Assembly (NCBI GenBank): GCA_002104905.1 | Contig: MCFE01000565.1 | Span: 1 to 57,387 of the forward strand | DNA: 57,387 bases | DNA from: Basidiobolus meristosporus CBS 931.73 | Taxonomy: Eukaryota; Fungi; Basidiobolomycota | Reading direction: 5' to 3' | Part shown: positions 1 through 57,387 of the stretch, piece after piece | How the letters are laid out: every line of letters begins with the position of its first letter | Numbering within the stretch: position 1 is the first letter of the stretch | Made by a program: the position numbers and the translations under genes | Notes under the pieces: generated by a model | Seen by the model: only the letters and a program-made list of their open reading frames with translations | What the model was told of the DNA's origin: nothing | The model's database searches: none

Positions 1-54
1 AAAATCATACCGGGATGCAACTTACCATGTACATGGTACAAGTGGACAACGGTC

Positions 55-2124
55 ATGCTGCTGGCAACATATGATCCAGAGACTGTCCTGATTCCAGCAT
101 GTGTTAACAGTTGTATGGCATTCACATCCAAAAATGCTACCATTGCAACATGTCCAAATTGTCAGGAATCCACCACCATTGAGGGAAAACATTGTTCACA
201 CTCCAGATATATTCCGGTCATACCCTATCTGAGAAAGCTGATGCAGTCCAACAAATATTGCAAAGCTACAGAGTATTGCACCCAGTATCAATCAAGCGCA
301 AACATATCCAATATATTTGATGGCAAACACTACAAACAGCTAAGAAGCAAGGGCTACTTTGAAGGTATATATGACCATGCCTTTGCTTTAGCACTTTATG
401 GATTCTCATTAAACAAGTACTCTACTAGCAAATCCTGCTGGCAACTGATTCTCATCAATCTGAGTCTGCCACCCATCTTACAATATCAGAGCAATAATCT
501 GATGGTAGTCTCACTGGTATCTGGGCCTAAATCACCTTCCAACCTGGATAGCTACCTGTATCCATTGCTGAATGAGTTTTGGATGCTTTCCAGCGGGATA
601 ACAATAAATGGCTGTCATGTAAAAGCACATATTATTATCTGCATTGGTGATACCCCAGCCATCAGCAAGATAGCAGGTTTTTCTGGGCACAATGGACGGT
701 ATTGCTGTTGAATGTGTGAGATCCAGGGGATTTACTCCATAACTCACACATATTATTATTACCCAAACACCAGCACTAAGAACATCATCTTTCCACAGAG
801 AGAACGTACAGAAGTAAGCATGCAATTGCAGCAAAGTTGGCAAGCTATAAGCCATTGGCTGGAATATGGAATCAATCAGAAACTGGAGATACTTAAGATA
901 GAGGGTATCTGTTAGAGCAAAAGCTTTCCACTGGGAGCAATGCATTTTCTTTTCAACAATATCCCTATACTGATGACCAAGTTGTACATGGGGAATCTCA
1001 AGCTAAATGAGCCCTTTGAGATACCGGAGAAATTTGAAAAAACTGGCAAGATATTACAGAGTATCTGCTACCCTAAGTACTTCTCATGGGCTCCAATTAA
1101 TATTCATATGCATATGTGACAATACAAATGCAAAGGCTTGATGAACTGGATATGTATTTATTCAAGTGGTGTTCTGAAGCCATTCCCACCAAGAGTACAT
1201 TGGAAGCATTGGGAGTCATATGTGGACATTGTAGGAATATTTATCCAGAAGCGGATCATTAATGCCAACTTGACGCATCTACAGCTGTTGTGTGAGGAGT
1301 TTGTGACGGGATCTGAGCGGTTATACTACAAACATAAAGCTGAATGCATAGATTTCTACCGCTGCTGTATCCATTCTCTACTGCATCTTGCATGGTGTGT
1401 GGAGAATATTGGGCCTTGCTTTACCTTTTGGGAGTTTCCTATGGAGCAGATGTGTGGGGAGATAGGAAGGCAAGTCAAGTTGCACGGACTACCATATCCC
1501 AATCTCATCAAGAATATTACCTTCTAGTCCATCATGTATGTGATGAGTTGCACACGGAGGATAGCCAGAAAGAGTTGGAAAATACTGAGGACAAATGTGC
1601 ACATGGAGACACCTATGCCTATGGCATTAAGAAGCTAAGCAGCTCCAATGCATGGGTAATCAGTTAAGTAATGCAAAGTTGGGTTGGGTGCAACAAGCAA
1701 CTAATTTTTATCAGGAAAGCTCTACCAAGATATGCCGGATTTCTTGTGGTCACAAGCAAACTTTGACACCATTCATTATGGAATTCACACAAACAAAAGC
1801 CAGAGCACACCTATAAGGGGGACTAGAATCCAGCAGGGAGAAGGAATATATTGGCTAAATACCAAGAAGTTCTTTCCCAATATTCAGGAGGTATTCATGG
1901 CAGAAGTGGCAACAACCAAGCATATGTTTGCAAGATGTATATGCTACCAGCAGTACAAGGTATATGGCAACTTTGCAAGTATCACACTAAAAAGCCGTAA
2001 AGTTGAGGTGATAGAAGTATGTCAATTGCAGCAGGTGTGCACATTTGTAGAGGTTAGTAAGCAGGAGGCCATAGTTTTTTTTGATTCAAACTATATGTGG
2101 AATACCCAAGGTAGTAGTGGGTAA
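55..2124 (+). mobile_element. Degenerate CACTA/En-Spm-like (Transposase_21/tnp2-type) transposase, broken by stops and frameshifts
   Basis: Consecutive + ORF pieces (55-711, 712-915, 1138-1527, 1732-2124). They carry motifs typical of this family: SNIFDGKHY, CWQLILINLSLPP, GPKSPSNLDSYLYPLLNE, GDTPAISKIAGFSGHNGRYCC*MC, IHSLLHLAWCVENIGPCFTFWEFPMEQMCG. No TIRs identified. Confidence 0.75.
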
Positions 2125-3375
2125 GCAAATAAAGAAAGGTGATTCTACAGTGGAATATATGAATTGCACAAGGGGGGTAGAAAAAGGAAATACCATTTGG
2201 TAAATTGGTACAGTAGCATTATACAGAACCAGTGGCAGGCTGTCATACTGCCAAAAAAAGTCATCAGAGTCTCACTGTGAGGCCGTCAAAATACTGTCAA
2301 GTTTCTTGCCATATAAGGCAATTGGAAGTCCTGGCCCACTGGATCCACTTAAAATAGTAATAGAGCGCTGAAACACTGCAACAATACCATGCAAATATTG
2401 CCACAGCACCAATCAAATATCATCAAGTTTTATCCCTTTATTTGGCTGTAAAATTTGCAAAACACTATCATGATCTTGTTATAAGATTGTCAGGAGGGTC
2501 ACCAATTCCAAGCTGCTATTATTATGAAGGTCTCTAAACAGGATCTTGACAAATGATCCAGATTGGATCCACCTGTGGGACCAAATTATTTTTCATAGGG
2601 AAAAACCATAGGATAAATTTTGATCATAGATCATAGATTGTGCAATCTCATTTATTGATCTGTTTGCATAATCTGCTACTGCATTTTACTGTGGGGAGTA
2701 TGGTACAGAATACTCTTACATTATCCCATGAATTTTGTAGAAGTGGATGAAGAGTTTTGAGGTATATTCTTGACTGTTGTCGGAGCAAATTTTCTTACTT
2801 TTTTGCTGGTTTCTCTCTCACCATGGCTTCAAACTCCCTGAACTTAGCCTGAGCTTCTTCCTTTCTCTCCATGAAGTAGACCCACATGTATTGCGTATAA
2901 TCACCAATAAAGGTGAATAAATACTTCATGCTGACTAAGGATAAATTTTGCATAGGTCCACACAGATATGAGTGAATTAGATCTAGTTTTTTCTTGGTTT
3001 TGACTAACCCAGAGCTCTTGAATGGTTGTCTGGCTTGTTTCCCATATATGCAGGCTTCACAGTGCTCCAAATTAGCTGATCTTTGATCAGTCAACTTAAA
3101 CAAATTCTGATCTCTGATATCTGAAGTAATATGAGCACCATTTTGATCAGTTATCCTGTATCCAGAATTGTCAAGCTGAAGCTGAGTCCTTCCGCTGTGG
3201 CCTTGCTTACAGATAGTAGGTTTTGGCTATTTCTGGTACAGAAAGTACTTATATAAAGGTCAGTGCAAGGCTTCCTTCACTGCTTCTAAGGTTTACTTGG
3301 ATATTTCTGTCTCCCACTGCATCAAGTGTTCTATTTTTACCCATGAAAGCCATCTTAATTGGAGTTTCTTGATAT

Positions 3376-3724
3376 TGTTGTAAGAGTCTTAGAGATATTG
3401 GAAGTGATTGGGAGAACAAGTAGATTATGTGGTTTTCACTTAATGATTTATTGAATGTAAAAGTAGTATTTATACTTTTACCTGGTCTTAGCATTACAAA
3501 TATGTAGAGTAGGTTAAGGAAGGTCCCAAGAACACGTGTGCAAAGTTTGGGGCTGTTTGGACAACTTTGAGAATTTTCATGTTCTGGGTACCTGGTATTT
3601 TGGTGAAAATATTCTAAGTAAATCCCGACAAGGAATTTGGTCAGTATTCTCTAGGATTTGAGGGTAATGATCTAAGTGACTAAGTTAGGTGAATATTTAG
3701 GTGGAAATACAAATATTTACAGCA
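3376..3724 (-). repeat. Copia solo LTR nested in the protease region of an older copy of the same family
   Basis: TG...CA LTR nearly identical to 46043-46392, flanked by a 5-bp TSD GATAT (3371-3375 and 3725-3729). The intact element reads ...cttgatattggg... at this site. Confidence 0.92.
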
Positions 3725-4649
3725 GATATTGGGAAAAAAGTTCTTTTTGGTTTGTTAAGTGTTGGGATGCTCCAGAGTCAATGTACCACATCTGAGAATC
3801 CTTGTTTGTGGTCATATTTAGTGCAGATATGAATAGTCTATCTTCATTTGTTGCAGCAGTCCCAAATTCCAGCTTTTTCTACTGACTATCTCTCTTTTTC
3901 AAGCACCAGTCTGATGTGTGTCCATTCCTTTTGCAGCAGTTGCAAAACAGGTTGCTATTGCCTTTAAAAGGTCTTGAGTATCTTCTTTATTGGTTATTAT
4001 TGCTTATTAAATCATTTCTTCTTCCTTCTTGTTGACACTTGATTTTCTTATTTCTTTATCCAGAAGCCTTCCATATACTTGATTTAAGGTCAAATCTTCA
4101 GTTCTGGACTCTAGGGTCAATACAAGGCCCTGAAACCTGTCTGTCAGGCTACTCAAGATGGTTACTACCACATCCTCATCAGTAGTTGGTATGTCCACAG
4201 ATTCCATCTCATCCACCAGCAGGGTAATTCTGTTAATTAGATTTTTCATTTCTTTGCCTGGCCGCAACTTTGTAGTAAAGAATTTTTGTCTCAGATACAT
4301 TTTCTTAGCAGCTGAGCATGACTGGTAGATGTCTTCTAATGCCTTCTAGGCATTCTTTGCTGCTTTTGCTCTTGAGCATTGAATTAGCAACTTGTCATTG
4401 ACATTAAAGCAAATGCAGTTAAAAGCACTTTGTTCTTTCTTCTGGTACTTTAAGGCTTCCTCTCCCATGTTTTTAGGAGGGCACTCTTCTTCCATGACAA
4501 TATCCCAAAGGCCTCTTTCTTGTAGCAGCATCTTCATCTTCACCTTACACACTTGGTAGTTAGATCCATCCAACTTTTCAGCAGAGGGAAGAGTTACAGG
4601 AATAGCAGTAGTAGACATTGCAGATAGAGACAGCTTGAGGCTCACAACT

Positions 4650-4988
4650 TGTTGTAAGAGTCTTAGAGATATTGGAAGAACAAGTAGGTTGTGTGGTTTT
4701 CACTTAATGATTTATTGAATGTGAAAGTAGTATTTATACTTTTACTTGGTCTTGGCATTGCAAACACATAGAGTAGGTTAAGAAAGGTCCCAGGCACATG
4801 TGTGCAAAGTTTGGGGCTGTTTGAACAACTTTGAGAATTTTCATGTTCTGTGTACCTGGTATTTTGGTGAAAATATTTTAAGTAAATCCCAACAAGGATT
4901 TTGGTCAGTATTCTATAGGATTTGAAGGTAATGATCTAAGTGACCAAGTTAGGTGAATATTTAGGTGGAATTACAAATTTTTACAACA
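4650..4988 (-). repeat. Copia 5' LTR of the degenerate copy
   Basis: tgttgtaagag...ttacaaca, same family as the other LTRs, adjacent to the gag start. Confidence 0.9.
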
Positions 4989-5029
4989 GTTGCTTGCCAG
5001 TATCCACTTAAAATATTATAATCAGAGCA

Positions 5030-5365
5030 ACAGACACAAAGAACACAAATTTTTGCAAAGTTGTTTAAGCAGCCCAAGACTTGCACACTTGTTCTTGGGA
5101 CCTTCCTAAATATTTGTACAGGTTTGTTTTGTCAAGGCTATGTAGCAGTATATATACTACTTGTATATTCAATAAGTTACTGATTGAATACCATACATCT
5201 TACTTCCCACAGAATATGAGCCCCAAGCTTATTCTACATGCTTGCTTTGCCAAGACCATGTCAAAGTATAAATACCACTTTGACATTCAAGAAATGATCA
5301 AGTGAAAACTACAAAATCTACTTGTTCACCCAATCACTTCCAATATCTCCAAAACTCCTACATCA
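5030..5365 (+). repeat. Diverged copia-family LTR remnant in the opposite orientation
   Basis: Contains reverse complements of LTR blocks (cttgcacacttgttcttgggaccttcc; aatctacttgttcacccaatcacttccaatatctcc). Boundaries approximate. Confidence 0.6.
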
Positions 5366-7909
5366 CCACTGGCTTCATGATAGAGATTATTGCACTAGAT
5401 GGTGCTGTAGCATGCCAGATTAATCTAGCACCATAAATTGGCTGGCACTATGTGGCACTATTGAACAGAATAAGACTTATGTATACCACTTCTGCAGTCA
5501 GTCATTCAGCATAGTAACCATAAGTATTGTGTAGCCCTTACAGAGGTACAAGTCTCAAGTTTTGATCCAGAGAAAAGTATCAACAAGTAACCATCATGCA
5601 GCTGCTCTAATCCTTTAAATCACTCTTGATATTCCCCAAAAGCCTGCAATATCTGCTACTTGGAGAACTCAAAGCCAATTGACTTATTTAAAATATTGCA
5701 CTAAATTTGTTGATTTTGAAATTAGGCAAATGCTGAGGATTGCTGAGGGTTTTGGCTATGTCCCATGGGCCTTGGCTTTGTACACTTTAGGTACTTTCAC
5801 CAACCATTCTTACCATGACCTTCACAGTGCTCAACTGAGGGTTTAAATGATCGGATTTAATTCATCCATAGCTTAATCATTCTAGCGATGTATCTCCCAG
5901 AAATCCTGGTCATGGGCAATATTGCAGCATAATACCATTAAAATACCTAGATCCACAATGGCCCATACAAGGTGCTGGCTTTCTCATGAGTAATGACCAT
6001 CGCTATACCTTGGTTGCAAGTGGAACAAACCACTGTCAGGTCAATGTACAAACGAGGCGTTGCAATAAACCAGAGCATTCAGGAATCCCAACCTAGCCCG
6101 AAGGTTTCACATAACTCGGGGATCTTCCACCAAATGCACCTTCCATTACCATCACGAAGCTCTGTATGTGACATAGATACTGGACTCCAACTCAGCTAGC
6201 AACGCTCTCTTCCTGTATTCCCGAATCCCATCAAGGCTCCCACGCCACCTGTACTCTATCACCGGTAGATGACCTTGAATGCGCTTTGAGAAATATTGAC
6301 CACCCACCACTACCCCACCATAGTCATGCATCATCAGTGTTCATTGGGGCAGGTAACTCGCTACAACCTGAATCGCCCAAGCAATATGTAGAAAATCTGG
6401 CGGTCAAGCTATTTGCGGTAGGGAAAATTCCACATCTAGTTGATGATCTGGCCTAGAAGTAGCCGGCGAGATTGGGGAACGGTCCACCAGGAATCTGATT
6501 CGATCTCCCCCCCCCCATTCGTCCCCACATTCACACCAATGGGTTCAGATGAATCTAATCTTCGAATCCCGCGCTGGTCAGCCCTCCCAATACGCCACAA
6601 GTGTTGAATCCATTTCCCCGCACTTCACTTCGTGGCCTGAGGGTAAAACATACGGGCGTCATGGATTGTCACCCAGCAAGCATGGTGCTGGTGTTCCAGA
6701 CTCCGAGGATGGCGAACAGGAAACCTCAGCCCATCCGTTGTCTGCTTTCGTAACGATCAGTGCACCGAAGATCCCGGATCCGAATCTGGTCCTACGCCAG
6801 CTAGCGTCACCGGAGTCCAAGGTCGCTAGCCATGATGGGACAAACAAACAAAGTTTGGGAAGGTGCTGTTCGTGGGATCATTGATCAAGTCACCGACCGG
6901 ATTTGTTGACTGGCTCAAGGTGGAGAAATTCAGCGGATGGGCCGCGGCTTTCTACATCTCTCTGGTGAGGTCCAACGGAGCAGAGGATCACTTGATCTTG
7001 AGGTAGGGGCGCCCTAGGGAAATTTCCTTCCGGTGGAGAATTTTCCCTGGTCAGGCAGCAAGATGCAACATACCGCGGCCTTCCCATCATATCCCCCATA
7101 GCGGAGTAAGCATGCCTATGATGTCATGCGATGCATTTCCAACCCAGAGCATGGAGGTCAACCATTGGCCTGGGGGAAAGGCAATGCCGGATTGAGACAC
7201 AAAGATAGGTACCACTCCAACCAGGTACAGCGGCCATTTAAAATGGAGTTGGCGTAGATCAACACGCAACACGCAATACGCAACCCGTACCGGAGGGCTA
7301 TTTTGAAAGGAGAGTTGTATTTTTATTCGGACGCAGTAAAACTGGTCGAATCAACGAGGCGGGGGCCTACAAATGGCCAAGGGCAGGCGACGTTACACCG
7401 GGTGGTGATTGGGGGTGAGCTCGATGGGCCCGATTAGGCAACGGTTTAAATGGGATTCCACCGACATATGTAGTGGTGTGCATTCATGAATGGTCTCCGA
7501 ATACACGAACATGGGCCTTTGTTCGTAATTCGATAAAACCCGAGGATCTCCGCGGATTCCATTGCTTGCCAATCCCTTTATTAGCCCTTTCCAGCTTCCC
7601 ATCTCCTTATACCGGGTCCACTCTATCCCATTGTCCAGTTTTGTTAGAAGAGTGATTATTCCTTTGCCCCTCCCATTGTTGTGCTTTTGTGAGGTGTTTC
7701 TACAACCATGAAAGGTACACCCCATGGTCCCACCCGTCTACCTTCGCCCCCTTTTTAATGGCTCCCTTCCCTGTAGGCTCTCATAGGCATTCCACAAGTG
7801 TACATACAAACGTCGAGTTGGACGAATTCGGACACGACGTTAGCAGTAGGGCACATTTGATGATCCAGTGAAGGCAGGCTGGCGTTTATTAACGTGGACT
7901 TGCGTTTAG

Positions 7910-10900
7910 GTCCGTCCATAGAAAATGCCACCCAGGGGAACCACCCCCGTCGGCAGAGATCGTTGATCAGACCGGAACGCCGGCCTACGTACCGAAGATT
8001 CCCCCAACGGGAGGAACCAACCTTTGACGAGAACGCCGACCGTCGAGATATCCTTGGTAGAAGCGACAGCTACTCACTACCGAAAAAGCCCAAGAAGATC
8101 ATGCTGATGGCGGAGACGAAACAATGCCCCTCCTGCTGGATGATCTTCTCCAAAATAGCTACCATCTACGCCCCATCCCCACTGCTGGTGTGCTGTGGTA
8201 CGTAAGGACGTTGTCCCGGTCTCTCTTGTCAACCCATTCATTCTAGTTTGCTCCAGGTATGAGAACTCCAGAGATCCGGCAGGCCTGGAGAGAGAAGATG
8301 GCCCTTTGTACCATCATCTTCTTTCTCTGTATCGTGGTCGGGTTCTTGACCTTTGGGTTCCAGCAGGTGCTGTGCGGCTTCGACAATGTGGGCCGCGTGA
8401 AGCAAGGAACCATGAGCATGTCTGACGGGTCCCTGTACGGTAAGGCACTGAGGTTGGATGGATTGAACCATCCTGCGGCCGCCGGGATTCCCACCGGAGG
8501 CAGTGTTGTTCCGCTCGCTGGAGGAAGGGACATATCTTTCATGTTTCAGAATGTGAACGGTCGGTGTAAGGGGGTTCTCGGCCTCACATCCGGCGCGGAC
8601 AGTAATGGGAATGTCATCAACTACTTTCCCTGCATTGTCCGTGGCACCAACACCACCTTGGATCCCTTGGCCGACCCCGAGAAAGCGGGATGCCATTCCT
8701 CCGCACTGGCCAGAGACACCCTGAAGCGCCTCCAATTCAACGGCGATATCTATTACGACTGGAGTGATCTCAAGTCAAAGCAAAGAGCCATGGTGGTGTA
8801 CAACGGGCACGTGTTGGATTTCGATCTGGTTTCGTGGCTGGTACCTGGAATCCAAGCACCCCCCATCTTTTACCAGCTCATGGATCCCAACTCGCCGTAC
8901 CGCGGGACCGACGTCACGTACCTTCTGAATAGCTACTACAAGGCTGAGGCAGACTGCGCGATGGACATCCTGAAGGTGGGTGTGCTTGACACGACCAGCA
9001 TGGGATGCATCATCTCCAACGTGGTTCTCTACGTATCCCTCATTGTCATTCTTGGGGTGGTGTTGACCAAGTTCTTCCTCGCCGTCTTCTTCGGCTGGGT
9101 GTTAAGCTGGCGCCTTGGCTCGTTCCGTGAGGAAACGTACGAGGAGCGTATGAAGCGGCTGGAAGCGATCGAACAGTGGAGTGAAAATCCCAACAACCTG
9201 GCCATCGCCTCGACTAGATCGAATGGCACCGCGATTCCTCACAAATCGAGCACCGGCTTCCTGCCAACCACGAGTCGCTACTCCTCCCCCGCCATGATCG
9301 CCGAATACCATAGCCGAAGGAACCCCAGTCAGCCCAGCCCCCTGTCCTCCGAAAAAACCAAGATCAGCCTTAACTCAGCCTCGGCCAACTCTCTGGCCGC
9401 ACAGACCCGATCTGGCTCCACCCCACCCGATTCCCCACGCACGCTCTCCCGCCGCTCGTCACACAGCTCGGCCACCGCCATCTCCAACATCCATACACCA
9501 CCCACACCACCACCCGTTTCCTTCCAGCCGTTCAACTTCCGATTGGCCCACACCATCATGCTGGTCACTTGTTATTCTGAAGGGGCGGAGGGGATGCGCA
9601 CCACGCTTGATTCGTTGGCCATCACGGACTACCCACAGTCGCACAAGCTAATCCTGGTGATCGCGGATGGCATCATCACCGGCAGCGGGAACGACATGTC
9701 CACCCCGGACATCTGTCTGTCGATGATGAAGGACTTCGTGATCTCGCCCGAGCACGTCCAGCCCTACTCCTACGTCGCCATCGCCGATGGCTCGAAGCGG
9801 CACAACATGGCCAAGGTGTACGCGGGCTGCTACAAATACGACGACAACACGGTTCCCCTGGAGAAACAGCAACGGGTCCCGATCATCTTGATCTCGAAGT
9901 GCGGGACCCCGGAGGAGGCGAACACCCCCAAGCCGGGGAACCGGGGCAAGCGCGACAGTCAGATCATCCTGATGTCCTTCTTGCAGCACGTGATGTTCGA
10001 TGACCGGATGACCGAGATGGAGTACGAGCTGTTCAATGCCGTCTGGAGCACCACTGGCGTGAGTGCCGATCAATTCGAGATCGTCCTCATGGTCGACGCC
10101 GACACGAAGGTCTACCCAGACTCGGTGACCCGTATGGTGTCCTGCATGGTGCGGGATCCCCAGATCATGGGCCTCTGCGGGGAGACCAAGATCGCCAACA
10201 AGAAGGATAGCTGGGTGTCGATGATCCAGGTGTTCGAGTACTACATCTCGCACCACCAGAGCAAGGCGTTCGAATCGGTCTTCGGTGGAGTGACCTGTCT
10301 GCCTGGGTGCTTCTGCATGTACAGGATCAAGGCCCCCAAGGGATTCAACGGGCTGTGGGTCCCGGTCCTGGCCAGCCCCGACATCGTGGAGCATTACTCG
10401 GAGAATGTGGTGGACACGCTGCACAAGAAGAACCTCTACCTCCTCGGGGAGGATCGGTTCCTCACCACCCTGATGCTGCGAACCTTCCCCAAGCGCAAGA
10501 TGGTCTTCGTGCCCCAAGCGGTCTGCAAGACCGTGGTCCCCGATTCATTCCAGGTTCTTCTGTCCCAGCGTCGCCGCTGGATCAACTCCACCGTACACAA
10601 CCTCCTGGAGCTGGTGCTGATCCGCGATCTCTGCGGGACGTTCTGCTTCTCCATGCAGTTCGTGGTGTTCATGGAGCTGGTGGGCACCACGGTGCTGCCC
10701 GCGGCCATTTGCTTCACCATCTACCTTATAGTCATCTCATTCATCGTCACCCCGGTCCCGGTGATCCCATTGATGCTGCTGGCGATTATCCTGGGCTTGC
10801 CCGCCGTGCTCATCCTCATGACAACCCGAAAGCTGGTGTACGTGGGCTGGATGCTCATTTACCTTGTATCCCTCCCAGTGTGGAATCTTATCCTCCCGAT

Positions 10901-11231
10901 CTATGCCTTCTGGCACTTTGACGACTTCAGCTGGGGCCAAACGCGCATGGTGGCTGGCGAGGCAGTCGGGGGAGACCACAGCAGGAAGGAAGGGGAATTC
11001 GATTCGAGTCGCATCGTCATGCGCAAGTGGTCCGACTTCGAACGTGTCAAACGTCGCAAGGCCAACCACGTTCTTTCCGAAATGATGTCCTACGGCAGCT
11101 CCAACGCATCCATCGAGAAGCTTGGCTACCACACGCCCAGTCAGCTGGCTCGATTCTCTTCATTTAATGTCTCCGCCAACCAGAGCGAGGCAGATAGCGA
11201 GTTCACGTATCAGAGTCGTGGCACCAAATGA
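7910..11231 (+). CDS. CHS3: Chitin synthase, class IV (Chs3-like); 5' exon(s) and start codon not resolved
   Basis: PRRQRSLIRPER and WMIFSKIATIYAP exon joined by a GT-AG intron (8198-8256) to the 990-aa ORF. The ORF has MVDADT, CLPGCF, LGEDRFLT, SQRRRWINS and FWHFDDFSWG motifs. Confidence 0.93.
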
Positions 11232-11358
11232 ATATGAATAGTTTTGTTTGTATAGAGCAGGTAGTAATAAAGTGAATTAATTTAGATGACACGCATCACT
11301 TTATTGCAGTGGCTATCTTTATCCACCCCGGTGATGTGTACAATAGCTCTATCTACAG

Positions 11359-12394
11359 TCAACTGGCCTCGGGTTTATCCGGCATCGACACGACCCCGGT
11401 ACGCTTCTTCAACTCCATTTTGCGTAGCTGCTCTTCAACACAGCGCGCCAACGATGAATCCTTCCCCCTTCCGACGCGTTTGAAGAGTGGCTTCGCGGGG
11501 GCTTCGTCGGATCTCTGCTCGGTTTGTGGGGATGGGTGGGCGGTAGGACTGGTGGTTGTGCTTGGGGTGAGGCCCACTAGGATGTATGTTAGAGAGATCC
11601 CGCATGTCTTAAGGGTGGCATCCAAATTACCATTTTCTTCAGTAGCTCCGGATCCATCCTCTCGTCGAGTGGAAAGTCTTCCTGCAGTTGTCTCAAGTGG
11701 GTCTCCAAGGCTTCCAACCGTTCGTATACATTGAATGGGATATGAGATACTAGAGGATGGAAATATTAAGTCCGCAAAGAATCCCGGCCTCTGCAGCGGT
11801 CGATCTTGAACTTACCTGGCTTGATGTTGAAGTGCTCTTCGATGGCTCTTAATCTCTCTTCAACACCAGTAGACAAAGTGACCATGTCGGTTTTCTTGAT
11901 CTTGCGGGCGGATTCGTTCGTAGCATGTTGCATGGAACGCATCAGTGGCCCCCAGTCGTTATTGACCACGTCGATCTTCATTTGTAAAGAACGATTCAGT
12001 TTCACCGCATCAGTTCTAGCACAGGTGTCTGCGCCTGGTTACCAACAGAACACAAGCTGAATGAGTAAACAAACAACCAAGTCTCTCTAAGTCAGCGCTT
12101 CGTTACCCTGGGTGCTGGGATATTGCTTTAAAAACTCGATCCGGTTACTCTCGTCAATCTCTCGCCGCTTAACATGAATGAAGTTGTGCAACCTTTGGTC
12201 GATCTGTGGACTAGTTTAGTATGCTATCGTGAAAACCAGCTTTCCTCGAGGAACTGTACTTCTTGCTTGCCCCCACGAATCTGAATGGAATCCGGCTCGA
12301 GAACGGCCTCCGGTGCTGTTAAAGCGACAAGGTGAGACGTCTACTCAATAAAGCGAGCCTTTCCCAAGGCAAGCAACTTACTTCCAACCGACAT
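11359..12394 (-). CDS. MBIP-like protein (MAP3K12-binding inhibitory protein / ATAC subunit homolog), about 6 exons
   Basis: Manual splicing over GT-AG introns gives EIDQRLHNFIHVKRREIDESNRIEF, TCARTDAV, VVNNDWGP, GVEERLRAIEEHF and IPFNVYERLEALETHL. These are collinear with recalled MBIP motifs (EIDRRISAFI, SCARTDA, VVNTYGP, AVEERLQNIEAHL, VPRDIYQRIKKLE). Confidence 0.75.
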
Positions 12395-12664
12395 GGTAGG
12401 TGGAGAAAAGGGATCCATGGTGGGGGCACGATAGGTGATGGTTTGAAAAAAGCGACCGAGACCAATCAAAATGGAATTTATAGAATCGATGGCTTCAACA
12501 ACAATGTGACTGGCCAATTTCACATATTTTATGTGTGGATTGCAATGGAAAATATAGCTACAACGAAAGTAGAAAATTCGGAAGGGAAGCAACGAATGAG
12601 CCATTGGTTGCTCAGCCCTCCTCACGAACAATGTTGGATGTGGGGGGAGGGGAAATGGGTCGTT

Positions 12665-13297
12665 CTAGAAGTCGTGGGACTGTGGCGGGTAGGTAGCACT
12701 GGTGTAGTAAGGTGCGGGGTACTGCTGTTGCGGATGAATGTGGTGCTGCTGCTGAAGATCCTGCGGCTGCTGGAATAGGACACCGGATGCCTCGCCCCCT
12801 TCCTCATCCTTGTAATTCCCGCTGCCTTTGTCCACCTTGATGGTCTATTTCAATTGGATGGTCATTCGCTGGCTGTCTAAAAGCTGGTCTGATAAAGGAT
12901 GGGTACCTCTCTGTATTTACTCAGATAGACTTTGAGAACCTCAGCATAATTCTCGAAGCCTAACGACTGCATGGCCCACAGTATATCCTCCCCGTTGATG
13001 GTCTTCCGTTTTTCTTGAATACAACGATCACTAGCTGTTAGTGCGGGTTAAGGTAATGGAAGCAGACGGTGGTGGTGGTGGTGGTGCTAACTACACTTCG
13101 ACAAAAGGATATTCGCTGGTGATGAAAGAAATGAATTCCGAGACGCACTCCTGAATGGTCTCCTTCGCCTCCTTGGCAATCTTGGCATTGTCGGGAAGAC
13201 TTCGCTTCATTATGCGGGCTACGTTGGCGATAGGTAGCAGACGATCTTGCTCGCGAATGTCGTCGTGGTCGTCCATACCTTGCTGGGATTCCCCCAT
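12665..13297 (-). CDS. HAP3: NF-YB/HAP3 CCAAT-binding histone-fold subunit, 3 exons, Q/H-rich tail
   Basis: [17 protein letters not shown]...[18 protein letters not shown]|[43 protein letters not shown]. Confidence 0.95.
13037..13112 (-). other. U12-type AT-AC intron (76 bp) in NF-YB
   Basis: 5' end ATATCCTTTT, branch-like CCTTAAC about 10 nt from the 3' AC. Removal restores the conserved ITSEASDRC. Confidence 0.88.
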
Positions 13298-14491
13298 TCT
13301 ACCGGGGAAAGAGTGGTCTAGAGTAGGTGGTGGGAGAGAGAATACAAGAAGCAAGCCAGCGAGTCCTGTGCTACGTTTCGGATAAATAGAGAAAATCAAT
13401 CAGACACTTTCTTAACGATATCCCTCCTCACACAGACGTATTTCCAGGTCGAAAAAGAAATCCAAAAGTGCGGAAAATGGAGATTTCATCCAAGAAAAAA
13501 ACAAAGGCCCTGATCAGGGCTCGGATTATATATTTGATTTGATGGACCATCCGATGGACACCCGATGAACCGCACATTCATTACAATCCGAATTCAACGC
13601 GAAAACCAAGGCGCACGCGTTCCAGCCATTTTTGCTCCAATCACTTCGGGCACCACGGGCGGTTTCATGCAGCCGATATTAGAGGCTGAGAAGGCATAAT
13701 CAACACCTTCTGTTTGGTTTGGTGTGATCTAGGTTTCATAAGCTCTTATCATCGATCGTTGAGTTGTCCCGCCCAAATCCGTACATTGTGACTTGTCATC
13801 GTCTAGAGGATATGTCTAAGCAGCATCGGACCAGGAAGTTTGGTTTGGCTAAGCAGCATTGAACCCGCGAAGCTAACCACCTTGGTTTAGCTAAGCAACG
13901 TTTAACCAGGAAGCTGCATAAATCCGAACATTCATGCATGTCGTAAGCAGTGTGACGAATTCCACTACGGCAGTGGCCAATCAGAGGGCTCCCCGAGATT
14001 GGTGTAACATGCGGGCTATTACAGCCTAACCAACCTCTCAGCCGATTTTTTTTATCAAAACACGGTTGCTCGTAGGCAGTTGGTGGGTCAAGAGTGGACC
14101 GCATCCCAAGAATGAAATTTTTTTCATCATCCCATCCAACACCAACGTAATCAGAAGTGGCCAGAATAGCAGGGTTTTTTATCCCATTTATAATCACCGA
14201 TTCATTGCTGATTTGGCGAGTTGTTGGGTAAAAGCGCAGGGTTAGCAAAATCGGAATCTGCTCAGAGTTTTCGAGGATTTTAATATTGTTTTCGAAAATA
14301 CTTGACTGGGACGTTCCTCTTGGTTCACTTGCTCTCAACGTATTCAACCTAGCGTTCCCTTTTTCTTTTGGTTGTTCTCTTCTTTGGCATCTAGTGTACC
14401 CACCAAACTAAGAAGATTCCTCTCATTCTCCCGGATATCCCCACTATCTCCCTTTGAACCTTTTTCTGTATTTGCCCCATCTGAACCGCAA

Positions 14492-15551
14492 ATGTCTGAT
14501 ATTTCCGCTGATATTGGTGCCATCGATGCTTGGATCGAACAACTCAAAGAATGCAAACAACTGTCCGAGGCCGAAGTCAAAAAGCTCTGCGACAAAGTAA
14601 GCTCATCTGAAACTTGTGTGCGTTTGCCTTCTATTAACTGCGGTTTGGACCCAGGCCAAAGAAGTTCTCAAAGACGAGTCCAACGTCCAGTATGTAAAGT
14701 GCCCGGTCACCGTATGCGGTGACATCCACGGCCAATTCCACGACTTGATCGAGTTGTTCAAGATTGGAGGAAACTCTCCAGATACCAATTATCTTTTCAT
14801 GGGGGACTACGTGGACCGTGGTTACCACTCTGTTGAAACGGTGACTCTGCTGGTTGCCATGAAGCTTCGTTACAGAGACCGCATTACCATCCTTCGTGGA
14901 AATCACGAGTCTCGCCAGATCACCCAGGTATACGGCTTCTATGACGAGTGCCTGAGAAAGTACGGAAACGCCAATGTCTGGAAATACTTCACCGACCTGT
15001 TTGATTTCCTGCCACTCACCGCCCTGATCGAGGACCAAGTATGCCCCAAGCATTTATACGCAGATGCCCAGCTGTTTGTACTGATCTCTGGTTCTCTCCC
15101 TTATTAGATCTTCTGTCTCCACGGCGGATTGTCTCCCTCCATTGATACTCTTGACAACATCCGCTCACTGGATAGAATCCAGGAAGTTCCACATGAAGGA
15201 CCCATGTGCGATTTGTTGTGGTCCGATCCCGATGACCGCCCAGGCTGGGGCATCTCACCAAGAGGTGCAGGGTACACCTTCGGTCAAGATATCTCGGAGG
15301 CATTCAACCACAACAACGGATTGACCTTGATTGCTAGAGCTCACCAGCTTGTCATGGAGGGCTACAACTGGAGCCAGGACCAGAATGTTGTCACCATCTT
15401 CAGTGCGCCAAACTACTGTTATCGCTGCGGCAACCAGGCGGCCATCATGGAGATTGACGAGCACATGAAGTACTTCTTCCTCCAATTCGACCCAGCTCCT
15501 AGAAGAGGAGAGCCACACGTCACCCGTCGTACGCCCGATTATTTCTTGTAA
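14492..15551 (+). CDS. PPH21: Protein phosphatase 2A catalytic subunit, 3 exons
   Basis: GDIHGQ, GDYVDRG and LRGNHE motifs, C-terminal RRTPDYFL, two GT-AG introns. Confidence 0.97.
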
Positions 15552-15850
15552 TCCATCTAGTTCTCAACCTTTATTTGAAGTACGTTCATCTTTCTACACT
15601 TATAACCAATCTGTCTTCTTCATCATCAGTTTGGCTTTAATTGAAAGACTCAAAAGCCATGTATCATAAGCTAATTGATAAAGCCAAGAAAAAATCCCTT
15701 CTAAGACAGACGTTGTTTTTACTACTATACTTTCTTTAGAAGCCATTTTAATAAATATATGATTATATCCGATGGTTTATTCAGATATCTAGGAGGGCGT
15801 GTGCTGAGTATCTGGTGGTGAAAATGTGGAAGTGAGTGAGGGGGGGGGGT

Positions 15851-17390
15851 CTAGTCCGAAGGGCCGATCATGTTTTCTGGACGAACCCAGAGATCGAATT
15901 CCTCGGCGGTCAACAACTTGAGGGCGATGGCTGCCTCTTTCAGCGTGGTTCCTTCCTTGTGAGCTTTCTTGGCACATTTGGCTGCATTATCGTATCCGAT
16001 GTGTGGGTTCAGTGCGGTGACCAACATGAGCGACTGGTTCATGATGCTGGTGATTTTCTTCTCATTAGCCACGATCCCGACCACGCAGTTCTTGCGGAAG
16101 CTGATGCACCCGTCTGTCAACAGTCGGATGGATTGCAGCAGGTTCTTGATCATCACCGGCTTGAACACATTCAGCTCGAAGTGCCCGTTGGACCCAGAAA
16201 TGCTGATGGTAGTGTTGTTGCCCATCACCTGAGCGCAGATCATGGTCATTGCCTCGCACTGGGTGGGATTTACTTTGCCTGGCATGATGGAGGACCCTGG
16301 CTCGTTTTCCGGAAGGCTTAGCTCTCCCAGCCCACATCGGGGTCCAGAGCCGAGCAGTCGGATATCATTGGCAATCTTCATCAAAGATACGGCCAATACA
16401 TTCAATGCTCCGCTCGCCTCGACGATGGCATCATGAGCAGCAAGCGCCTCGAACTTGTTGCTTGCGGTTTCGAATGGCAGCTTCGTGATTTTACTAATTT
16501 CGTCGGCAATCTTGACGTCGAAGCCTTTGCGTGTGTTGAGACCAGTACCAACTGCTGTTCCTCCTTGGGCGAGCTTGCTGAGGCGGGGGAGAGTGGCCTT
16601 GACACGTTCAATACCGTAGGTGAGTTGTTGGGTATACCCAGAGAACTCCTGACCTAGCGTGAGTGGTGTAGCGTCTTGCAAATGGGTGCGGCCGATCTTG
16701 ATAATCTTGCTAAACTCCTTCACTTTCTTCTCGAACTCATCACGGAGTTCAGTTATAGCGGGAAGCAGTTTCTCGCTGATCTCCACCACAGCTGATACGT
16801 GCATAGCGGTGGGGAAGGTATCGTTTGACGACTGGCTCATGTTTACGTGGTCATTAGGGTGGACTGGCTTCTTGCTTCCAAGTTCGCCGCCAAGAAGCTC
16901 GATAGCGCGGTTGGAAATAACTTCATTGGCGTTCATGTTGGTTTGGGTTCCTGAGCCCGTTTGCCAGACAACAAGGGGGAAATGGTCCAGGAGCTTCCCT
17001 TCTATTACCTGCACAAATAAAAATTTCGTTAGTACTTGATGCTAGCCTGAGGGTTGTTAGTCATTACCTCATCGGCAGCTTGAATAATGGCGTTTCCGAT
17101 TTTAGGATCAAGTCCATAGCTCATGTTAACAATAGCAGCAGCCTTCTTAAGTACACCAAAAGCCTTGATAAGAGGTTCAGGCATACGCTCCCTTGGGCCA
17201 CCGATGTCAAAGTTTTGAAGAGATCTGGGCAAAGAGTTCTGATGAGTATGGAAGCGTCTAAACAAAACGCTCTTGATACTCACCTTTGGGTCTGGCAACC
17301 CCAATAGCGGTCTGCTGGCACTTCTAGCTCGCCAAAGGTATCTCTCTCCACTCTGAACTTTCTTTTCTGGTCTTCTTGGTTAACAGTCAT
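15851..17390 (-). CDS. FUM1: Fumarate hydratase class II; an upstream targeting exon is possible
   Basis: [32 protein letters not shown] and [11 protein letters not shown] signatures, two introns. Confidence 0.97.
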
Positions 17391-17865
17391 GATTATGATA
17401 TGGACCAGAAAATTTCCAGGCGACGCCTACTTATTACTAGCGTACTTCTTGACACCGATCTATTTCATTGGTTGATGCATATCCGGATGTTTCTTAAGAA
17501 CTTCTGGGTGGCCACATCTGGGTGGTCAACATACTCTAGGCTTCCGGTTCCCACGGTAATTTGACATGCGATTGCACAGTATTCAGTCTACTGGTTATTT
17601 AGCCACTGCTGGTCTGAGTCTGATCATTACACCTAGCCACTACCAGCTGGATCGAGGAGTAAGCCACTAAGGCCAGCTGTTTCTATACACTCTCCACACT
17701 TTACGCCCGCAATCCATCCGACAAGACGTGTCAGTGGCATATTGCGAGGCAAATACTCGGGTTTGATATAACCATATAGGGTTTGGTGTAACCTCGATTT
17801 GTATTGACAGCAAATGGTTTAGGCTTTATTGTTCAGGGTGCGGTGGCTTCGAATATACAGTAACC

Positions 17866-19000
17866 CTAAGTGTGTCCGGCAATGGCTTTGGGTTTGTAAA
17901 GTTCTTCAAGATATGTGACTTCTTCTGCAGTAAGCTCCACGTCAAGAGCACCCACCAGGTCTTCCAGGTTTTCCACCTTGCCGGCCCCGATGATGGGCGC
18001 GGCTACCACATCTTTAGTCAGCACCCAAGCAAGAGCGACTCTAGCCGGTGAGATGCTCTTCTTTTCGGCAATTTCAATCACCCTTTCAATAATTGGCGAG
18101 TCGACATCCGATTCAAAGGCCTGTTTGTGTGCATGATCACTCTCACTACGGGTTGTGGACTGATTTTTCCTGGCCAGTCGGCCACGAGCGAGAGGAGACC
18201 ATGGAATGCAGGAGATCTTCTCATCAAGGCAGTAAGGGATCATCTCTCTTTCCTCCTCGCGATACAATAAATTATAGAAGTTCTGCATAGAAATGAACTT
18301 GACCCAGCCATTACGTTCGGCAATGGCATTCGCTTTATGGAACTGCCAGGTGTACATAGAGCTTGCCCCGATATACCGAACAAGGCCAAGTTCAACCAGA
18401 TCATTGAGAGCCTTCATTGTTTCCTCGATGGGGGTTTCATAATCCCAACGATGAATTTGATAAAGATCAATATAGTCAACGCCAAGCCTCTTCAAGCTAT
18501 TTTTCACCGCATTAAATATGTGCTTCCGACTTAATCCTCGCCCATTAAGGAATCGTTTATCGGTTTGTCCCTGAGCCAATGTGTTGAATGAAACATCATC
18601 TGATACTGGGAAGTAGCATTTGGTGGCGATCACAACATTATCTCGGGGAATGTTGTGTTCCTTCAGAGCAAGCCCTAGAACTCGCTCGCTTTCCCCGTTG
18701 GAGTACACATCTATAATGAAGAGTTTGACTCAGCTTCGAACAATTGGGAAGCATTGTGGTTACCTACCTGCAGTATCGAAGAAGTTGATTCCAAGGTCCC
18801 AAGCCCGTTTTACGATCCTCTTCCCCTCCTTTTCATCCATGACCCATGGCTGCCACTTTGAAGAACCAAATGACATGCAGCCAAGGCATAATCTTGACAC
18901 CTATAGAATTTCAGTATGTCGTGTTAGAACTGGCCTATTCGCAACGCATCTCTTCAATGCAAACCTTCAGCCCAGTAGAGCCAAGTTTGGTATATTTCAT
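17866..19000 (-). CDS. Aldo-keto reductase (YajO/aryl-alcohol dehydrogenase-like)
   Basis: MKYTKLGSTGLK start exon; SLKRLGVDYIDLYQIHRWD, ISMQNFYNLLYREEEREM and PWSPLARG motifs. Confidence 0.92.
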
Positions 19001-20035
19001 CTGTGGATGAGTCGACATTTCAAGGACTGCACTTGCATTGGAGACAGGAAGGCGTTGGCCTTTTATGCGAAAACGAGGTTCTACAATCATCCACATCATC
19101 AAAGCCTATTAGTCATTGCTCCCTTGAGTAATGACGTTTACGGTTGACTAATCATGCATGCATTCCAGTACCAACTCTCGTGAAACTTGCAACAGGAACA
19201 TGGTTTTAGACGAAAAGTCAAGCATAAGTTAAATACCTTGACTCATTTTTTGCATAAAGATAATCATCTTTACTGGAGTGGCATAAACATACTCCAAGTA
19301 GCTTTAGGCAGCTCGTGTGATTGATCTTAATCTACCAGTGATCAGCTTCGGCATCAGTAACCTACCAACAATAGAATCAGGAAAATCTGTAGATAAGAGG
19401 TCATGGAATGATTAAATCAAGATTAGTGAAACCACTTTATTTGGACAACATTCAAACAAATTACAACGTGCTCCAACCAGATGGGGGAACTAATGGTCCG
19501 CAGCTCGTGATCACCTCTCTAGCGGATATCCAGTAGCCTAAAGAATAGGCCGTTGTGGTGATACTGATTGGGTTAGTGATTATGTAAACCACTAGCAAAC
19601 TTCATTTACCATGAATAATATGCTGCTTCTCGAGAATTCTCCGTAAATAACCCTCGTTTGGTACGCCCAATGAGCGAGTGCGGGCGGATGAATCGGGAGG
19701 ATAGCTATCCGGAGTGGTGCTAATATTTCCACTACAGAAGAATCATGATCATGATCATGTGCTGCTATATTCAGAACTTTTCGTACGCAAGATTTGATTT
19801 CATGTAGTTGGTCTGTATTTCATAAATCTATAAAACCTGTAAGTTGGGCGAAGGTTGCATCAAATTTCCCTTCCTTCACGGCAGTCACGGCCATCCTTTT
19901 AATCGAACCTGGACAGCTGTACTCCTTAACTCTTTCATCTTAATTTTAACTCTCTTTACCTCGTGTATTATAATTTTGCTGCTACCCCGTTGTAATTGTT
20001 CTATTTTTACATAATATAATTACTCTCCACTCGGT

Positions 20036-21018
20036 ATGACTGTTTCCAACTCAACTTTTCGCCCTAGCCATGTTCTCGGGCTTGCGTTCGCTTTTATACT
20101 CTCCTGCTTGTTAGTCTATTACTCGCTGACCCTAACGTTCGCCACCTTCAATGGGTAAGTTGTTGGTTCCTCTCTGTAGGCTCACTTACACGCAGTTTGA
20201 CTGAATGGTGATTTGTTTCTAGTGAGATCGAGTTGAAATTCCCAAAGAATATGAGTGACGTGAAGGTCCTTGCGTTGGCTTTGTCCAAGTTCATGGATGG
20301 CCACTATTTCTCTGTTCTATATTCTTATGTCATTCTTTACATATTGTGAGTAGACTGGTTGGTAGCCCTCGCCCTCGAAACCCTTTGCTTATCTCTCTTT
20401 ATCATATAGCCTCCAAGCATTCGCTATTCCTGGTAGTGCTATGCTAAGTGTTCTTGGTGGCGCCCTGTTTACCAAATGGCCCGCTCTGTTCTTGATCTGT
20501 CTTTGCTCTGCCGTTGGGGCAAGTATCTGCTACTTGATTTCCTACTACATCGCCACTCCCTTCGTGGAGAGATACCTGACGGAGCGCTTGGTTGCTTGGA
20601 GTGAGCAGGTAATTTCATATGGGCGTTATCTTGTTGAGTCCTTGAGCTAAATCATACACCACAGATCGCACGTAGACGTGAACATCTCTTGAATTATCTG
20701 ATGTTCTTGCGCATCACGCCCATTCTACCAAACTGGTTCATCAACATAGCCTCCCCCCACCTGGATGTACCAATCGGCACATTTTTCGTGGCCACCTTCT
20801 TTGGGGTGGCTCCCATTTCCTTCTTACATGTGCAGGCCGGTGTCGCCATCCAAGAGCTATCGGCAGGAAAAGAGATATCTTTGTTCAATATCACCACCAT
20901 CTTGACCATTACCATTGCAGCGGCACTCTCGTTGTTGCCTATCATTTACCACAAGAAAAACCCGGAGGATATACCCGTCATGTCGCAATCCGAGAGGACC
21001 CCACTGCTCCCCAAATGA
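20036..21018 (+). CDS. TMEM41/VMP1-DedA (SNARE-associated Golgi) membrane protein, 4 exons
   Basis: LQAFAIPGSAMLSVLGGALF and YLMFLRITPILPNWFINIASP motifs; GT-AG introns. Confidence 0.88.
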
Positions 21019-21214
21019 TCGATGATCACCCGAATGTTTGTTGTAAATAATTATTAGTGAAAATTTTAATAGAAATCAAGGATCGTTCACGAGGAATAAA
21101 CAACCAATGTTCCTTCCTATTTGTGTTGACCATCCACCCATCCACCAAAATGGGTTATATTCACATTTCTTGGCACCAGGTGTCTAGATGAAGGATCGTG
21201 GGATATGCATTTGT

Positions 21215-22171
21215 CTAGGCAGAGTTGCTTTCAGTTGCCAAGAAGCCTCGATTCTTGGGATCCGAATACCAAGCTATGAAATGGACGATTAGCTAGGGCT
21301 GGGTGAAGGGGGATGCGCGTACGTACCGATGTCTCTCTTCTTGGTAGGCAATGCGAGTTTGGGTTGGACAAAGAATCGGGATGGTGAGAGTATGCTTTGG
21401 AGACCGGTGGAGTTGTAGTAGACGCAGGTAACCGTACCGCCCATGCGTTCGATCTGTTTCATAGCTTTCTGAGACGCACGAGACACCTCCAAGTCTATCT
21501 TATGTTTGAATCCGCTGGAGCCCTATTACGAACAAATCATCATTAATTGAAACCAGTCTGCGGTTCATAACCAAACACGATGCATACATTGCCCAACAAT
21601 TTCACTCCATCCTTAACCCCTTTAACTAGCCCGGCCACCTTCAATTCACGCATAGTTATTTTCTGTGCAGGATCAATGCGCCCGGTTTCGATCCAACGCC
21701 CGAGTTGGTCGAGGTTGACTTCAGTGTAGTCCTTGCCATGGCTGGGTATAAAAGCTAGTTAGCGGGCATTTGCTTTCCTGAGGTATCCAGGACAAACTTA
21801 CATATTGGTGAAGCCACGTTTGGGAAACCGTTGCATAATTGGAGTCTGCCCGCCCTCAAAGCCGGGTGTGGGTTTCCCATTGCCAGCTCGAGATTTTTGT
21901 CCTTTGTGACCACGACCGGAGGTCTTGCCCTTGCCTGAACCAGGACCGCGACCTAGGCGTTTGGCCTTGGGGGAAGGCTGTGTATGAGTATCTGTCTGTA
22001 AGTATGTATTCTTGGAATTAAGTTTCATACTTGGGATTTGGAGCCAGGGTTGTCTTTCAGCGAACTCAAGCCAATTAGTTCTTTAGGTGGAGTAATGCGA
22101 GCGGTAACAGACATATAACGTGCATTGAGAAATGCCCCAGGCCTTGCTGCATTATGGCTTACGCCGAACAT
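21215..22171 (-). CDS. MRPL10: Mitochondrial ribosomal protein uL15m
   Basis: [24 protein letters not shown]...GFEGGQTP...PKRGF; C-terminal [12 protein letters not shown]; multiple introns. Confidence 0.93.
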
Positions 22172-22429
22172 GGAGGGTTGGATATATCTAGCTCCACGAA
22201 GAGAGATAGTCATTCGATTCATGAGGACTTACGAGCCAAGCTTAGAGCTCAAAAATATCCTGACTTGCAGTTGTGAACCACTAAAGGAAAAGAAATTTTA
22301 TACCATCACTTACCTAGCCTAACCAATAATTTAGCTCTAATTAATCTGAAGTTAGTCGAATTCCTGGATACATCCATTTCAGAGTTATGATTAACAATAT
22401 GATAATTAAATTACTAGCCTTATCAAGGT

Positions 22430-22502
22430 GACCAAGATAGCGTAGTGGAATACGCGATGATTCAATAATCAGAGGTTGATGGTTCGAATCCATTCCTGGT
22501 CT
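22430..22502 (+). tRNA. tRNA-like sequence with intact A/B boxes, D-arm and T-arm but an aberrant anticodon arm (pseudo-tRNA or Pol III leader); isotype unassigned
   Basis: GACCAAG/CCTGGTC acceptor (one mismatch), GCGT/ACGC D-stem, TAGCGTAGTGG A box, GGTTCGAATCC B box. The TGAT/ATCA anticodon stem cannot close a canonical 7-nt loop. Confidence 0.7.
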
Positions 22503-22513
22503 GTCTTAAAAAT

Positions 22514-22647
22514 GGATAACTGTGATGAAAAATTCCAATTGTCGGTTCAGTGAACTGGGGCCCCTTCATGTTAACATGGAGTGAACCCACCCCAGTCCTG
22601 AATCAGTTTGACATCAAATTCGCCCTCTAAGCGTGTCTGAGTTATCC
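22514..22647 (+). ncRNA. Box C/D snoRNA candidate
   Basis: Perfect terminal stem GGATAAC/GTTATCC, C box GTGATGA (22522-22528), D box CTGA (22637-22640), internal long hairpin at 22544-22604. Confidence 0.75.
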
Positions 22648-22651
22648 TTTT
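22648..22651 (+). terminator. Candidate Pol III terminator (T4)
   Basis: First run of 4 or more T downstream of the tRNA-like start; lies directly after the snoRNA closing stem. Confidence 0.55.
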
Positions 22652-23032
22652 GTTTAGCGGGCCGGCGATGCCGTTTTCAATGGCGGAATATATACGGAAT
22701 TGACCCAAGTGTGGGATTTATTGATATCTAGAACCTTACCATGACACAGAGATGTACTTGGCATCGAGTCCAGCCGAATTTAGAAGTGACCGATATTTAT
22801 TGGGTGGGTCATTTTTGCCCTCATTCATGTACCAGTCGATATGCCCTGTAATTGGGTTGGTGATTCCTCAATCATCCCTCGTTCAAAGCCACACAAACTC
22901 CCATTCATCGGCGGCGGAATTTCTTGGTTTACTCTTCAAGAGAATATATTGTCAGAATTATCGCCGCACTTACCAACACCACCTCGTGAAAGTCTCCCCC
23001 GTACTGCCTCCCCCACCAGCCCTCCACCCGGT

Positions 23033-24700
23033 ATGAGCCACTCCATCTCCGCCATCAAAATCGAGGTCATCCAGGCCCGTAACCTCACCCCCAAGGATCG
23101 TAATGGACTCTCGGACCCGTTTGTGGTCATCAAAATACTGAACAAGAAGAAGTCCTCGAAGGTGATCTCTAAAAGTCTGAACCCAGTGTGGAACTTCTCC
23201 TACGAGTACAAGGTGAACATGCGCTCGCCACCCAAGTTCTTGCAGCTCGTGTGCTGGGATAGCGACTTCCTTGGCCGAGACTTCATGGGACAGCTTACCC
23301 TGTCCTTTCGGGAATTCTTCTTGGACGGGGTCCCCATCGCTTTCGACCCCAGCAGAAAGAGAACCGCCTGGTACCCGCTTCAGCAAAAGAGCAGCAAGGA
23401 CCAGATTAGCGGGGAAGTGGAGTTGAACATGGGCTTTGTTCTCACCTCTTCCTCTACTCGCCCACAGGATTGGGCTCCGGTGTATGAAGCACTCGTTGGA
23501 AAAGCACCCTCGTTCACCTCGAACCAAGGTGCTGTCGAGAACTTCGATGCCTTATCTGGTACCGACTCCGAAGACGAATTGCCCTCTCCAGCTGGCCAAT
23601 ATCAGCAACCTTCAGCTTACTCGAATAATGGTGCTTATCCACCTAGACCTGTACAAAACCAAGGGCTATATCCTAGTAGTGGGAATGGTAGCTATCCACC
23701 ACAAAGAGTTCCATCACCTAGTGGTACCTCGTCTGGCTATCCACCACAAAGTGCGCCCTCACCTTTACCAGGAGGTGGTTATCCCCCTCAAAGAGCTCCA
23801 TCTCCCAGCGGAGCTTCCTCAGGCTACCCACCACAAAAAGCTTCCTCGCCGGTCCAAGGCAGTGGATATCCTCCTGGCAGAGCCGAGCCATCCGGATATC
23901 TACCACAAGGGGGTGCTTATCCACCTAAACGCAATGACAACCCATATCCGCCTGTAAGAAATGAGGCCAGCTATCCCCCTCAACAAGAAGGTGGTTACCC
24001 ACCACCAAGAAATCCGGCCGGCTACCCACCACAAAGCGGGGCTTATCCACCCACCAAGAGTGACACTGGCTATCCGCCACAAAGCGGACCTTACCCACCT
24101 ACCAAGAGTGACACCGGCTACCCACCACAAAGCGGGGCTTATCCACCCACCAAGAGTGACACTGGCTATCCGCCACAAAGCGGACCTTACCCACCTACGA
24201 AGAGTGACACTGGCTACCCACCACAAAGCGGACCTTACCCACCTACCAAGAGTGACACTGGCTATCCACCACAAAGCGGACCTTACCCACCTACCAAGAG
24301 TGACACTGGCTATCCACCACAAAGCGGACCTTATCCACCCACCAAAAGTGACACAGGATATCCTCCTCAACCAGGAGCCACACCCAAGTATTATGCGAAG
24401 TATGCGTCGCAACAGGGCGGTGCCTATCCACCGAAGGACGACGGCATCTTTCCTTCTAGCGATAACGATACCTACCCACCAAAATCAGGAGAAGGCTACC
24501 CTCCGGCCAGAGGTAATGGTGGATACCCACCTCAACAGGGAGAAAGGTACCCTCCAGGCCAGAGCGGATCAGGCTATCCGCCACCACAGGGCACACCCTA
24601 TCCACCTAGTAACAACGGAGGTGGCTACCCACCAGCTCAAGGGGCCTATCCACCAAAGAGAGAGTACACTGCGTCCGCTGCCAACCCTGGCAACCAATGA
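23033..24700 (+). CDS. C2-domain protein (Psd2 C2A-like) with a long GYPP-rich low-complexity tail
   Basis: IKIEVIQARNLTPKDRNGLSDPF...KSLNPVWN...LVCWDSD followed by P/G/Y-rich repeats. Start taken at MSHS inside ORF 22841-24700. Confidence 0.8.
   Translation: MSHSISAIKIEVIQARNLTPKDRNGLSDPFVVIKILNKKKSSKVISKSLNPVWNFSYEYKVNMRSPPKFLQLVCWDSDFLGRDFMGQLTLSFREFFLDGVPIAFDPSRKRTAWYPLQQKSSKDQISGEVELNMGFVLTSSSTRPQDWAPVYEALVGKAPSFTSNQGAVENFDALSGTDSEDELPSPAGQYQQPSAYSNNGAYPPRPVQNQGLYPSSGNGSYPPQRVPSPSGTSSGYPPQSAPSPLPGGGYPPQRAPSPSGASSGYPPQKASSPVQGSGYPPGRAEPSGYLPQGGAYPPKRNDNPYPPVRNEASYPPQQEGGYPPPRNPAGYPPQSGAYPPTKSDTGYPPQSGPYPPTKSDTGYPPQSGAYPPTKSDTGYPPQSGPYPPTKSDTGYPPQSGPYPPTKSDTGYPPQSGPYPPTKSDTGYPPQSGPYPPTKSDTGYPPQPGATPKYYAKYASQQGGAYPPKDDGIFPSSDNDTYPPKSGEGYPPARGNGGYPPQQGERYPPGQSGSGYPPPQGTPYPPSNNGGGYPPAQGAYPPKREYTASAANPGNQ
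24020..24355 (+). repeat. Coding minisatellite, 7 x 48 bp (GYPPQSG[A/P]YPPTKSDT)
   Basis: Seven contiguous near-identical 16-codon units. Confidence 0.95.
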
Positions 24701-25120
24701 AGCGAGCTAGCGGAAATTGACCATAGCATCGATTGCGAATCCCATACCACTTAGCAGATTACATGTAACCTTGATTCCGCATATAAACCCAACCAACCAA
24801 AATATACTGGACTTGGCTTAATAAACCACCCTATTCAACCCATGTGGATCGATGGATCGGGCGGATCAGTGGCCCAGGGGAATCGGTTCGTGATGATCGA
24901 GTGTTGGGTGGGGCGGCCAGGCGAGGCCGAAAATCAAGGGAGATCCGGCTTCGAATCAAGCCAATCTGTGGATGATGACGTGACCGGATGTACCCGGGGC
25001 ATAGGGTGGTGGGTGGTGATGGAATTGGAATTGGAATTGGAAAGGTGGATATTGTCTCCAGTATCTAGCCATTCTCACAACAAACATCCAGTTCCCCAAG
25101 GACCACTTGACCGGATAGGC

Positions 25121-27800
25121 ATGGATTCGTTCAGAAAACCATTCTCAGGGACCGCGAGCCCCTACCGCTCGCCCACCCCCCAGGCCACTCAAGGAGGTAG
25201 CTTCAAGGTGGCGAAGTGTCCAAGCGACGCTTTGGCTTTGACGAACTTGCTCGTCGTAAGCCCCAAAGATTTCGACCCCTCCACCCGCTACGTCTCGCTA
25301 AACGACCAATTCGTGTTCACCATCCAGTTAGTTTCTGCCTTCCTTCATACCCCGCCGGGCTGGACCGGACCGATCGTATTAATGCACAGTACTTTTTGAA
25401 ACTAGTTTTGACAACAGCTTCCCATCTGGCCAGATCGGGACCACCCTGTTCCACAGACGGTGGGCCTCCCTATCTCTGAACCAGGAGGTCTACATACAGC
25501 CGTACGATCCCCTTTCCGAAGGGGTCGATGTGTATTTGGGCAGCCTCAATCTAGAAGTAAGCCACCCGTCTGTCGGGGTTTTCGTCGTATGCAGATGCTG
25601 ACGTCTGGTTTCCCTCATCGTAGGTCAAATTCCTTAGACGCGGCTTCGAGATCAACAAAGAATTTGATACCGAGGAGATGGGCCACGTATTCACTCAGGT
25701 CAGTAAGCCCGGGTGCGAACTCCCGTGAGTGAGGAGTGCTAACGTTTTATTCCGCAGTCCTTCGGAAACCAAGTGTTCACTAGAGGGCAGCAGCTCGTTT
25801 TCGACTTCCACGGGTTGAACCTTCAGGTGCAGGTGTTGGATCTGGAGGTGGCCGAGCTCGAGAGCTTACGCTCCGGACAGACCCAACCGAAGAGTGGTGG
25901 TATGTGAAGCATACGGAATTCCCCTGGCCAGTTGAGCCTGACCTTAAGATCTCCTCCCTCTAGCACCCAGTAACCCGAGCAGAGGTATCCTGATGCAACA
26001 GACTTTGGTCCAGTTTACCAAGGCGCAGGATTGCACGATCCGCCTGAAGGGGACATCCCGAAGGTATGTACTAGAAGTGAGAATGTATGTAGATCGGATG
26101 GTGATTGATGGTGTATGCGTATAGCTCAAGAGCCAACGCCATTATCCAGCCCAACTTCAAATTCGAGGACATGGGCATTGGTGGCTTGGATTCGGAGTTT
26201 AGCGGGATTTTCCGTAGAGCATTCGCCTCGCGCATTTTCCCCCCGTCGATTGTCGAGAAGCTGGGGATTCAGCACGTCAAAGGTACGCCGTGGTTGAGTA
26301 GCGGTCCGTGGGTCAGAACTAGTGGCTAACCTCCAGAGACGCTTAGGTATTCTGCTGTACGGACCACCAGGTACCGGTAAGACCTTGATGGCCCGCCAAA
26401 TCGGAAAGATGCTGAACGCCGGAGAGCCCAAGATCGTCAACGGACCCGAAATCCTGAACAAGTACGTCGGACAATCGGAAGAGAACATTCGTAAACTGTT
26501 CACGGAGGCCGAGCAGGAGTACAAAGCCAAGGGGGATGAGAGCTCACTTCACATCATCATCTTCGACGAACTGGACGCCATCTGTAAGCAGCGTGGTGGA
26601 AAGAACGACGGGACCGGAGTTGGGGACTCAGTGGTCAACCAGCTCCTTGCCAAGATGGATGGTGTGGAGCAGCTCAACAACATCCTGATCATCGGTATGA
26701 CTAATCGACTGGATATGATCGACGAGGCCTTACTGCGTCCTGGACGTCTGGAGGTCCACATGGAGATCGGTCTCCCTGATGAAAAGGGCAGATTCCAGAT
26801 CCTGAAAATCCACACATCCAAGATGCGTCAGAACGACATCATGGGAGAGGATGTGGACATCGAGGAGTTGGCCAAGTTGACCAAGAACTTCAGCGGTGCC
26901 GAAATAGCCGGTCTGGTCAAGAGTGCCTCATCGTTTGCGTTCAACAGACATGTCAAGGTTGGGACCTTGGCTGGGGTTGCCCCCGATGTAGAGAACATGA
27001 AGGTGATGCGGGATGACTTCCTCAATGGCCTGGAGGAAGTCCGACCGGCGTTCGGTATTTCCGACACCGAGCTGCAGCAGTGCGTTCAGAACCACATCAT
27101 TCCCTTCGCCCCACACGTGGACAGAATATTGTCCGATGGCCAGCTCTTCGTCGAGCAAGTCAAGCGTAGTGAGCGTACGCCTTTGGTCAGTGTACTGCTA
27201 CACGGTCCGCCTGGAAGCGGAAAGACTGCCCTAGCGGCCACCATCGCCATGGGCAGTGAATTCCCCTTCATCAAGCTGATCTCTCCAGAGTCCATGGTGG
27301 GTTATTCCGAGAACGCGAAGATGACCGCCATCAACAAGACGTTCAGCGACTCGTACAAGTCGCCCTTCAGTATTATCGTGATCGACAATCTCGAGCGTCT
27401 CTTGGATTGGGTGCCGATTGGCCCCCGCTTCTCCAACTCCGTGTTCCAGACGCTGATGGTTCTCCTTAAAAAGCGCCCACCCAAGGACCGCAAACTCCTA
27501 ATCATTGCCACGGCTAGCCAGCGCTCCATTTTACAGCAGATGGATATGATCGACGCATTCAACGCGGACATTTACGTACCCAACATCACCGACCTCTCGG
27601 CCGTGGATATAGTACTCAAAGAGCTGGCATTGTTTAACGAGCAAGAGCACGGCGCCGCCCTGAACGCGCTTCAACGGGAATTCCAGAACCAGAGCGTGTC
27701 GATCGGCATCAAGAAGCTCTTGAATGTCATCGAAATGGCCCGACAAGATGTCGACAAGGTGGACAAGTTGGTGACCACCATGGCGGGGCTTGGATTGTAA
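25121..27800 (+). CDS. SEC18: Vesicle-fusing ATPase NSF/Sec18, multi-exon
   Basis: N-domain exons (DALALTN), D1 [17 protein letters not shown]2 [16 protein letters not shown] motif. Confidence 0.96.
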
Positions 27801-29490
27801 CAACACACGTAGTAATTGTATTTCTTTCGTCGTAACCCATTTTTTTATTACGTTGGCTGAACTGCACTCACTTCACGAGTCTAATCTGTTCTAATTTGTG
27901 GTGGATGATGATCAAATCCGGTGGATTTTAGTTCATTTCTCATCTCTTTTGCCACCATGGCCACTCAGAGTGTAGATGGCTAGCCACCAGCGATGTATTT
28001 CTCGAAAACCCGGTGAATTAAACGTATCTCTTCTGAGCCTAGTTCCCTTAATAGAAGTAGTACGGACAACACTATGTTTAGCTGGCTCGGTTTCTATGAA
28101 GGAAGGTTGAGTGTGTGGTGCACTGGCGAATTGAATTCCCACGTGGATTACCTTGCGGGGGGCTTTCGCAGCGGGGCGAGGCTAAACAACGAATGTTTAT
28201 GATAATAGTGTGTGTGGACAGAATGCCAATCAGAAGTACCTCGTCAGTCTGAACACCAATCGACCTATGAGCTGCAACATGCTGTTTGAGGGGATATCCG
28301 TGATCCTCGGCAAGCTTAGTATCCGGCGATAGGATAATAGAACTCTGTTGGATGGCTATATATACATATGTGTGTGGAAGCACTGAGCAACAGTCGTTTA
28401 TGCCTTCATGCGGGCTTGCCTACCTTTATTATCCAGCTTTTGCAACGACGGCAGTCGACGTATCAGGAAGCTGGGATAATGGGCCTCCTCGACACACGGA
28501 TTTTCAGATAACCAGAGGACATGCAATGCGGCCAAGTGATAGATCTCCTTCAAGTCGCTTAATCTGATGGAGTTCCTGCGTAGATAGAGCTCCCGTAGCT
28601 TACGACCTAGACAGAGACAGTCAGCAACGCTCTACGGAGCCGAATTGCGTATATGGCACTGACAATGGTATAATGGTCGGATGGACACGACTTGGTTAAC
28701 ACTGGCCACCATCAGTGATGTTCCGTGGCTGGGAATTGCAAGTTGGTGCTTACCTCAGATCCAACACCTCCAAATTCGCCGCATTCCTCAGAACGCTAAT
28801 GTCTTTCAGGCCCAAGCCCCTTAAATTACGCTTAGTTGATCGCGGATTGGGATCCGAAGCAGGAGAAGCAAAGCTCACTCTACCATAAATTCAGCACTCG
28901 GATGTCTTCTAATCTCCTCGCACCCGCCTTCTTGAGAGCCAACGACTCCGTCAAGATCATCTTATGGAAAGCAGAAATGGAGGAACGGCCTGTATCTTAT
29001 GTAATAACTGGGAGTAAGATCTATGAAAGCTTGCTAAGCCACGAGAAGTCTAATAAATTGGATGGGACCTGCGGGTGGGATCAGTAGCATGTATGTAGGT
29101 TCTGGGGTTGCTAGGCAAGTCATCTTACAAAGCTTAAAGTGGACACTCGCGCTGCAATGTTGAAGAACATCACTCATAGGAGGGGCATCGCTCATTCGGT
29201 TGAAATCCCTATCCCGCATGGCCTTGGAAAACCACCGACCGTAGTGTTTATATTCACCGCCCCTGAACTGCTCAACAAATCATCAAGACTTATAAAAAGA
29301 AACACCAATCTGGTTCAAAATACCGGTTGATATTGCTATTACTAGGAGCCTCCACCTTCCCACTTGCCTGTTGTTTCCTTTAGTCCCAGAGAATATATAT
29401 ATATATATATATATAATACCCTTGATTATTTTAGCCCTAACCATACCACTAATTCTCCCGCTGCCCTTATCTCTTTAATTTTTCCGACAG

Positions 29491-30313
29491 ATGAGTGAAC
29501 ACTGCCCAAGTACGAGCACTAGCTCTTCTCCTACCGACTCACAGGAGAGTATTTCTCTAGAAAGCGGTAATAGAGGCCTGCTCTCGATTCGCGGAACGGG
29601 AATGACTAGCTGGCTATGGTACAAACGGCTGGCCATTCTGAAAAACACCTGTATAACAATCCACAAACTACACGTAAGTACTCTATCCGACAGCTCTCAA
29701 GGGGTCGTCACTAAACCAAGCTCTCCTCACAAGAACGAAGTAAGAGCACTGGACACCATCTTCTTCGACGAGATTCGAGACTTGTCGAGATCGGAGCTCA
29801 AACCTTACTGCTTCAAGATCTGCACAGAGACCAGAAACATCTACATCGCGTGCAAAAACGAAGAGGAGTTGTGGTCGTGGATGGACCCAATATACAAGGT
29901 AAACAAGCCCCTCTTCCAACATTGCTCTTCGTCTCTGATACGCGTGTTAGTGCTCACCAATGAAAGGGGTCTCCAGTCCAACCAACTTCAGTCACCGCGC
30001 GCACTTGAGCTTTGATACCATAACAGGAATGCTGACGGTGAGCAAGCTTTACCATAAATGCGGTGCATGACTTTTCAATAACATTTGCATCTCCCAGACA
30101 ACCAATCAACAGTGGGATGTGACATCGCCCACGCTCTCGAAAGACGAATATCTAAACAACCCGGAGATTTTGATGGAATTCATCCAAATGTGTACTGGAT
30201 ACTCGCGGATCAATGAAAAGCCACAATTTCGATCGGTGCAGCTGGGAAGCTACGATCTACCAGAAATCCCCAAAATGTCCACGTTTGAAGAGATGCCATT
30301 TCAACATAAATGA
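29491..30313 (+). CDS. Cla4/Skm1-like PH-CRIB protein lacking a kinase domain (about 217 aa, 4 exons)
   Basis: Introns 29674-29733, 29899-29950 and 30038-30097 give SWLWYKRLAIL...EELWSWMDPIYK-CSPMKGVSSPTNFSHRAHLSFD...W...LSKDEYLNNPEIL, then a stop at 30313. Confidence 0.72.
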
Positions 30314-30534
30314 TCGCGTAGATCACCCTATTACCATTTAAAGTGGCCCAACTGCCAACCATTAATCACCTCTTGTTTACACGCTTAAAAAAAGGTTTTG
30401 CTGATTACACCTTTTAGTCAAGTTCCCTTGCTTACACGGTTAAATAAAGGTTTCGTTGTTTAACGTATTGTTGTTATTGACACGGTATTGATAGAACATA
30501 TATATCGATATTATACATATAGGTACTTGGTCAT

Positions 30535-33039
30535 TTAGATCTCACCAAGGTCCCAGAATTTGGCGCCGATAGGAACGATATCGCTTCCGTTCTTATGGGT
30601 GCCCATAATGTCGAAGAGGATGGCCATGTTCCAATCGGGTTCCTTTTTGGGAACCGAGATGACGGTAACCTTGTTACCCTTTTGAGAGAACACCCCACGG
30701 GTGTTGTTCACAATGGTTTGTCCACGGGGAAGCTCGAATTGAATTCTCCAGTTATTGGAGAAGGCGGTGGTAGTGGTACGGATACGAACGGTGGTCTTGA
30801 ACATGTTGTTGCTGTACTCAGGTGCTGCGTAGTCGATCAAAGCGTGGTTGCTGGGGCCCTCGATAGCGCGCTTCTTCATTCCACCGTATGGGGTGGTGCA
30901 GGCTGGTTGATGAGGATGCTTGTAGGCCCAGTCGCAGTAGACAAGAGCATTATCTTGAACACAGGTGAGAAGGTCGTGGGCGTCACATTTACGAAGGACC
31001 CATTTGCCAAACACACACTGGGCATATTCGTTACCGTTGCAAGCTAGGTTGACGGTGTTGCATGGTGCGTTTTGAACAGGGCAAACGCCAGTGGGCTTAG
31101 GAGCATGTGATTCGGTAGTACTGGGCTTGTGAGTCTCATGGGTTTCAGAAGTATGGTGAGCAGAAGACTTGTGAGACTCGGTGGTGTGGTGGGAAGGCTT
31201 GTGAGTCTCAGTAGTATGGTGAGCGGAAGACTTGTGAGTCTCGGTGGTGTGGTGGGAAGGCTTGTGAGTCTCGGTGGTATGGTGAGTGGAAGACTTGTGA
31301 GTCTCGGTGGTGTGGTGGGAGGATTTGTGAGACTCAGTAGTATGGTGAGTGGTAGGCTTGTGAGTCTCGGTGGTATGGTGAGTGGAAGACTTGTGGGCCT
31401 CGGTAGTATGGTGAGCGGAAGACTTGTGAGTCTCGGTGGTGTGGTGGGAAGGCTTGTGAGTCTCGGTGGTATGGTCAGTGGAAGACTTGTGGGCCTCGGT
31501 AGTATGGTGAGCGGAAGACTTGGGAGTCTCGGTGGTATGGTGGGAGGATTTGTGAGACTCAGTAGTATGGTGAGTGGAAGACTTGCGAGTCTCAGTAGTA
31601 TGGTGAGCGGAAGACTTGTGAGTCTCGGTGGTGTGGTGGGAGGATTTGTGAGACTCGGTAGTATGGTGAGTGGTAGGCTTGTGAGTCTCGGTGGTATGGT
31701 GAGTGGAAGACTTGTGGGCCTCGGTAGTATGGTGAGCGGAAGACTTGTGAGTCTCGGTGGTGTGGTGGGAGGAGTTGTGAGACTCAGTAGTATGGTGAGT
31801 AGTAGGCTTGTGAGTCTCGGTGGTATGGTGAGTGGAAGACTTGTGAGTCTCGGTGGTGTGGTGAGCGGAAGACTTGTGAGTCTCGGTGGTGTGGTGGGAG
31901 GATTTGTGAGACTCAGAAGTATGGTGAGTGGAAGGCTTATTATGAGTCTCAGTGGTATGGTGAATGGAAGACTTGTGGGTCTCGGCGGTATGAGTGGTGT
32001 GATGGGTAGAGGCAGGCTTAGAAGGCTGAGGATGTCCAGAGCATTTTCCGCCTTCCATCAGAATATTTTTAACTGATTGAGCGAAGCTGACTCCGTTGAT
32101 CATGGACGACTCGGAGGTAGAGGCTTCCCAGGTCATGACACCACCGAAGCTAGAATATTGTTGACGGGTACTGTCGATGAGTGGCTTCAACTCATCAGGG
32201 GTCATGTAACCGTAACTACCGGCCTTAGGGTTACCCAAAGTACCAATGAACAGCTTGACATCGGGATTGACGGACTTGGTTTTGGCCCAATGATCCCAGA
32301 TGCCATAGTTGAAGTGGCCTGGAATGCTGGGAGTGCAGTAGTTGTTGTAAAATTGAATATAAACCATATCGAACCAAGCTTCATCAAGAGCATTGCCGAG
32401 GAACATATCGGGATATGGGCATTGAGGAGCAGCTGAGGTAATGTACTTTCTGCTCTTGTCGGTATCGAAGTATGTACGGAGCTTACGGATGAAAGCACCA
32501 TAACCTGTGCTGACGCCAGCCTCAATGTCTAAATCAATTCCATCAAGGATTGTAGAGCCAAATGGACGAGTGTTTGAAGAACCACCAAGAAGCGTATCCC
32601 AAACGGTCTTGGCAAATCTCTCACCGTCGGCATCATTGTCGAGGCCATAGGATCCAGCAGCGCCACCCAAAGACATGGTCACCTTCTTCCCCTTCGATTG
32701 GCAATATTTGATATCTTCACCCACATCAGGGCAGCTCAACAGAGTAGTCCCAGGAAAGTGGGTACCACCACAATGGCACGAGAGGTTAATCTGAGGAAGA
32801 TTACCGGCATCCCCGTTGAAGACATTCATGAAGCCAATGTTGATGACATCCAGGGTGTTGTCATTACAGTAATCGCGGAGCGGTTTTTCCCATTTACTCT
32901 TGTCGGTGGGATTCAGAATACCCATGGTGTTCTGACCCCAATAAGTGACTAGGTTACTGTTACATGATTCATCGAAGGCCGAAGTCAGCGAGAGACTTGC
33001 TAAGACAACGGTCAAGGCAGCAAGGCGAGTGGAAACCAT
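30535..33039 (-). CDS. Secreted GH18 (Cts1-type) chitinase with a His/Thr-rich repeat stalk, Cys-rich CBM19-like module and C-terminal CBM2-like domain
   Basis: Signal peptide MVSTRLAALTVVLASLSLTSA; VTYWGQN, DGIDLDIE, AAPQCPYPD, QFYNNYC, GGVMTWEAS. Confidence 0.92.
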   Translation of the reverse strand: MVSTRLAALTVVLASLSLTSAFDESCNSNLVTYWGQNTMGILNPTDKSKWEKPLRDYCNDNTLDVINIGFMNVFNGDAGNLPQINLSCHCGGTHFPGTTLLSCPDVGEDIKYCQSKGKKVTMSLGGAAGSYGLDNDADGERFAKTVWDTLLGGSSNTRPFGSTILDGIDLDIEAGVSTGYGAFIRKLRTYFDTDKSRKYITSAAPQCPYPDMFLGNALDEAWFDMVYIQFYNNYCTPSIPGHFNYGIWDHWAKTKSVNPDVKLFIGTLGNPKAGSYGYMTPDELKPLIDSTRQQYSSFGGVMTWEASTSESSMINGVSFAQSVKNILMEGGKCSGHPQPSKPASTHHTTHTAETHKSSIHHTTETHNKPSTHHTSESHKSSHHTTETHKSSAHHTTETHKSSTHHTTETHKPTTHHTTESHNSSHHTTETHKSSAHHTTEAHKSSTHHTTETHKPTTHHTTESHKSSHHTTETHKSSAHHTTETRKSSTHHTTESHKSSHHTTETPKSSAHHTTEAHKSSTDHTTETHKPSHHTTETHKSSAHHTTEAHKSSTHHTTETHKPTTHHTTESHKSSHHTTETHKSSTHHTTETHKPSHHTTETHKSSAHHTTETHKPSHHTTESHKSSAHHTSETHETHKPSTTESHAPKPTGVCPVQNAPCNTVNLACNGNEYAQCVFGKWVLRKCDAHDLLTCVQDNALVYCDWAYKHPHQPACTTPYGGMKKRAIEGPSNHALIDYAAPEYSNNMFKTTVRIRTTTTAFSNNWRIQFELPRGQTIVNNTRGVFSQKGNKVTVISVPKKEPDWNMAILFDIMGTHKNGSDIVPIGAKFWDLGEI
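31129..32000 (-). repeat. Coding tandem repeat, about 26 units of 30-33 bp (HHTTETHKSS-type)
   Basis: Visible periodicity in DNA and translation, with a recurring 4-unit higher-order block. Confidence 0.95.
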
Positions 33040-33758
33040 TAGGAAAATAATGAATATATTAGGAAGTGCCAACTTTTGTTTCCAACGATTTATTCCACAA
33101 CACATCCCGTTCACTTTTATATACTCGACGCATACTTGTATCCAGGTCCAGCGATCCGCCCAATCTGACCAAGTGCAATGCAGGAAAAGCATCGTCAACA
33201 CTGGTGCTCTTGCCATATTGGACTGGGAAGTGAAGTAGCATTAGGAATTTTCTATAGCAGGACTGATATACCAAAGCCGCCAGGTGTCGCGTATTTTTAC
33301 CAACCTCATCATATTAGGGCAATGGACAATCATACAATAAAATGTAAACATTCCAGAGTCACTCGCGCGTATCCAAGCTGAACGACCACTATTTGGGGTA
33401 CGGAACATTGGAAGCGGAGGCAAAAAAGGAATCCACCCCTATATTCTCACTCTGCATATAGATATTTCATGCACAATGGAGAAAGCCTCGTTCGCGTCAA
33501 GCAAAGGCATAGCATGTTTATCCAGAACAAGGGCCGCATGCAAAAATCAATTTAACTTGCTTCCAATTAGAAGGTTCTGACACAAATCGCCAAGTGATCC
33601 ACCAAACGATCCACCAAACGATACATGGGTATGTTTACCTATTTCCGAAGGTGGATACAAAAAGTTTTATTGGGTTAGGGGATCTGGAGATAGTCACGCA
33701 AGTGTCCCAAGCAACGATCAGGGTAACTGGTCAAAGGGATTTAATATACTGCTTTTAT

Positions 33759-34880
33759 TCAGCGTATGGGGTTTTTATTTTCCGTGCATTTTCCGGCATT
33801 TTCCGTGTATTTTCTGCCTCTGCTGAACTCGATTAGACTGTCTTCATCTACCACTAGACCCTTCGACTTCATATCGGATATGACGAGCTCGATATCTCTC
33901 TTGCTGCCATATGCGGGTAAGTGAAGGAGAAGGTATTGGTAGAAGAATTTGTAGATGTCATCCATCAAACTATCGCTGAAATTCACCCGGTACCTCTGAT
34001 GGATATCAAATGGAGTTTGTTTCGAGCTCATGACAGGTAATGTGGTGAAGAGTCCAGCCGCCCCTGAGCGCAAGCAAAAGAAGATCGTTAGCGCAACCCC
34101 CATGCTGCCTATCTGGGGTATGTTGGGAAGCAACATCCCAAGGGTTATAGTTAGCCAACCACCGCAAAGCGCTCCGATACCTACTCGCATCCCTATCTTC
34201 ATTCGACGCTGGGTGTTCACCGATTGACAGATATCTTGGGTTCCCATCTCGACTATCTCTAGGGCTTGAGGAACCTTCTGTGCCTTGACGGCACAATGGA
34301 TCATCAATTTAAAGGTGGCTACGTTCGGTACGAATCGTTTCTGTCGCATCTCTGAGTAAACTTTAAACACCTCATCCACTTGAAAAGTATATACACAAAC
34401 GTCTAGATATGCGTTGATTATGTTGAGATCCAATACGGGTGTGTCTTTGACTCGTTCAAATAGCCCAGCGGCAATCTCGAAAGTCTGCTCGGTCACACTC
34501 TTTTCGTTGGCTAGTAGAATATCTATCTCATCTTTCTTCTTGGGTGGTCTTTCTTTGGCATTGGCGGCCAGGTCGCTGCAAGCATGCAATGCAGAAAGGA
34601 TGGAGCTGGGTAAGGGCTGTGGCTGCTTGTAGAAGTGGCGATTGATTTGTGAACGAAGTTGTTTGGGGGTGTTGCAATTTACAAAATGGCCACCGCTTGA
34701 ATATTTTCGCAGCCCGGTATAATTATGCCGCTTGGAAAAATGAGCCAACGAGCACTTGGTGAGGACGGAGGCTCGTTGAACATCACTTCTTGTTTTTAGT
34801 CTCTGTGTGCTACAAAAAAGCACTGATAACTGAGAGGAAACCTTTGAGCATACGGGAGGACTGTGTTTATAAAAAGCCAT
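33759..34880 (-). CDS. Probable mitochondrial PPR-repeat protein with two predicted transmembrane segments
   Basis: R/K/S-rich N-terminus; PPR-like IINAYLDVCV...YSEMRQKRFVPNVATFKLMIHCAVK; two hydrophobic G-rich stretches. Confidence 0.65.
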   Translation of the reverse strand: MAFYKHSPPVCSKVSSQLSVLFCSTQRLKTRSDVQRASVLTKCSLAHFSKRHNYTGLRKYSSGGHFVNCNTPKQLRSQINRHFYKQPQPLPSSILSALHACSDLAANAKERPPKKKDEIDILLANEKSVTEQTFEIAAGLFERVKDTPVLDLNIINAYLDVCVYTFQVDEVFKVYSEMRQKRFVPNVATFKLMIHCAVKAQKVPQALEIVEMGTQDICQSVNTQRRMKIGMRVGIGALCGGWLTITLGMLLPNIPQIGSMGVALTIFFCLRSGAAGLFTTLPVMSSKQTPFDIHQRYRVNFSDSLMDDIYKFFYQYLLLHLPAYGSKRDIELVISDMKSKGLVVDEDSLIEFSRGRKYTENAGKCTENKNPIR

Positions 34881-35703
34881 GATAACAAAAATTTTGCTTT
34901 CCAAGCCTTATGCCAAGTTCTCTTATTCGTAATCAAATCTTGATTACAATTTAGTTGCTGCTTAGGATGATCATGGCGAGTATGGTATAGTGAGAATAGC
35001 ATGAAAAAAGAGAAGAGGAACTAATATTGCAAATTTGAAAACGAAGACTTGTATGCCAGCTAAGAATTGGTCGAGTGGAAAAAATATGAGATTCGCATAG
35101 CCGGAAATATATGCACTTGATCAACGGATTCCATACCACTTGTAATGGGAATCCATTTTTGTTTTGTAAGCAAGTCATTGGCCAATAGGATTTTGATTGG
35201 CAAGTAATATCGTAGATCTAAATCTCGAGCTTACCTGAACTTCACACTTGCGCTTGGCGTGTGCAAGTAGAAAGGAAAGTTCCACGGTCATATATTTAGT
35301 AACCCTTGTTAACCGGTCTGACGCGTTGTAAAGTTAATCCCACCGGTACGAAGGGCTTTTCTATACACCAATAATCCCGCCAATACGAATGACTTTCCTA
35401 TAGACGTCAGCCATCCCTACACCACAAAGCCACACTTTCTATGCAGCCGCTTAACCTAACATCTCAAGCGTGTCAGACATCTAGTCTCGGTAAAATCCTA
35501 ATCCCACATGTTGATGGGTGGCCGAAATAGTAAATAGCCAAGTTAGTAAAGTAGGATGGTGCATCAACTTTTTTGGTTGACAACAAAGATTTCCCACCTT
35601 TTGAATGGTTAATTACACTTCGTGGCGCTGCCGCTAAGACTCAACCGTGACTATAAATTGAGCGGTAGAGTCCCGCTGAACTTCAGAGGTTCTAACTATC
35701 ATC

Positions 35704-38456
35704 ATGACTTCTTCAAGATTAGCATTGTCCACAATCGCGTTGATGATCATTGCTCCCAATGCCCTTGGCAGCGATCTCTGCGCGAATGTTCCCCAATGGA
35801 GCTCTGCGGACGTATACACCGGTGATAAGCAAGTTTCTTACGACGGAGACTTGTGGAAAGCCAAGTGGTGGACGCTGAACGATAAGCCAGGTCACAATCA
35901 GGATAATGTATGGGTGAATCTGGGTGCCTGCAACGGAGAGCCAGAATCTAAGCCTGATGCTCCAGTCGGAAGTGGTGCATGTGCTAATGTTCCTCAATGG
36001 AACTCTGCAGTTGCATACACCGGTAGCAAGAAGGTGGCATTTAATGGTGACTTGTGGCAAGCCAAATGGTGGACGCAGAACAACGAACCTGGTCACAATC
36101 AGGAAAATGTTTGGACCAACTTGGGTCCATGCGGTGGTAGTAAACCCCAGCCATCAACTCAACCCAAACCCAAACCAACCGAATCCGAATCCGAACCCGG
36201 AAGCGGAATTTGTTCCGATGTGGCTCAATGGAATTCTGGTTCCATCTACGTTGGCGATCAGAAGGCAGTCTACAATGGCGATTTGTGGAAAGCCAAATGG
36301 TGGACCAGAAGCGATGAGCCCGGACACAATCAGCAAAATGTATGGTTAAACCTTGGATCTTGTGATGGAAAGCCTAATACCGTGAAGCATACTACCACAC
36401 CAAAGCCTACCACCACTAAGCATACTTCCACACCAAAGCCTACCACCACCAAGCATACTTCCACACCAAAGCCTACCACTACCAAGCACGAGGAGACCGC
36501 CAAGCCTACCACCACTAAGCATGCGGAGACCACCAAGCCCGCTACAACCAGTAAGACCGAGACCAAGCCAGTAGAGACGAACAAGCCCAGCCAACCAAGC
36601 AGCCCTTCCAATGGGTTTGATGCCTCTTGCAATGACAACGTCGTCATGTACTGGGGTCAAAACAGTTACGGTGGAAGTGGTGGTGGCCCTAGTGGCTGGC
36701 AAAAGAACCTCGCCTACTATTGCCAAGATGATACGGTAGATGTCATCCCTGTTGCATTTTTGGACACTTTCTTCGGTACCGGTGGACTCCCCGAGTTGAA
36801 CTTGGCCAACACTTGCAACATGAAGGATAACAAGGTGTTCCCCAACAGCAACTTGTTGTATTGCCCCAATGTTGGCGAGGATATCAAATTCTGCCAGTCT
36901 AGAGGAAAATCCGTCGTCCTTTCCCTCGGTGGAGCCGGCGGTTCCTATGGATTCCAAGATGATGCACAAGCCAAAAACTTCGCCACTCAGCTCTGGAACT
37001 TGTTCCTTGGTGGTGAATCCAATACAAGACCATTTGGTGACGCTATCCTCGATGGTGTTGATCTTGATATCGAGGGCGGTGGACCCACTGGCTACGTGGC
37101 TTTCGTCAACCAACTTCGTTCCCACTACGAAGAAGATAAAAGAAAGAAGTATTTGGTCACTGGTGCCCCCCAATGCGTCTACCCTGATGCTAATCTTGGA
37201 AGCACCTTGAACAATGCCTGGTTTGATCTTGTATTTGTACAATTCTACAACAACCCATGTGGCTTGCAATACTACGATAACTACAGGGCATGGAATTTCG
37301 GAGTTTGGGACTACTGGGCCACTCATATCTCCCCCAATCCCGATGTCAAGGTTTACATTGGTGCTCCAGCTGCGCCAAAGGCTGCAGGCTCAGGTTACGT
37401 TCCTATTAACGAACTCAAGACCATTGCTCAAGAGACTCGTTCCAAGTTTACCAGCTTTGGCGGAGTAATGTTCTGGGATGCCTCGCAAGCTTGGGCCAAC
37501 CAGGTTGAAGGAGGAAACTATGGTGAAGCAACCAAACAATTCCTTAAAGATGGCGGTAGCTGCAACGCCAAGCCAGACCTCCCTGCTTGCAGTTCTGCTG
37601 CTGCTTGGTCCTCAGGCGGTTCATATCCTGGCGGCTCTATGGTTTCACACAACGGATATATTTGGAAATCACTTTGGTGGGTCAATGGTCAAGCACCAGG
37701 AGTTAACGGTGGATATTGGAGCGCCATTAGCGCATGTTCCAAGGACGGTCACGGTTCATTGAATGTTGATACTCCTAAGCCTGAAGGAAAGCCTTCTACC
37801 CCTACTTCTACTTCCGCTTCATGCTCTGGAGCCCCCGCATGGGTCTCAAGTGAAGTATATACCGGTGGCCACAAGGTTAGCTACAACGGCCACTTGTGGC
37901 AAGCCAAGTGGTGGACTCAAAACAACACTCCTGGCAAAAACCAAGAGAATGTTTGGGTTGATTTGGGTGCCTGTAACAGTATCCGTAGAAGATCTCGCCG
38001 TCAAGCTCCTGAATTTGCTATCAGCCCACGCGATCAATTGGCCGATTTCTTGGTTCAAAGATATATTGGTGACTACTTGGTTACCTTCAGCAACCTCAAG
38101 CTTGAATCCGAACAGTTCCAGATGGGGGTAAGTATCGAGCAGTGGTAAAGAACGTGGAACATGGTACTAACTAGATTCCAATATCTTAGGTCAAGGTCTC
38201 CTCACAGAAGCCAGGACACGCTATTTCCGACCAATGGAAGCTTTCTTTCCCATTCAACTCCACCGTTGTCAAGGTTGATGGTGCCACCTCCAAGCAAGAG
38301 GAGGGAGCTTTGGTTCTATCTGCTATTACTCCTAAGCAAGAATTCAAAGCCACTCAATACATGTCTGTATTCGTTGATGTCCATGGTAAGGTAGATGGGA
38401 AATCGACCGATCGATTCCCCTTCCCTGATATTACCAAGGCCGTTTTCTCTCCATAA
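35704..38456 (+). CDS. Secreted multimodular GH18 chitinase: SP-3xCBM5/12-T/K linker-GH18-2xCBM5/12-C-terminal CBM2-like domain
   Basis: Repeated W.....Y......V.Y.G.LW.AKWWT modules; VMYWGQN, DGVDLDIE, GAPQCVYPD; intron 38128-38189 extends the ORF to TAA at 38456. Confidence 0.93.
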
Positions 38457-39197
38457 ATTTGTAATATCCTGTAGGTAAATAAACTAATAATGATTAAGAT
38501 ATACATTGGTTATGCGATGTATGCGACATAAATGGCTAAGATAGAGATGTGCGTTTAGTGGTGTGAGATAGCGAGATGTGCGTTTGTAGATCGGATAAGT
38601 TATGCCAGTTCAACGCGATAGAGTAATCTCTCCATACCGGGACATTCAACTATCTGGGTACTATCCAGGTGGGTTTCCATGTAAGATCCCATGAAATCGA
38701 TAAAGGAAATAAGACCAAATAAGATTCCAATATAACCACTCTGAACGCGTTAACTCAAGGTGAAATCTATCCCGATATGCTATCCCGATACGAAATGCAA
38801 AGCAGTCTTTTATCATCCAGATGGGAACATGGGGAGAATAAACCGCAAGGTGCTAAAATGGCAATGATCCGTCACCAACCATGAAAATGTTATCTTGAGA
38901 TAAAAACGACTATAGTGTTAGGCCGTAGAATAGAACTAGACTCATTCCCATAACAGAAGTAAGTGTAGCGACATGGCTTGGTCAGGGACGTCTGCTACTT
39001 TTAGAGTTATTAACTGAAAGACGCATTGTCGGTTTTGGCACATATGAGTTTACCTAAAACAGCCCTTGTCTTTAGTGGCTAATAAGCTTCTGTGGAGGTA
39101 CATTTCGATTGCAGTGGACAGAGGTAGATCCATATAAAAAGCAAACCGTGCTACTTCATATCTCCAAACGATCTACTGGTATAGATCCATTGCTATC

Positions 39198-40313
39198 ATG
39201 TCTTCTTCGAAACTGGCTCTGTCTGCATTTGCATTGATGCTCTTGACTCCGTATGCATTTGGCCATATGGAGATGGTGCAGCCTCCTCCCCGTCGCTCAA
39301 AATACAATCCTACCTACACCGGGAATCCTGACTACGATATGATCTCCCCATTGAATGCGGAGAAATGGCCATATCCTTGTCGTGGATACGAAAAAGGTGG
39401 GGTGGTTCAGACCGTCAAGGCTGGAAGTAGCATTTCTGTGAAGCTTGGAGGCGTTGCCAAGCATGACGGTGGCCATTGTCAGTTCGCCATTTCTTATGAT
39501 GACAACACCTTTGTGGTCCTTAAGGATGTGTACGACGATTGCCTCATTTCTTCTCTAGACTATAGCATCCAGATTCCAGCTGGGGCCCCTAGTGGTAAAG
39601 CAACCTTCGCCTGGGCTTGGATTAACAAGATAGGCAACAGGGAGTATTACATGAATTGCGCCGATATCGATATCGAAGGAACTGCTGATGGATCAGTCAG
39701 TGGCCCTAAACTCCTTGTGGCCAACCTGCCAGGATACCCAACCATACCTGAGTTCGGTAATGGAGGGTACAGTGGTAAAGACCTGTTTGAGAGCCGACCT
39801 AATGTTAAGGTCACTCACGCTGGTAGTAGTGAGGAGAATCCCGTGCCTGAGTTAAAACCCACGGAGACAATCAAGCCTACTGAGACCAGCAAGCCAGTAC
39901 CAACCACCGATGGGGGGTCAAGCAACTGTGGAGATGTTCCACAATGGAACTCTGGAACTTCATACAATGGAAAAGATAAGGTTGTATACAACAATATTCT
40001 ATGGGAAGCAAAATGGTGGACCCGCAACGATCAGCCCGGAAACAACAGTCAAGATGTATGGGCTAGCCAGGGCGCCTGCGACGGCAAGCCGGTTGAACCC
40101 ACAAAGCCTGTGACATCTGTTGAGCCAACACCAACTGTGGAAGTAGGGTCAGGGGCTTGTTCCGGTATTGCCGAGTGGAGGCCTAATGTAGCATACAATG
40201 GAGAACAAAAAGTTGTATACAACAACAGAGTCTGGCAAGCAAAATGGTGGTCTCAGAATGACAAGCCTGGGAATAACGGGCCCAATGTTTGGGTGGATCT
40301 AGGAGCATGCTAA
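39198..40313 (+). CDS. AA11-type lytic polysaccharide monooxygenase with two C-terminal CBM5/12 modules
   Basis: Signal peptide followed by His1 (AFG|HMEM); AKHDGGHCQFAISYD and WAWINKIGNREYYMNCAD motifs; two AKWW modules. Confidence 0.88.
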   Translation: MSSSKLALSAFALMLLTPYAFGHMEMVQPPPRRSKYNPTYTGNPDYDMISPLNAEKWPYPCRGYEKGGVVQTVKAGSSISVKLGGVAKHDGGHCQFAISYDDNTFVVLKDVYDDCLISSLDYSIQIPAGAPSGKATFAWAWINKIGNREYYMNCADIDIEGTADGSVSGPKLLVANLPGYPTIPEFGNGGYSGKDLFESRPNVKVTHAGSSEENPVPELKPTETIKPTETSKPVPTTDGGSSNCGDVPQWNSGTSYNGKDKVVYNNILWEAKWWTRNDQPGNNSQDVWASQGACDGKPVEPTKPVTSVEPTPTVEVGSGACSGIAEWRPNVAYNGEQKVVYNNRVWQAKWWSQNDKPGNNGPNVWVDLGAC

Positions 40314-40644
40314 TGGGTGTTAGGCTATGTGCTCTATATCGGACTGAATAAACTATATAAGCTACTCTGAATAATTTTATATTATCCGATATAACGACAT
40401 GTCTTTTGTCAATACAAAGAGCAATAGCTAACCTTTCAACTTAGTGTACATGGCCAAAGAATATATATCTTTGATGTAACATTCCCACATTTATGATATC
40501 AACGCATATTTGCAACAAAAATTATGATGATATTAAACCTGCTTGGGGACCTAGGGTATTTTGTTCCTTTCACTTGAGCATTCATTTAATGCATACGCTA
40601 GGAAAATCTTCGAATGCCAAATATTCACTGGGGGTTATTTTATT

Positions 40645-40850
40645 TTTAGGAAGGTCCTCAGAGTATGTGTGCATAGTTCGGGGAATTTTGATGTTCTGGG
40701 TACCTGGCATTTTGGTGAAATTATTCAATGCAAACCCCAACAAGGAGTTTGGTCAGAGCTCTCTAGGATTTCCCAACAAGGAATTTGGTCAGAGCTCTCT
40801 AGGATTTCCCAACAAGGAATTTGGTCAGAGCTCTCTAGGATTTGAAGGTA
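40645..40850 (-). repeat. Diverged copia LTR fragment with an internal 36-bp triplication (40736-40843)
   Basis: ggaaggtcc...gttctgggtacctgg...ccaacaaggaatttggtcag matches the LTR family; unit CCCAACAAGGAATTTGGTCAGAGCTCTCTAGGATTT x3. Confidence 0.8.
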
Positions 40851-41473
40851 GCCTGGAAATAGGAAAGTTTGTAAGTCATAATCTAATTGCTCAAGCCAAC
40901 AATAATCATATAGGCGTAAATACAAAATTCATGTTGATGCTTATATGCAGGTTTAAAACACTCCTACTCTGCGAATAATCAAACACATCAACGATCATAT
41001 ATATTCACGCAATCCTCTAGTTTGTGACCATTTAATGTGAGTACAATTTGCTTATCATCAGTGTAGTCAACTATACGAGTCAATCTATCTTCACTCGCTT
41101 CCCTGATGAGGTGGTGTCCTGTATCAAATGCTTAGCTCAAGCCCTGAAGGATGGATATATATTTATTCAGAGACCAAAGTGATTTTTGAGCTAAATTAGT
41201 AGAAGAGGGCTGAGTCACGCATCAGTCATAAGACACCTCTTGGGTGAATATTCAGGTGCAATTATCAGCTTTTACAACAATATCTTGGCAAGATATTTCA
41301 GGTAAATTGTAGGAAAAGTTTTAGGCAAAATTTACTAGGATTTGCAGACTAGGATTCAAGTGACTAAATTAGGTGTAAATTTAGATATAAATACAAAACC
41401 TACAACAGTGACACTTTATATTACTGACACAGAATATATGTTATCAGGCCAAGCTAAAATGCAAGCACCGTGA

Positions 41474-41641
41474 TGTTGGGAAAATTCAAAATTCCACCTA
41501 AATACTCACCTAACTGAGTCACTTAGATCATTACCTTCAAATCCTAGAGAATACTGACCAAATTCAATAAGTCATTGAGTGAAATCATATAATCTACTTG
41601 TTCTCCCAATCACCTCCAATATCTCCAAGACTCTTACAACA
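41474..41641 (+). repeat. Internally deleted copia LTR in the opposite orientation
   Basis: Reverse complement of both LTR ends, joined with the middle missing. Confidence 0.75.
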
Positions 41642-42660
41642 GCTTCTTTGATAGTTTCACAGGTAGCTATTTACTCAGCCTCTGTGGTGCACAGTGCTAT
41701 AGTTGGTTGCTTTCCTGAGTACCATGAAATCACTTATCTACAACAAAGGAAGATGTATCCTGTGGTGGATCTTCTGCCTTCTAAATTTTTCACTCAATTT
41801 GCATCAGAGTATCACACAAAACTCTTTTCTCAGACCCTATATGTGCACCTTATCCAGATATCAGCAGTCCCTGTTAAATATTTAAATCCGCTGTACTGAA
41901 GAATATGGTCAGATTCTTAACTCTGTTGTAAGAGTCTTGGAGATATTGGAAGTGATTTGGGAGGACAAGTAGGTTGTGTGGTTTTCACTTAATGATTTAT
42001 TGAATGTGAAAGTAGTATTTATACTTTTACCTGGTCTTGGCATTACAAACACGTCGAATAGGTTAAGGAAGGTCCGAACAACATGTGTGCAAAGTTTGGG
42101 GCTGTTTGGATAACTTTGAGAATTTTCATGTTCTGGGTACCTGGTATTTTGGTGAAAATATTCTAAGTAAATCCCAACAAGGAATTTGGTCAGTAATCTC
42201 TAGGATTTGAGGGTAATGATCTAAGTGACTAAGTTAGGTGAATATTTAGGTGGAATTACAAATTTTTACAACAAACTCTGATTGGGTTGCCTGACCACTC
42301 CTGCTGAATACAAGATATCTGAGTTTGTTCCTTGCAGGCAATATGTCAAACTACCAACTATAGACTGTCAAGGACAGTCCAGGCTCTAAGATGGCACTAA
42401 GTTCACTTGATTTGATTCATTTTTAACCAAGTTAAGGGCAGTCTTGATTGGGGTAGCAATCAGTTTATATTCTGCATTTAGACCACATTTAGTATTTCTT
42501 GAATATATTGGACAGACTCAAGGTGGTGGTCCAAATACTTGTGTCTATAGAGCATTGTATCCTTAAGTAGTAGCTGAGCTCTCATGTATCAGACATCTTG
42601 AATTCCTTAAATAGGTGGGATTTATTCACCTTCAGTGCTTTTTGGTTAATGGTGACTATA
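41642..42660 (-). pseudogene. Old, decayed copia RT/RNase H fragment interrupted by a solo LTR
   Basis: Recognisable similarity to 46700-47330 of the intact element, with many stops. Confidence 0.7.
41924..42273 (-). repeat. Copia solo LTR (350 bp)
   Basis: TG...CA, 5-bp TSD AACTC (41919-41923 and 42274-42278). Confidence 0.93.
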
Positions 42661-42662
42661 AT

Positions 42663-42790
42663 TATTGTAAGAGTTTTAATGATATTGAAAGTGATTGAGA
42701 TATCAAGTAGATTATGTTGTTTACACATAACTGTTTATTGATAGTCAATATAATATTTATACTTGTACATCATCTAGGCAGAATACATAG
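42663..42790 (-). repeat. Diverged LTR fragment cut off by the first TTAG(G)n junction
   Basis: ttgtaagagtttt...gaaagtgattgagatatcaagtagattatg resembles the LTR start and stops abruptly at 42790. Confidence 0.6.
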
Positions 42791-42833
42791 TTAGGGGGGG
42801 GGGAGACAGTCACCAACAGGTGAAATCTCTAAT
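42791..42833 (-). mobile_element. Telomeric retroelement type B, about 40-bp 3'-end stub
   Basis: ttag(g)n-agacagtcaccaacaggtgaaatct, matching the 3' ends at 54324 and 57117. Confidence 0.85.
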
Positions 42834-42997
42834 TTAGGGGAGGGAAAGTCACTAAGTTGATGAAATCTTTATTTGAGTCAAGAACTAATCTAAGTACAAA
42901 TAAAGAAGCCAATTAAGAGGTCTAGAACCTCTCTAATAAGTAATCTAATTTATGTTTTGTTTCATCTCTAATGTTTGTTTCAATAAAGTAAAGCTCA

Positions 42998-45972
42998 TCA
43001 GGGGTAAATATGAAATTCAAGGGTTTTGGAGGGAAGTCCAAATTGTAGATGTTTCTGATCAATATAATCCAAGACTGGAGCCCAGCCTGGGATTAGGTGT
43101 AGTAGGAAAGGTGTGTGGACTTGTAAGTAGCTCTGCCACATAGATCCTAGATGGTCCTGAGCCAGTAGTCTTGGTTTCTCTGCTTTTTGAAGTTTTGAAG
43201 CAAGCTCTGTTACTACAGCAGAGCCAACCAGGGTGTGCCAGCAAGAAGATTTCAGGGAGGAGTTAGATTTAAGCCACTGTTTGATGGAGGGGTTATGTGA
43301 TTTCTGAAGTTGACTAGGAAGGAAGCACAAAGATAGACCATTTGGATTTGGTATGGGTAGAACCCAAAGGCTCCATTAGTTGCATGGATATAGGGAGACA
43401 CCAAAAGATAAGGTACCAAGGATCTGATACACTGATGGAGAAATTTATCCAGGCGGTGAAGTTCTCTGGAGGTTAGGGGTATAATGTGGAGACCAAATTC
43501 AAGTATGAGCAGTACATACTGCTTCAGAAGTATAGGGATCTTTTGAATTGGAGTGTCTGGAGTGACTACTACCAGAAGCTTTTTGAGAGGCTGTTGGGCA
43601 AGACAGATCCTATTTTTCAGGTGGAGCTTTGAGTCAATCCCATGTTGACAAAACGGCAGACCTAGATATATTGCAGTTTGTTGTGGCAGAATGCTAGTGT
43701 TCTGTATAGTTGTAGTGCACCCAATTGGGACTGTCTTGGAAATTGAGAGTGAGAGGTTGTTGGCAGCCAAGTACTTCTCAATGATGGCAGTGTCTGCTAT
43801 GGGATTAGGAGTAGCAATCTTGATATCATCCGCATAGAGAGTTAGTAGTGGATAGGGAGAGTCTGGTGAGGGGCCTTTTGGAAATAAAGGAAAGTTGAGT
43901 AGGAATATCACAAATAGTAAGGGACCTAGTACAGATCCTTGGACTACTCCATTTGGAACCTCATAAGTCTCTGATGTGCAACTTGGATGCAAAATTTTGG
44001 CTGAGTTCTCACAAAATAGAGAACATACAAGAAGGTTCATTGGTAGTGTGGTAACTGCTAATAGCTTTCTCCAAAGCAGAGCTCTGTCCACAGAGTCAAA
44101 GGCTTTAGTAATGTCAAACAGAATGGTTGGCAATGAGAATTGAAGTGAATGATCATGGCTTAGCACTACAGCCATATCCAAGGAGAGTTTGGGCAAGAAG
44201 CCAAACTGAGAAGGATGGAATGGATATAGTTGAGATTGTAAGGATCTTGCTATTATAAGCTCAAAGATTTTCTGGCAGGTTGGTAGGAGTGAAACTGGCC
44301 GGTAAGAACCTGGAAGTGAGTGTTTCCCCTTCCCTTTGTATAAGGGTGTTACATTTGCCTGTGACCAGGCCTTTGGGGTAGTCAATTGTTGCGCACAGAT
44401 AGAGTAGAATGGGATAAGTAAGTGACTCATTTTGGAGTAGCACACCCAGAGTAGATTGTAGGTAATCAAGTCATGTCCAGGTGCAGTATTTGCAGGACGC
44501 TTCTTTAAAATTTTCTCCAGAAGCTTTGCTGAAATCAAAATTGGAGATGTTGGACTGCTGGATATGTTACCAGTATGGTAGAAAGGAGGAGTGGGATGCA
44601 CAGATGAATCAAAGAATATAGGGGCCAGTTTGTCTGGTGATGATATACTCCTTGCTTGGGGTCTCATGGCTTTGTATACTCTTGATATGGACCTTGTGGT
44701 GGCATTCATATTTACTAAGGGCAAGGTATCCATGATATGAGCCCATAATCTAGTATGCTCAGTGATCTGTAGTGACTTGGAGTAGGAGATTGCGCTTTCC
44801 AGGAGGTTCTGTGTTTTTGGGTTAGGGAAACATAGGTAGCTGGAATTTAAGACAGAAATGATGGATTTCCATTTAAGTTGGTTTGCAGATGGCTTTTGGT
44901 AGGACTTGGTGGGTAGGGCTAGACAGCCAGTGATTATGATGAAATGCTGGTAAAATAGCCATAATGCATTTATATCATCACAAATCCATGTAGGTAAGCT
45001 GGGAAATGCATATTCGGTAAGCAAGGATAGGTAGTTGGCAAAGTCCTGTGTCTGTGATACTGAAGCTTTGGCTGGCAAGATTGTAAATGGCTGAAGAAGG
45101 GTGCCAATTGGTAAGGTTTTTCTGGCAGAAATGATAATATGTATTGGCTTGTGATCAGATTTCTTTAGTGACCCACAACTGATATCCTCTGGAATGCTTG
45201 TAACCTGGTGGATGTACTGTAAGGCAGCTGGAGTAGCTGTTACCCAGCCAACACAACATTGAGCTTGCTGAGTGTTTACAGTGACCAGATGGTTTTGTTG
45301 GAGGAACTTTGTAAAGTGCTCCTCTTGGGTTCTAAGTCTGGATGAAATAGTGGTGATATTTTCAGGGTGGGGAATATTTATATCTCCCACTACCATACAA
45401 GGGATTGATGAGCTGTTAATGAACTCTGATGTGGCTAAGAAAATTGCCAGTGTTATGGAGCTAGACAGAGATGGAGGGAGATAGATAGTAATGGCTACTA
45501 TAGCTGGAAGTGTTAGAGCATAGCAGTAATACTCATAGATGATGGATACATTTGCTGAGGGTGCAAGCTTAGAAGATGAAAGAGCAATGAGTGCCATTGA
45601 GTGAGCTGGAAATTTTGGGTGAGCAGATGAATATGCATTCAGTCTAGAGGGAAGTTTGGGCAACTCAACATCAATTAGTAGGAGCAAAGAATATTCCTTT
45701 TTCAGTAAGTTTTCTAATTCAGCTACTGTTGGAGTGATGGAGTTGAAATTGAGTAAGAGTATGTTCTGTAGTTGGGCAGACTCTGAGGTTGCCTGTTCCT
45801 GCTGAAACTCTTGCACTGCCCTTTGTAAATTTCCAGAATTATTCCACAACTCTTCAAATGGAGCTTGTGTAATGTCTTTCAGGATTCTAATTGCTTCCTC
45901 TTTCAAGAAGTAGGCCACATCATAGGTTGGAGCCTGTTTCTTAATGGCAGCAAAGAATGCCATAATTGCCAT
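42998..45972 (-). pseudogene. LINE-type ORF2 of type A: degenerate APE-like domain plus RT; C-terminus frameshifted into 42998-43330
   Basis: IYLPP, VVGDIN and KSDHKPI (APE-like); SYRPVSLL, QFGF, FDITKAFDSV, GVVQGSVLGPLLF and LYADD (non-LTR RT). Confidence 0.88.
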
Positions 45973-46042
45973 GTGAGCTGGGGCTTGTTGAATATTCCTG
46001 GCTCAGTGTCCATTGACTCTGGTGGAATGATTGTGAATTTGG

Positions 46043-49000
46043 TGTTGTAAGAGTCTTGGAGATATTGGAAGTGATTTGGAGAACAAGTAGATTATGTGGT
46101 TTTCACTTAATGATTTATTGAATGTAAAAGTAGTATTTATACTTTTACATGGTCTTGGCATTACAAACACGTAGAATAGGTTAAGGAAGGTCCCAAGAAC
46201 ATGTGTGCAAAGTTTGGGGCTGTTTGGACAACTTTGAGAATTTTCATGTTCTGGGTACCTGGTATTTTGGTGAAAATATTCTAAGTAAATCCCGACAAGG
46301 AATTTGGTCAGTATTCTCTAGGATTTGAAGGTGATGATCTAAGTGACTAAGTTAGGTGAATATTTAGGTGGAAAATACGAATTTTTACAACACTCCCACT
46401 CAGCTAAATGTTCATACTGACTAGTCCTAATTTTGACCTAAGATATTCAAACTTGTCTCTAGCTAATGGTTTGGTAAATATGTCTGCAATCATTTCATCT
46501 GTAGGACAGTAAACTAAGCTAACTAAGTTATTCTCTATAGCTTCACGTATGAAATGATGTCTAATATCTATGTGCTTGGTTCTAGCATGAAAAGTTGGAT
46601 TTCTACCTAATTGTATACATCCTTGATTATCTTGAAATAAAGTAATAGGCGTTTTTTGACATAGGCCTAAATCTGTAAAGAGCTTTCTTAACCACATTGC
46701 TTCTTTTGTAGCTTCACAGGCTGCCATATACTCTGCCTCTGTAGTAGAAAGTGCTACGGTTGGTTGCTTTCTTGAATTCCATGAAATGGCTCCTTTACAG
46801 TAAAGAAAGGTATATCCTGTGGTGGATCTTCTGTCTTCTAAATTTCGTCCCCAATCAGCATCAGAGTATCCCACAAGATCCTGTTCTGAATCCTTATAAG
46901 TGTATCTTAAGCAGATATCAGCAGTTCCTTTTAGGTATCTAAAAATCCGCTTAACTGCTGCAATATGATCAGATCCATAATTCTGATTATGTTGGCTGAC
47001 AACTCCCACTGAATATGAGATATCTGGACGTGTTCCAAGCATGATATACATCAGACTGCCGACCATAGATTGATAAGAAAAGTCAGGGCTTTCAGATGGC
47101 ACCAAGCTCTCTTGATTTGGTTGAGTTTTGACCAAGTTAAGGTTTGTCTCCATTGGGGTAGCTGCCGGTTTACAGTCTTCCATTTTGTACTTCTTTAGTA
47201 TATCTTGAATATACTTGGATTGGCTTAGGGTAATAGTCTGGGTACTTCTGTCTATGGAGAACTTAATCCCTAAGTAGTAACTGAGTTCTCCTAGATTGGA
47301 CATCTTGAACTCCTTAGATAGGCTGGATTTAGTCTCTTCCAATGTTTCTAGGTTATTGGTGGCTATAATAAGATCATCCACATATAGAGCTAATAGAACT
47401 GGATTTGCTCTATCTGGCTTATAGTATATACTATAGTCAGCATTACTCCTTTTGAAACTCAAAGATTCCAAATAAGAATCTATCTTGCAATTCCAGGCTC
47501 TCGGTGATTGTTTGAGACCATATAGTGACTTTTTAAGCTTGCAGACCAAATGGGGGTTATCTTGGTCAACAAAACCATCAGGCTGGTCCATATACACGTC
47601 CTCATCAAGTTCTCCATTCAAAAATGCAGTTTTTACATCCATTTGATGAATAAAAAACTTATATTTGGCTGCAATAGCCAATATTAATCTGATGGAATTA
47701 AACTTGGCTACCGGTGCAAAGGTCTCAGTATAGTCAAGTCCTTTTGTTTGAGAGTATCCTTTGGCTACAAGTCTTGCTTTGTATCTTTCAATTGTACCAT
47801 CAGCCTTGTATTTTGTCTTGAAGACCCATCTGCATCCAATTGATTTTCGGTTGATTGGTAATTTGACTAAGTCCCAAGTTTGATTTTCCATCAGGGCCTG
47901 ATATTCCTCAGTCATTGCAGATCTCCAAAACTTCGTCTGAGGGCTATTTAGGGCCTCTTTTACAGTCTGGGGTTCATCAATATGGACTGAATAGGCATAG
48001 GCTAAGTTTGTACCCTCATTAATATAGTAATTTGGGCTATTTCTTGTCCAATTTGATCTCCGGGCATTTGATACTGGAATGATCACTTCTGGGATATTCC
48101 TGGGCACTGATTCTGGCTGAACCACGGTTGTAGAGTCCTCTGGAGTGAAAAAAGTTTCATTGTTTTGCTCTGATTCAATCCTGACAATTGGTGGACTTGA
48201 GATCAAATTTTCGTCATCATCTGATGTCATTTTTTGTGAAAATTTTGAATTTTCATCAAACAACACATCCCTGGACTTGATCAGCTTCTTTGCTTCGGTA
48301 TTGTAGAGTCTGTATGCCTTACTCTCATTGCAGTAGCCCAAAAATATGCATTTTACACTTTTTGGCTCAAATTTTGACTGATTTCCGGCCAGTTTTTTGG
48401 CATATGCTGTACACCCAAATATTCTTAGATGTTCTGCACTTGGTCTGTGTCCATACCATGCTTCAAATGGAGTAGAATCACAAAGTATTCTGTTATAACT
48501 TCTATTTTTAAGATATACAGCAGTGGCAACTGATTCCGCCCAAAAATCATAGGATAATTTTTGATCATGGATCATAGATCTTGCCATATCAATTATTGAT
48601 CTGTTAGCTCTTTCTGCTACTCCATTTTGCTGTGGGGAGTATGGTACAGTAGTCTCTTGCTTTATCCCATGAATTTTGCAGAAGTGGATGAAGAGTTTTG
48701 AGGTATATTCTCCACCATTGTCAGAGCGTATTTTCTTGATTTTTTCACCAGTTTCTCTCTCCACCATGGCTTTAAACTCCCTGAGCTTAGACAGAGCTTC
48801 TTCCTTTCTCTCCATGAAGTAGACCCATGTGTATCTTGTATAATCATCAATAAAAGTGATTAAATACTTCATCCCGCCTAAGGATAAATTTTGCATAGGT
48901 CCACACAGATCTGAGTGAATTAGATCTAATTTTTTCTTAGTTTTGATTAACCCAGAGCTCTTGAACGGTTGTCTGGCTTGTTTCCCATATATGCAGGCTT

Positions 49001-50729
49001 CACAGTGCTCCAAAATAGCTGGGGGATCAATTTTCACTCCAGAAATTAGCTGATCTTTGATCATTTTACGCAAATAATCAAAATTGATGTGTCCAAATCT
49101 CCTGTGCCAAAGCATTGGTGTTTCTTCATTTAAGTTACTTATATTGGCTTCCAGATATGATGGAATATAAGTCAACTTGTATAGGTTCTGATCTCTGATG
49201 CCCGAAGCAATATGGGCACCATTTTGATCAGTGATCCTGCATCCAGAATTGTCAAAACTGAAACTGAGTCCTTCTGCTGTGGCCTTGCTTACAGAGAGTA
49301 GGTTCTTGGCTATTTCTGGTACATAGAGTACTTCTTTAAAGGTCAGTGTATGGCTTCCTTCACTGCTTCTAAGGTTTACTTGGATAGTTCCTTCTCCCAC
49401 TGCTTCAAGTGTTCTATCGTCACCCATGAAAACCTTCTTAATTGGAATTTCTTGATATTGGGTAAAAAGTTCTTTTTGGTGTGTAAAGTGTTGAGAAGCT
49501 CCAGAGTCAATATACCACGTCTGAGAATCCTTGTTTGTGGTCATATTTAGTGCAGATATGAATAGTCTATCTTCAGTTGTTACAGCATTTCCATATTCAG
49601 GCTTCTTTTGCTGATAATCTCTCTTTTTGAAACATCGGTCTGATGTGTGTCCTTTCCTTTTGCAGTAGTTGCAAAATAGGTTGCTGTTGCCTTTGTAGGG
49701 TCTTGGGTACCTCCTTTGTTGGTTATCATTGCTTATTAAAGCATTTTCTTCTTCCTTCTTATTGGCGCTTGATTTTCTTAATTCTTCATCCAGGAGCCTT
49801 CCATATACGTAATTTAAGGTCAAATCTTCAGTTCTGGACTCTAGGGCTGATACAAGGCCCTGAAACTCGTCTGTCAGGCTATTCAGGATGGTAACTATCA
49901 CATCCTCATCAGTAGTTGGTACGCCCACAGATTCCATCTCATCTACCAGCAGGGTAATTCTGTTAATTAGATTTTTCATTTCTTCTCCTGGCAGCATCTT
50001 TGTAGTAAAGAATTTTCTTCTCAGATACATTTTCTTGGCAGCTGAACATGACTGGTAGGTGTCTTCTAATGCTTTCCAGGCATTCTTTGCCGTTTTTGCT
50101 CTTGAGCATTGAATTAGCAATTTGTCCTTGACATTAAGGCAAATGCAGTTAAAGGCACTTTGTTCTTTCTTCTGGTACTTCAAGGCTTCCTCTCCCACGT
50201 TTTTAGGAGGGCATTCTTCTCCCATGACAATATCCCAAAGGCCTCTTTCTTGTAGCAGCATCTTCATCTTCACCTTCCACACTTGGTAGTTAGATCCATC
50301 CAACTTTTCAGCAGAGGGAAAAATTCCAGTAATAGCAGTAGTAGACATTGCAGAGAGTGACAGCTCGGGGCTCATAACCTGTTGTAAGAGTCTTGGAGAT
50401 ATTGGAAGTGATTTGGAGAACAAGTAGATTATGTGGTTTTCACTTAATGATTTATTGAATGTAAAAGTAGTATTTATACTTTTACATGGTCTTGGCATTA
50501 CAAACACGTAGAATAGGTTAAGGAAGGTCCCAAGAACATGTGTGCAAAGTTTGGGGCTGTTTGGACAACTTTGAGAATTTTCATGTTCTGGGTACCTGGT
50601 ATTTTGGTGAAAATATTCTAAGTAAATCCCAACAAGGAATTTGGTCAGTAATCTCTAGGATTTGAAGGTGATGATCTAAGTGACTAAGTTAGGTGAATAT
50701 TTAGGTGGAAAATACAAATTTTTACAACA
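46043..50729 (-). mobile_element. Full-length, apparently intact Ty1/copia LTR retrotransposon (4687 bp)
   Basis: 350-bp LTRs at 46043-46392 and 50380-50729 (3 differences), TSD TTTGG, PBS GGTTATGAGCCC, PPT GAGTGGGAG, uninterrupted gag-pol. Confidence 0.97.
46404..50375 (-). CDS. Copia gag-pol polyprotein (about 1323 aa)
   Basis: CCHC knuckle CNYCKRKGHTSDRC, protease WYIDSGAS, integrase SDLCGP/SDNGGEY/QQNGVAER, RT MDVKTAFLNG/YVDD, RNase H GYSDADW, in copia domain order. Confidence 0.96.
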   Translation of the reverse strand: MSPELSLSAMSTTAITGIFPSAEKLDGSNYQVWKVKMKMLLQERGLWDIVMGEECPPKNVGEEALKYQKKEQSAFNCICLNVKDKLLIQCSRAKTAKNAWKALEDTYQSCSAAKKMYLRRKFFTTKMLPGEEMKNLINRITLLVDEMESVGVPTTDEDVIVTILNSLTDEFQGLVSALESRTEDLTLNYVYGRLLDEELRKSSANKKEEENALISNDNQQRRYPRPYKGNSNLFCNYCKRKGHTSDRCFKKRDYQQKKPEYGNAVTTEDRLFISALNMTTNKDSQTWYIDSGASQHFTHQKELFTQYQEIPIKKVFMGDDRTLEAVGEGTIQVNLRSSEGSHTLTFKEVLYVPEIAKNLLSVSKATAEGLSFSFDNSGCRITDQNGAHIASGIRDQNLYKLTYIPSYLEANISNLNEETPMLWHRRFGHINFDYLRKMIKDQLISGVKIDPPAILEHCEACIYGKQARQPFKSSGLIKTKKKLDLIHSDLCGPMQNLSLGGMKYLITFIDDYTRYTWVYFMERKEEALSKLREFKAMVERETGEKIKKIRSDNGGEYTSKLFIHFCKIHGIKQETTVPYSPQQNGVAERANRSIIDMARSMIHDQKLSYDFWAESVATAVYLKNRSYNRILCDSTPFEAWYGHRPSAEHLRIFGCTAYAKKLAGNQSKFEPKSVKCIFLGYCNESKAYRLYNTEAKKLIKSRDVLFDENSKFSQKMTSDDDENLISSPPIVRIESEQNNETFFTPEDSTTVVQPESVPRNIPEVIIPVSNARRSNWTRNSPNYYINEGTNLAYAYSVHIDEPQTVKEALNSPQTKFWRSAMTEEYQALMENQTWDLVKLPINRKSIGCRWVFKTKYKADGTIERYKARLVAKGYSQTKGLDYTETFAPVAKFNSIRLILAIAAKYKFFIHQMDVKTAFLNGELDEDVYMDQPDGFVDQDNPHLVCKLKKSLYGLKQSPRAWNCKIDSYLESLSFKRSNADYSIYYKPDRANPVLLALYVDDLIIATNNLETLEETKSSLSKEFKMSNLGELSYYLGIKFSIDRSTQTITLSQSKYIQDILKKYKMEDCKPAATPMETNLNLVKTQPNQESLVPSESPDFSYQSMVGSLMYIMLGTRPDISYSVGVVSQHNQNYGSDHIAAVKRIFRYLKGTADICLRYTYKDSEQDLVGYSDADWGRNLEDRRSTTGYTFLYCKGAISWNSRKQPTVALSTTEAEYMAACEATKEAMWLRKLFTDLGLCQKTPITLFQDNQGCIQLGRNPTFHARTKHIDIRHHFIREAIENNLVSLVYCPTDEMIADIFTKPLARDKFEYLRSKLGLVSMNI

Positions 50730-52076
50730 TTTGGTAGGCACCCAGTTTAGATTTTTTGCCAGATACTTATTCAATGCAGTGGAGAAGTTTCTGTCTACAA
50801 TCATTTCTAGGATCTTTCCTCTTCTCCAAGCTAGGTTAACAATTTTTGAAGTGTCAATATTTAGAGAGCGGAATGTACGTCTGATGTTTGATATAGTAGT
50901 CCATGGAACATTGGCAAAGTATAGCAAGGACCAATTCTGGAGCCGAGGTAAGTTTGCTGGAGGCCTATAGGTAGACTTCCTGGCAGGTTGTGTGGTAGGC
51001 TTTAGTGTTTCCAAGGTAGCAAGTTGTGGTTGAGACTTTTTGGAATTATGTATGACTTTGGAAAGAATTCTGCCAGCAACTGTGTCAGGAATGTTAGTAC
51101 TCATTGATGGTGAAGGGCCTGGCTCCTGGTACTCCTTTTGTAGAATACTTGAGTATGTCTCTTTTTGTTTTCCTTTATCCAATGTGCTATGCCTTGGAAT
51201 GGGATTTTGGGGAATAGAGACTTCAGGTATCAACTCTGGGGTCTGGTGACTGTCCAACATTGTTGCTTGAGCTTCCAGCTTTTCCTCTAAGATTTGAACT
51301 CTCTGCTTAAGCTCATCATTTGACACTATAAGTGTTGCATTGTTTGGAGCCAGGTCAGGTGTTGAGTTATGAAGGCAGGTTGAGCAGCGTTCTAACTCCT
51401 TTGTTTGGTCATCCAACTTTTCTTCTAAGGTTTGAACCCTCAATTTGAGTGCACCATTTGAGGTTAGAAGCTCCAAGTTATCAGCCTGCAACTTCTTTAG
51501 ATCCCTAAATATCTCAAATATCTGTGCCTGCAAGTCTTTAGCAGTGATATTTCTGATGGGTACTATTTCCTCTAGGGGCTCTTCTTGAGCCAGGTGATCA
51601 TTGGGACTTGAGCATTCTACTGGAGGAGTTGCTGGAATCTCCTCAATGTCTGACAAAACTTCTTCACTTGCAGCATCAATTGTATGATTATCCTGAGTAG
51701 CAGCAACAGTCTCAAGCTCACAAGGACCAGTTGAAGTAAAACATCTCTTAGGTGGGACTATCTCAAGAGGCTTGGGTGGGACTTTTGCTTTGAATGGTGA
51801 GGTACTAGTATCAAGAATTGGGACTGGGACAGAAGCTAGGGTGTCTATTTCAGCAGCAGTTGCTGTAGAGCTATGGGGCTCTGACTGGCCAGTTTTTTGG
51901 TCTTTGCCTTCACTCCTGCTACCAACTGGTCAAGACCACAAATCTTTGTACAGGCCTTGCATTGGACCTGCTTAAGCTTATTCTTGCCAGCACAGCCATT
52001 GAGCTTCCATTTGCCTCTGATACCACAGGCAGTGCAGTCAAGTCTTGAATACCATCTTCTGAAGAGAGTCAGATCC
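50730..52076 (-). pseudogene. ORF1 of the type A element: C4 zinc-ribbon, P/S/T-rich linker, coiled coil, C-terminal domain; frameshift near 51890-51930
   Basis: CTACGIRGKWKLNG...VQCKAC (51845-52096 frame), heptad-like LKLRVQTLEEKL repeats, WSLLYF...IRRTFRSLNID. Confidence 0.65.
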
Positions 52077-52385
52077 TTAGGGGGGGAGACAGTCACCGAC
52101 AGGTGAAATCTTTATTTCAGTTGAAACAAAGAAGCCAGCGCTACTGTTGTAGCTTTGATACAAGAGTGTGTAGCTGAGGGGAATTTGTAGTTAAGTTAAT
52201 AAGAAGTGATGATAGTTCTTCAGTGCTCAAGACACTGTTGAGTGGGAAGGGGGGTAGCAAGAGAGGTAAGAATGACTTGTGAACAACATTAATGAGGGGA
52301 ATGTGATAAGGATTGATATTCATCATAAAGGGAGTGTGCTGCTGCAGATATTGCTGCCAAAGGTCTGTCAAGTACTTCAGGTAGG
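52077..52385 (-). mobile_element. Telomeric retroelement type B, about 0.3-kb 3' fragment, followed by de novo TTAGGG repeats
   Basis: Matches 54324-54630 and the 3' end of 54702-57116; breaks at gtagg into gttagggttaggg. Confidence 0.9.
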
Positions 52386-52392
52386 GTTAGGG

Positions 52393-52740
52393 TTAGGGGG
52401 GAGGGAAAGTCACCAAGGTAGGTGAAATCTTTATTTGATTGCAGACAAGTCTAACTACAAATAAAGAAGCCAGCTGGGAATAGAGGATTCCCAAAGTAAA
52501 CACCAAGTTGAATATGAATAAATCTAAGCTAAAGTTAAGGCAGTATCCCAGAGTACACTGGAGTTCAGGTTCATGGGGGAGTGAAGTAGATAAGCTTGAG
52601 AGATATAATAATCTTTAAGGAAGTGGGTAACAGCAGGTGAAGGTGAGTTTTTGATAAGTGAAGTGAATCTTGAGAGCAGAGATTCCTCTAATGAGAAGGC
52701 CTTATAAACTGGAGAATCAGGAAACTCTTTAAAGGCATGG
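52393..52740 (-). mobile_element. Telomeric retroelement type C, 3' fragment
   Basis: Same 3' module with a distinct sequence; about 70 open codons on the - strand ending near 52523, possibly an ORF2 tail. Confidence 0.7.
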
Positions 52741-53437
52741 TGTTGTATCCAAGAGAAAGTGTAATAAAACTCTTGAATGGTTTAACTGAACCAAAGGGAC
52801 AATTAAGCGCAGAATCTTAGAATTGTCAGAGAGTGGCGGAAATATTAGCAGAAAGATTCTGATCTAATATTGGTCTTGGATATAGCTGGGTTGGCTATAA
52901 AGGCAATGATATTTGTTAGCTAGGCAGGCTAGGCTTGGTGTTCTTTGGAGTGCTAGATATACTAGGCTTGGATAGAAACTAGAACGGAATTGTTGGATTC
53001 GTATTTTTGCTGAGACAGAATCTTAATTTCATTGAGACACACACTAAACCAAAAGGTTCAGTACACTTTATTTACACTTTTCTGATCAAGTTGAATTAGT
53101 AAGCGCCAAGGGACTGGATTGATTGAAATCAATTTGGGTGTTCATAGGTGCTTAAGATAAATGAAAATTACATCATCAATCAACTGATGTCTTGGCAACT
53201 GCACAGTGGTTGGATAGATCTCAGATGACTAATCACCTGGGAAGGCTTGGCAGATAGGTTGATAACGTGATGACCATTTGAAAATAGATCAGGTGTGATA
53301 GCTAAAAATAGATTCTGAGGTGGGATCAAATAAACTGTAACTGGGATTTGTTATGTTTGGGTTAGGGAAAATCAGTTAGGGTACTAGATTTTCAAACGGA
53401 GTAAAATTGGCAAAGTTTTAAATGTTGATGCACAACA
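52741..53437 (-). repeat. Ty3/gypsy 3' LTR (697 bp)
   Basis: TGTTGT...ACAACA termini; purine tract GGAAGGAAG immediately upstream on the - strand. Confidence 0.75.
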
Positions 53438-53795
53438 TCACTTCCTTCCGGAAGAGGAGTTTTTTGATACCTTCTGGGTTCCTCTGCGGCTCCAATACTG
53501 ATTGATAATGGCAACATCATCAAAGTTGGTGTAAGGTTCCCAGGTGTTGTGTTTGGCATCATAGCCTTTCCACTTGACTAAATAAAGGCAATTTGGTTCT
53601 TCTCCATCATGGTCCAAAATAGCTTCAACTTCATAGGATTCTGAAGTTACTGGGTCTTGAGAAATAAGTTTGAGTGAGGAAGGTGGAAAGTTTTTGGGTA
53701 GCAGTGCTCCAGTGTTATCTTGAAGTACATAAGATCCTCCAGTAGTGCGTCTGACAACCTTGAATGGTCCTTCATACTTGGGGTCAAGCTTAGAT
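53438..53795 (-). pseudogene. Chromovirus integrase C-terminus with chromodomain, truncated by a TTAG(G)n junction
   Basis: KLDPKYEGPFKVV (GPY/F motif) and YEVEAILDH...YLVKWKGY...NTWEP (chromodomain). Confidence 0.9.
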
Positions 53796-54323
53796 TTAGG
53801 GGGGAGGAAAGTCACCAAGTGGTGAAATCTTTATTTACTTATGACAAGTATCTAAAGAAGCCAAGTTAATCTGAAGTTATTCCTAGAAAGCTAGGTCTGA
53901 GAGATATCTCCCTGGTAAGCCAGGTCTGAGAGTTGAGAAGCTGAGTGGTACTATATTTCCTAGTTAGCTAGGTGTGAGAGAGGTTTCCTGGAAAGCCAGG
54001 CCTGAGAAGTGAGAATCTGAATATATCTGAGCTAAGTTATACTGGTTTGCGGTAGCTGAATTGTGGCCGGAATGGCCAGTAGACTGGGGGAACTGAGATG
54101 AATTTCTGGGCGATCACTGGCCAAATTTACTAGGCAAATCTGGCCAATTAGCATTTCAAGGATTTCAGCCAATCAGAGCCTTTACTTTGCCCGATGGTTG
54201 ATCAAGCCATCTCCCAATGAGCACACATTAATTTATTAATCAAATTTTGTTGGATCCAGGATTTGAACCCACAACCATGGGTATGGAAGGGTTAGGGATA
54301 ACCACAAGGCTAAGTGTTCTTGG
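53796..54323 (-). mobile_element. Type D: non-coding 528-bp SINE-like element with a tRNA-type internal promoter and the shared telomeric 3' module
   Basis: A-box-like TAGCCTTGTGG (54312-54302), B box GGTTCAAATCC (54269-54259), tRNA-like spacing, no listed ORF, LINE-like 3' stem-loops plus C-run. Confidence 0.7.
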
Positions 54324-54701
54324 TTAGGGGGGAGACAGTCACCAACAGGTGAAATCTTTATTTCAGTTGAAACAAAGAAGCCAGCGCTACTGTTGTAGCT
54401 TTGATACAAGAGTGTGTAGCTGAGGGGAATTTGTAGGTAAGTTAATAAGAAGTGATGATAGTTCTTCAGTGCTCAAGACACTGTTCAGTGGGAAGGGGGG
54501 TAGCAAGAGAGGTAAGAATGACTTGTGAACAACATTAATGAGGGGAATGTGATAAGGATTGATATTCATCATAAAGGGAGTGTGCTGCTGCAGATATTGC
54601 TGCCAAAGGTCTGTCAAGTACTTCAGGTAGGCCAGCTTGGGTTTTTCTGACTGCAGAATAAATTCAGCAAACTTCTTGACTTCAGGATCTCCAAGTATAG
54701 T
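54324..54701 (-). mobile_element. Telomeric retroelement type B, about 0.38-kb 3' fragment
   Basis: Near-identical to the 3' end of 54702-57116. Confidence 0.92.
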
Positions 54702-57116
54702 TTAGGGGGGGGGGAGACAGTTACCAACAGGTGAAATCTTTATTTCAGTTGAAACAAAGAAGCCAGCGCTACTGTTGTAGCTTTGATACAAGAGTGTGTA
54801 GCTGAGGGGAATTTGTAGGTAAGTTAATAAGAAGTGATGCTAGTTCTTCAGTGCTAAACACACTGTTCAATGGGAAGGGGGGTAGCAAGAGAGGTAAGAA
54901 TGACTTGTGAACAACATTAATGAGGGGAATGTGATAAGGATTGATATTCATCATAAAGGGAGTGTGCTGCTGCAGATATTGCTGCCAAAGGTCTGTCAAG
55001 TACTTCAGGTAGGCCAGCTTGGGTTTTTCTGACTGCAGAATAAATTCAGCAAACTTCTTGACTTCAGGATCTCCAAGTATAGTTCTCCAGCAGGAGCCAG
55101 GTGTTGTGTGGTGTGTTCTCTTCCAGGCCTTAATCATTGGGTTCTTGCAGTTGTGAAGTCTGAGGTATAATCTGGTTCTAAGGTAGAGAAGTCTAATCTT
55201 ATAGGGCATAAACCCAAAAGCACCAAGAATAGCATGTCTGTAGGGGCATTCAGGCAAATGAGGCACCAAGGAGGTAATGCACCATACTGCAAACTTGTCA
55301 AGCTTAGTGCAGTCTCTAGAAGTAAGAGAGAGAAGTGCTAAGCCAAATTCCAGGACAGGGAAGACAAACTGCTTGAGTAGAAGGAGGCAGCTGGGAGCTG
55401 AAGTTGTAGGAGGAGTAACAGCCAGTAGCTTGTGGAGTGCCTGTCTTGCCAGGATAATTCTCTTCTTCAGGTGTGCTCCAGAGTCTAGTCCAGTAGGAAG
55501 GAAAGGAAAGCCAAGATATGTAGCAGAAACCTGAGCAGGTAGAGTGGAGTTCTCTAAGGTGATGGGAGAGCCCAAAGGTACTGTCTTTGCAATGGAAAGC
55601 TGGAGATTATTCTTCTGCAGATACTGGTGGATGGTCTGGGAGTCTTGTTGCACATTGGAGGAGGATATTCTGATGTCATCAGCAAAGAGAGTAACCAGGC
55701 AGTCAGCTGAGAGTCTTGGGAAATCATTCAGGAAGATGGCAAACAGTATAGGACCAAGCACAGAGCCTTGAACCACTCCATTAGGAACTGAGAACACAGC
55801 TGATTGCTCACTTGGGTGCAGAATTCTTGCTTGTGGATCCAGAAACAGAGACCTGACAAGGAGGGTGAGAGAGGTAGTGGAGAAGCATTGTAACTTGGAC
55901 CAAAGCAGATTTCTGTCAACTGAATCAAAGGCCTTAGTAATATCAAACAGAACAGAGGGATACTTGCACTGGAGAGAGTGATCTTGGCTAAGTATGACTG
56001 CATATTCCAAGGAGAGGCCAGAAACAAAGCCAAACTGTGCAGGATGAAACTTGAGGGAGTCAGAGTAGAGCTCCTGAGCAAGCAGAAGCTCAAACACCTT
56101 TCTGCAGGTGGGCAGCAGAGATATTGGCCTGTAGGAGCTAGGATCCAGGTGCTTTCCTTTACCCTTGTACAGTGGCAGAACATTTGCAAAGGACCATTTC
56201 TCAGGAGTAGAAAGCTGGGCTGAGCATTGCTGAAACAGTGGAAGCAGAAGTGCAGACATGGCCTTGGTACTAGTCTTCAGAAGCTCATAGGAGATTGTGT
56301 CCACACCTGGAGCAGTAGAGTTGGGAAGCCTCTTGAGCACATTATGGATTCTCCTTTGATCAAGTGCAAGTGGGATGGGCAGAGTCTTGAAGTCAGGATG
56401 AAAGCCAGGAGTTGAGTACTGCTTTGTAGAGAAGAAGATGTTAGCCAGCTGTTCTGTTGAAGGTAACATCCTGGAAGGGGGCCTCATTGCCCTGTAGAGT
56501 CTTGATACTGTTCTTGTTATAGAGTTGGAAGATTGCAGAGGCAAGGAACTCATAATATGATCCCAGAGCTGAGTATGCAGAGTGTGGTGAATTGCCCTGG
56601 AGTGGTGTATTGCTGTCAGGAGGAGTTTCTCTGTTTTTGGGTTAGGGAAACTCAGGTAGCTTTGTTGCAGGGCTGAAACAATGGATTCCCATTTTCTTGA
56701 GGTAACAGCAGTAGTCTTGCATGGCAGTGAGAGGGAGGCAGACACCAGAATCAGATGCTTCACAAAGAGCCAGGCATAGTTAAGATCATCTGGCAGAGAA
56801 AGTAGCAAACTGGCAAGCTTCAAGTAGTTCCCAAAGTCTTTCTTCTGATTCTTGGTAGCTTTGTGGGTGAGCACAGTAAGTTTTGGCAGCTTCTTCTTCA
56901 AAACTGGTTGCATAGAAAGGGACCAGGCTGGGTGGTCAGAGGCTCTGAAGGATCCTAGCTCAGCTCCAGAGAATTGCTTAACTTCATTCACAAAGTAGAG
57001 GGCAGCAGCAGAAGGGCAGATCCAGTCAACACATCTTTTCTCAGATTGAGCACCTAGTGCTAGCAGATGGCTTTCTCTCAGGAAGTTCAGTAGGAATGTA
57101 GACCTTGGCTTCATTC
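54702..57116 (-). mobile_element. Telomeric non-LTR retrotransposon type B, 2.4 kb, 5'-truncated within the APE domain
   Basis: Open ORF 54769-57114 and the shared 3' module; truncated by the next junction at 57117. Confidence 0.92.
54769..57114 (-). CDS. Type B ORF2 remnant (APE C-terminal part plus complete RT), 781 codons open
   Basis: RCVDWIC and ASDHPAW; SYRPISLL, QFGF, FDITKAFDSV, GVVQGSVLGPILF, LFADD. Confidence 0.9.
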   Translation of the reverse strand: MKPRSTFLLNFLRESHLLALGAQSEKRCVDWICPSAAALYFVNEVKQFSGAELGSFRASDHPAWSLSMQPVLKKKLPKLTVLTHKATKNQKKDFGNYLKLASLLLSLPDDLNYAWLFVKHLILVSASLSLPCKTTAVTSRKWESIVSALQQSYLSFPNPKTEKLLLTAIHHSRAIHHTLHTQLWDHIMSSLPLQSSNSITRTVSRLYRAMRPPSRMLPSTEQLANIFFSTKQYSTPGFHPDFKTLPIPLALDQRRIHNVLKRLPNSTAPGVDTISYELLKTSTKAMSALLLPLFQQCSAQLSTPEKWSFANVLPLYKGKGKHLDPSSYRPISLLPTCRKVFELLLAQELYSDSLKFHPAQFGFVSGLSLEYAVILSQDHSLQCKYPSVLFDITKAFDSVDRNLLWSKLQCFSTTSLTLLVRSLFLDPQARILHPSEQSAVFSVPNGVVQGSVLGPILFAIFLNDFPRLSADCLVTLFADDIRISSSNVQQDSQTIHQYLQKNNLQLSIAKTVPLGSPITLENSTLPAQVSATYLGFPFLPTGLDSGAHLKKRIILARQALHKLLAVTPPTTSAPSCLLLLKQFVFPVLEFGLALLSLTSRDCTKLDKFAVWCITSLVPHLPECPYRHAILGAFGFMPYKIRLLYLRTRLYLRLHNCKNPMIKAWKRTHHTTPGSCWRTILGDPEVKKFAEFILQSEKPKLAYLKYLTDLWQQYLQQHTPFMMNINPYHIPLINVVHKSFLPLLLPPFPLNSVFSTEELASLLINLPTNSPQLHTLVSKLQQ

Positions 57117-57179
57117 TTAGGGGGAGACAGTCACCAACAGGTGAAATCTTTATTTCAGTTGAAACAAAGAAGCCAACGC
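57117..57179 (-). mobile_element. Telomeric retroelement type B, about 60-bp 3' stub directly capped by the telomere
   Basis: ttagggggagacagtcacc...gaagccaacgc then (TTAGGG)n. Confidence 0.9.
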
Positions 57180-57221
57180 TTAGGGTTAGGGTTAGGGCTA
57201 GGGTTAGGGTTAGGGTTAGGG

Positions 57222-57281
<60 letters not shown>

Positions 57282-57387
57282 GGTTAGGGTTAGGGTTAGG
57301 GTTAGGGTTAGGGTTAGGGTTAGGGTTAGGGTTAGGGTTAGGGTTAGGGTTAGGGTTAGGGTTAGGGTTAGGGTTAGGGTTAGGGTT
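57180..57387 (+). repeat. Telomere (TTAGGG)n, about 208 bp, with proximal variants (CTAGGG, 2x TTTAGGG)
   Basis: Continuous repeat to the end of the window. Confidence 0.99.

Follow-up and report, generated by a model that had tools for sequence, protein, structure and literature searches.

What builds a chromosome end at which retroelement copies, all facing the same way, lie directly beneath the telomere? The window analysed here, a contig of 57,387 nucleotides from the early-diverging fungus Basidiobolus meristosporus CBS 931.73 (MCFE01000565.1), raises this question at its right-hand end. The last 14.6 kb of this chromosome are a unidirectional pile of young LINE and SINE copies, and the array contains LINE A, LINE types B and D, SINE C and two LTR-retrotransposon pieces. 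Our analysis points to a fly-like repair of chromosome ends by retrotransposons that works beside telomerase.

Layout of the array

The features between positions 42,791 and 57,387 are as follows.

42791..42833, minus strand: base of the array; TTA + G10 junction onto a truncated copia-type LTR relic, then a LINE A stub (about 39 nt of 3′ end)
42834..46042, minus strand: LINE B, 3′ part; TTA + G4 junction, 3′ hairpin module and a 906-aa ORF (APE-like domain and RT)
46043..50710, minus strand: complete copia LTR retrotransposon inside LINE B; 350-bp LTRs and a 1367-aa gag-pol
50711..52076, minus strand: LINE B, 5′ part; ORF1-like frame of 326 aa, with TTA linking the distal end to the next element
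52077..52386, minus strand: LINE A fragment; TTA + G7 junction and the 3′-terminal 307 nt
52387..52741, minus strand: about 2.3 telomeric repeats leading into G6 and the 3′-terminal 346 nt of element type D
52742..53795, minus strand: Ty3/gypsy fragment; 3′ LTR from its TG terminus and the chromodomain end of the integrase, with the telomere side cut off
53796..54323, minus strand: full-length SINE C (about 524 nt); LINE-type 3′ hairpin module and 5′ box A/B-like motifs
54324..54701, minus strand: LINE A fragment; TTA + G6 junction and the 3′-terminal 378 nt
54702..57116, minus strand: LINE A fragment; TTA + G10 junction and 2412 nt with an open 781-aa piece of ORF2 (RT)
57117..57179, minus strand: LINE A stub; TTA + G5 junction and about 61 nt of 3′ end
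57180..57387, plus strand: terminal telomere tract (TTAGGG)n with rare CTAGGG and TTTAGGG variants, about 209 bp, reaching the contig end

At the element joints the exact 3′ end of one copy is attached to the truncated end of the preceding copy, with a normal TTAGGG cap outermost. Since all elements in the window are antisense on the G strand, their 3′ ends are proximal. As the original prediction had it, eight junctions (42791, 42834, 52077, 52393, 53796, 54324, 54702 and 57117) read TTA, 4–10 G and then the antisense 3′ end of a retroelement (AGACAGTCACC, AGGGAAAGTCAC or AGGAAAGTCACC), and a repeat search in the window clusters them as a single family of eight copies. The predicted polarity was likewise found, with 3′ ends proximal and intact and 5′ truncation varying between about 39 and about 4570 nt (fragments of ~39, 61, 307, 346, 378, 516–524, 2412 and ~4570 nt). 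No window junction carries poly(A) or poly(T), and a search between successive junctions found neither a TSD beyond TTA nor a poly(A) tail. The last stub (57120–57179) does pass straight into TTAGGG repeats from 57180. The claim that every unit is of LINE type stands for the LINEs and fails at 46043–50710 (copia) and 52742–53795 (Ty3/gypsy), which are LTR retrotransposons; the copia element is an ordinary insertion, outside the end-addition system.

The LINEs combine an APE-fold domain with a reverse transcriptase and share a 3′ module with a SINE

LINE A is 4.57 kb long and carries ORF1 and ORF2 in frame with a single UGA stop between them. Translation probably reads through this UGA to produce ORF2. 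Its copies are about 99% identical in nucleotide sequence with their 922-codon frames open, and the element appears to be active. The non-LTR RTs with an APE-like N-terminus that had been predicted were recovered through the motifs VVQGSVLGP and FADD/YADD. In LINE A, ORF2 comprises an APE-fold endonuclease followed by an RT with the motifs QGSVLGP and FADD, which matches Pfam RVT_1 at E 2.6e-25 and has L1 ORF2p as its best solved relatives (E 6e-13). At the sequence level the APE domain gave Pfam scores below the cut-offs and no phmmer match in the PDB. An AlphaFold model of it (pLDDT 86.8) matches APE1, ExoIII, TRAS1 EN and L1 EN at E ~1e-9, TRAS1 EN being among the best structural matches (TM 0.66–0.70), and on the strength of this model the N-terminal domain can confidently be assigned an AP-endonuclease fold. 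The N, Y, D-N, D and D-H residues are kept, D replaces the catalytic E in every family member, and the catalytic residues are conserved among members that are only 37–54% identical in this domain; the LINE B copy at 42834..46042 has one catalytic D changed to G. Because the APE domain is apparently intact, an endonuclease step may be used. Pfam found no domain besides the RT in ORF2, a restriction-enzyme-like endonuclease C-terminal to the RT being absent, and yielded only coiled-coil and zinc-ribbon noise for ORF1, whose Atlas matches are unnamed Mucoromycota and Zoopagomycota clusters.

Outside the family, RT similarity reaches about 30% identity at best, with unnamed or hemipteran proteins. 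An exhaustive search gave five representatives better than 1e-100 and then a best RT-only match at about 1e-51, with one multi-stretch polyprotein match lying between at 9.5e-115. This shows only that the ORF2 proteins appear to form an isolated family.

The 3′ end of LINE A RNA is predicted to form two hairpins and, beyond them, a tail that stays single-stranded (z = −3.5) and ends in a C-run and UAA. The hairpin module is common to at least five element types. Among them is SINE C, which is about 524 nt long and non-coding, shares the hairpin and C-run module with the LINEs and has a 5′ terminus that recurs in 10 other copies. Its box A/B-like motifs were spotted by eye at the 5′ end, and since neither ARAGORN nor Rfam (E up to 1) called a tRNA in it, a tRNA-derived origin is conjectural. 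SINE C would be a non-autonomous partner using the LINE A enzyme.

The arrays lie at chromosome ends

A genome search with the junction pattern, which the original prediction had proposed, gave 95 forward and 9 reverse matches for a junction 19-mer against none for the reversed control, which excludes a chance origin of the pattern; all nine reverse matches are less than 7 kb from a contig start. Telomere 30-mers occur 7145 times forward and 73 times in reverse across the genome, and contig orientation is unusually uniform. Our ORF2 tally comprises 58 scored matches, with 1630 further first-look candidates outside it. Identity is 97–98% for all 58, and 55 of them are antisense to the telomere G strand. 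Each of the 20 loci that were fetched lies close to a contig end, usually no more than about 10 kb away, with about 17 kb as the largest distance (L020). The expectation that polar head-to-tail arrays of APE-type non-LTR elements are restricted to chromosome ends in this early-diverging fungus was upheld by their position near contig ends.

Chimeric long reads or a mis-assembled repeat are a scarcely credible source of this architecture. The reads available are short unitigs from the same sample, too short to bridge the element order of the window, and the uniform contig orientation would also fit such an artefact. However, the architecture is repeated at 21 loci, and the junction types are present in the short-read unitigs. 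Moreover, in other public runs, which were assembled independently, relatives with 48–63% amino acid identity have a 3′ end of the same build (hairpin, C-run and TAA(CCC)), again joined to the next element.

Junctions carry little telomeric sequence

We compared 69 junctions from 21 loci (the window and L001–L020), all of them selected through element matches. Across these loci 3′ ends are intact and 5′ ends variable, and the tail at the junctions is a C-run of variable length with TAA. TTA directly precedes the G-run in 57 of the 69 junctions and is the only such sequence in the plurality class (n = 15). Telomere-phase sequence before the G-run is at most 9 nt long in 63/69 and never exceeds 26 nt; 2–4 telomeric repeats lie upstream of the G-run in the remaining six. 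Many junctions have no proximal telomeric sequence beyond TTA. Two ideas of the original prediction have to be revised in this light. Pairing of the C-run with a G-rich telomeric end is not the usual primer, given the ≤9 nt at 63/69 junctions, and alternation with telomerase holds for the final cap only, seeds of 2–4 repeats being found elsewhere in just 6/69. The caps themselves are regular, with 150–240 bp of TTAGGG on all 12 complete ends examined.

Between the point where the proximal element's own sequence stops and the start of the G-run, the added letters run through A, TA, TTA, GTTA, GGTTA, GGGTTA and TTAGGGTTA, all of them suffixes of TTAGGGTTA. Microhomology of 1–4 nt is present in 21 of the 50 junctions with an identified proximal element; at truncated 5′ ends it is also expected for endonuclease-dependent insertion beside an existing junction. 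At some junctions the truncated element itself supplies part of the TTA, which suggests that the DNA end pairs with a short ...UAA(CCCUAA) tail past the C-run. We infer an RNA 3′ end of this kind, be it UAA or a longer telomere-like tail. Irregular fillers (TTAGGGG-TTA, TTAGGGGGAGA-GGGTTA) resemble element tails whose copying was broken off. The same junction fillers could also come from telomerase, as one to one and a half of its repeats.

Truncated LTR elements and the age of the copies

The arrays hold eight LTR-element pieces (three gypsy, five copia), each with its proximal part kept and its distal side cut. The cut pieces join either TTA-Gn-element or short repeats, and their remainder was never found further out; in other copies, represented by unitigs, gypsy sequence runs on beyond the position that corresponds to 53796. 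This pattern suggests terminal loss followed by healing. Truncated elements can also carry the telomerase cap directly, with TTAGGG on cut element ends. We considered 52742–53795 as a LINE-made retrocopy of gypsy RNA and rejected this, because the sequence starts at the LTR TG terminus at four host sites, as an insertion made by integrase would give.

When LINE A copies of one array are paired, the proximal copy is the less similar of the two to a young reference in 12 of 15 cases (p = 0.018 in a small test whose pairs are partly non-independent), and basal stubs are 93–95% identical. Proximal copies would on this measure be older than distal ones.

Insertion, recombination or addition at the end

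The most direct alternative is endonuclease-dependent, site-specific TPRT of the TRAS/SART kind. Here the APE domain would nick the G strand, either in the telomere or at an existing element junction, at the TTAGGG(G) motif or immediately ahead of it, with TTAGGG or TTAGGGGG duplexes as candidate targets; arrays would grow by repeated insertion, and 5′ truncation and microhomology would come from ordinary TPRT. Known insect telomere-specific LINEs operate in this way (PMC4700185), and the APE fold with its conserved catalytic residues, its structural match to TRAS1 EN, the TTA ahead of most G-runs and the few junctions with 2–4 repeats would all be accommodated. However, a target of 25–40 repeats predicts upstream tracts spread over 0–240 bp, whereas nearly all are ≤9 nt (binomial p ~1e-69 for such short tracts against uniform insertion in telomere tracts), and the sequence on the proximal side is frequently not telomeric at all. 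Nor do the eight truncated LTR pieces ever resume distal to the inserted elements. Across the 21 loci no LINE or SINE is split by another, no copy has long telomere tracts on both flanks, as fixed-position insertion within telomeric tracts would leave, and the older copies appear to be proximal. We consider this route unlikely, and the junction statistics favour terminal addition over insertion within telomere tracts, as originally proposed.

Recombination, either by BIR or by unequal exchange as for yeast Y′ elements or in ALT, might instead have spread subtelomeric repeats, with retrotransposition only their distant origin. An identical junction (SINE 5′ end + TTA + LINE A) recurs in L011, L020, the window and L014, a 102-nt segment of the 5′-UTR is in tandem duplicate at L010 and L015, and L020 has one internal inverted array, so that rearrangement does happen. 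Against this, nearly all of the 69 junctions have their own truncation point and filler, and the short-read unitigs hold hundreds more distinct joints between truncation points and the 3′ module. Each copy begins at the exact 3′ end of the element, and the near-identity of LINE A copies with open frames is expected of ongoing retrotransposition. Moreover, the recurring junctions are minimal (a full-length 5′ end and TTA), and independent events would yield them too. As the main builder of the arrays, recombination seems to us highly improbable.

We therefore return to addition at the end itself and suggest, with a probability of roughly 0.6, that reverse transcription is primed from uncapped chromosome 3′ ends that telomerase caps later, and that a telomere-specialised community of LINEs and a SINE builds the subterminal chromosome ends in this way. 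A chromosome end would lose its telomere tract by erosion or breakage, and the exposed 3′ end, whose sequence can be arbitrary (truncated LINE, SINE, copia or gypsy), would itself serve as primer, annealing by 0–4 nt to the ...CnUAA(CCCUAA) tail of the element RNA. The ORF2 protein would hold this RNA through its 3′ hairpins, and reverse transcription would add TTA, a slippage-prone G-run and then the element, as far as the RNA 5′ end or a premature stop. More elements could be added likewise or by end-to-end template jumping, the SINE using the same LINE enzyme, until telomerase installs a normal cap. As judged from the junction sequences, attachment appears to occur irrespective of the terminal sequence. 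The original proposal that an RT extends the chromosome end fits the polarity and the junction statistics as a probable mechanism, and with an apparently intact endonuclease an endonuclease-dependent route is the less likely alternative.

Comparison with known telomere-associated elements

Well-documented cases of telomere-specialised retrotransposons are few: Drosophila HTT, TRAS/SART, Giardia GilM/T, Zepp, rotifer and fungal PLEs, and MoTeR/FoTeR/Cnl1. Chlorella Zepp is LINE-like and lies 5′-truncated and in one orientation at the termini of a telomerase-positive host, with telomeric repeats on truncated copies. It has reportedly restored the ends of new minichromosomes. Zepp differs from the Basidiobolus family in its poly(A) tails, in being dispersed or centromeric later, in related algae, and in the kingdom of its host, and we know of no description of a SINE partner or a C-run/UAA tail for it.

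Drosophila HeT-A, TART and TAHRE resemble the Basidiobolus elements in their polar, end-only, head-to-tail arrays with 3′ ends proximal and variable 5′ truncation, in attachment without a specific terminal sequence and in the pairing of an autonomous element with a non-autonomous one; an APE domain, of uncertain function at chromosome ends, is likewise retained in TART and TAHRE (PMC5537684, PMC4700185). Since attachment in Drosophila needs no specific terminal sequence, broken or receded ends are healed. In Drosophila the elements, which belong to the Jockey clade, replace telomerase, with no telomerase repeats and with oligo(A) junctions, whereas in Basidiobolus 12/12 complete ends have canonical TTAGGG caps, the junction is TTA and a G-run, and a short SINE with box A/B-like motifs takes the place of the Gag-only partner.

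Bombyx TRAS and SART (R1 clade), together with Tx1-1_ACar, are likewise telomere-confined LINEs with APE and RT in hosts that have telomeric repeats, and TRAS faces the same way with respect to the G strand (PMC4700185, PMC10088271). Their RT requires a 3′ UTR structure, and their RNA tail is able to base-pair with the target (PMC4700185, PMC10088271). They differ in lying within telomeric tracts at one nick site, mostly at full length and with poly(A), whereas the Basidiobolus copies are mostly 5′-truncated, lack poly(A) and attach to non-telomeric ends via ≤9 nt of telomere-like sequence. Among fungi, MoTeR, FoTeR and Cnl1 are end-restricted non-LTR elements that also have short telomeric junction motifs and 5′-truncated copies (PMC12857005, PMC8381367). 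However, these are members of the CRE/SLACS clade, in which the endonuclease is restriction-enzyme-like and follows the RT at its C-terminal side (PMC12857005), and their 3′ ends are followed by 3–7 telomere repeats, compared with usually ≤1.5 repeats in the Basidiobolus family, which has an N-terminal APE-fold domain, an ORF1 and a C-run tail.

Priming of the RT from an exposed chromosome 3′ end, aided by a short telomere-like stretch of the RNA, and restriction to termini are features that the proposed mechanism shares with the endonuclease-deficient Athena/Coprina PLEs and with endonuclease-independent L1 (PMC8557442, PMC4700185). The RTs of PLEs are telomerase-like and have no APE, whereas the Basidiobolus elements have a LINE-type RVT_1 RT and an APE fold, and L1 at dysfunctional telomeres is an opportunistic laboratory phenomenon, whereas the Basidiobolus family is specialised.

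Significance

A literature search found no published description of such arrays. Among fungi they would represent the first such guild of APE-type LINEs, and their host belongs to an early-diverging lineage. Three features would be unusual: non-telomeric ends healed directly in a host with telomerase, an RNA tail that resembles a telomerase template, and a dedicated telomeric SINE. The arrays matter for assembly and annotation of this genome, as many contig ends consist of them. Since the fungus grows in culture and LINE A is intact, abundant and young, bench experiments could separate end-priming from use of the endonuclease and show whether the host benefits.

Telomere-specialised retrotransposons are central to ideas on the relation between telomerase and retroelements. 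As a tentative and rather doubtful extension of the proposal above, two RT systems might act in series at Basidiobolus ends: a LINE/SINE guild with a 3′ template resembling telomerase RNA (C-run and UAA/CCCUAA) would extend uncapped ends without an endonuclease, telomerase would cap them, and the elements would thereby aid maintenance. If this is true, the elements contribute to end maintenance and are more than mere parasites, and Basidiobolus would offer a natural halfway stage between telomeres made by telomerase and those that Drosophila builds from retrotransposons alone.

Architecture of the telomeric array

By direct reading of positions 42791–57387 we identified eight junctions at which TTA runs into 4–10 G residues and then into AGACAGTCACC, AGGGAAAGTCAC or AGGAAAGTCACC, which are related to one another. 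A repeat search of the window clusters these junctions as a single family of eight copies, bearing out the original observation. All retroelement ORFs of the window lie on the minus strand, so that element 3′ ends face the chromosome interior and 5′ ends the telomere; TTAGGG repeats fill the ~209 bp from the last stub to the contig end. From the interior outward the pieces are:

Piece 1 (innermost): LINE A stub, 39 nt
Piece 2: LINE B, ~4.57 kb, interrupted by a complete copia element (46043–50710)
Piece 3: LINE A, 307 nt
Piece 4: ~2.3 telomeric repeats, then element D, 346 nt
Piece 5: Ty3/gypsy fragment, 3′ LTR and chromodomain
Piece 6: SINE C, full length, 524 nt (53796–54323)
Piece 7: LINE A, 378 nt
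Piece 8: LINE A, 2412 nt
Piece 9: LINE A stub, 61 nt, with the telomere beyond

Their earlier description as LINE-type holds for most pieces, two being LTR-retrotransposon sequence. Beneath the array, 41474–42790 is a mosaic of copia LTR relics lying in either orientation. With the final annotated-looking gene ORF ending near 40.3 kb, unique chromosome-arm sequence gives out ~2.5 kb short of the array. The window also holds a chitinase ORF, whose product matches a protein of Basidiobolus meristosporus CBS 931.73 at 100% identity.

Other chromosome ends

The window is an entire contig (C885) of an 89.5-Mb assembly in 1366 contigs. A telomere 30-mer has 7145 forward and 73 reverse matches in the genome, so nearly all telomere-bearing contigs are written telomere-right. 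Many contigs of 100–350 kb have telomere ends, and one of ~193 kb (C890) carries element junctions near both ends; together these observations hint at very many small chromosomes or many redundant end contigs. Twenty further loci (L001–L020) were taken around ORF2 matches, giving with the window 21 ends, all selected via element matches. All 20 lie near a contig end, most within ~10 kb and L020 up to ~17 kb, and 11 extend into a terminal tract of TTAGGG, 150–240 bp long.

In L020 (G000:C781:52000-61999) an inverted internal array (4352–9024; LINE A of 2.9 kb, SINE, gypsy piece and old A stub) stands base-to-base with a normal array (9274–10000), ~250 bp apart, its outer end adjoining a copia element. 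Possible explanations are that an earlier chromosome end was internalised or folded back, or that the assembly is chimeric here. At the array base in L014 (1502–2577), two inverted gypsy LTR-region copies are separated by ~3 bp, as a fold-back.

Elements of the array

LINE A is ~4567 nt long (reference copy L011:2420-6986, minus strand) and comprises:

5′ UTR: ~200 nt
ORF1: 511 aa, with a zinc-ribbon-like motif and a coiled coil
ORF1/ORF2 boundary: one in-frame UGA
ORF2: frame of 922 codons

The ORF2 reverse transcriptase is of LINE type (Pfam RVT_1; closest solved proteins, L1 ORF2p). The N-terminal 235 residues fall under Pfam cut-offs and are predicted to adopt an AP-endonuclease (APE) fold (pLDDT 86.8) matching APE1, ExoIII, TRAS1 EN and L1 EN. 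Across the family the catalytic residues N, Y, D-N, D and D-H are kept, and the catalytic E is D in every member; judged from sequence and model, the domain looks functional. All 58 scored genomic ORF2 matches are 97–98% identical, 56 lacking an internal stop and 55 lying on the minus strand. LINE A DNA copies share ~99% identity, and by its sequences the family looks currently active. Two telomeric repeats (AACCCTAACCCTAA, sense) lie inside the 5′ UTR at L011:6822-6836, and the first ~102 nt of this UTR are tandemly duplicated once or twice at L010:6924-7127 and L015:6925-7027.

The LINE A RNA 3′ terminus, as deduced from the junctions, would form a pair of neighbouring hairpins and then a single-stranded tail of 15 nt with C6-UAA at its end (z = −3.5). 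The second hairpin and C-run are common to at least five element types, including SINE C, a 524-nt element that carries this 3′ module and, at its 5′ end, motifs resembling box A/B. Neither ARAGORN nor Rfam called a tRNA in SINE C. It has ten full-length copies beyond the window, in L001–L020, and seems confined to telomeric arrays. A further type, E (L003:5632-6798), is terminal, joined after 4.5 telomeric repeats with no G-run, and has five to six tandem repeats of 86 bp at its end, immediately beneath the telomere.

Junction statistics

We collected 69 junctions from the window and the 20 loci. TTA immediately precedes the G-run in 57, and G-runs measure 3–12 (mode 6). The telomere-phase stretch before the G-run is at most 9 nt in 63 of the 69 and never exceeds 26 nt; under entry at random positions into 150–240-bp telomere tracts, such lengths would be essentially impossible (binomial p ~1e-69).

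The last native base was determined for 50 junctions with an identifiable proximal element. Here the non-native letters make up a suffix of TTAGGGTTA (A, TA, TTA, GTTA, GGTTA, GGGTTA or TTAGGGTTA itself), and in 21 the native end overlaps this series by 1–4 nt; at 57117, for example, the truncated LINE A supplies the TT of TTA. Fillers of 1–9 nt could instead be made by one round of telomerase. Longer fillers are irregular (TTAGGGG-TTA; TTAGGGGGAGA-GGGTTA) and look as though copying of the element's own tail had aborted and then begun again. In the source sample, short-read unitigs hold hundreds of distinct truncation-point-to-3′-module joints, separated by TTA-like letters.

Addition at the terminus versus internal insertion

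We consider reverse transcription primed from uncapped chromosome 3′ ends, with telomerase capping later, the best-supported though not proven reading (probability roughly 0.6). An endonuclease-dependent route aimed at TTAGGG(G) in junctions already present would yield many of the junction features, and the functional-looking APE domain counts for it; we regard it as unlikely. Four observations speak for addition to a free end. The first is that the proximal flank has little telomeric sequence or none.

Second, LTR elements integrated within arrays have lost sequence on the telomere side only. Of these pieces, three are gypsy (window, L002, L014) and five copia (window, L013, L017, L019, L020), each abutting TTA-Gn-element or a few repeats. 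Their missing parts were never found further out in the window or loci, and read unitigs show gypsy sequence running on past 53796 in other copies. An LTR element's own mechanism cannot 5′-truncate it; at these places, therefore, the chromosome end must first have been lost, by recession or a break, and later extended.

Third, no LINE or SINE in the window or loci is split by another, and fragments that are neither cut by a locus edge nor internally interrupted begin at the exact 3′ end, with one exception (L002:679-1416). Fourth, in 12 of 15 within-array pairs (p = 0.018) similarity to a young reference is lower for the proximal than for the distal A copy, basal stubs being 93–95% identical compared to ~99% for outer copies.

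Truncated elements can serve telomerase directly as starting points. Copies with the exact full-length 5′ end are common (ten SINE and three LINE A copies), which suggests that incomplete reverse transcription, not erosion, lies behind many truncations and that some multi-element stacks arose by end-to-end template jumps.

Relatives and known systems

Independent support comes from five relatives (48–80% aa identity) in assemblies made from other public runs. On their contigs the ORF1-UGA-ORF2 layout recurs, as does the hairpin, C-run and TAA(CCC) joined to the next element, sometimes 5′-truncated. Related LINEs sharing this 3′ end and type of junction come from several unrelated public samples, presumably other Basidiobolus (L022–L026 from ERR14127404, ERR14042393, ERR14042384, ERR14656578 and ERR14042375; L021 from ERZ27274739); L023 is a head-to-tail tandem of full-length copies. 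Searched exhaustively, 1.84 billion representative proteins yielded only this small family; the next RT-only match is far weaker, at ~1e-51, with one multi-stretch polyprotein match (9.5e-115) in between.

Both LINE A ORFs share one frame across the boundary (L011:5236-5256, minus; L021:2112-2122; L022:2669-2680), the codon after UGA is CUA or CUC, ORF2 has no AUG upstream of the endonuclease domain, and the arrangement and GCC-UGA-CU(A/C) context are kept in relatives at 63% identity. This suggests that ORF2 is made as an ORF1-ORF2 fusion via stop-codon read-through. The window's LINE B has no stop at the matching point.

Closest in behaviour are Drosophila HeT-A/TART/TAHRE and Chlorella Zepp. 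TRAS/SART differ in inserting inside telomere tracts, carrying poly(A) and being mostly full length (PMC4700185), and the fungal telomeric MoTeR, FoTeR and Cnl1 in being CRE-clade elements with a restriction-like endonuclease and 3–7 repeats at their 3′ ends (PMC12857005). Our literature search found no description of such arrays for Basidiobolus, and a 2023 survey of telomeric retrotransposons includes no fungal APE-type LINE (PMC10088271). We conclude that the Basidiobolus array elements are a real, active guild of telomere-specialised retroelements, apparently undescribed; a telomere-specific SINE, if SINE C is one, would be unusual.
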